A stretch of 40,349 bases of DNA from Salpingoeca rosetta (lineage: Eukaryota > Protista > Choanoflagellata): NCBI GenBank assembly GCA_033442325.1, contig JAWQFM010000012.1:1706229-1746577 (forward strand), given 5' to 3'. The translations under genes were made by a program, and so were the position numbers. The notes under the pieces were generated by a model, which was not told the DNA's origin, made no database searches, and saw only the letters and a list, made by a program, of their open reading frames with translations. Each line of letters opens with the position of its first letter. The first letter of the stretch is position 1. This document shows, piece by piece, positions 1 to 40,349 of the stretch.

Positions 1-515
1 TTGCTGGCGTACAAGGCACGCGTGTGACTGTGACCGGTGAGCGTTTGCTTGGAGGCGGAAGCTCCATTGCTGCTGTACAGGTTGCTGGTGTGGAAACACG
101 TGTGATTGAGTCCAGCAACAACACGCATGTTGTGCTGCGAGCAAGCAACGGCACGGGGAGCGGAGACATTGAGCTGATTGCGGACACGGGCGCGAAGACT
201 GTGGCGAATGTGACGTTCAGCTACCTGGAGCTGGGTGTTATTACTGCAGTGCGCCCGGCTATTGGGCGCGTGGGCACGCTCGTGACGATTGAGGGCGAGC
301 GGCTTCAGAGCGGAGGGAGCGCTGTGGCACGCGTTGACCTGGGTGGTGTTCCTGCAACGCTGCTGCACGGCAATGACAGCACGGTTGTTGTGATTTGCTC
401 TGCAGGCAGCGGTGCTGGTGCGGTGCGCGTGACAAGTGACGTTGGCGGCTTTGTGGAAGGTTTGCTGTGGACATTTGTGGACTCACGCATCGACAGTGTG
501 GAGCCGAGTCAGGGC
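1..515 (+). repeat. Long direct repeat copy 1 (matches 13708-14222)
   Basis: Identical by eye to 13708-14222; offset 13,707 bp = 4,569 codons. Antisense ORFs 305-490 and 14012-14197 are identical. Confidence 0.95.
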
Positions 516-3500
516 CAAGAAGGCACCGTTGTACGCATCCACGGGAGTGGGCTGTTTGGGGGCGCGACGGGCGTGGCCTCTGTGACCGTGGCAGGTGTTG
601 CGGCAACGCTGCGCAGCCCAATTCTTGACTACTTTGCCGTGGTTGAGCTTGGCAGCGCGCCTGCTGGTACAAGCGGTGCTGTCGTGGTGGTTGCAGAGAG
701 CGGAGCGCGGGTTGTGTCTTCACAGACGTTCACGTATGCGGAGCCGGCGACCATCGCTGCGGTTTCGCCATCGAGTGGGCAGGTAGGCACTCGCGTGACC
801 ATCACGGGCACGAACCTTCTTGGTGGCGGCGCTGCTGTTGAGCGGGTGACCCTTGCTGGCGTTGAGGCGTCGCTTGTGGCGCAGAGCGCGACCCAGATTG
901 TGGTTGTCGCGTCCCCAAGCCGTGAGCGGGCAGCCGGGCCTGTCGTGGTGTACAGCGATACTGGTGCGTTTGCGCGGCTGGAGAGCGCGTTTGCGTACCA
1001 GATTCCCGGACGCATTTCGACGCTTTCCCCGAGCAGCGGGCAGGCTGGCACCGTGGTTGAACTGACCGGGTTCAACCTGCTTGGTGGCGGAAGCGCGCTC
1101 TCCTCACTGTCTGTCCATGGCGTTGAGGTTGAGCAGGTAACGTTTGCCAGCGATGCGCTCATCGCGTTTGTCGTGCCTCTGACGTCGGTGCAAGGGCTGG
1201 GTGATGTGCGCATTGTGTCGGCGAGCGGTGCCACGGTTGAAGCCGGGGACGCATTTACGCTGCTTGAGCCTGGGCGCATTGTGGGCGTTGCCCCCGAGCG
1301 CGGCCAGGAAGGCACGTTTGTGACGATTGTGGGCGAGCGGCTGCTGGGCGGCGGCGAGACGATTGCGCGAGCGGTGCTTGGTGCAACTGCTGCCGAAGCT
1401 GTTGTATCGTCGAGTGATGCTCGGGTGGTTGTCAGGGCTGGCGCAGCAGTGACCTTTGGGCCTGTTGGCGTGACGCTGTGGGCGGACACGGGCGCAGTTG
1501 TGAACACATCTGCGGGCCTGTTTGAGTACCTGGCACCTGGCATGGTTGCGAGCGTGTTACCTGTGAGTGGACAGGCTGGCACGCAGGTTGTGATTGAGGG
1601 CATGGAGCTGCTGGGCCATGAGACAGCGTTGGAGGCGGTGACGCTTGGCGGCGTGCAGGCGGCGGCGATTCTGAGCTTCAACCGGACGCACGTCGTGGTG
1701 ACTGCTGGAGACGGCCCTGCGAGCACGGGGCCGGTTGTGCTGACTGCAAGCAACGGCTCGCGTGTGACTGGCGGCGCTGTGTGGACGCAGCTGGAGCGCG
1801 GCGCCATTGGCTCGGTGCAGCCGAGCAGCGGCCATGGCGGGACGCGCGTGACGATCACCGGGCAGCGCTTGCTTGGTGGCGGTGCTGCGCTTGCCTCTGT
1901 TGAGCTTGGGGGTGTGCTGGCGACGGAGATTGCCTGGGCCAACGACACTGTGGCTGTGGTGTCTGCCGGTGCAAGCGGCAGCGCGCTCGCTGGTGGAAAT
2001 GTGACGCTGGTGGCGGACACTGGTGCTGTGACAACCGGGTCTGGCCTGTGGGCGTACGTTGCCCCGGCAGTCATCTCGTCTGTGGCGCCGACATCTGGTC
2101 AGGCCGGCACCGTGGTCACCATCCGCGGCAACAACCTCTCCATGGGTGGCGCCGTGCGTGAGGTGTTCCTTGCTGGCATCCCTGCTGTATCTGTTTCGCT
2201 TGTCAATGACAGCTTTGTTGTTGCCCATGCCAGTGGGGCATTGTCGGGGCGGTCTTCTCCTGCCGTTGTACGCAACAACTTCGGAGCTTTCGTGTCGTCA
2301 TCCGTGAACTGGACGTACGTGCCGGCTGGTGCTGTTGACATCACACGCCCTGCTCGAGCCCAGTTCGGCACTCGCGTGACTGTGACTGGGTCCAACCTGC
2401 TTCAGGGTGGTGCTATCATTGCCTCTGCTTCGATGGCTGGGGTTCCTTGTACGGTGCTGTCGAGCAATGATACGACAGTTGTTGTGTCTGTGGCTGGTAA
2501 CTTTGCTGCCACCGTTGCCAGTCCTTCGATGACGCTGGTTTCTGATTCGGGTGCTGTGATCACGTTCACTTCGTCCACAACGGCCGAACCGTCGGGCGTG
2601 GTGACCGCCATTTCCCCGTCTTCTGGTCAGTATGGCACATTTGTCACGCTGTCGGGGACGCAGCTGCTTGCGCATGCATCGAATTTGCGGACTGTGTCCC
2701 TGGCGGGTACGCAAGTGCTGTCGATCGAGTCGGCCACAGAGTCGGAAGTCATCGTGCGGGCCGGCCTGGGCGTAAACGGCACTGCTGGATCTCCCCGGCT
2801 GCGCGCATCTTCGGGTGGCGTTGTGGCTGCAGCGACCGGAGTCAATTTCACGTATGTGCGACAGGGCCGCATCGACACTGTCTCTCCTCTGTTTGGGCAG
2901 CTTGGTACCCTTGTGACTATCTCTGGGGAGCACCTGCTTAGCGGTGGCTCAAGTGCTAGTCGCGTTCTCCTGGCGGGCCTACCGGCTGCCGTTGTCTCGA
3001 GCAACAGCTCAGTGGTTGTGGCACGTGCGCCGTTGTCGAACTCGACATCCATCCGGACCGGCTCCGTTGTGGTGCTTGCAAATACGGGCGCTTTGTCTGC
3101 CGAAAGCTCAACCACATTCACCTTCCGGCCAGCGGGTTTCATTGCAAGCGTGTCCCCTTCATTTGGTCAGCGTGGCACGTATGTTGAGATTGCGGGGAAC
3201 CGGCTGCTCGATGGCTCTGGTTTGCGGGAGGTGCTATTGGCCGATGTGCCAGCCGAGGTCCTGAGCGCGAACGACACGTTTGCGCTCGTTCGTGCGCAGG
3301 CATCCCTGCCGCGTGTTGGTGACGTCGTGGTGCGATCTGACTCTGGGTATGAGGTTGTATCATCTCAGGCGTTTGTCTACATTGCGCCGCAACACCCCGA
3401 CACAGTTGTGCCAGCGTCAGGCCAATTTGGGACGCGCGTGACCATCAATGGAACAGGCCTTTTGGGCGGCGGTGCCACTGTGCAGACTGTGCAGTTTGAC

Positions 3501-6500
3501 GCCGTGGCTGGCTCTGACCCTCGCGTGACGGCAGCTGGCATTGAGGTTTCTGCACCTGGCGGTGCCGCTGGTGTGCGGAACATTACGGTCGTGGCAAACA
3601 CTGGCGCATACTTCACAGTGGCGCGTGCCTTCACTGTCATCGCCGAACCAAACGTGACAGCGATTACGCCGTCCTCTGGCCAAGCCGGCGCGTACGTCAC
3701 TGTGTCTGGCACCGAACTCCTGGGTGGTGGTGCGTTTGCTGAACGCGTGTTCCTGGCCGGCGTGGAGGCGGACGTGGTCACGTCCTCGCCATCGAGTGTG
3801 GTGGTTCGTGCGCCTGTCTCAGTTGCCAAAGTGGGCCCCACTGTGATTGTTGCTGACACGGGAGCCACGACGACCTCGCTGCTCAACTTCACCTTCACCC
3901 CGCAGCTGTCCGTGACAAGTGTGAGCCCAAGCTCTGGCCAAGGCGGCACTCGTGTGACTGTTTTGGGGGCCAACCTTCGCTTGGGCTCGTCTGCGGTGAC
4001 TGGTGTGCTTCTTGGAAGCGCGGCCTGCTCGCTCATCTCTGAGAATGACACGGCTGTTGTTTGTGCTGCTGGCGTCGCCTCGGCGGGATCCGTTCCCGTG
4101 ACAGTTGAGGCGAGCTCGGGTGCTTTTGCTTCGGTCGGCGGCGTGCTTGCATTTGAATATCTGGATGCCGGCGTGATCAATTCCGTTGAGCCCGGGTCTG
4201 GCCAGCAAGGCACGCGCGTGGTCGTTTCGGGGCTGCGCCTGCTTGGCGGCGGCATTCGCGTGGACCAAGCGTTCCTCGGTGGTGTTGAGGCAACGATCCG
4301 GTCTTCATCGGCCTTTGCGGTCACGCTCGCTGCTGGTAACGGCTCCGAGCCGTCCAGCGGTGACATTGTGCTCATCGCTGACACGGGAGCTGTGGTGAGC
4401 CGCTCGGGTATGTGGACGTACACCGAGCCGTGTGGCGTGACAGACGTGTCGCCCCCTTCTGGGCAGGCGGGAACGCTTGTGACGATCACGGGCACCGGGT
4501 TCCCATGCACCGGCAGCAGCGTGTCGACAGTGTCCCTGGGTGGCGTGGGCGCGAGCATTCGCACCCAATCTGCCACCCAGATTGTTGTTGAGGCGCCATC
4601 CGGCTCTGGCCAGGGGGATGTTGTGGTCACGGCGGATGACGGCAGCTTTGCCGTGTCTCGTGGCGGTTGGGAGTTTAGTCGCATCTCAAGCGTGACGCCG
4701 GCTTCAGGCCAGTTTGGCACTGCGGTCACAGTCGCTGGGCAAGGCCTGCGCCTCGGCTTCAGCTCCGTGACGCAAGTGAGGCTGGGAGATGTTGCTGCGA
4801 CAATCCTGTCGGAGAACAACACGCACGTGGTTGTTCGCGCTGGAACAGGCTCTCTCGTCGGTGTGCCGGTGGACGTGCAGGTCATTTCGTCTGGCGCGAC
4901 GACCGTGCAGCAGTCGGTGGCTTGGACCTACCTCCGAGACGGCGTGGTGTCGTCGGTGGTTCCGGTGCAGGGCCAGCGGGGCACCCGCGTGACAGTGCGC
5001 GGTGAGCGCTTGCTCGGCGGCGGAAGCCGCCTCGAGCGTGTCCTGCTCGGTGACATCGCTGTGGACCGCATCCTGTCCTACAACGACACTGTTGTGGTTG
5101 TGGAGGCTGGCCTCTCCAACTCAAGCGCAGTCGTGGATGTGACGCTTGTGTCCGACACGCTGGCGGGGGTCACTGGCGAGAACGTGTTCACCTACGTTGA
5201 GCCAATGACACTGTATGGTTTGACGCGGGCAACTGGACAGGCGGGCACTGAGACTACCCTGCTAGGTCGCAGCCTCCTCGGGGGTTCGCTCGCTGTCACG
5301 GAAGTGCTCCTGGCGGGAACTGGAGCGCAGGTCATCGGCTTCAACGACACGCACGTGACTGTTCGTGCCCTGGCAGGCACGCCCGGTCAAGGCAACGTGG
5401 TGATTCGCACCAGCAATGGTGCTTACCTAGTCGCCATCAACGGCTGGAGCTTCAGCACGCCGGGCGCGATTGCCGCTGTCGAGCCTGTCTCTGGGCAGGC
5501 CGGCACCCGCGTGACCATTGTTGGCTCTCGCCTGCTGGGCGGTGGCTCCCGCGTGGCCAGTGTGGCGCTGGGCTCAGTCGTGCACACGTCCAGCGTGATC
5601 AGTGGCAATGACACACAGGTGGTTCTTGACGCCCTTGCGGGCCCGCCCGGCCTTTCTGATGTCATCATCACATCTGATACCAGGGCCACCGTGACGGCAG
5701 AGAATGTGTGGACCTACTTGCAGCCGGGTGTCATCCAGAGCGTTGATCCCCAGAGCGGCCAGGTCGGCACTCGCATCACCATCGTGGGCAGTGGCCTCCT
5801 TGGTGGCTCTGCTTTCGCTCGGGAGGTTGTGATGGGCAACTCAGTCCCTTGCTCTGTGCTTCGGGGCAACGACTCTGTTGTCGTGTGTGTGCTCGCTGAC
5901 GCTGGTTCACCCGCTGCTGCCGTGGACGTCACGGTCGTGGGTGCTCGCGGTTCACGCGTGGTCGCATCTTTGGCCTTTGAAGTGTTGCCTGCCAGCAACA
6001 TCACCTCGGTGTCCCCGCCCATGGGGCAGTACGGCACCATCATCACCGTGCATGGCTCTCGCCTGCGCGGTGGCGCGGACCGCGTTGTCTCGGCCACACT
6101 CGCGGGTGCCCCGGGCAGTGCGCGAGTCGTGCGTGAGAATGACACTGTCGTCCTCGTGCAGGTCCTCGTGGCGATGCCGGTGGCATTTGCAGACCTGAGG
6201 CTCACCGCTTCCTCTGGCGCGACAGTGACCTTCCCCAGCGCTTTCACTGCCCTCCTGCCCGGAACCATTGCAAGCGTCTTGCCGTTGCAAGGGCAAGCGG
6301 GCACCCGGGTGACAGTCACCGGAGCTCGCCTGCGTGGTGGCTCGGCTGCTGTCACGCGGGCAACCATTGCCGGAGTCGAAGCAACGGTTGTGGTGGAGTC
6401 CAATGACGTCGTGGTTCTGAGAGCAACAGCCGCCATGGCGCATCCATTGCAAGGCCCTGTTGTGGTCGTTGGCGAAGCAGGATCGCTTGTGTCAAATGCA

Positions 6501-9500
6501 ATGATCAACTTCACGTACCTTGAGCAAGGTGTGGTGACCGCGGCTACCCCAGCCTATGGACAGCGCCACACCAGGGTGACGGTGACGGGCACCAACATAT
6601 TGGGCGGCGGCAGTCGCATCGTCAACGCATCATTTGGCGGTGTGAGTGCACTGGACGTGCTGGCATCCAACAACTCCATGGCCGTTGTAATTGCCCCGCG
6701 TCTCCTTCCGGGACAGCATTCAATCCAGCTCGTCGCAGACTCTGGTGCTGTTGTGTCCAGCTCAAACCTGTTCACCGCACGCCTGGAGGGCAACATCACG
6801 TCTTTGATGCCAGGCTCGGGCCAACGCGGAACGCGCATCACCGTCAACGGCAATCGCCTGCGTGGCTCCGGGAATGAGGTTGTGTCTGCTTGGGTCGGCA
6901 ATGTTCCGGCAACCGTGGTCAGTGAGGGCAACTCCCAGGTTGTCATCAGACCCACCAGCAGCGGAGCGGCGGGGACCTCCGTAAGGATCGTGCTCGTTGC
7001 TGACACGGGCGCTCGCGTTGAGACCGCCACCGTGCAGTTTGACTTTGTCCCACCGGGTGACATCCAAGCCGTTGGCCCAGCCTCTGGTCAAGAAGGCACC
7101 CTCGTGACGATCCGTGGCGAGAGGCTGCTGGGCAACGGCACAGCCTTGGCGTACACCTACATTGGTGGTGTGGCTGCCCAGATTGTGAGCGCATCTAACG
7201 ACGAAGTCGTCGTCGTTGCTGGCCGATCAAGCAATCGCTTTACACTGGATCAGCATCCCGTCATCTCGGACATAGTGCTCGTGGCTGACAACGGTGCAGA
7301 GGTCGTTGCTGCTTCGAGCTTCACATACCTGCGCCCGGGCGTCATTTCGTCCGTGTTTCCTCTGTCAGGTCAGGCGGGAACCCGCGTGGGCATCTCTGGG
7401 GTGCGTCTCTTTGGTGGTGGCTCGCGCATTGTCAGCGTGTACCTTGGTGCGACGCAAGCACAGGTCATCACACAAACCGTGCACGCAGTCGTCGTCACCG
7501 CAAAGGCTGGAAACGTGTCAGCATCGCCAGAGCCAATTCGCATCGTGGCTGACACCGGGGCGGTTGTGACCTTGAACGACACGTGGTCCTACGTGCAGGC
7601 TGGGCGCGTCGCTTCGGTCAACCCCGCATCGGGCCACCAAGGGACGCTGGTCACAATTCAGGGCACGAGCCTCCTCGGGGGTGGAACCACTGCCGTGTCA
7701 GTCATGCTTGCTGGTAGCTCTGCGCTCGTGCTCTCCAGCAACGCCACAGATGTGGTGGTGACAGCAGGGCCTGGTGCCCAGAGTTCAGGAGATGTGGTCA
7801 TCGTGTCTGAAACGGGCGCTACAGTGGCTCGTGGCGCTGCTTGGACGTACGTTGAACCTGGATTCATCCAACGTGCATCCCCTGCGTCGGGTACCGCTGG
7901 TACTCGCGTCACAATCACGGGCGCATCTTTGCTGGGCGGCGCCTCGACGCTCGCACGAGTCACGCTTGCGGGAGTGCCTGTGGACTCGATTGATCACCAG
8001 AGCAACGAAGTGGTCATCGTAACAGCAGCCTCAGGCGCGCAACGCATGGGCGCCATCGTGCTCACAGCTGATACCGGCGCTGTGGTGCAGCGGCTCAACT
8101 TCTGGGACTACATCGCCACGCCCGTGGTGGGTGAGATTGAGCCGAGCAGCGGACAGCTGGGCACTGTGGTGACGATCCGCGGCAGCAACCTGCTGGCCGG
8201 TGGCGAAGCGCTGCAGCTGGTGACGCTCGCCGGCGTGCCTGCAGAGGCCATTCTTTCCAGCAACAACAGCGTGGTGACGGTGTCGAGCGCTCAGGGCAGC
8301 GGCGCCACCGGCCCGGCTGTCCTGGTGGCTGCGGAGACAGGCGGTCGCGCTGTGGGCACCCCTTCTGTGAACTACACATACCTTGCTGGCAGCAGCATTG
8401 CTTCTGTGCAGCCTGCGAGCGGCCAGGGCGGCACGTTTGTTGACATTGTTGGCGAGCGCCTTCTGTCCGGTGGCAGTGCAGTGGCGGCGGTGAGCTTGGC
8501 TGGCGTTGCGGCTGAGGTGATCTCGGGCAACGATACGTTTGTGCGTGCGCGTGCGGGGCCATCGGCTGTGACCTTGACAGGCGACGTGGTCGTGACAGCA
8601 GACACGGGAGGCCGTGCCGAGCTCGTGAACGCGTGGGCGTACAACACGGCTGGTGTCGTTGATGCCGTAGTGCCAGGCTCTGGACAGCGTGGGACGCGCG
8701 TCACCATCCAAGGCACGCGACTGCTTGGCGAGGGCACGCGCGCGGTGCGCGTGTCCCTGGGAGATGTGCGTGCACACATCGTGGAAAGCACTGCGACAGC
8801 TGTCGTTGTGGTTTACCCCGGCCGCGTCACGCTTGGCGTGCATGATGTTGAGGTCGAGTCTGACACGGGGTCGGTGGTGTCTGCCCCGGCCGCGTGGACG
8901 GCTCTGGACAACGGCGTGGTGCACTCTGTCAACCCGGATGTGGGCCACGGTGGTACGGTTGTGACCATCCGCGGCGTGCGGCTGCTGGGCGGCGGCGACA
9001 GCGTTGCCGACGTTGCCCTTGCTGGTGTTGTGACTGCCAATGTGGTGAGCGCAAACAACAGCGTCGTGGTTGTCGTCGCTGAGCTTCAGGCGCAGGCGGT
9101 GACACTGGGTGACGTGGTGGTGCGTGCAGACACCAACGCAACGGTGGTGTCCAGCACGGGCCTGTTCGACTACGTGGCCCCTGGCGAGATTGTGAGCGTG
9201 TCGCCGTCGTCGGGCCAGCTGGGCACTGTGGTGACAATTGAGGGCAGGTCGCTCCGCGGCGGCTCGTCTGCCGTGGTTGACGTCGTGCTTGGCGGCGTGT
9301 CTGCGCTCGATGTGGTGTCTGAGAACGACACGCGCGTGGTTGCTGTGGCTGGGCCCAGCAGCGGAGCAACCGGTACGGAGAGCGTGCAGGTTGTGGGGCA
9401 GCAGGGATCTGTGGTTGCTCGTCCCAGCGTGTGGTCGTATGTTGCACCGGCAGAGGTGCTGGATGTGGCGCCCCAGCAGGGCCGGGCTGGAACACGGGTG

Positions 9501-12500
9501 ACCGTGCGAGGCCAAGGCCTGCTGCAGGGCGGTGGGCGTATTGCGCAGGCAACCGTGGCTGGCGTGACAACCGCGCGCATTGTCGACAGCAACGACACAA
9601 CCGTCGTTCTCGAGGCCGAGGTGGCACCGGCAGGCGTCACGCCTGTGGGCGACGTGCAGCTTGTCTCTGACACAGGCGCACGAGTGAACGCAAGCGTGAC
9701 CTGGCAGTATCTTGCTGCAGCTGTGATTGACTCTGTGCAGCCCACAAGCGGGCAGGAGGGCGTTTTCGTTGAGTTGCGAGGCCAGCACCTGCTTGGTGGC
9801 GGCAGCGCCATTGTGGATGCCTCACTTGCTGGCGTTGCTGTTGAGCGCGTTGTGCAGAGCAACGACACGTTTGTGCGGGTTGTTGCTGGCGCGAAGAACG
9901 CGTCTGTGGTGGGCGACGTGGTCGCGCGCGGAGACACAGGTGCCCTGCTGCGAGTTGTGAACGGCTGGCAGTACGCAGTGCCGAGTGTGATCAACTCTGT
10001 TGTGCCGGCGTCTGGGCAAGAAGGCACGCTGGTCACCGTCAGTGGCGTGCGTCTGCTGGGCAGCCTCCCTGGCAGGATCACGTTCGTTGAGGTGTGCGGC
10101 ACAGAGGCCGAGGTTGTGAGCGAGAGCGATACGCTTGTGGTTGCGCGACTGCGGTCCAACGGCGGAGCGAGCCAGCTTGGCGATGTGGTCGTGCGGGCAG
10201 ACAATGGCGCACGCACTCGCGCCGTGAATGGCTTCACGTACCTGAGCACGTCCATGATCGCGGCAGTGACGCCCGCAGAAGGGCAGTACGGAACGCGCGT
10301 GACCATCACGGGCCAGCGGCTGCTCGGCGGCGGTGCGGCGGTGCAGGCTGTGGAGCTTGCGGGCGTTGCAGCAACGGTGGTGAGTGGCAGTGACACAGAA
10401 GTTGTTGTCGCTGCTGGCAATGGCACGGCTGGAGACGTCGGCGACGTGGTGATCACGAGTGACTCCGGCGCCGTGTCTGTTGATGCCCTTGCTTGGCGAT
10501 ACCTGGATGCATCGCACATCACGTCTGTGACACCAAGGCACGGCCAGAAAGGTACAGTTGTCACAATCAACGGGACACTGCTTCGCGGGCACGGTAGCGG
10601 CGTTGCGGTGGTGTTACTGGCCGGCGAGGCTGCGAATGTCCTGTCTGAGAGTGACACAAGCGTTGTCGTTGCAGCGAGCGCCTTTGGCGGCAGCAAGTCC
10701 GGGCCTGTGACGATTATTGCGTCCAACGGTGCCACGGCGGTGTCTACACCAACGGCATTTGAGTACCGCGCCCCTGGTGCGGTGTCTGCGATTGTTCCGA
10801 ACAGTGGACACCGAGGCACGTACGTCACCATCAAGGGCAGCAACCTGCGCGGCCATGGCCCGACGGTGATGAGCGTGACGCTCGGTGGTGTTGCTGGGCA
10901 CATCGTTTCGGAGAACAGCAGCAGCGTTGTTGTGCGCGTGGAGCGGCTGAGCGTCGCCGTTGCGACGCCCGTGGACGTGGTGCTGACGTCGAGGTCTGGT
11001 GCGCAGGTGGCCGCTGCAGGTGCATTTACGTACTTGGTTGAAGGCTCGGTTGCAGACCTGCTACCGGCACAAGGCCAGCGCGGGACAGCGGTGTCGCTGT
11101 CTGGCTCGAACCTGTGCGGTGGCGGTACGGCGATTGTTGCGGTGACACTGGGCGGTGTCGCCGCCAGCCTCAAGCCGACATCCACGTGCAACCTGGTGCA
11201 GTTTGTGGCTGGCAGCCGCAACAATACGGCTGCTGAGGCCGTTGATGTTGTGCTCGAGAGCAACACGGGCGCGCTGATTGAGGGCACGGGCCGATGGACG
11301 TATGTGGTTGAGGGCGCCATCTCCAGTGTGCTCCCACCTGGCGGCGTCGCAGGAACGCTCGTGACCATCCGGGGCTCCAACTTGCTTGGCGGCGGCTCGA
11401 CTGCGGCTGGTGTGACGCTTGCCGGCGTGAGCGCAAGCGTGGAGCAAGCGAACGCCACTCACGTGATTGTCACTGCCAACCGCGGCACGACAGCAGGCGA
11501 CGTTGTGGTGACCAGCGACACGGGCTCGAATGTTGTGTTGCAGGACGGGTTTACGTACAGCCGCATCAGCAGCGTGTCGCCGGCGGAAGGCCAGGAAGGC
11601 ACGCGTGTGCGGTTGGATGGCGTTGGGTTCTTTACAGGCGGCGCCTCCGTGGATCGTGTGGAGATTTGCGGCGTGGCATCGTCTGTGACAAACCAGAGCG
11701 ACAGCCGATTGGACGTGGTTGTGCCCGCAGCCACGACACTTGTGCCACCCCTTAGGTGCGACGTGGAGGTGGTGAGCGCGTTTGGCGTTAGCATTGTCGC
11801 AGCGGACGCGTTTGACTATCTGGAGCCTGGTGAGATTGCTGCCGTGACACCAACGAGCGGGCACGAGGGCACTGTTGTGACTGTGTCTGGCGCGCGCTTG
11901 CTTGGCGGCGGATCCCAGGTGGCGTCTGTGACATTTGCAGGCGTGGAGGTGCATGACGTTCTGACGCAGAGCGACAGCGAGATTGTGGCTGTGCTGCGCA
12001 GCGGCGGTGCTGGGGGCTCGGGCGACGTTGTCGTGGAGTCGGACACCGGTGCCGTCGTGCGGCTTGCGGCGGGCTTCCGGTATGTGCCGCAGGCGCAGAT
12101 CCTGCACTTGACGCGGGCGAGCGGGCAGGTTGGCACGGAAACGACCATCGTTGGCGAGGGCTTGCAGATGGGCGACGTGATTGTGAGCGTGCTGCTGGCT
12201 GGCGTGCCAGCGCAGGTGCTGTCGCAATCGGACGTGAACGTGACAGTGCGGGCGAACACAAGCACGCCAGCGACTGGCGATGTGATGCTGGTTGCAGGGA
12301 GTGGTGCCTTTGTTGAGCTGGTCAACGGCTGGACCTACGACGACGCCGGTGCCATTGAGGACGTGCAGCCAGCGCAAGGATTTGCCGGCAACCTGGTGAC
12401 GATTAGCGGTCGCGGCCTGCGAGGCGGAAGCGCCGCTGTGACTCGCGTCACCCTTGTGGGTGTGCTGGCGACAGAGATTGTGCACGAAAACGACACGGTT

Positions 12501-14268
12501 GTTGTGGTGCGCGCGGGCTTGCCTGTGGATCCGTTTGTGATGCAAACAGGCCGGGTGGTGGTGATGGGCAGCAGCGGAGCCACCATCACCGCGCTGGACG
12601 CTTTTACGTACAACGTTGCTGGCGACATCACAGACGTGTCGCCGTCGTTTGGCCGGGTTGGCACGCGCGTGCGCCTCTTGGGCAGCAATTTGCTTGGCGG
12701 TGGAACGTCGGCAGAGGTGCGGTTCGGCGGTGTGACAGGCGCTGTCACTGCGGTATCTGAGACTGCCATTGACGTCACTGTGCCTGCTGCGTCTGGGCCC
12801 AGCGGACTCGTGAATGTGAGCATTGTCTCTGATAGCGGATCCCATGTGTTGGAGGTTGCAGGCTTCCGGTACACGGCCCCAGGCAGTGTGGCGGCGGTGG
12901 CGCCTTCCAGCGGCCACGAGGGCACAGTTGTGACGATTTCGGGTGCAAGCCTGCTGGCAGAAGAGGCTGACGCTGCCCGCGTGACGCTTGGCGGCGTGAA
13001 CGCGACTGTGGTGTTCGCCAACGACACGCGTTTGGTCGTGGTGGCTGGTGCTTCCTCGACAGCCGGGCTTGGCGACGTGTTTATCGAGACGGTCGGTGGC
13101 GCGCGTCTGCTGGCAGCCAATGCATGGATGTACGTTGCGCAAGCGACGATTACGGATGTGCAGCCTGGCTCTGGGCAGGTTGGCACGCGGGTGACCATCA
13201 GGGGCACGGGCTTGCGCTGCGGTGGCGCAGCAGTGACGAGCGTGCTTCTGGGCTCTGCAGTGGCGCCCGTTGTCACGGAAGACGACACGACAGTAATTGC
13301 GGAGGCGCCAGCACGTGCGGTTGGTGCATCACCTGTTGACGTGACAGTTGTGGCCGACACGGGTGCATATGTGACCGCCGACGACGCGTGGACGTTTGTG
13401 ACAGCAGGCGCTGTGAGCTCGGTGGTGCCGAGCAGCGGACAGGAAGGCACACGGGTCACGTTGAGCGGAACCAACCTGCTTGGGTCTGGCAGCGGCGTGG
13501 ACCAGGTGCTGCTTGCGGGCGTTTCTGCGACAGTTGTGAGCGCAGCCTCTTCTGAAGTGGTTGTGATTACGTCTGCGCTGCCTGGTGGCGTCGTCGGTCC
13601 TGTGACTGGCAACGTGACGGTTGTGTCGACGTCGGGAGCCTTGGTGCATGCTGACACGGACTCATTTACATACGTGCGGGCGGGCGCAGTGACGGGCGTG
13701 TCGCCGCTTGCTGGCGTACAAGGCACGCGTGTGACTGTGACCGGTGAGCGTTTGCTTGGAGGCGGAAGCTCCATTGCTGCTGTACAGGTTGCTGGTGTGG
13801 AAACACGTGTGATTGAGTCCAGCAACAACACGCATGTTGTGCTGCGAGCAAGCAACGGCACGGGGAGCGGAGACATTGAGCTGATTGCGGACACGGGCGC
13901 GAAGACTGTGGCGAATGTGACGTTCAGCTACCTGGAGCTGGGTGTTATTACTGCAGTGCGCCCGGCTATTGGGCGCGTGGGCACGCTCGTGACGATTGAG
14001 GGCGAGCGGCTTCAGAGCGGAGGGAGCGCTGTGGCACGCGTTGACCTGGGTGGTGTTCCTGCAACGCTGCTGCACGGCAATGACAGCACGGTTGTTGTGA
14101 TTTGCTCTGCAGGCAGCGGTGCTGGTGCGGTGCGCGTGACAAGTGACGTTGGCGGCTTTGTGGAAGGTTTGCTGTGGACATTTGTGGACTCACGCATCGA
14201 CAGTGTGGAGCCGAGTCAGGGCTCAGAAGCGACACGTGTGACGACATCTCCTGCAAGAGGGCTGTTTG
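3..14268 (+). CDS. Giant IPT/TIG (Ig-like) tandem-repeat surface protein, internal fragment (open at window start, truncated by gap)
   Basis: Stop-free frame from base 3 to the N gap. ~54 repeats of ~88 aa counted by hand, consensus (I/V)xxVxPxSGQxGTxVTIxGxxLLGGG...V.L.GV.A...S.ND..VVV...GDV...DTGA...(F/W)xY, the IPT/TIG pattern of plexin/fibrocystin-type proteins; many NxS/T sequons. The HTHT tail in the ORF track is read-through into the gap and microsatellite. Confidence 0.9.
13708..14222 (+). repeat. Long direct repeat copy 2 (matches 1-515)
   Basis: Identity ends at ...ccgagtcagggc; 14223-14268 looks like a degraded read of 516-558 running into the gap. Confidence 0.95.
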
Positions 14269-14368
14269 NNNNNNNNNNNNNNNNNNNNNNNNNNNNNNNN
14301 NNNNNNNNNNNNNNNNNNNNNNNNNNNNNNNNNNNNNNNNNNNNNNNNNNNNNNNNNNNNNNNNNNNN
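14269..14368. other. Assembly gap (100 N, probably unsized)
   Basis: Run of exactly 100 N. Confidence 1.
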
Positions 14369-14476
<108 letters not shown>

Positions 14477-15422
14477 CGCAATATTTCTGTATGTCGTGAG
14501 TCGTACGTACACTTCCAACCCTGATTTCAGTTGTAATGTTCCCTTTTTAATTTTGTGTTGTCGTATTCTACCGTTGTAAATTATGACCCGCTGCATCGAC
14601 CCAAGTGCCTATTTTGCACTCCTGCTCACTCCTACTTGAGAACATGTGGTCGCGTTTTACACCGATGCTGTGCGTTTTTGTCCCATTTGTCCACGTCAGG
14701 TAGGTTACGAAGATTGGCGAAAGGTATCCACATCCGCCACAGCCGCCCCACCCACTCGCCACAAAACACACGCACGCAAGCAAAGCAAAGAACGATCGAG
14801 AATAAATGCTTCGTGTCTGTGGTCGCAAGCAAGCAAGCCAGGCAGAACAAAAAAAAAAGGCAAGCGTCAGGGCGTGGGAAATTTGTTCTCAGGCGCTTCT
14901 TCTGTGTGTGCTGTGCACGCGGGTAAATTATTGTTGCGACGACCCAGCCACCGCCACGCACATTTCCCCCTTGGTTTGCTTTCCTTTTGCTCCTGCCTGC
15001 TTTCTTGCTGCGAGTCGAGGTGAGGCCGACAAAGCAAGAGGCCAGCAAGCAAGCACTGCCACCGCTTGCTTTGCTCGTCAGAGAAGGACACGCGAGCAGT
15101 GGACACGAGCGACACTGCGACCGACAGGCAGAAGGAGGACCCCTTGAACCCTCACCAGCCTTGTGTGAGGCGGCGTTTGAGTGTGGTTGCCAAAACACGG
15201 AGTGCCGAGAGCACTTCAGCAAACACCACGATGATGATGATGAGGACTGAGCAACAGCCTCGTCCTCTTCCTCGTACAAGGAGAAGAAGAAGAACAAGAA
15301 CACGCGCACAGCCCCCTGTTTCCAAGAGGAAGGGGGTGGCACCCACCTGCAGCAACAGCAACAGCAACAGCACCAACGCCAGGAAGACCAGGAGCTTACT
15401 GCTGCGCAACACACCCAAAACA

Positions 15423-16145
15423 ATGAGGCAGACAGCGTGGTTGGTTGGGCTGTCACTGTGTCTCGTCCTGCTGAGCGTGGCTGCAGGCAGCACCTCAACC
15501 AGCAGCATCGGAAGCATTGACAGCAACCACAACCACACAGTGACCGCGCCACCTGCTCCACCAGGGCCGGCTGCCCCCGTTGTTTTGCAAGCGTTCCTCG
15601 ATCGCGAGCAACTTCACGCCGAGAGCAGCAGCCCCGATGCTGCACGCACCGGCACCACATTTGTTGGCACAGATCACGACGCCTTGCACCATGACATGCA
15701 AGGCGACGGCCACCGCCAGCAACAACAACCACAGCAAGGGGCGCACCAGCAATGGGATGCCGAGGACGATGGCAAGCCCCTCCACTTCTCGGACTTTTTC
15801 ACGGTTCACCCGGACCTGTTCTTCGACACGCTGTACCAACAGGAGACGTTTGTCAACACGCGGCCAGGCGGCGCACAGACCCTGTCGCCCAGCCTGCAGG
15901 CCGTGGCAAAGCCTCTCGGCGACATCCAGCGCATCTGCGACGCCTTTGAGAAGCAGCCCAAGAAGAAAGGCGGCATCTTTGTGAGTCGCTGCATGGTGTT
16001 GGTGTGGTTTGTTTGGCGGGCATGCGTTTCTGCTGGGCTGTCCTGGAGTCAAGTACTTTGTTGTTTGTTGCACGAGGAGTGATTTAACCTCTTCATTCTC
16101 ATTACTGTTGACTCACCCCCTTGTTTGATCCATCACCCACCCACC

Positions 16146-16223
<78 letters not shown>

Positions 16224-19200
16224 GATCAAGGATGAAGGTGCCACGAGGCAGGTGACGTCGTGCAAGCAAATGAATGATGAGTTGGACGCTGGAGCAGGCA
16301 TGGTCGTGCGCTTCGAGGATCTCGTGGACTGCCCTGTCAAGGACAACGTGGAGCTGTTGCGGCAGGGCGTGCGCGACGTCTTCGGCACCTACTCCACCGC
16401 GCACGTGTACTACGCCACACAGGACGAGTCACGCGCTCTTCTGCCACACACGGATCCATACGACGTCCTCGTCATCCAGCTCCAGGGCTCGAAGCGCTGG
16501 ACCACATGTGTGCCGGACGCATATGTGAGTGACAGCAACGACGACGACGACGACAGTGCCAACGAGCGCAGCAACGCCAACAGCACGGCGGCCGACCGCC
16601 CGCCCTCCGAGGCAGAGGTGCTCGCCGGCTTCAACGCGGCCCAGCTCGGCCAGCTGCAGGAGATCCGCAGCCAGCGCCAACAGGGATGCACAGGCTATCA
16701 AGACAGCATGCTTCGCGGCATGCGCTGCACCAACTTCACCCTGCGGGAAGGCGACACCATGTACATGCCAAAGGGCATCATCCACTTTGCCCTCACCGAG
16801 GAGCAAGGGTCGTCCCACATCACCATCTCCCTGGAACGCAAGGGCCTCGCCTGGGCCGATGCGCTCATGTACGGCGCCACCGCAGCAGGCAGTGTGCTCC
16901 ACAACCGCCTGTTCCAGACCCGCTTCAAGCAGGCCATGCTCAAGCTGCTTAGCGACTACCGCGGTGTTGAGTTTCTCGAAGCCATGCCCTCGTGGAACCT
17001 TTCCCCGGGCAAGCTGTGCCCACTCGACACCCAGCAGTCACCCTTGCACGACCCAGTCTCGTCTGAGGACCTCCTGCACATGCTTCTCGCGCCCTCAGAT
17101 GCAGCCCCGTATGCGCCCGTCATGGCCGCCGCGGGCCCTCCGCCACACACCACAGACCGAGCTGCCTTTACCGAGCGCTACGATACACTGTGCAGAGCCA
17201 TGACCCCGTTTGTCCATGAAGCGTACCTGGACGCGGGCAACCTGGACGCGTACCTCAACCCGCAGGCCATCATGGCCTTGGTTGACAGCGTGTGCAACGA
17301 CGACACGGCTGAGAGCGTCATCGACAAGCTGTGCGAGGACGGCCGCCTCCCGATTGATGTCACGGCCGCCAAGTTCCGCTCGCAGTCGCAGCAGCAACAA
17401 CGGCAACAGCGGCCGCAACGCCAGCAGCGCCAGCAGCGCCAGCAGCGCGAGGTGCGTGTTGTGTGTGGATGCATGTGAATGTGCGTGTGTGAGTGTGGAT
17501 GCATGTGAATGAGAATGTGAATGTGTGAGCGATTTTGAATGTGTTTTTCAAGGAAGATCACGTGCTCCTCCGTCTTGCATGGACAAGCACCTGTCCTCAT
17601 GATTGTCGCTTCCTGTCTCTTTGTGTTCGACTTTGACAACAGCAATTGCGCCCGCAAAGGCGCCAGCGCGAAGAAGCAGAGCTGTCCCGTGACAAGCGCG
17701 CTGCCGTCGTCACGTACACCTGCTATGGCAGCTGCGACACCGGATGTGATAGGTATGCAAACCATGTGCAAACCATCGAAGTGTCCTTACACGAAACACA
17801 CACACACACGCACATGTGGCCATCGCTCCACACCACACGCCTTGTTTGTTGCGACTCACTCGTGTTTGCATCCATTCCCTCTTCGATTTCTTGACAGTCA
17901 AAGTTGCACACAAAGCTGTGACACCAGCTGCGACAGCGGCTGTGATTCAAGGTTTGATCGGGTTGACATCCGTGTATTTGGACACTTATGTTGTGCATGT
18001 GTGCAGGCAAAAGTTACTGTGTGCCTTGACCCCATACCTTTCGCCTTGCACTGACGCATCCTTGTCACGACACACGCACACATAAACACACACTCAGTTG
18101 CAACCTTTGTGATGACGGATGTGACACGGGGTGTGATTACGGCTGCGACAGCGGCTGCGACTACTACAAGTCAGTTGGCAGTCGCCTGCTCGCTTGGCAC
18201 ATTGTTGGGTGCCTTCGCTGCATCTTAACCTGTGCTCGACCCGTTCTGTGCAACCTCTAGCTCTTCCCTCCCTCACACACACGTATACGCGCACATACAC
18301 ACATACACACACACATGCACGCACGCACACACGCACAACTTACACAGGTGCAACACTGGCTGTGATGACGGTTGTGACACTTGTTACTCCGGCTGTGACT
18401 CATCATGCAATGGTACGCATGGGGCACCAACAGCCTATCGATGCACGTGCTTGTGCCAAAACGCCACAACTCTGAGTTCGGCATTTCCCCACGTAACACG
18501 CACTTGAGATCCTCACGTGCTGTTTGGCTGCTATTGTGCAACATCACACAGGTGGTTGTGACGACTACTGTGATGACTACTGCAACGCTGGCTGCGATTA
18601 CGGGTAAGGAAGCTCGTCTCCATACATTCCAAACACACACACACACACACACACGCTTGTGCAACATGCTGGCGCGAGTCCTGTTTGAGCTTGCACGGCA
18701 ACCCAACACGTGCATGACCTCACACTGTTCACCTGTTGCCGCTCGAATGTTCTTCTGTCCCCTGTTCTTTCTCCTTTGCCGGCTTCTCTTTGCCAGCTGC
18801 GATTATTATTGCGACTCTGGATGCGACTCGTAAGTTCAACATAGACAGGCGTGCGTGGAGCTGTTCGCACGCATCGATGTTGGCCGCTTGCTCGCTTTTT
18901 GTTGTTGTCTTCTCTTCTTCTGTTCCTGTACCTTCTACTGCTGCCCACCGCTCATGAGCTGTCTCACACGTCCGTGACCTTCAGGAGCTGTTCGACGTCC
19001 TGCTCAAGCTGTGATGACAGCTGTGATTCCAGCTGCGTCATTTTTAGCCTTGGATGCGACAGTGAGTGCAGAGCAAATCTCTCTTGTGCTTCCGAGCACC
19101 ATCTGCATATCACACACCGCAAGCGCGTGCTTTTACGCTTGTGATGCCGTTGACTCGTGTGCTTGTGTCGTTAACTCAGCATTCTATCACCAATTGGTTG

Positions 19201-19622
19201 GTTCCATTTGCACCACCATTTACAGGCAGTTGCGACAGCAGCTGTGATTACTGTGTCACCACCTGCGACGACTCCTGCGACACCTCGTGCGACGGAGGCT
19301 GTGGTGCGTTGCTCAAACATGCCACACCATGCATCATTGCCCCAGCCTCCCGTGTTGCACGGCAACGTACAACGGATGGCATTCGTGGTCTAACATTTGG
19401 ACGCATGCGGTGTTTGCCCACATAACTTCAGACGAGGGCTGTGATATCTGCTACAGCGGATGCGACTATGGCTGCGACATCTGCTACGACAGCTGCGATG
19501 ACTGTGCGTTTGTCTTGTGAATTCTTGCTTGCAAATGATAGGCTTGTGAGGTCATTTGCTGGCTTGTCACTGGGAACACGAGCTTGCTACACGGGAGCGC
19601 ACACATCACACACGTTCTCGTT

Positions 19623-19653
<31 letters not shown>

Positions 19654-19657
19654 ACGC

Positions 19658-19743
<86 letters not shown>

Positions 19744-22700
19744 ACGCACACCCACACCCCACATGCACACGCGCGCGCGCTTTCCACTGATGCCTTTGCG
19801 CTTGCCAGATTGCAACGGGAATTGCGACTATGGATGCGACGACTCATGTGCTTGGGTGAGTGATATCGTCAACATGTTCGTCAGTGAGACGACTTTAGCG
19901 CAGTGCCACATGCTTCCTCCTCACTCACATTGTCCTCCGCTCACGATTCCCCGTAAACCCCACATCAACACCGACATTGCTGCAGACATACTGCGACGAC
20001 TACTGTGACGATGGCTGCGGTCAGTTACCACCGACATCCCACCTGGCCTGCCAATGCTTGCAGGCTTGCACATGTCCTGTAAAGTATATTGACTGGCATG
20101 ATGATCGTCTTGTTTTGTGGGTGTGTTGCCAAAATCTCACTCCGTTCAACTCATCCCACCCGATGACCGTGCTCTCGTCGCGTTGTTGACACGCCAACAC
20201 CAACAGACGATTCATGTGGTGAGTGCATGCACCTGCTGAAATGTATTCTCTTCAATCGTGCCCTCTGCTGTTTTTGCTGATGTGCAACAGCCATCACCGC
20301 CTTGCTGACAATTCTTGATTTTCCAATACACAAGCTCACATGCACCAAACTTGCGACGCTCAACTACTCGACTTCCCCTTCTTCCCAACACAGACACTGG
20401 CTGTGACGGCCCATGCGATTCGTAAGATGTGTCGGTCTTGTCTGTTCACTCACATTACATGTTGCTGGCGCGACTTGATGGTCACTGCGACATTGTCCTC
20501 CCCTGCACGATTGATCCATTCACATTCAACACTACTCACTTGTCACAACTCACACTGGTTGTTGTTGGCATCCATGCGTTATTTGCGGTTCATCGTCCTC
20601 AGGGGCTGTGATGACAGCTGCGGTGCGTTCCAACTCCGTTTGCCCTCATTGCGTTGATGGCATTCTACGACAGTACTGTGTCGACCCTATTTGATGTGGC
20701 TCATGCATTGCCTTCGTCTGCTGCACGGCCGCCTTCTCCGCTCACTTTCAATTCATGTTGACGAACCTCCCTTCTTTTCAAATCGCTGTCTGTCATCACA
20801 GATGACTCCTGCGACACGTGCACCCCGATCAGCTGCGACACCGGCTGTGACAGCAGCTGCTACTGCAACCCTNNNNNNNNNNNNNNNNNNNNNNNNNNNN
20901 NNNNNNNNNNNNNNNNNNNNNNNNNNNNNNNNNNNNNNNNNNNNNNNNNNNNNNNNNNNNNNNNNNNNNNNNNNNNNNNNNNNNNNNNNNNNNNNNNNNN
21001 NNNNNNNNNNNNNNNNNNNNNNNNNNNNNNNNNNNNNNNNNNNNNNNNNNNNNNNNNNNNNNNNNNNNNNNNNNNNNNNNNNNNNNNNNNNNNNNNNNNN
21101 NNNNNNNNNNNNNNNNNNNNNNNNNNNNNNNNNNNNNNNNNNNNNNNNNNNNNNNNNNNNNNNNNNNNNNNNNNNNNNNNNNNNNNNNNNNNNNNNNNNN
21201 NNNNNNNNNNNNNNNNNNNNNNNNNNNNNNNNNNNNNNNNNNNNNNNNNNNNNNNNNNNNNNNNNNGGAACAAGCGGCTGCACGTCATGCACCGCTTGTC
21301 CATCTTCCACATACGAGACATCGCCATGCACCTCAACCTCAAACCGAGGGTGCACTCGCTTGACAGTGTGCACGGGCAGCCAGTACGAGAAGACTGCTGC
21401 GACGGCGACGAGCGACCGTGTGTGCCGCGGGCTGACGACGTGCGGTGCTGGGGAGCAGGAGAAGGTGGCGCCGACGGCGAGCAGCGACCGCGTGTGCGAG
21501 GCGTGCCCAGCTGGGACAACGGATGCCAACAGCGACGGCAGCGACGCGTGCGTGACGTGCGGCGGTGGGACGTATGTGCCAGCTGGGTCGACTGGGACTT
21601 GCTCGCAGTACGAGTGCAGCGCGGGCACGGCTGACACGGACAGCAACGCTGGGACGGCGTGCGAGGCGTGCGACGGGACGACGACGTACCAGCCGAGCAA
21701 GGGCCAGGAGCGGTGCCTGAGTGTGAAGACGTGCGGGGCTGGCGAAGAGGAGACGACGTCGCCGAGTGCGACGCGGAACCGGGTGTGTCAGCCGTGCCAG
21801 CTCGGGTCGACGTTCAAGGCGCAGAGCGGACAGAGCACGCGGTGCATTTCTGTGACGACGTGCGGCGCTGGTGAGGAGGAGATTGCTTCGCCGACGCTGT
21901 CCACAGATCGGCAGTGCCGCACGTGTGCCAGTGGGACGTTCAAGGCTGCTGCTGGGCAGAGCACGACATGTATTGCCGTGAGCACGTGTGCTGCTGGCTT
22001 CACGGTACGTCACTGTGTAGTGTGTGTGTGTGTGTTTTGACTGACTGTGTGCATGTGTGTGCATATGTGTGCATATGTGTGCATGTTTGTGAATGAACTT
22101 GGGTTGTACAAGCCGTGCGTGAGTGTGTGCCTGGGTTGTATGTTTGGTTACGATGGCTCACGCGTGGTTGGTGTGATGCGACTGCGATGCAACAATGTGC
22201 TTGTGTGTGCGTGTTTGTGTGTGTGTTTGTAGGAGGATGTTGCTCCGACACCATCGTCTGATCGGGTGTGCGTTGAGTGTGCGCCCGGGACATTTAAGGC
22301 GACTGCTGGCGATGGGACGTGTCGTGCGCACAGGACGTGTGAGGACACCGAGTATGAGACGGTTGCGCCGACGAGCTCGTCTGATCGGAAGTGCAAGGCG
22401 CTGACGGTGTGCCAGGATGACGAGTGGGAGTCCAAGGCACCGACAATAACCACGGACAGAGAGTGCTCTCCTTGCGGCAGGTGTACGGATGGGCTGACAC
22501 TTGACAAGGCATGCACTGATACGTCGCCAACCAAGTGTGTTGGGTGTGACGAGTGTGCGTCCGATGAGTACACGCTTTCGTCATGCACGTTGAGCTCTCA
22601 AACGCAGTGCCGACAGTGCACGACGTGTGGCAACGATGAGTACCAGACGAAGGCTTGCAGCGTGTCGCAGGACACGGAGTGTGCGACGCTGACGACGTGC

Positions 22701-25700
22701 AGCAGCACGCAGTTTGAGGTTGAGGCGCCGACAGCGACGCGTGACCGCCGGTGCAAGGACCTGACGGCGTGCCAGCCTGGGGAGTACGAGTGCACGGCAG
22801 CGACGCTGACGACGGACCGCGAGTGCTGCGGGGTGACGCAGTGTGTGCCGGGCAGCGAGGAGACGTCCGCGCCGACGGCGACGTCTGATCGGGAGTGCCG
22901 GCAGTGTGTTGCGGGCACGACGGATGCTGACGGAAGCGGGACGACGCCCTGTGTTGCGTGCAGTGCCGGGCACTATGTGCCGCGCGGACGCACTGGCGGG
23001 TGTGCGGCGTTTGAGTGCGCGGCGGGCCACGTGGACCAGGACGAGGATGCTGCGACGGCGTGCAAGTTGTGCGAGGCAGGCGTGAACTATGCCGGGAGCG
23101 CTGGGCTGACGAGGTGCACGTCTGTGAGCGAGTGCGGCGCTGGCGAGGAGGAGACGAGCGCGCCGACAGCGTCAACGGACCGGGTGTGCAGCACGTGCGC
23201 GTCTGGCAAGTTCAAGGCGACGACTGGGCAGACGCCGTGCGAGGCTGTGTCGACGTGCGAGGAGGACGAGTACGTGTACCGTGCGGCGACTGTGAGCACG
23301 GACACGCAGTGCCGAGCGCTGACGGCGTGCAGTGATGAGCAGTATGAGACGCGCGCGCCGACAGTGAACAGCGACCGGGAGTGCACGGGGCTGACGACGT
23401 GCGGGAGCGGGGAGTACGAGACGCGTGCGCCGACGGCGACGACGGACCGCAAGTGCGCGAGTGTGACGCAGTGCGACTCGACGCAGTTTGTGGTGTCGAA
23501 GCCGACGGCGACAACGGACCGGGACTGCGCTGAGTGCGACCGGTGCGACAGCGGGACGCAGTATGAGACGGCGACGTGCACGGCGACGACGAACAGGGTG
23601 TGTGCGGACCTGACGGTGTGTGCGGACACGGAGTACGAGTCTGTTGCCGCGACGGACACGAGCGACCGCAAGTGCTCGAGCTGCCGGGAATGCACGTCGT
23701 CTGAGTATCTTGTGTCTGGGTGCAGCGAGAGCGCGAATGCTGTGTGCAAGGCGTGCACTGAGTGCCCAAGCGGGACGTTTGTGTCGACGGCGTGCACGCC
23801 GCTTGCTGATGCCGAGTGCACGGAATGCACGCGGTGCGGGAGCGGGTACTTTGTGCAGTCGCCGTGCACGAGCGAGGCAGACACGACGTGCAAGCGGTGC
23901 CGGTCGTGCGCGAGCGGAGAGTATCTGCACACGGCATGCACGACCCCTTTGCCGATCGCCAATGTGCAACGGTCACACCGTGCTCATATGGGGAGGTTCA
24001 ATTCGCCCCTCCCACCCCCACATCTGATCGGACGTGCGTGACTCCTGATCCTCGCTTGAACGCGACACTGCTCGCTGCAGTTGCGCCGCACGTGCCCGTG
24101 CACGTGACAGTGCAGTCCACGTTTCCGGGCGTTGTTTTGCCGTCCCCCTTTTCATCAGCCGTGTCGTCCCCGTCGTCATACGAGGCCCAGCTGACCGTTG
24201 GCCACACAGGAATGGTATCGGTTCGTGTTGGTGAAGGCTTGGTTGCAAGCGACACTTACACGCTTCCGCTGCGGTCGGCGGCGGCGTTTGCTGCGCGAGT
24301 GCTGAGCGTTGAGCTGACCAGCACGGCGCGCACTGCGAGATTGCTGTACTCTGTACGCGATGACCTTGGAAATGTTGCGTGCTCATCGTCAACAGCAACC
24401 TTTGTGCTGCGGCTTCGCTCCCCCTCCTCCAGTCTGTCTCTGGTCCAAGTGATGAGCGAGTGCACCGCAACGAGCGAGTCGCATGGCGTGTGTGTGGCCG
24501 TGCTCTCCCTTCCCCAAGTGTGGTTTTCGCCTGAATCGCACACGTCGCCCAATGAGGCTATTGTGGATGTTCTTGTCACGAGCGACGCCGTTGTTGCCTC
24601 TGGCGGTGCGGACCTTGACGAGGACGGGTACTCCCAGGTGGGCACGCTGCCGCTGGTTGTGCCAGCCTCATCGGCTTCAGAGGATGTGGAGGATATTCGT
24701 GTGCGTCTGCCAACGCATGCCCTGACGCCGGACCAGCCTGGCGTTGTGAGTGTGTCGAGCTCGTTCGCGTTCACCGCAGAGGTGTTCCGTGTGAAGTGCG
24801 TGTCGAGCCACCCGGATCTTGTTCTGGGCGAGGTGTCGATTGATGACAGCGTGTGGACTTCCCGGGCGTCCAACCTTGACGGGCGGTCGCTGGTTGTTGC
24901 GGGCTTGTTGATGAACGGCCACCGCGTGCCAAACAGCTTTGGCGAGCAGGAGCTCTTCTCGTTTGACGTCGCCCTTGCAGATGGTGTTGACCTGAGCGGT
25001 GGTGCGCCTGGGTTGGCTTCCGCCACCGTGTCTTGCACGACGGAGGAGCTGAGTGACGTGAGTGATGCCGTGCGCATTCCCCGCGGTGCCACATCCTTCC
25101 CGACGAACGTGACAATGAGCGATCGCTTTGGCCAGCACGCCAGTGGCCAGGGTCGTCTGGCTGTGCGCCCAACTGCCACGCGGGCGCTGCTTGCGCACAC
25201 GGAGCGTGCCGTGTTGGTGAACACGGGGCTGCTGACTGGCATCGAGACAAGCACGCAGCTCGTGGTGACCGCATACGATGAGTTTGGTGCCTCGTCCACC
25301 GCCACCCCAACGGAGTGCTCGCTGGACGCTGGTGCTTCGGGCGCCGCCCTGGCAGCGGTGTCTGCGAACTGCGATGCGGTTACGCTGTCTTCTTCGGCCT
25401 CATTGCCCTTTAGCAGCCCCGGCGGACAGGCTGTGGTGACTGTGAGACAAGGCCAGCTTGAGGCCACCACCGTTGTGAGTGTGTACGTGCCAGCGTCTGC
25501 GCCAAGCGTTGCGTTGGATCGCACGAGCCTGCGTGCGTTGGTTCCGCGTGAGGTGTCGCTTGCCTTTGGCGTTCGTGAGCCCTGTGCTGCGGCGACCGTG
25601 TTTGAGCGCACTCGCGTGCACGTTCTGGCCAACTTCACCTGCACAGGCGTGGATGGACAAGCGTGCCTGCCTGCTCTTCCGGGACAGGTGCAACTGGATG

Positions 25701-28700
25701 TGGCACAGCTGGCACTGGAGCTCACGGTTGCGGACGACGACGTTGCTCGCGTGAAAGACACGTACGTGGTTGGCGTTGCAGACGGGACGACCGAGGTGCG
25801 AGTGGAGCAGCCCAACAGCGGCGTTGTTCTGGCCTCCACGCCCGTGCACGTGACACGTGATGAGGTGGTGGAGATTGACGGCCTGTACGCGGGCAGCGCG
25901 GAGTCTGCGACGTTGTCGCTGGACCACGATGCCGTTCACCAGTTGTTTGACCAGGTGCCTGTGCACGTGCGTCTTCAGTCGTCGCCGCTGCGCGCGGAAG
26001 GCGACGTGACGCATGTGTATGCTTTTGTCGTGCTGCGGGATGGCACACAGTTTCCGATTGACGTGCTGGACGGCCTGTACATGGTGCCGCTCGATGCGGG
26101 CCAGCTCGTTCCGGTTGCTCCGGCGACGTTTGCTGTGGCTGCTGGTGCCCGGAACGGAGTTGCCTCCCGTGTTCGCGTGGTCTGGGCCCCGCCCGCACTC
26201 CAGGGCGGCGTGTGCAGCGATGCCGATGGCGGAGTCGCAGGGGGCGGAGGCGCCACAACCCCGGCGCCACCATACACCTACGTGCTCGCCCAGGAGGACG
26301 TGAGTGTGGACTTGCAGCTCCGAAAGCCAACAGGCGTCCGCCTGACGAACACGGCGAGGCGGCTTGTGCTTGAGACAGACCCAGCGGCCAGCGTGGGCGG
26401 CGCGAGCATCCCGACCTCCATGCAGCTGTCGGTGCTTCTTGAGTATTCTGGTGGCGGCAGCGCTCAGGACGTGACCACGGATTCGCGGGTGCACTGGACC
26501 CTGAACAACCAGGACACTGGCGGGGATGTGGTGAGCATTGAGGTGGTGGATGGCAAGCTGGTGCTGAGTGCCACCAAGCCTGGAGACGCCGTGCTTGTGG
26601 TGATGGTGGACACACCAGACAACCCGATTGTGACAATGTTCAGCGTGCACGTGACCAGGTCTGTGGGGCTGACAACAACAAGCACGCCTTACCCGCCATA
26701 CGCCGGCTCCTCGTCAACAAGCAAGGCTGACCTGCGCCGCGTATTTGGGACCACACCACCGTCGTACCAGCAGTTGCAGCTGACAAGCCGCCTGGTGCTT
26801 GAGGATGGCCACGAGGTGCCGCTTCCGCAGGGGAGCGTGGTCTACAGCACAAACGACAAAACATCGACCCACACGGACAGTGGTGGGGCCCAAATCAGCG
26901 TGCCGTCTATTGGAGTGGAGGGCAATGTGGTGAGCGCCGTTGCCTCTGGCGTGTCGGCAGTGGAGTCTTCGTTTGGTGGCTTTGTTGACGACTCGCTGAC
27001 GGTGACGGCCACAGACACGGAGCCCGTGTACGTGACGGCACTTGAGAACGTTCACCTGCTCTCTGGACCAACCCTGCATGGCGAACCAAACACGACGACG
27101 ACACAGGCGATGGTGAGTGCGGTGCTGAGCGATGGCACGCGCCTGGACAACCTGTTCTCAGCGGACGGTGTTGCTGCTGTGCCCGGGTTGGTCACGTGGA
27201 CGGTGGAACCCCCGTCTTTGGCGGTCGCTTCTGCCGTCGAAGTGGATGCAGGCACCGGTGTGATCACCTTGCTGGGCAACCACTACGCACACGTCGTCCT
27301 GACAGCTAGCACCTTGGTGCCCGAGCCCAACAGCACGGCAAGCAGCTCGCTGCTGCCTAACGTGCTTGAGGCCAACACCACGTTTGCGTGCAACGTGGAC
27401 CCTGCGCCAGGGGAGGTGGACCTTGGCTCGCAACTCTCCGTGCCCCTGCCTTCCGTGCACGTGTCCACCATCTCCACCACCAGCGACGGCAACAGCAGCA
27501 GCAGCAGCAGCAGCAGTGGCCTGTTTGATGTTCCTGTGCGCGTCAACATGGGCGAGGCAGCGTCGCTGGGCGCCTTCCACATCATCATTGAGATGAACTC
27601 GTCTGCGCTTGAGTTTGTCAGCGCAACCCCTGCGTTCTCTGGCCACTTTGATGTGGGCGCAACCGGCGATGAGGTCTCGCTGGCCGGGCTGGTTGGCGAC
27701 TCATCTGTGTCGGGACCAGCAGCCCTCGTGGCCACTGTGCGCGTCCGGGCTGTGCGTGCTGGCGTTCATCGCCTGCGTGGGCGGGTGGAGGACCTGTTTG
27801 ACCGGTCGGTGCCACGCGCGCAGCCCGTGGGCGGCAGTCGTCACGGCCGCACGTCGCCGGCCGCTGACGTTGCTGTGGTTGTGTTTGGCAGCCGCTTCCC
27901 AACGGCGGGCAGCGCCAACGCCACGGCGCCACTGCATAACATGGCGCGCCGTGAGGCTGCGTTGAGCTTTGGCGCCTGGCTTGACGAGCCCGCAGGCTCC
28001 GACGTGCACGGCGTGGTTCGCCGCGCTGCCGACTCCACGTCCGGCCTTGTTGGTGCGGATGTGGATGGCGACGGGCGATTCAGCACAGCTGATGCGCTGT
28101 TCACGCTGCAGTACACTGTGGAGCGCGACAACGCCTTCCAAACGGTGGTTGGCGTGCAAATCCAGGCGCTGGTGAACGGCACGCAGCGGCTGCTGGCCAT
28201 GGATGCAAACAAGGATGGCGCAGTGAGCTCTGGCGACGCAGATTACATGCTTGCTGTTGTGAACAGCAAGCGGCGGTTTGTTGAGCTTCCGGTGGTGGAG
28301 GCCCTTGCGACGCAGGGGTGCCAGTACGTCGTGAGCGTCTCTGTTGCGGACCGACTCGGCAACGCGCCTGACCCTGCCAACACGGGTGTGTATGTGCTGC
28401 TTGAGTCCACCAGCACGTCGTTCTCGCGCGCCCTCGTGTCGCGTATTGCGGACCTGCAGCAAGAGGCAGCGGCGCTCGCACAGCTTGCTGCAACGGCCAC
28501 CAATGACACCACCACCACCACAGGTCCCAGCACTAGTGCTAACGCCAACAGCACGACGGCGAGCGGTTTCAGCGGGGCAGGTGCGCCGCATCTCCCCCGC
28601 ACGTGGCTGATGGCGGATCTGAACGCCACGTCGCGCCCAACGCGTGCGGTGCTGTTGCCTCTCGTCCCGCAAGCGGACACGGGGGCCAGCAGCCACGCCA

Positions 28701-29968
28701 CCGTTGCTGTGGGAGGCGCCACATACGTTGGCACGTTCCCTGCACCACTGCTATCGAGCAGCGAGCTGGCGCAGCTGGCGGACGACCCGCACCTTGGTTT
28801 ATCTGTGATTGAAGTGACGCGAACAAACCTGGGCACAACGGCGTACGTGCACACGGGCGCATCTGCAGCCGGCACGCGCACGTTTTCTCCGCTGAGGGTG
28901 ACGGGTCTTGGCGTGGACGGCGGGAGCGCCACGGATGTGGTGCTCACGGTGGGCCCCACCTACGGCTACAACCCAATGCAGTTTGTGAAGGCGGCGATTG
29001 ATGTGCGAAACGCATGCACGCTGTCGTGTGGGGAGGGCGAGTACGGCGACATCGACGCCTGGGTGTGCCGTGCGGTGCGCCCGTGTGACCTTTCCTCAGA
29101 ATACATGGTTGCACCTGAAACCCCGACTTCGAACCGCGTGTGTGAGACGCTGACCGTGTGCCGCCCCAGCAGCAAGTACGAGACGACGGCCGCCACACCG
29201 ACGAGTGACCGTGTGTGCACGCCGCTGACCCGCTGCCACCCAACACAGGAGTTTGTGAGTGTCAACGCAACTGCGACGACCGATCGCGTGTGTGCGCCGC
29301 TGACCACGTGTGACGCCACGCGTGAGTACGAGGTGCGTGCGCCGACCGAGTACACGGACAGGGTGTGCGGCCAAATCACCGCGTGCAACGGCACACAGAG
29401 CGAAGTGGCTGCGCCAACGCCCACCTCGGACCGCCAGTGCCAGCGATTTGAGACACAGAAGTCTGCCTCGGCATCGTCGATGCTGAGTGTGATTGGTCCC
29501 GCGGCGGGTGGTGTTGGCTGTCTGCTGCTGGTGCTGGCGCTGATTGCCTTTGTGCGGCGGCGGCGTTCGCGCACGAGCGTGGATGCGGCTTCAACAACAT
29601 CGCGCGACGTGTTCCTCAAGGTCAACCCGATGTACGATGAGGGCGTGGCGCAGAAACGGCGGGGCCCGGGCGACGACGACATGTTTTATGAGGATCCACA
29701 GACACTGCTTGGGTTTGATGCGTCGCTGTTTGAGGGCGGAATGCACCACGCCAAGAACCCGCTGTACGTTGGCTACGATGAGGAGGGCAATCCCAAGGGC
29801 AAGAAGCAGGCGTTTGCAGATGATGACGACGATGGCCTTGTTGCTGTTCTCGATGAGGACAATGGCTACGTTGACATTGACGACAAGCCCACCACTGCCA
29901 GCAAAGACTACGGTGTGTGCATGTATTGTGAGTGTTGTGTGTTGTGTGTGTTGTGTGTGTGTGTGCAC

Positions 29969-30036
<68 letters not shown>

Positions 30037-31901
30037 ATCTGGACTCGTACATCTGGAAGTCGACTCTGTTGGTTTCACTCACACAACGATGGTGGATTGA
30101 TTATGCTTCTTTCCTGGTCTCAACTCTGACTGTGTGCTTGTGGTTGGCAGATTTGTTTGACCTGTACGCTGAGCCCGAGGCTGTGCTGTCCAAGCGTGCC
30201 TCGCGGCGGTTCAGTGTCTCGTCCATGAATGAGGACACTCCGATCATTCGTACGTTGTGTGGCCACGTGTTGCCTGCTTGCTCTTGTGAACCTGCCTTCG
30301 AATGCGAGTTGGTGTTGTGTGTTGCGTGTAAATGTGTTGTGTGTGTGTGTGTGTGTGCGTGCGTGCGTTGTGGGTTGACACTGGCGAGTGTGATTTGTGT
30401 GCGGCAAGCTCTTACCCAAGTATTCCGCTTCGATCGGATTTTATGTTGTTGTTGCTTGCCTGCAGGCAACCCGCTTTATCAAGGGATCAGCGATGATGAT
30501 GATGACGACGACGACGACGATGCCAGCTTCGGTGAGGAGCGTAGCGTGGCGTTTGAACTGTTGTGACAATTGTGTTCTGGTATGCTTCGGGTGTGCTGTG
30601 TTCCAACTTCACAGTCACTCCGCGTGGATTGTTGTTGACGCATCGTGTAACGCTGTGCTGCCTCGTTTCCTCAGGCTTTGCACCAGGCCCTGAGTACATG
30701 GACGTGGAAGGGACCGACAACAACACAGCTGGTGCGCTCGCTTGCTTGCTTGCTTTGAGCATGCGCGCTCCTGTGATCTATGCTGTCTTTATGGGGTTCC
30801 TTTGACAGTGCTCGCCTTTGTATCTCTTGACTCGCTGCTGACTGACCCCATTCGTGCCTTATCTTCGTCATGCTGCTGTTGTTGTGTTTTGTTTTCTTGG
30901 GGCAGCGCCAGTTGGTGACGAGTACATGGACTTTGATGCTGCACCTTCTGCTGCTGGCCGCGCCAAGAAGTCTCCCAAGAAGGGCGTTACTTACGGTGTG
31001 TGCGTGTGTGTGTGTGTGTGTGCGTGTGTGTGTGCGTGCTTCATTTGAATTGCTGTACCTGACACTTTTTGTTGTGCGTGTACTTGCTTCGAATGCATCA
31101 CCACTTCCGTTCCTCATGAACGGATGCATGTTAATTACCATGCCCAATACGTGTAGACAATCCAGACGCGTTCCCCCATGACCCGACGGACGAGTACATG
31201 GACATGGCTTCGCCTGCAAAGCGTGGCGGTGACTACGCCGCCGTCTACGGTGCGTGCGATTGGTTGCTTGTTCGCTTGCCCATGTGACTGTGCTGCGCTG
31301 TTTCCGTGCACAACACTTGCATGGCGCACGTCTCACTCACCTGCCCTCCCCCGCCCCCTTCATTCTGTGTCACGTGCAGACACCCCGGGTGGTGTCGACG
31401 AGTACATGGACATGAACGCGGCCTCGACGACCCGAGGAAGCGAGTACGCCACCATCTACGGTGAGTGGCTGATGCTCCACATCTTGCTTGACGCGTGCTG
31501 GAAACCTTTTTGCAAGTTGTGCACTACCGTTCCAGTTTGCTTGTGTCGATTGTGTTGCTTATGTCGCTTGTGTCGCTTGTGTTGGTGTGTCAAGCGCTGA
31601 AGAATCTACTTGCCTTGAGTCAACGCTCCCCCAACATTGAGCCTTCATCACATTCACTGGCACCAACACTTGCTGGTTCCCTGCGTTTTGTGTTCTCGTT
31701 TGATGCAGACAACGTGGATGACGGGCAGGCTGAGCAGTACTTTGACATTTGCCCGAACAAGCAGACCAATGATGACGTGTACGCCATGATTTACGGTGAG
31801 CTGCGTGTTAATGAACACTCGTACAGAGCGGGGCAATGCGAAATTCGTGTCACCTCTTCCCTCGCACGCACACACACACACACATACACATACACACACA
31901 C

Positions 31902-31986
<85 letters not shown>

Positions 31987-32637
31987 TACACACACACACA
32001 CACATACACACATGCCGTCGCACATTTTCGAATACATGCGCTGATTTGCGCTTCTCTCCTCACAAACTGGCTGGTCTTGCCTTTCTGTGTGCGTGCTGGG
32101 CCTTCATCAGATGCGGTCGCGCAACCCAAGGACGAGTCGACGGCACGGGCTGGTCCCGGCGCTGACGACGACGATGACGATGAGGGTGGCGACCAGGTGT
32201 ACATGAACATTGACGAGGACCCCATCTACGATCACAACTACATTGCATCCTCAACTCTCGGTGCGACGTGTGTTGTGTTGTGTTGTGTTGTGTTGTGTTG
32301 TGTTGTGTTGTGTTGTGTTGTGTTGTGTTGTGTTGTGTTGTGTGCGGGTGTGGGTGTGTGGGTGGGTGTGCTGCTACTCGCTCTGTGTGCTTGGCGCGCC
32401 TCCGATCTCACAGCAACGCATGCGTTGCCATCTGTCAATGCCTGTCATGCCCCTTCTCTCTGTGCAGAAGCGGTCGATCCTTTTGCAGACACGTACTTCA
32501 ACGTCGACGATCAGGACCGTGCTGCGTACGATGCAGTTGATGGCGGGTATGGATTTGGCAACGTGGCCGATGATGGCGACGAGCCAATCTACGACAGCCC
32601 AGACGTCTTCAACGAAGACAATAAGGACCACAACTAA
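15423..32637 (+). CDS. Multi-exon ~4,000-aa type-I membrane receptor-like protein (signal peptide, JmjC, CDxx repeat, TNFR-like repeats, TMEM132-like, cohesin, dockerin, TM, Tyr-motif tail)
   Basis: Hand-spliced exons, all GT-AG and phase-consistent: 15423-15980, 16225-17451, 17643-17752, 17898-17951, 18098-18169, 18348-18412, 18552-18603, 18797-18829, 18985-19061, 19226-19303, 19432-19503, 19809-19855, 19986-20019, 20207-20218, 20394-20421, 20603-20622, 20802-(20872, gap), (21267)-22004, 22233-29912 (one frameshift near 23945), 30151-30249, 30466-30531, 30675-30731, 30906-30995, 31157-31249, 31380-31460, 31709-31795, 32111-32260, 32468-32637 (TAA). Starts MRQTAWLVGLSLCLVLLSVAAG. Continuity across the gap is inferred. 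Confidence 0.8.
15780..16870 (+). other. JmjC / cupin-4 domain of ribosomal-oxygenase type (NO66/MINA53/ycfD-like), exons 1-2
   Basis: FFDTLYQQ...AHVYYAT...LLPHTDPYDVLVIQLQGSKRW...FTLREGDTMYMPKGIIHFA...SSHITIS...WAD. HxD at 16447-16455, Lys at 16492, distal His at 16783 match the Fe(II)/2OG ligands of this family. Confidence 0.88.
16148..16220. repeat. (CA)n microsatellite abutting the intron 1 acceptor
   Basis: Perfect CA run ending at gcag|16225. Confidence 0.95.
17721..20872 (+). repeat. (CDxx)n Cys/Asp-rich protein repeat, ~250 aa with ~63 Cys, split over 15 small exons
   Basis: Spliced: CYGSCDTGCDSQSCTQSCDTSCDSGCDSSCNLCDDGCDTGCDYGCDSGCDYYKCNTGCDDGC...CDDYCDDGCDDSCDTGCDGPCDSGCDDSCDDSCDTCTPISCDTGCDSSCYCNP. 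Confidence 0.88.
19623..19750. repeat. Intronic (CA)n/(CACACG)n microsatellite
   Basis: Seen directly; within intron 19504-19808. Confidence 0.95.
20873..21266. other. Assembly gap (394 N) inside the receptor gene
   Basis: N run flanked on both sides by open, Cys-rich coding sequence. Confidence 1.
21267..24040 (+). other. Tandem TNFR-like Cys-rich repeats (ectodomain)
   Basis: Dozens of units like C..LTxC.xxEYExxAPTxTxDRxC and C..CxxCxxxxYxxxxCTxxxDxxC; intron 22005-22232. Confidence 0.8.
24280..26330 (+). other. TMEM132-like ectodomain module (conserved region, cohesin-like, Ig-like domains)
   Basis: Ordered motifs resembling animal TMEM132 (from recall): GVCVAVLSLPQVWF, IRVRLP, VLVNTGLLTG, VSANCD, VSVYVP..PSVALDRTSL, FERTRVHVLANF, VVGVADGTTEVRV, LRDGTQFPID. 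Confidence 0.72.
27521..27890 (+). other. Cohesin-like domain
   Basis: LFDVPVRVNMGEAASLGAFHIIIEMNSSALEFVS...VSGPAALVATVRVRA follows the cellulosomal cohesin beta-sandwich pattern. Confidence 0.65.
28049..28262 (+). other. Dockerin-like domain (paired Ca2+-binding loop-helix repeats)
   Basis: GADVDGDGRFSTADALFTLQY ... MDANKDGAVSSGDADYMLAVV: two D-x-(D/N)-x-D-G-x(4)-D repeats. Confidence 0.8.
29480..29566 (+). other. Transmembrane helix plus basic stop-transfer
   Basis: MLSVIGPAAGGVGCLLLVLALIAFV followed by RRRR, after a last block of Cys repeats (~29010-29450). Confidence 0.9.
31868..32012. repeat. Intronic (CA)n/(CACATA)n microsatellite
   Basis: Seen directly; within intron 31796-32110. 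Confidence 0.95.
32268..32342. repeat. Intronic (GTGTT)n pentanucleotide repeat
   Basis: Seen directly; within intron 32261-32467. Confidence 0.95.
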
Positions 32638-32652
32638 ACGCAGTTGTCGCAG

Positions 32653-32653
<1 letters not shown>

Positions 32654-32723
<70 letters not shown>
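32654..32723. repeat. (GT)n microsatellite just 3' of the receptor stop codon
   Basis: Seen directly. Confidence 0.95.
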
Positions 32724-32725
<2 letters not shown>

Positions 32726-33422
32726 GGGGTGTTGAGAAGAATAGTACGCCGAGATGTGAGAGAGTTCTCGAACTTAGTCGAGTGTGTGAAACAGTGCGAC
32801 AGGTGGTTGGTTGTGCGCGTGAGAGCAGTTGGTGGTAGTGTTGATGGCGCTGTGAGTGGTGTAGATCTGTAGTCGCCTAGTCGCGTAGTTCACGTGTGTG
32901 CCATGTCACACATTTGTGGTGCCGTTTTTTGAGTCATTGCTTTTTCGTGCTGACTTCCTTGTTTCATGCTTGCTTCCTTTCCCGAGTTACACGTGCGTGT
33001 TTGTTTGCTTTTGATTCATGTTTTTGTTTTGCGTTCCTCTGCCTTGCCCTCGTTACAGTATGTGGTTTTTGCCGTGTTGACGCTAGCCCTCGTGTTCGTT
33101 CGTTTGGTTGTTACTTCACAGCACAGGTGACTGGCAACTACTCTTCAAGCTTGTTCCTACATGTTCGAGTAAAAGGACCGTTAATGCAACTGATGCAAGT
33201 GGACATGGGCCATGTGACGAGAGCGAAGCGACGTGTGCCGTCAGTGTGACGACAACAAAACACAACACGAGGCGTGGGGCTTTGCGGAAAGAGAGCAAAC
33301 GCAACGTCTTGGGAAGAGCGGCTGTTGCCCACACCCCTGGATCCAACCGTGCACTTCGTCGTTGATCTCACCTGTATTGTTTGTGGCTCAAAAAGACGAC
33401 AAGACGCATGAGGTTGGGAAGG

Positions 33423-34154
33423 TCACGGCGATGGCGAGCTTGCGTCGTCGACTGTGGCCGTGGTGTTGATGAACCAGAGGTTGTACTTGTGGAAGACTTG
33501 GGCCTTGGCTGCGCCGGTTTTGGAGGTGTAACAGTGGGCCACAAATGGCCCTTGCTGGCCCTGGGCGGACTGCACGCCGTCGAACCTCGGGTGACAGCGG
33601 CGCGGCACCTGTGCATGGCCGAGCAGCGCCACTCGCATGTGGTGCAGCGACTGCGTGGGCACATCTGTCAGGCCCACATCCACGACCGCGGTGGCGTGCG
33701 ACTGCCGGTAGCAGAGTGGGCGATGATGGCACTTTGCTCGCTCAGCCACACCACCAGGCCCCGTGAACTGCAGTGCGGGCTGGCCAGGCGCCTCTGGTGT
33801 GCCAACCTGCACCCCGAGATGGCGCAGCAGGGCATCGAAATCGTGCGGCGAGAGCGGCAGGAGAAGTTGCTGCCGTCCTGTGGCCAATAAATACACGGCC
33901 GAGTTCACCAGTAGCTGGTCGTCTCGCTCCAGATATGGGGCCAGCTGCAACGCCAGCGCCACCACCTACATGGGCGCGGTGTGTGTGTGGGGGGGGGGGC
34001 AGGGAGCTTGGTGGTTGGTCGTGGTAGTGGGATGGATGAATTTCGCGGAGAGGGCGGGGCAGATCCTAAGGTGATATGGAAGCAAATGGGTATATCACAC
34101 ACACGCACACACGCACACACACGCACACACGCACACACGCACACACGCACACAC

Positions 34155-34238
<84 letters not shown>

Positions 34239-34931
34239 ACACACACGTACGAGCTTAGTGGCGGCTGTGGCGCGCATGTACACAAAGCCAAAGCACATGG
34301 TTGCACCCCACGCTTTCCCAATCTCAAATGGAAACCTGTATGCACGCAGTAATGCATGTGGGAAGGTGAGCGTGAGAATTAAGCGACAGAGAGAGCGGGA
34401 GAGAGGGAGATGGAGAGGCGAAGAATGACACCAGAGGCACAGACACAATCGTGTATTTGAGGTGGGAAGGCAGAAAGGCAGAAAGGATGGTGCTATGAAG
34501 GAGGAAACACCCCCGTACGTGCGTACACACACAAGCACGCACCCGCCACGTTGTGCGACAATGTCTGCTTTGTGCACCGTCAACTCGCGGTGAATTAGAG
34601 GCCAGGGATCACGAAGCCACACCGCGTCCGCGTCGTTCATCCACACGTCGAATCCGTGGTGCAAGCAGTCCTGCACGAGCTGCAGCCGAAGCATCCACAA
34701 CTAACCGACCGAAGCAGAACAAAAAAACGTGAGAAGCGCCGCGAATGAACGGTGCAAAGGAAGGTGCAACGGAGGCAGGCAGGCGTCAGCAGCAGCGAGA
34801 GCAATATATGTGCGTACAACGTGCGAGGAAGCATACGCGGACAAACATGCACACAAGCGCGCGCACACACACACACGCACACACACACACACACACACAC
34901 ATGCACACACACACACACACACACGCACACA

Positions 34932-35011
<80 letters not shown>

Positions 35012-35508
35012 CGCAAGCAGCTTACGTCGTCGAGCGAGGTATTGGCAAAGTGTGCGTGGAAGGGAACGCAGTTCAGCCCCTGCTGCCGACACCAATCGGT
35101 CACTTTGCGATCCAGACACAAGACGTAGAGGCTGGCAGCCACGTCAAGCTGTGGTGGAAATCCGTCGTCTACACCCACACGTGAGAAGCGCTGAGCCATG
35201 TGCATGGACGCGATCATGTTCTCCACAACACGGCGGTAGGCGAAGGTGGTAAAGGTAATGATCAGCACGCGGGGCACAGCCCCAGCAGCAGACGAAGAAA
35301 AAGAGCTCCTGCTTGCGTCTGTCACGGGACAAGTCAGCGCTTTTCCACCAAAGGCATCGCTTCTGCTGTTGTTGCCGCGCATGTCTGGCCATGGTGGCGC
35401 AAGCGAGGGGTCATCGTGGGGTGGACTACCGCCAACAACCACGATCGCCAACACCAACACACCAGCAAACACAACAACAGCAGGAGACGCGGAAGCGAAG
35501 GCGGACAT
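33423..35508 (-). CDS. Type-II membrane nucleotide-diphospho-sugar transferase (GT77 / Nucleotid_trans-like), ~422 aa, 4 exons
   Basis: Exons 35508-35026, 34700-34543, 34335-34251, 33965-33423 (GT-AG, phases 0/2/0). Signal anchor [16 protein letters not shown]; LYVLCLD; [18 protein letters not shown] (DxD); [10 protein letters not shown]; DDQLLVN; VAHC...K...NLW. Confidence 0.85.
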
Positions 35509-35854
35509 GGAAGCGGCCACATTACATGGTACGCGACTGAATTCAGAGTTTGGGTGGTTATGTACTGAAAAGATGCCAATGTGCTTATAATAGATAGTAT
35601 GTCCTGATGTGTAAGGTACATACACATAATAAATTGTTGTTCGTGAACAACCACCCATATTTGTGCTCAAAATTGACTAATCTGCATATCCTCATTCTTT
35701 GAACAAGATTTTGTCATGTATGCCTTAACAGGCAAGGACGATCATTGTTTTTACTTCAACGAAGAGCAGTGCTCCAGTTCGCTTGCCATGGCACTGGACA
35801 CGACTTGATAATGGTGGCGGTGCGGATGGGTGTTGGTGATTGCAATGGAGTGTG

Positions 35855-35905
<51 letters not shown>

Positions 35906-36093
35906 TGATGCCAATAGGATCGGTGGTGAGCAGGGTGTGTGAAACAACACAACAATGAGGCCCGAACAGCATACAAAGTGCCGCCGCACAAGCAGCAACA
36001 TCCGACAACAAACGACAGCAACGAGAGCCAGGCGGCTGACCCTAACCGAAGAAGGGCAAAAGCGACGCTGAACGGGCAGCGATGGCGCATGCA

Positions 36094-37074
36094 ATTGACC
36101 TCCCTTGTTCACGACATCACCATTTGCACTCACCTAGCTTGTCTTCTGTAACTGCTTCCTTCTGTTGGAGTGTTCATTCATACTACATCCCTCCTTGCTT
36201 CACAACTCAAGTAACTTGCCAAGGCAATCTCCTACACAGCACACAGCACACACAGCACACACAGCACACACACACACAAGTCTCCAACAACAGCACCACC
36301 ACCATGAACTTGTAACAACGATCATCGTCTGGGCCAAGATCCCGCGTGCACTCAGAGGAACTCACAACACGGCATTCGCATATTCATGTTCATCGCGGTG
36401 CATCCTTCGATCACGGTGTAATTGCGTGGCCGGCCGTGCTATCGGTGTATGCCGTCACGTTATTACTCTTGCCATGGGGTACGCTCGGTGGCGCACAACA
36501 CCTGCTGTTGACAGGCAACTCATCATTGACCTCCCTTCTTCACGACACCACAAATTTGCATTCACCTCTCTTGTGTTCTGGAACGTTCACGTGATTTCCC
36601 TCCAACCTGTTGCACGTGCAGTGTTTAGTTTGTGTGGTTGCTCGATGTTACATGCTCTTGCATAACACACCACACAACCACACAACTCTCAACAAACACT
36701 ACCACGTCACCACTTTGCGTTGTCGACAATTCTTGTCTTCTGCTCTGTTTCTTTCTGTTGGAGTGTTCATTCATCCTACTGTTGACATCACTGTTCCAGT
36801 GTCAATGCTTGCTGAGTCAGCAAATTCTGCTGTAAACGTTTCTGTGCACGTGCGCCCAGAAACGGGCGTTTCTGGTTGTTTTGCCACGTGGCACTTCTCT
36901 CTCTCCTCCAGTTTTCTGTCTATGTGTGAGAGTGTCTCTCAGTTCACGTTCATTCATCCTACATCCTTGTTTGCTTCACAACTCAAGTAAACGCACACAA
37001 CTCTCTCTTGCCAAGCCAATCTCCCACACAACACACAGCACACACACACAAGTCTCCAACAACAGCACCACCAC
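36094..37074. repeat. Degenerate local duplications in intergenic DNA
   Basis: ~36094-36134 resembles ~36525-36567; ~36161-36303 resembles ~36754-36780 plus ~36949-37074 (shared ttgcttcacaactcaagtaa and cacacaagtctccaacaacagcaccaccac). Confidence 0.8.
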
Positions 37075-37628
37075 TGTGACGGGACTGTGGTCGAGGTGTG
37101 TCGGTGGCTTGTTCTGTGTACTGATGCGAAGTAAACCAGGGAACAAAAGAACTGAACAAGGCACAGACAATCACGTGAGATAAGCGACAACAGGGTGCAG
37201 GGCAACACACACGTGCTAGCAGGCAACAAGAGGGGTGCTTGTGGTTAAGCAAGGGGGAAAACAAGAGACAAGGGCAACAGACGTAACACAGCATGCAGGC
37301 ATGTGTCGTGCCGTCATCTTAGTTGATGACGGTACCGTGCCAAGGGCTCGGGATCGCCGCCGAGAGGCAAGCAGTTCCGAGGCACTGGGCACGGCGTGAC
37401 ACGACACAGGCAAACGCTACTATACGACACTCACGAGTTAAACATGACGTCAATCAGGCTAAACATGACATCAGAACATTAGGAGAACAAAGAACATCCA
37501 GAGCAATACGGTGCCTCGAAGGGCGAGAAGGGGGGAAACAGGGGAACACAGCGGGACAAGGTGCAGTGGGTAAGGGAGTCGGAGAGGCAGAGGGGAGAGA
37601 CAGAGAGAGACAGGCGAGCGACGTTACA
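37075..37628 (-). repeat. 3' LTR (554 bp)
   Basis: Minus strand begins TGTAACG directly after the PPT and ends CGTCACA (imperfect terminal inverted repeat); 37075 is also where similarity to the upstream intergenic repeat stops. 5' LTR lies outside the window. Confidence 0.85.
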
Positions 37629-37642
37629 CCTTCCCCCTCTCT
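37629..37642 (-). promoter_or_regulatory. Polypurine tract (plus-strand primer)
   Basis: Minus strand AGAGAGGGGGAAGG immediately before TGTAAC, 15 nt after the pol stop. Confidence 0.9.
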
Positions 37643-37657
37643 AAAAACGGCTTGCCC

Positions 37658-40349
37658 TCAAGCCGCTGCGTTGCGCGAAGCCTGATGCCACTCCATGATC
37701 AGTGAACGCACGTCGCGTGTGAGCTGGTCCTCGTTGATCCAAGTGCTGTCGTTGATGTCGTAGCCGGCCCACTTGATCAGGTACTGCCTCTTGCCGCGTC
37801 GGACTCGCTCGTCGAGGATGCGTTCCACCTCGTATTCGTCCGATTCGCCGTCCGGCAGGGGTGGTGGTTCGTCATTGGGGCGCGTGTTGAAGTCTGACGG
37901 GCTGTTGACACACGGCTTGGTCTTGGTGACGTTGACGACCGGGTGCGCCCGCACGTGGCTGGGGAACCGGAGTCGCACGGTCGTGCGCGACGGCATGTCG
38001 ATGACAGTGAAGGGGCCTTGCCAGCGGGGCTTCAGCTTGTCCTTGGGTCGTCGCTGGTTGGCCTGGTCGACGAAGAGGTCAGCGGTGACCCATGCCTGAT
38101 CGCCGGGACTATATTTGATGTCGTCGCTGCGGCGCTGGTCGGCGTACCTCTTCTGCTTGTCCTGTGCCTGGGCGAGGGCGTCTCTTGCGGCGGTGATGAT
38201 GCTCTTGAGGCGCACCACGAAGTCCTCGGCTGCAGGTGTGTCCGTGCGGCGTATGGCCTGGCGGGTGACGAGTGTAGCTGGGATAATCGGGTGTCGGCCC
38301 GTCTCTAGGAAGAACGGAGACTGGCCCGTGGAGTCGCTCTTGCTGTTGTTAAGGGCGAACTCTACCACGGGGAGGAGTGAGTCCCAGTTGTCCATGCGGT
38401 AGTTGACGTAGTGGCGGAGGGTCTGCTCCATGGTGCGGTTCGTCCTTTCTGTTTGGCCGTCGGTCTGCGGGTGCTGCGATGTGGAGAATTGAAGTCGGGA
38501 CCCCAGCAAGCGGAAGGTCTCCTTCCAGAAGGCGCCGGTGAAACGGGGATCTCGATCAGACACAACTCTGGCAGGAAGTCCATGGTGTCGGAACACGTGG
38601 GAGATGAACAGCTTAGCCACGTCTCGGCCCGTGCACTTGCTAGTAGTCGCCGCCAGGTGACACCGTTTAGTCAGCCTGTCGACGAAGACCACGATGGCGT
38701 CCTGTCCTGTCCTGGTCCTGGGTAGTCCGGTGACGAGGTCGAGGCTGATATCGGTCCAGGGTTCTCGGGGAACGGGTAGGGGCTGCAGGGGACCAGGGGC
38801 AGCGCCCTGTCTCGGCTTGTGGCGCTGGCAGGATTTGCAGCTCCGCACATAGCGCTCCACGTCCCGCCCGCATCCGGGGCCAGTAGAAGTGGCGCGCTAG
38901 CGCCTCGTGGGTGCGGTGAATTCCTTGGTGGCCCGCTGTCGGAGTGTCGTGGAACTCAGCCAGAAGCGGCACGCGTGCCGTCTCTGGTATGCACCAGCGC
39001 AGAGGTATGTCCTCCGGGTGCTCCGGGTGCTCCTGGTAGATCAGCAGGTCTTCGTCATTGAGTCCGAAACGGCTGAGCTTCGCCGCCACGGCAGGCGGTG
39101 GTGTCTGGTCGGGGTTCTTCAGCGCCTTGTAGATCGGGCCGAATTCCTCGTCCTCCGCGATGTCGTTGCTGATGCGTTTGACCAGGTCCGCCGGCGTCGC
39201 GGTAGAGATGGCGGCGCATGTGATCTCCTGTGCGTCTGAGTCAGGGATCCTGCTAACGGCGTCGGCAGCTACGTTGGTCTTGCCCTTGATGTAACGGATG
39301 TCGAGGTCGTAGTCGTTCAGGAGCTCTATCCATCGCGCCCATCTGCCGTTCAATGTCTTCTGGGTGGTGATGTTCGTCAGTGAGCGGTGGTCGGTGAGGA
39401 TCGTGGTCCGTTTGTCGAGGAGGTACACGCGCCACTTGGTCAGCGCGTAGATCAAGGCGAGGGCCTCCTTGTCCCGCACTGGGTAGTTGAGCTCCGCGGC
39501 CTGGAGTTTCCGGGACTCGTACGCGACTGGCTGCCCATCTTGGAGTAGGACGGCGCCTATCGCTCGGTCTGATGCGTCGGTTGCCACCTCAAATGGCTGG
39601 CGCTGGTCAGGGATGCGGAGTGCAGGTGCTTGTGTCATACGACGCTTCAGCTCCCGGAAGGCCTCCTCCTGCGACGGGCCCCACTTGAACCCGTTCTTCT
39701 TGAGGGCGTCGTTGAGCGGGGCGCAGATCTTGGCGTAGTTGGCGATGAAGCGGCGGTTGAAGTTTGCTAGGCCTAGGAAGGACCGCAGCTGGGTTGTGCT
39801 CTGCGGCGTCGACCAGTTCTCGACGGCGTCCGCCTTGGCAGGGTGCATCTTGAGGTGGCCCTGTCCCACGATGAAGCCTAGGAACTCCACCTCCGTCTGG
39901 AACAGGTGACACTTGCTCGCCTTGCAGTACAGTCGATGGTCGCGGAGCTTCTGCAATACCTGACGGAGGTGCTGCTCATGGTCTTTCTCATTCTTGGAGT
40001 AGATGACGAGGTCGTCGATGTAGGGTGCCATGAACTTGTCCATTTCCTGCTTGAAGACGTTGTTGACGAGGCGTTGGAAGGTCGGGGGTGCGTTGGTCAA
40101 GCCAAAGGGCAGCACCAGAAATCGGAAGGTGCCGTAGCGAGTGCGAAAGGTCGTCTTGTCCTCGTCCCCGGCGCGAATGCGCACCTGATGATAACCGGAG
40201 CGCAGGTCGAGAGTTGAGAAGATCCGGGCGTCGCAGAGGCTGTCGATGATGTCATCAATGAGGGGAAGAGGGTACGAGTCCTTGACTGTCTGGGCATTCA
40301 GCTGTCGGTAGTCGATGCACATCCTTCGGGTCCCATCCTCTTCTGACGA
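37658..40349 (-). CDS. pol: Pol polyprotein (RT, RNase H, integrase, chromodomain), 5'-partial, one frameshift near 38868
   Basis: RT: MCIDYRQLN, LDLRSGYHQ, PFGLTNAP, YIDD. RNase H: VATDASD, TDH. Integrase: H-x5-H..CKSC, DISLD, SDRD, GQTER, GPF. Chromodomain: EYEVERILDERVRRGKRQYLIKWAGYDINDSTW. Confidence 0.95.

What the first reader, a model, noticed from the sequence alone, without database searches (positions are those of the whole stretch)
15423..20872. Secretory-pathway JmjC oxygenase fused through a furin-type site to a (CDxx)n Cys/Asp polymer: candidate self-modifying enzyme-substrate system
Seen: signal peptide, then a JmjC domain with intact HxD...H and Lys ligands, a Gln/Arg linker, RDKR, and ~250 aa of CDxx repeats, visible only after splicing 17 exons. 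Established: NO66/MINA53/ycfD are intracellular beta-carbon hydroxylases of ribosomal proteins; other 2OG oxygenases beta-hydroxylate Asp/Asn (AspH on EGF domains, FIH); beta-hydroxy-Asp chelates Fe in siderophores; enzyme-precursor fusions exist in eukaryotic RiPPs (borosins, BURP-domain peptides). Inference: the JmjC domain modifies the tethered Asp/Tyr/Cys repeat in the ER/Golgi and is then cut off, leaving a modified metal- or ligand-binding tip on the receptor. I know no described protein with this layout.
Basis: partly seen in the sequence, partly recalled or inferred. Interest (0 to 1): 0.92.

Follow-up and report, generated by a model that had tools for sequence, protein, structure and literature searches.

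The report
Extracellular JmjC oxygenase with Cys/Asp repeat
A choanoflagellate gene places a normally intracellular iron/2-oxoglutarate oxygenase behind a signal peptide at the tip of a giant membrane receptor, followed by a protease cut site and a 250-residue Cys-Asp repeat; receptor-borne enzymes of this kind were noted by computation in 2010, but the conserved cut site and repeat beside the enzyme were not mentioned there, and they suggest what the enzyme may act on.

Summary
Sixteen GT-AG exons (15423-20872) join in frame. They encode a signal peptide, a MINA53/NO66-clade JmjC domain with all Fe/2OG residues, a Gln/Arg linker, RDKR, and 252 aa with 62 Cys, mostly C-D-x-x. By homology the gene continues past the N gap into TNFR-type repeats, a transmembrane helix and an NPxY tail.

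It is not a one-off. The genome (probably Salpingoeca rosetta) holds 11 paralogs, all with the catalytic motif and downstream Cys micro-exons. Ten show R-x-K/R-R before the repeat; the eleventh has a gap there. Complete transcriptome ORFs from three other choanoflagellates carry the dibasic site, repeat, Sushi/Ig body and transmembrane helix; two of them also span the signal peptide and whole JmjC.

Iyer et al. 2010 (PMC2938197) described receptor-like Monosiga proteins with extracellular MINA/NO66 JmjC domains. That paper never uses the word furin, and the passages I read name no tetrad repeat; its figure and supplement were not seen.

The conserved JmjC, dibasic site and CD-repeat cassette therefore looks undescribed.

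Verdict: new variant of a known kind, moderate interest.

The parts
15423..15980 (+). Exon 1: start codon, signal peptide (15423-15488), low-complexity spacer, first strands of the JmjC module (HFSDFF...)
   Evidence: N-terminal hydrophobic leaders are also present in orthologs P0009 and P0011. In-frame upstream ATGs at 15231 are a caveat.
16225..17451 (+). Exon 2: JmjC (ROX/MINA53-NO66 clade) double-stranded beta-helix, helical C-terminal extension and Gln/Arg linker. H-T-D at 16447-16455, Lys at 16492-16494, distal His at 16783-16785.
   Evidence: Pfam JmjC_2 at 60.4 bits. Alignment to MINA53/NO66. Invariant H75, D77, K90, H187, H198 and C95, C155, C168 in 36 relatives. AF2 pLDDT 84.5. Best folds are NO66, MINA53 and YxbC.
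17643..17752 (+). Exon 3: end of the Gln/Arg linker, RDKR convertase-type site (17688-17699), AAVVTYTC and the first Cys tetrads
   Evidence: The equivalent R-x-K/R-R + xTVTASYTC is present in 10 of 11 paralogs and in P0002, P0009, P0011 and P0014.
17898..20872 (+). Thirteen micro-exons of 20-78 nt encoding the C-D-x-x repeat: 17898-17951, 18098-18169, 18348-18412, 18552-18603, 18797-18829, 18985-19061, 19226-19303, 19432-19503, 19809-19855, 19986-20019, 20394-20421, 20603-20622, 20802-20872. The last runs into the N gap.
   Evidence: In-frame GT-AG chain. The same micro-exon layout is seen when the NCBI-annotated paralog PTSG_11500 is mapped on its locus.
20873..21266 (.). Assembly gap (394 N) inside the gene
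   Evidence: The flanks (..CDSSCYCNP | GTSGCTSCTAC..) match the continuous repeat-to-GCC/TNFR transition of orthologs and of the paralog.
21267..24041 (+). TNFR/NGFR-type Cys-rich repeats. Exon 21267-22004, intron, then exon from about 22233.
   Evidence: Pfam TNFR_c6 at E = 4e-20 and 8e-40. Splice sites read.
23816..30566 (+). Rest of the ectodomain (TMEM132-like Ig domain and further TNFR-like repeats), transmembrane helix 29489-29554, cytoplasmic tail with NPMY 29624-29635, NPLY 29756-29767 and NPLY 30468-30479, stop at 30564-30566. Two short introns in the tail.
   Evidence: Joining this part to the JmjC part rests on homology with the full-length orthologs P0009 and P0011, not on reads.

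Best explanation
The region is the 5' third of one large gene for a type I membrane, receptor-like glycoprotein of a choanoflagellate (probably Salpingoeca rosetta).

Its N-terminus is a conserved three-part cassette:
- a signal peptide and a catalytically intact MINA53/NO66-clade JmjC Fe(II)/2-oxoglutarate oxygenase with family-specific conserved cysteines;
- a flexible linker ending in an R-x-K/R-R proprotein-convertase site;
- a Cys/Asp tetrad (C-D-x-x) domain of about 250 aa that leads into TNFR/GCC-type repeats, a transmembrane helix and an NPxY tail.

Shown: the gene structure, the family, the intact active site, and the conservation of the cassette in 12 genes of this genome and in other choanoflagellates.

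Inferred mechanism:
- The oxygenase folds and works in the ER lumen, where Fe(II), 2OG, ascorbate and O2 serve the collagen prolyl and lysyl hydroxylases and AspH.
- It hydroxylates side chains of the receptor's own Cys-rich ectodomain. The adjacent CD-tetrad domain is the leading candidate, most plausibly at Asp/Asn beta-carbons.
- A furin/kexin-type convertase then separates enzyme and product in the late Golgi. The JmjC would thus behave as an enzymatic pro-domain.
For: Gene model:
- In-frame 16-exon GT-AG model.

JmjC domain:
- JmjC_2 at 60.4 bits.
- H, D, K and H align to the MINA53/NO66 catalytic residues.
- These residues are invariant in 36 relatives, as are three Cys that suggest disulfides.
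- Confident model (pLDDT 84.5) whose nearest solved folds are NO66, MINA53 and YxbC.

Conservation of the cassette:
- 11 paralogs, all with HTDPYDV..K and downstream C[DNT]xxC micro-exons.
- R-x-K/R-R immediately before the repeat in 10 of 11 paralogs, with the eleventh hidden by a gap.
- The same site in orthologs: RQKR, RSRR, RSRR.
- Complete transcriptome ORFs of Hartaetosiga balthica (3090 aa) and Salpingoeca infusionum (3044 aa) run from the signal peptide through JmjC, site and repeat to a TM helix in one reading frame. The Microstomoeca roanoka ORF (2799 aa) starts inside the JmjC domain and carries the site, repeat and TM.
- The cassette heads different receptor bodies: Sushi/HYR, TNFR/TMEM132, cadherin, tyrosine kinase. 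That argues that JmjC and the CD module work as a unit.
- 22 of 36 sufficiently long homologs have a CD-rich window after the JmjC.

Cleavage:
- P-domain convertases are encoded in the genome (74 and 73.5 bits).

From established knowledge: the other secretory-pathway 2OG oxygenases act in the ER lumen on co-translocated substrates.
Against: - No direct evidence exists for catalysis, cleavage or any modification of the repeat.
- The repeat has no His or Arg, the residues hydroxylated by NO66, MINA53 and YcfD, and no AspH EGF consensus.
- Some family members (for example the Monosiga RTK P0106) lack the CD module or have only a few tetrads. The enzyme therefore does not strictly need it.
- AlphaFold gave no usable model of the repeat (pLDDT 38).
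- Splicing and expression of this particular copy are unverified.
- In-frame ATGs 190 nt upstream (15231) could turn the leader into an internal signal-anchor.
- Furin-cleaved ectodomains often stay attached to the rest of the protein, so 'cut off' does not follow from a site.
Confidence: 0.4

Rival explanations
1. Cell-surface enzyme or sensor acting in trans, as proposed by Iyer et al. 2010. The JmjC stays on the receptor outside the cell. It hydroxylates other surface or matrix proteins, or reports O2, redox state, Fe or 2OG to the cytoplasm through the tail. The CD-tetrad domain is only a rigid disulfide/Ca2+ stalk.
For: This is the published proposal for the Monosiga members. Some relatives carry cytoplasmic tyrosine kinases (P0096; P0106 is named a receptor tyrosine kinase). 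This gene has three NPxY-type motifs in its tail. Some members lack the CD module. The active site is invariant.
Against: Free Fe(II) and 2OG are scarce in oxic water outside the cell (established chemistry, not tested here). A conserved convertase site between the head and the membrane-anchored part would uncouple a sensor unless the two halves stay bound. The tight adjacency of JmjC and CD module across unrelated receptor bodies is left unexplained.
Confidence: 0.3
2. Non-catalytic or chaperone-like pro-domain. The cupin fold is kept as a folding or quality-control aid, or as a ligand-binding head, for the extremely Cys-rich region. It is removed by the convertase, and no hydroxylation takes place.
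For: The conserved dibasic site. The very high Cys load directly downstream. From my own knowledge: furin-cleaved pro-domains that assist disulfide-dependent assembly exist (the von Willebrand factor propeptide).
Against: Invariance of all Fe- and 2OG-binding residues in 36 diverged relatives is hard to explain without catalysis.
Confidence: 0.15
3. Annotation artefact. The JmjC exons and the Cys micro-exons / receptor belong to separate genes, or the micro-exons are a non-coding minisatellite.
For: No reads were laid on this copy. An N gap interrupts the gene. No run on record as RNA was shown to hold the stretch.
Against: Frame and tetrad register are kept over 15 canonical introns. The same structure is found in 11 paralogs and in the annotated paralog. 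Contiguous complete ORFs exist in the transcriptomes of three other species.
Confidence: 0.04

Closest known systems
Receptor-like Monosiga brevicollis proteins with extracellular MINA/NO66-clade JOR/JmjC domains (Iyer, Abhiman, de Souza, Aravind 2010, NAR 38:5261, PMC2938197)
   Same: Same JmjC clade, at the N-terminus of large proteins with Cys-rich (GCC2/3), Sushi or Ig domains and a TM helix. Monosiga members (P0025, P0030, P0036, P0084, P0106) are direct hits of this exon. Several have a short dibasic + CD-rich stretch after the JmjC.
   Different: The paper does not use the word furin (0 occurrences), and the passages I read name no tetrad Cys/Asp domain. It lists only unnamed 'Monosiga-specific domains', some with cysteines; its figure and supplement were not seen. 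Here the CD module is expanded to 62 or more Cys. The body is TNFR_c6 + TMEM132-like, and the tail has NPxY motifs rather than SH2 or kinase domains.
Ribosomal oxygenases MINA53 (RIOX2), NO66 (RIOX1), bacterial YcfD and YxbC
   Same: Pfam JmjC_2. HxD..H triad, 2OG-binding Lys at +15, HxT in strand 8. Nearest solved folds.
   Different: Those proteins are nuclear or cytoplasmic and hydroxylate His or Arg of ribosomal proteins. This one has a signal peptide, conserved Cys and N-glycosylation sequons, and lies in an ectodomain. Only about 217 of 395 residues superpose (TM 0.35), and the C-terminal helical part differs.
JMJD8 (ER-luminal JmjC protein, PMC5684140)
   Same: A JmjC domain behind a signal peptide in the secretory pathway (title and abstract).
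   Different: Not compared here by sequence or fold. To my knowledge JMJD8 is not of the MINA/NO66 clade, is a small protein with only a JmjC domain, and has no known substrate, tethered repeat or convertase site.
AspH (ER aspartyl/asparaginyl beta-hydroxylase acting on EGF domains) and FIH
   Same: 2OG oxygenases that beta-hydroxylate Asp/Asn. AspH acts in the ER on disulfide-rich modules (established knowledge).
   Different: AspH is not a JmjC protein, and its EGF consensus C-x-[DN]-x4-[YF]-x-C is absent from the repeat here and in five relatives.
Enzyme-precursor fusions (borosin-type autocatalytic RiPP precursors) and enzymatic pro-domains removed by furin (von Willebrand factor propeptide)
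   Same: Catalyst and putative substrate in one polypeptide, with a protease site between them (layout only).
   Different: No modification or cleavage has been shown here. The 'product' would be a receptor domain, not a released peptide. This comparison comes from memory, not from a tool.

Membership tests
MINA53/NO66 (ROX) clade of JmjC 2OG oxygenases, Pfam JmjC_2 PF08007 | Profile match above the curated cut-off | tested here: met
   60.4 bits against a cut-off of 22, E = 1.6e-16
MINA53/NO66 (ROX) clade of JmjC 2OG oxygenases, Pfam JmjC_2 PF08007 | HxD...H iron triad and the 2OG-binding Lys 15 residues after the first His | tested here: met
   Aligned to MINA53 H179, D181, K194, H240. Invariant in 36 relatives.
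MINA53/NO66 (ROX) clade of JmjC 2OG oxygenases, Pfam JmjC_2 PF08007 | [quoted passage not shown] 2010, Table 1) | tested here: met
   H198 invariant and T200 nearly invariant. Helices 210-394 in the model.
MINA53/NO66 (ROX) clade of JmjC 2OG oxygenases, Pfam JmjC_2 PF08007 | Double-stranded beta-helix fold closest to the ROX structures | tested here: met
   The first 32 Foldseek hits are NO66, MINA53 or YxbC, E about 1e-8, probability 1.00, but TM is only 0.35 over about 217 residues.
MINA53/NO66 (ROX) clade of JmjC 2OG oxygenases, Pfam JmjC_2 PF08007 | Intracellular location and ribosomal-protein His/Arg hydroxylation | tested here: not met
   Location: an N-terminal signal peptide and an ectodomain context. 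Activity is not testable here. It is a clade member by sequence and fold, but not a 'ribosomal oxygenase' by biology.
Choanoflagellate receptor-like proteins with extracellular MINA/NO66 JmjC (Iyer et al. 2010) | JmjC N-terminal to Cys-rich extracellular repeats and a TM helix in one protein | tested here: met
   Shown directly in orthologs P0009 and P0011. For the window it is inferred across the N gap.
Choanoflagellate receptor-like proteins with extracellular MINA/NO66 JmjC (Iyer et al. 2010) | Intracellular SH2 or tyrosine kinase domain | tested here: not met
   No kinase or SH2 hit in 23816-30100. The tail carries NPxY motifs instead. The feature is not universal in that family.
Proprotein-convertase (furin/kexin) substrates | R-x-K/R-R motif in an exposed segment, conserved among relatives | tested here: met
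   RDKR at 17688-17699 in a Gln/Arg linker. RQKR, RVRR, RRRR, RSRR or RTRR in 10 of 11 paralogs and in orthologs.
Proprotein-convertase (furin/kexin) substrates | A convertase in the same organism, and actual cleavage | tested here: inconclusive
   The P_proprotein domain is present in the genome. Cleavage is not testable with these tools.
Autocatalytic enzyme-substrate fusions (borosin-like logic) | The enzyme modifies the peptide tethered to it | not testable with these tools
   The layout is compatible, but no data bear on modification.
AspH-type substrates | EGF consensus C-x-[DN]-x4-[YF]-x-C | tested here: not met
   No match in the window's repeat or in P0002, P0009, P0011, P0014 and P0037.

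The most novel reading that the evidence does not exclude
A self-hydroxylating receptor. The N-terminal JmjC is an enzymatic pro-domain that converts the adjacent (C-D-x-x)n domain into a poly-(beta-hydroxy-Asp/Asn), disulfide-laced metal-binding (Ca/Fe) or ligand-binding tip. A furin-type convertase then removes it. This would be the first assigned substrate of an extracellular JmjC, a new residue specificity for the MINA/NO66 clade, and a RiPP-like enzyme-substrate fusion built into receptors of the closest relatives of animals.
Probability: 0.2. Interest if true: 0.85.

Novelty: new variant of a known kind. Interest (0 to 1): 0.5.

Why it matters
All experimentally characterised MINA53/NO66-type oxygenases work inside the cell on ribosomal proteins. 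The choanoflagellate receptor-borne versions have been known from sequence since 2010, but I found no paper assigning them a substrate or function.

The enzyme is almost always followed by a conserved convertase site and a peculiar Cys/Asp tetrad domain, whatever receptor body comes after. That turns a vague 'modifies surface proteins' idea into a concrete, cheap test: express the cassette with and without the HxD motif and look for +16 Da and for cleavage.

It also defines a Cys-rich domain with no Pfam match in the ectodomains of the closest living relatives of animals. S. rosetta is, to my knowledge, genetically tractable.

Tried and rejected
Local scripts translated the whole model.
- The look-up of sequencing runs was inconclusive for expression. 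Runs X1-X3 hold exons and introns alike (0.82-0.98), so they are probably DNA. Runs X5, X6 and X8 hold about twice the share on exon 2 that they hold on the whole stretch.
- AlphaFold2 on the repeat domain (alignment A2, 10 sequences) gave pLDDT 38 and no fold.
- ESM Atlas look-alikes of the repeat gave only generic Cys-rich families (Ephrin_rec_like, TNFR) at 0.78, below the useful range.
- Complex prediction of the JmjC with a 101-aa repeat segment plus Fe gave no verdict (score 0.01). This is not evidence either way.
- Pfam gives no family for the repeat.
- The search for homologous proteins did not return the window's own protein, and the region search with P0009 found only itself and P0025.
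- The search of earlier findings returned nothing for this place or these words.
- Literature searches for choanoflagellate + JmjC + signal peptide, and for Monosiga + JmjC + receptor tyrosine kinase, returned nothing beyond Iyer et al. 2010.
- Rejected: the micro-exons as a non-coding minisatellite (see the fourth rival explanation).
Full report
**1. What is in the sequence**

The window is GC-rich eukaryotic DNA with (CA)n-rich short introns. On the + strand an ATG at 15423 opens a typical signal peptide.

Taking the nearest strong splice sites gives 16 exons up to the assembly gap at 20873:
- 15423-15980
- 16225-17451
- 17643-17752
- thirteen micro-exons of 20-78 nt between 17898 and 20872.

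All 15 introns are GT..CAG and 128-374 nt long. The chain has no stop codon, and the 4-residue Cys register continues across the junctions.

After RDKR (17688-17699) there are 252 residues with 62 Cys and 57 Asp. 48 of 61 Cys-Cys spacings are exactly 3, and Asp follows Cys 44 times. Positions 3 and 4 of the tetrad are mostly Ser/Asp/Thr and Gly/Ser. The opposite strand gives almost no such runs.

**2. The enzyme**

- Exon 2 matches Pfam JmjC_2 (PF08007) at 60.4 bits against a cut-off of 22.
- Against solved structures it aligns to MINA53 and NO66. Its H-T-D, the Lys 15 residues later and the distal His fall on MINA53 H179, D181, K194 and H240.
- In an alignment of 36 relatives these residues are invariant: H75, D77, K90, H187, and the strand-8 His H198. 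T200 of the strand-8 motif is nearly invariant.
- Three cysteines (C95, C155, C168) are also invariant, and further Cys are conserved in the C-terminal helical part. This suggests disulfides in a lumenal or extracellular protein.
- An AlphaFold2 model built from that alignment is confident (mean pLDDT 84.5, pTM 0.81).
- The first 32 Foldseek hits in the PDB are NO66, MINA53 or B. subtilis YxbC; YcfD-type chains follow from rank 39. Only the core of about 217 residues superposes, at TM about 0.35.

By sequence and fold the domain is therefore a member of the MINA/NO66 clade with a complete active site.

**3. The gene continues into a receptor**

Beyond the N gap (20873-21266) the same strand encodes, in order:
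- TNFR_c6 repeats (E = 4e-20 and 8e-40);
- a TMEM132-like Ig domain;
- more Cys-rich repeats;
- a transmembrane helix (29489-29554);
- a tail with NPMY, NPLY and NPLY, ending at 30566.

The two edges of the gap read ..CDSSCYCNP and GTSGCTSCTAC... This is the same transition from the tetrad repeat into the first GCC/TNFR-like unit that is continuous in the orthologs and in the annotated paralog. I therefore read 15423 to 30566 as one gene. That reading rests on homology, not on reads.

**4. It is a family, in this genome and elsewhere**

The assembly is 55.4 Mb in 68 contigs. One paralog is identical to the NCBI protein PTSG_11500 of Salpingoeca rosetta, so the organism is probably S. rosetta.

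A six-frame search finds 11 further JmjC exons at 50-70% identity.
- All 11 have HTDPYDV..K, and all have C[DNT]xxC micro-exons 1-4 kb downstream.
- Ten of the 11 show R-x-K/R-R followed by xTVTASYTC and the first tetrads. The eleventh has an N gap at that spot.
- PTSG_11500 maps onto its locus exon by exon with the same micro-exon design. Its last repeat exon runs straight into the GCC-type repeats.

A profile-free HMMER search of 1.8 billion representatives gives 1212 hits. Many are long proteins with the JmjC near the N-terminus.

TransDecoder 'type:complete' ORFs from transcriptomes carry the same layout:
- Hartaetosiga balthica (3090 aa) and Salpingoeca infusionum (3044 aa) read signal peptide, JmjC, RQKR or RSRR, a Cys tetrad domain (51 Cys each), GCC-like repeats, Sushi, HYR-like and Ig-like domains, TM and an acidic tail with NPxY.
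- Microstomoeca roanoka (2799 aa) starts inside the JmjC domain, so it has no signal peptide or HxD motif, but it carries RSRR, a 51-Cys tetrad domain, Sushi, HYR-like and Ig-like domains and a TM helix.

These are mRNA-level evidence, in relatives, that the dibasic site, repeat and receptor lie on one transcript; two of them extend this to the signal peptide and whole JmjC.

The cassette also heads other receptor bodies:
- a cadherin-containing protein (P0062);
- a complete receptor tyrosine kinase labelled Sexangularia sp. (P0096).

Among 36 homologs long enough to judge, 22 have a CD-rich window after the JmjC. Several Monosiga proteins have short versions with RSRR or KRR before them. A few, such as the Monosiga RTK P0106, have none.

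**5. The repeat is a domain, not a free polymer**

In the four orthologs H. balthica, S. infusionum, M. roanoka and an unnamed Logan contig, it has 51-53 Cys in 217-231 aa. The sequences align with conserved landmarks: a Y-T-C start, a hydrophobic F/L-W insert before SCDSSCDSSC, and CDGPC near the end.

- It has no Pfam family.
- It has no His or Arg, and no AspH-type EGF consensus.
- AlphaFold2 could not fold it (pLDDT 38).
- Atlas look-alikes were only generic Cys-rich families below the useful score.

**6. Prior knowledge**

Iyer, Abhiman, de Souza and Aravind (2010, PMC2938197) state the following. [quoted passage not shown] The authors propose that the proteins hydroxylate cell-surface proteins or sense redox conditions.

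The paper never uses the word furin (0 occurrences), and the passages I read name no tetrad Cys/Asp domain. It mentions unnamed Monosiga-specific domains, some with cysteines. I could not see its figure or its supplement.

JMJD8 is an ER-luminal JmjC protein with a signal peptide, by the title and abstract of PMC5684140.

What seems new is the conserved three-part cassette and its great expansion in the S. rosetta group. My other literature searches found nothing more. Subscription-only papers are not covered by these searches.

**7. How it probably works**

Shown:
- an intact oxygenase active site;
- a secretory leader;
- a conserved dibasic site in a flexible linker;
- P-domain convertases in the genome (74 and 73.5 bits);
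- strict adjacency of the JmjC and the CD module on unrelated receptor bodies.

Inferred:
- Fe(II), 2OG and ascorbate are available in the ER lumen, where prolyl and lysyl hydroxylases and AspH work, and are scarce in oxic water. Catalysis during biosynthesis is therefore more likely than catalysis at the cell surface.
- The nearest and most constant neighbour, the CD module, or more broadly the protein's own Cys-rich ectodomain, is the best substrate candidate.
- The convertase then separates head and body.

I put this at about 0.4.

The trans-acting surface enzyme or sensor of Iyer et al. remains a serious rival (0.3). A non-catalytic pro-domain is less likely because the catalytic residues are invariant (0.15). 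A gene-model artefact is nearly excluded (0.04).

Against the leading idea:
- the known specificities of the clade (His, Arg) have no target in the repeat;
- some members lack the repeat;
- nothing here measures chemistry.

The docking job gave no verdict, and I do not count it either way.

**8. Limits**

- Expression and splicing of this copy are thus unverified. The run index was inconclusive.
- In-frame ATGs at 15231 could lengthen the N-terminus.
- The gap hides the end of the repeat.

**9. Verdict**

This is a new variant of a known kind, with interest about 0.5.

Noticed in passing
window 24-14579 (+), with 30-529 and 13737-14236: A giant open frame of more than 4800 aa made of IPT/TIG repeats (Pfam TIG, 16 stretches in the first 1659 aa). 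Its first 500 nt recur at 13737 with 493/500 identity, just before an N gap (14269-14368). This is either a very long-period tandem repeat or an assembly problem.
   Followed up: partly
window about 23935-23960: Two overlapping open frames (22266-24041 and 23816-30100) both read TNFR-like repeats, and the motif continues only if the frame shifts by one base near ACGACCCC. This is a probable sequencing error or an unrecognised tiny intron inside the receptor gene.
   Followed up: partly
window 15231-15242: Four in-frame ATG codons lie 190 nt upstream of the signal-peptide ATG, followed by a very basic stretch. If they were used, the hydrophobic leader would become internal.
   Followed up: no
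window 37658-40322 (-): Two overlapping minus-strand open frames (400 and 551 aa) whose translations read by eye like a Ty3/gypsy-type retrotransposon pol (reverse-transcriptase-, RNase H-, integrase- and chromodomain-like stretches). No family search was run. Observed only.
   Followed up: no
P0096 (MMETSP transcript labelled Sexangularia sp. CB-2014): A complete 1353-aa ORF with JmjC_2, a CD-rich Cys region (38 Cys), a TM helix and a tyrosine kinase domain. Either the cassette reaches beyond choanoflagellates, or that transcriptome contains a choanoflagellate-like contaminant.
   Followed up: partly
G000 contig C29 (loci L010, L015, L019), C6 (L009, L011), C21 (L012, L014): Several paralogs of the JmjC-repeat gene lie in pairs or triplets on the same contig within about 55-490 kb (C29: 541, 559 and 593 kb). 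This suggests local duplication.
   Followed up: no
window 29624-30479 and the tails of P0009 and P0011: NPxY-type motifs (NPMY, NPLY, NPLY here; NPLY in H. balthica; NPTY in S. infusionum) are conserved in the cytoplasmic tails. This hints at endocytic or PTB-domain coupling.
   Followed up: no

What the first reader, a model, noticed from the sequence alone, without database searches (positions are those of the whole stretch)
15423..32637. ~4,000-aa mosaic receptor linking an extracellular oxygenase to a phosphotyrosine-type tail
Seen: open Cys-rich coding sequence on both sides of the 394-N gap; one signal peptide before it, one TM helix after it, no stop before it. Inference: one gene, JmjC-CDxx-TNFR-like-TMEM132-like-cohesin-dockerin-TM-Tyr tail. 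JmjC enzymes need O2, Fe(II) and 2OG, so maturation of the ectodomain could report oxygen or iron status to tyrosine-kinase signalling.
Basis: inference. Interest (0 to 1): 0.8.

Follow-up and report, generated by a model that had tools for sequence, protein, structure and literature searches.

The report
Giant receptor with outside-facing JmjC oxygenase
This is most likely one very long choanoflagellate gene for a ~4,050-residue surface receptor that starts with an iron/oxygen-dependent JmjC enzyme and ends in a tyrosine-rich tail; this kind of protein was predicted from sequence in 2010 but has never been studied at the bench.

Summary
An ATG and signal peptide lie at 15423, and the stop is at 32635-32637. 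I count 28 GT-AG exons, one transmembrane helix, and open Cys-rich coding sequence on both sides of the gap.

Comparison still argues for one gene:
- The pre-gap exon stops in the middle of a family-conserved motif.
- An ungapped orthologous marine-metagenome scaffold (L001) has 374 nt at that spot: 233 nt of exon, a 122-nt intron and 19 nt of exon, giving 84 in-frame codons.
- Full-length transcript ORFs from four other choanoflagellates have the same order: signal peptide, JmjC, RxxR site, (C[DN]xx)n module, mosaic ectodomain, TM helix, Tyr tail.

K-mer shares in 20 runs suggest it is an assembly error.

JmjC (MINA/NO66 type, catalytic residues intact), TNFR repeats, TMEM132-like Ig domains and a dockerin are supported. 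The cohesin is only a lead.

Iyer et al. 2010 already described such receptors in Monosiga and proposed redox sensing, so this is a new member of a known kind. The scan also noted paralogues elsewhere in this genome (s1-434346, s1-432416).

The parts
15423..15980 (+). Exon 1: start codon, signal peptide (residues 3-21 hydrophobic) and the N-terminal part of the oxygenase module
   Evidence: The donor is TTT|GTGAGT. Homologues start directly with a signal peptide. In-frame ATGs lie 64 codons upstream (15231-15242), so the true start is not proven.
16225..17451 (+). Exon 2: MINA/NO66-type JmjC domain plus helical C-terminal extension and a Q/R-rich linker. Fe(II) ligands H261/D263 at 16447-16455, 2OG-binding Lys at 16492-16494, third ligand His at 16783-16785
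   Evidence: Pfam JmjC_2, 60.6 bits. The best PDB matches are MINA53 and NO66, with PHTD, GSKRW and PKGIIH aligned to their active-site motifs.
17643..20872 (+). Fifteen micro-exons encoding an RDKR site (17688-17699) and a 256-residue (C[DN]xx)n module. Exons: 17643-17752, 17898-17951, 18098-18169, 18348-18412, 18552-18603, 18797-18829, 18985-19061, 19226-19303, 19432-19503, 19809-19855, 19986-20019, 20207-20218, 20394-20421, 20603-20622, 20802-20872 (the last runs into the gap)
   Evidence: every exon is bounded by YAG| and |GT, the phases close, there is no stop, and the pre-gap CDS is exactly 870 codons; 63 Cys, 49 of 62 Cys-Cys spacings equal 4, and Asp or Asn follows 51 of 63 Cys. The product is collinear with P0002, P0010, P0011 and P0014.
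20873..21266 (.). Assembly gap (394 N). It probably hides about 84 codons of a GCC2/GCC3-like Cys-rich module plus a small intron
   Evidence: The orthologous scaffold L001 has 374 nt between the same two motifs: 233 nt exon, 122 nt intron and 19 nt exon, in frame. Not read directly.
21267..22004 (+). TNFR_c6-type Cys-rich repeat exon; its start is hidden in the gap
   Evidence: Pfam TNFR_c6, E 4.2e-20. 62% identical to L001 1030-1767. Donor ACG|GTACGT.
22233..23947 (+). First part (frame A) of the large exon: TNFR_c6-type repeats
   Evidence: Pfam TNFR_c6, E 7.7e-40. Acceptor tag|GAGGAT. 56% identical to L001 2058-3788.
23944..23947 (+). Run of four C where the reading frame shifts by one base inside conserved TNFR-type coding sequence; probably an assembly error
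   Evidence: both frames read as TNFR repeats and there is no room for an intron; all 20 holder runs from 10 studies hold exactly 2 of the 4 sampled words of 23900-23990. The best of the same runs hold 0.93-0.98 of 22266-30100.
23942..29912 (+). Second part (frame B) of the large exon: one TNFR repeat, the TMEM132-like region, cohesin-like and dockerin-like modules, five membrane-proximal TNFR repeats, the TM helix and the start of the tail
   Evidence: 32% identical over 1,257 residues to the L001 ORF 4453-8091.
25187..25867 (+). TMEM132-like Ig domains: 4th at 25187-25495 and 5th at 25595-25867
   Evidence: Ig_TMEM132_5th scores 47.1 bits (cut-off 28). Ig_TMEM132_4th scores 25.9 bits (cut-off 27). 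The 2nd domain is weak (E 0.0056).
27371..27850 (+). Cohesin-like beta-rich stretch (a lead only)
   Evidence: Atlas features: 55 of 60 nearest named clusters carry Pfam Cohesin, score 0.91. No Pfam, NCBIfam or PDB sequence match. The fold prediction failed, pLDDT 36. The stretch is conserved in L001 at 42%.
28043..28261 (+). Dockerin-like module with two D-x-D-x-D-G type calcium loops
   Evidence: Pfam Dockerin_1 scores 27.8 bits (cut-off 22.9) when scanned alone. The best PDB match is a cellulosomal dockerin, 4uyp_B, E 0.008.
29009..29450 (+). Membrane-proximal TNFR_c6 repeats
   Evidence: Pfam TNFR_c6, E 2.9e-12.
29477..29548 (+). Single transmembrane helix, followed by RRRR
   Evidence: Hydropathy scan. 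It is the only hydrophobic segment apart from the signal peptide.
29549..32637 (+). Cytoplasmic tail of 419 residues (27 Tyr, 101 Asp/Glu), encoded by the end of the large exon and nine phase-1 exons: 30151-30249, 30466-30531, 30675-30731, 30906-30995, 31157-31249, 31380-31460, 31709-31795, 32111-32260, 32468-32637 (stop TAA 32635-32637)
   Evidence: The tail has three NPxY motifs, four EYMD motifs, YMNI, and several YxN and YxxP motifs. Pfam finds no kinase or SH2 domain.

Best explanation
The stretch 15423-32637 is one gene on the + strand, with 28 visible exons. It encodes a type I membrane protein of about 4,050 residues. The protein belongs to the choanoflagellate family of receptor-like proteins whose N-terminus is a secretory-pathway MINA/NO66-type JmjC oxygenase.

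Domain order:
1. Signal peptide.
2. JmjC domain with an intact HxD...H iron triad and 2-oxoglutarate lysine.
3. Q/R-rich linker.
4. RDKR convertase-type site.
5. Conserved (C[DN]xx)n Cys/Asp module, encoded by 15 micro-exons.
6. GCC2/3-like module, mostly hidden in the gap.
7. About 20 TNFR-type repeats.
8. TMEM132-like Ig region.
9. Cohesin-like stretch.
10. Dockerin.
11. Five more TNFR repeats.
12. TM helix.
13. Acidic tail with 27 tyrosines.

Inferred mechanism. The JmjC module works in the ER/Golgi lumen, where Fe(II), O2 and 2-oxoglutarate are available to other secretory 2OG oxygenases. There it hydroxylates residues of secretory proteins, most plausibly in its own polypeptide. It is then separated from the stalk at RDKR by a furin/kexin-type protease. 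The mature receptor acts in adhesion or ligand binding, and it signals or is endocytosed through phosphorylated Tyr and NPxY motifs.

Shown: the exon structure, the domain identities, the conservation of catalytic residues, and the family architecture. Inferred: continuity across the gap, cleavage, substrate, and tail phosphorylation.
For: In the window:
- All splice sites are canonical and the phases close from exon 1 to the gap, giving 870 codons.
- The Q/R-rich composition continues across the exon 2/3 junction.
- Only one signal peptide and one TM helix are present.
- Exon GC is 62.8% against 50.9% for introns.

Domains:
- Pfam JmjC_2, TNFR_c6, Ig_TMEM132_5th and Dockerin_1 all score above their cut-offs.
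- MINA53 and NO66 are the best PDB matches, with active-site motifs aligned.

Family:
- Of 1,255 JmjC relatives, many are 1,900-4,300 residues long with the JmjC at the N-terminus.
- Members include complete transcript ORFs from Hartaetosiga balthica, Salpingoeca infusionum and Microstomoeca roanoka, plus P0198 (species not looked up), and annotated proteins of M. brevicollis and S. rosetta.
- They share the order signal peptide, JmjC, RxxR, (C[DN]xx)n, GCC-like, mosaic ectodomain, TM, and NPxY/Tyr tail.

The gap:
- The pre-gap sequence ends on the family motif C-x-C-N-P, which is always followed by G-[FY]-x-G.
- The TARA (marine metagenome) scaffold L001 is collinear with the post-gap gene and is ungapped here: 84 in-frame codons and a 122-nt intron, 374 nt in all against the 394 N.
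- TARA contig L002 shows the JmjC exon, then an intron, then an RTRR + CD exon.

The frameshift is probably an assembly artefact. The literature describes this kind of protein.
Against: - No splice junction and no gap content is therefore observed directly.
- As written, the N-run puts the two sides out of frame.
- The frameshift at 23944-23947 would truncate the protein if it is real.
- No annotated protein of this locus came back in three word searches.
- Cleavage, substrate and phosphorylation have no direct evidence.
- Three long relatives (P0048, P0084, P0107) show no CD module by pattern search, so the JmjC-CD coupling is not universal.
Confidence: 0.72

Rival explanations
1. Two genes. 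A secreted JmjC-(CDxx)n protein ends inside the gap, and a separate TNFR/TMEM132-like receptor starts there with its own promoter and signal peptide.
For: The gap is unread and nominally out of frame (394 = 3n+1). No RNA evidence could be obtained. No long annotated protein of this locus was retrieved.
Against: - The pre-gap exon stops mid-motif with no stop or donor.
- About 394 nt is too little for a 3' end, an intergenic promoter, a 5' UTR and a signal-peptide exon.
- The ungapped orthologue L001 is continuous and in frame at this spot.
- All full-length relatives carry the JmjC and the TM/tail in one ORF.
- The post-gap sequence starts inside a Cys-rich repeat that aligns to the interior of that module.
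Confidence: 0.07
2. A decaying gene. The frameshift at 23944-23947 is real, so the product ends after the TNFR repeats without TM helix or tail, or the locus is a pseudogene.
For: The window sequence has four C, and the frame changes with no room for an intron.
Against: - All 20 runs from 10 studies lack exactly half of the four sampled 31-letter words around the site, while holding 93-98% of the surrounding 7.8 kb.
- About 6.9 kb of open, conserved coding sequence and nine correctly phased exons follow the site.
Confidence: 0.07
3. Surface oxygen/iron/redox sensor. The JmjC stays on the mature receptor outside the cell, and its turnover or its modification of the ectodomain gates tyrosine-phosphorylation signalling.
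For: Relatives join the same JmjC to an SH2-like C-terminus (P0084) or a tyrosine-kinase-like one (P0107) (read from sequence motifs, not Pfam-scanned). Iyer et al. report such SH2 and tyrosine-kinase fusions in Monosiga. The catalytic residues are conserved across the family.
Against: - An R-x-[KR]-R site sits just after the JmjC module in most relatives, which points to separation.
- 2-oxoglutarate is not expected in sea water (general knowledge).
- This protein has no kinase or SH2 domain of its own.
Confidence: 0.14

Closest known systems
Receptor-like proteins with extracellular MINA/NO66-clade JmjC domains in Monosiga brevicollis (Iyer, Abhiman, de Souza, Aravind 2010, PMC2938197); for example XP_001747551 (P0025), and S. 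rosetta PTSG_10194, PTSG_13037 and PTSG_11500
   Same: Signal peptide; N-terminal MINA/NO66-type JmjC with intact catalytic motifs; Cys-rich GCC2/3-type modules; long mosaic ectodomain; single TM helix; tail used in tyrosine signalling. The RxxR site and the (C[DN]xx)n module are shared.
   Different: The ectodomain here is TNFR repeats + TMEM132-like Ig + cohesin-like + dockerin, not Sushi/HYR/Ig-like or F5/8C. The JmjC is only 31-56% identical to these proteins. There is no SH2 or kinase domain.
Human ribosomal oxygenases MINA53 (RIOX2) and NO66 (RIOX1)
   Same: They are the best solved-structure matches. The HxD...H triad, the 2OG lysine and the HxT motif align.
   Different: Those are nucleolar histidyl hydroxylases without a signal peptide (general knowledge). 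Here the domain is secretory, carries a ~70-residue acidic insert, and is fused to a receptor.
Aspartyl/asparaginyl beta-hydroxylase (ASPH) acting on EGF modules in the ER (recalled from memory)
   Same: It works like the inferred mechanism: a lumenal Fe(II)/2OG oxygenase that modifies Asp/Asn in disulfide-rich modules of secreted proteins.
   Different: It belongs to a different oxygenase family and is not fused to its substrates. No homology was tested here.
TMEM132 adhesion proteins, and the TMEM132-type module in choanoflagellate and sponge cadherins (Sanchez-Pulido and Ponting 2017, PMC6030884)
   Same: Ig_TMEM132 5th and (borderline) 4th domains are present, in a type I membrane protein of a choanoflagellate.
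   Different: The 3rd (cohesin), 6th and C-terminal TMEM132 domains were not detected. The module is embedded in a much larger mosaic.
Cellulosomal cohesin-dockerin pairs
   Same: There is a dockerin-type duplicated calcium-loop module, preceded by a stretch with cohesin-like language-model features.
   Different: Both lie in one eukaryotic receptor chain. The cohesin is not confirmed by any profile or fold. Binding was not tested.
TNF receptor superfamily
   Same: TNFR_c6 cysteine-rich repeats.
   Different: There are about 21 SDRxC-type repeat units instead of 1-6. No death domain was found.

Membership tests
Choanoflagellate receptor-like extracellular MINA/NO66 JmjC proteins (Iyer et al. 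2010) | JmjC domain of the MINA/NO66 (Pfam JmjC_2 / cupin 4) clade | tested here: met
   Pfam JmjC_2, 60.6 bits against a cut-off of 22. The best PDB matches are MINA53 and NO66.
Choanoflagellate receptor-like extracellular MINA/NO66 JmjC proteins (Iyer et al. 2010) | Catalytic HxD...H triad and 2OG-binding basic residue kept | tested here: met
   PHTD, GSKRW and PKGIIH align to the MINA53 active-site motifs. The same motifs are found in 12 or more relatives.
Choanoflagellate receptor-like extracellular MINA/NO66 JmjC proteins (Iyer et al. 2010) | N-terminal signal peptide that places the JmjC outside the cytoplasm | tested here: met
   Hydrophobic residues 3-21 follow a basic residue. Homologues start the same way. 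No dedicated signal-peptide predictor was available, and upstream in-frame ATGs exist.
Choanoflagellate receptor-like extracellular MINA/NO66 JmjC proteins (Iyer et al. 2010) | JmjC and extracellular Cys-rich/Ig modules in one polypeptide with a TM helix | tested here: inconclusive
   Met up to the gap by splice phases. Across the gap it is supported only by the orthologous scaffold and the family architecture. No RNA of this organism was seen.
Choanoflagellate receptor-like extracellular MINA/NO66 JmjC proteins (Iyer et al. 2010) | Intracellular SH2 or tyrosine kinase domain | tested here: not met
   Pfam finds no kinase or SH2 domain in the tail. The tail has Tyr motifs only, as do P0010, P0011 and P0014.
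Ribosomal oxygenases (MINA53/NO66/YcfD) | Cytoplasmic or nucleolar enzyme acting on ribosomal proteins | tested here: not met
   A signal peptide and a receptor fusion are present. The substrate cannot be tested here.
TMEM132 | Ordered set of five extracellular domains (conserved N region, cohesin, three Ig) plus TMEM132 C-terminal region | tested here: not met
   Only the 5th domain scores above its cut-off. The 4th is just below and the 2nd is weak. The 3rd, 6th and C-terminal domains were not found.
Cohesin-dockerin pair | Dockerin: duplicated calcium-binding loop-helix segment | tested here: met
   Dockerin_1 scores 27.8 bits against a cut-off of 22.9. PDB match 4uyp_B, E 0.008. Two D-x-D/N-x-D-G loops are read directly.
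Cohesin-dockerin pair | Cohesin: nine-stranded beta-sandwich recognised by profile or fold | tested here: inconclusive
   Language-model features point to cohesin clusters. There is no Pfam, NCBIfam or PDB match, and the model has pLDDT 36.
Receptor tyrosine kinase | Cytoplasmic protein kinase domain | tested here: not met
   No Pkinase or PK_Tyr hit in 23816-30100 or 31495-32637.
TNF receptor superfamily | TNFR_c6 cysteine-rich domains | tested here: met
   E 4e-20, 8e-40 and 3e-12 in three stretches. This is membership at domain level only.

The most novel reading that the evidence does not exclude
The JmjC module is a cleavable pro-domain enzyme. In the ER/Golgi it hydroxylates the Asp/Asn residue that follows nearly every Cys in its own (C[DN]xx)n module, a conserved domain with no Pfam family and more than 40 invariant cysteines. 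It is then removed at the conserved RxxR site. Maturation of a metal- or calcium-binding stalk would then depend on O2, Fe(II) and 2-oxoglutarate. This would be a self-contained enzyme-substrate cassette found across choanoflagellates.
Probability: 0.15. Interest if true: 0.75.

Novelty: new member of a known kind. Interest (0 to 1): 0.45.

Why it matters
Choanoflagellates are the closest living relatives of animals. Their receptors show which signalling parts were available before animals arose.

A whole family of surface receptors that begin with an Fe(II)/2OG oxygenase was predicted in 2010 but has, as far as the searchable literature shows, never been studied at the bench.

This locus adds:
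- a member with an adhesion-type ectodomain (TNFR repeats, TMEM132-like Ig domains, dockerin);
- a family-wide rule: the JmjC is followed by a convertase-type site and then a conserved Cys/Asp module. That rule gives a concrete, testable hypothesis for what the enzyme acts on.

It also flags two assembly defects, the gap and a probable homopolymer error. Either would break any automatic gene model here.

Tried and rejected
- Automatic exon chaining by dynamic programming over-fitted. I replaced it with hand curation checked by script.
- Word searches for this locus's own protein in three length ranges found only paralogues and relatives.
- Exact look-ups of three window ORFs, meant to fetch independent assemblies across the gap, found nothing.
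- Fold prediction of the cohesin-like + dockerin stretch (single sequence, pLDDT 36) and of the CD module (7-sequence alignment, pLDDT 33) both failed. I therefore ran no fold search.
- The cohesin-like stretch gave nothing with PDB phmmer, a two-sequence profile, or NCBIfam.
- The Atlas search with the CD module gave only weak Cys-rich leads at 0.79.
- I considered and rejected an intron to explain the frame change at 23944. No GT...AG pair fits, and the sequence on both sides is conserved coding sequence.

Full report
**What kind of sequence this is.** The window is eukaryotic. It has GC-rich exons, GC-poorer introns with (CA)n and (TG)n microsatellites, and GT-AG boundaries. The closest named proteins are from Salpingoeca rosetta and other choanoflagellates. 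The sequencing runs that hold the stretch all belong to one coded organism with studies from 2010 to 2026. No protein of this locus itself came back from the searches, so I name no species.

**Gene model.** I curated the exons by eye and checked them by script.
- Exon 1 (15423-15980) starts with ATG and a hydrophobic signal-type segment.
- Exon 2 (16225-17451) holds the JmjC domain and ends in phase 0 at GAG|GTGCGT.
- Fifteen micro-exons of 12-110 nt follow (17643-20872). Each is bounded by a YAG acceptor and a GT donor, and their phases close without a stop.
- The pre-gap CDS is exactly 870 codons.
- After the gap come 21267-22004, then a large exon 22233-29912, then nine phase-1 exons to TAA at 32635-32637.
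- Exons total 11.9 kb at 62.8% GC. Introns are 128-315 nt at 50.9% GC.
- Only two hydrophobic segments exist: the signal peptide and one TM helix at 29477-29548.
- Without the gap the product has 3,972 residues.

**Domains.**
- Pfam gives JmjC_2 at 60.6 bits. It gives TNFR_c6 in three stretches (E 4e-20, 8e-40, 3e-12).
- Ig_TMEM132_5th scores 47 bits. The 4th TMEM132 domain is just under its cut-off.
- Dockerin_1 scores 27.8 bits (cut-off 22.9) when the module is scanned alone.
- The best solved-structure matches of the JmjC are MINA53 and NO66. PHTD, GSKRW and PKGIIH align to their iron- and 2OG-binding motifs.
- The dockerin-like stretch matches a cellulosomal dockerin, 4uyp_B, at E 0.008.
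- The claimed cohesin (27371-27850) is supported only by language-model features: 55 of 60 nearest named clusters carry Pfam Cohesin. Every profile search and a fold prediction failed.
- The tail has 419 residues with 27 Tyr and 101 acidic residues. It carries three NPxY motifs, four EYMD motifs, YMNI, and several YxN and YxxP motifs, but no kinase or SH2 domain. Their resemblance to SH2/PTB docking motifs rests on general knowledge, not on a test.

**The CD module.** After an RDKR site (17688-17699) come 256 residues with 63 Cys. Of the 62 Cys-Cys spacings, 49 are exactly four, and Asp or Asn follows 51 of the 63 Cys. This is not mere low complexity. Seven homologues align with more than 40 invariant Cys columns (A1). 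No Pfam family covers the module, and its fold could not be predicted.

**The family.**
- An exhaustive HMMER search with the JmjC exon (ending at 17409) found 1,255 relatives. Many are 1,900-4,300 residues long with the JmjC near the N-terminus.
- Members include complete transcript-derived ORFs from Hartaetosiga balthica, Salpingoeca infusionum and Microstomoeca roanoka, plus P0198, whose species was not looked up.
- Annotated members are M. brevicollis XP_001747551 and S. rosetta PTSG_10194, PTSG_13037 and PTSG_11500.
- Most share the order signal peptide, JmjC, R-x-[KR]-R, (C[DN]xx)n, GCC2/3-like repeats, variable mosaic, TM, acidic NPxY/Tyr tail.
- My spliced pre-gap product is collinear with them over 500-830 residues.

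**The gap.** Testing it was the first task, and I could not read it directly. The indirect evidence is as follows.
1. The pre-gap exon ends on C-x-C-N-P. In every relative that motif is followed by G-[FY]-x-G-x-G-x-x-C, so coding sequence continues into the gap.
2. A TARA (marine metagenome) scaffold, L001, is collinear with the post-gap gene: 62%, 56% and 32% identity over the three stretches.
3. L001 is ungapped at this spot. Between the two motifs that flank our gap it has 374 nt: 233 nt of exon, a 122-nt GT-AG intron and 19 nt of exon. That is 84 in-frame codons, and they align to the transcript-derived relatives. The 394-N estimate fits this well.
4. A second TARA contig, L002, shows the JmjC exon, then an intron, then an exon with RTRR and the first CD repeats. 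That mirrors the exon 2/3 junction here.

A stop plus a new promoter and a signal-peptide exon inside about 394 nt is therefore unlikely.

**The frameshift.** At the four-C run 23944-23947 the TNFR-type reading frame shifts by one base, with no room for an intron. Of the four sampled 31-letter words in 23900-23990, all 20 holder runs from 10 studies hold exactly two. The best of the same runs hold 93-98% of the surrounding 7.8 kb. This is what a local error in the assembly would give, though which words are missing is not known. I treat the shift as a probable homopolymer error, not as decay.

**Comparison with what is known.** Iyer et al. 2010 (PMC2938197) reported a Monosiga expansion of the MINA/NO66 clade. 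They describe receptor-like proteins with extracellular JmjC domains joined to GCC2/3, Ig, disintegrin or Sushi domains and to SH2 or tyrosine kinase domains. They suggested cell-surface hydroxylation or redox sensing through tyrosine phosphorylation. I found no follow-up in the searchable library. TMEM132-type modules and cohesin domains in choanoflagellate surface proteins are also known (PMC6030884).

What this locus adds:
- a member with a TNFR / TMEM132-like / dockerin ectodomain;
- the observation that a convertase-type site and a conserved Cys/Asp module follow the JmjC in most members.

**Mechanism.** I favour a lumenal biosynthetic role, in which the enzyme is cut off at RDKR, over a standing surface sensor. 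The reasons are the conserved cleavage-type site and the likely absence of 2-oxoglutarate outside the cell. Both points are inference. That the enzyme acts on its own C[DN]xx module is attractive but speculative.

**Verdict.** One gene is likely (about 0.85). The cohesin is unproven. The function is untested. The finding is a new member of a known, unstudied kind.

Noticed in passing
window 1-515 and 13708-14222; gap 14269-14368: The first 515 bases of the window are letter-for-letter identical to a stretch 13,707 bases later. That stretch ends just before a 100-N gap, inside a giant IPT/TIG-repeat ORF (24-14268, more than 4,700 residues). This is either a true tandem unit or an assembly mis-join.
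   Followed up: partly
window 23944-23947: A one-base frame change at a run of four C inside conserved coding sequence. K-mer shares in 20 runs point to an error in the assembly.
   Followed up: partly
window 30151-32637: All nine tail exons are phase 1. Four of their eight donors, and the donor of the large exon before them, read TAC G|GT, so these coding units end on a tyrosine. This looks like exon duplication of Tyr-motif units.
   Followed up: partly
window 15231-15242: Four in-frame ATG codons lie 64 codons upstream of the ATG at 15423 in the same open frame. If they are used, the hydrophobic segment would be an internal signal anchor after an Arg-rich N-terminus.
   Followed up: no
window 16148-16219, 19663-19732, 29970-30033, 32654-32723: Long (CA)n or (TG)n microsatellites sit in three introns and just after the stop codon.
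   Followed up: no
L002 108-473: The TARA relative has an ORF with a 7tm_2 (secretin/adhesion GPCR type) hit just upstream of its JmjC gene.
   Followed up: no
L002 3600-3920: In the TARA relative, the phase between the first and second CD exon does not close with the obvious splice sites. This may be a contig error or an unusual splice site.
   Followed up: no
P0107 and P0084 (relatives): Two relatives join the same JmjC type to a TM helix and a tyrosine-kinase-like (P0107) or SH2-like (P0084) C-terminus. This was read from sequence motifs only.
   Followed up: no
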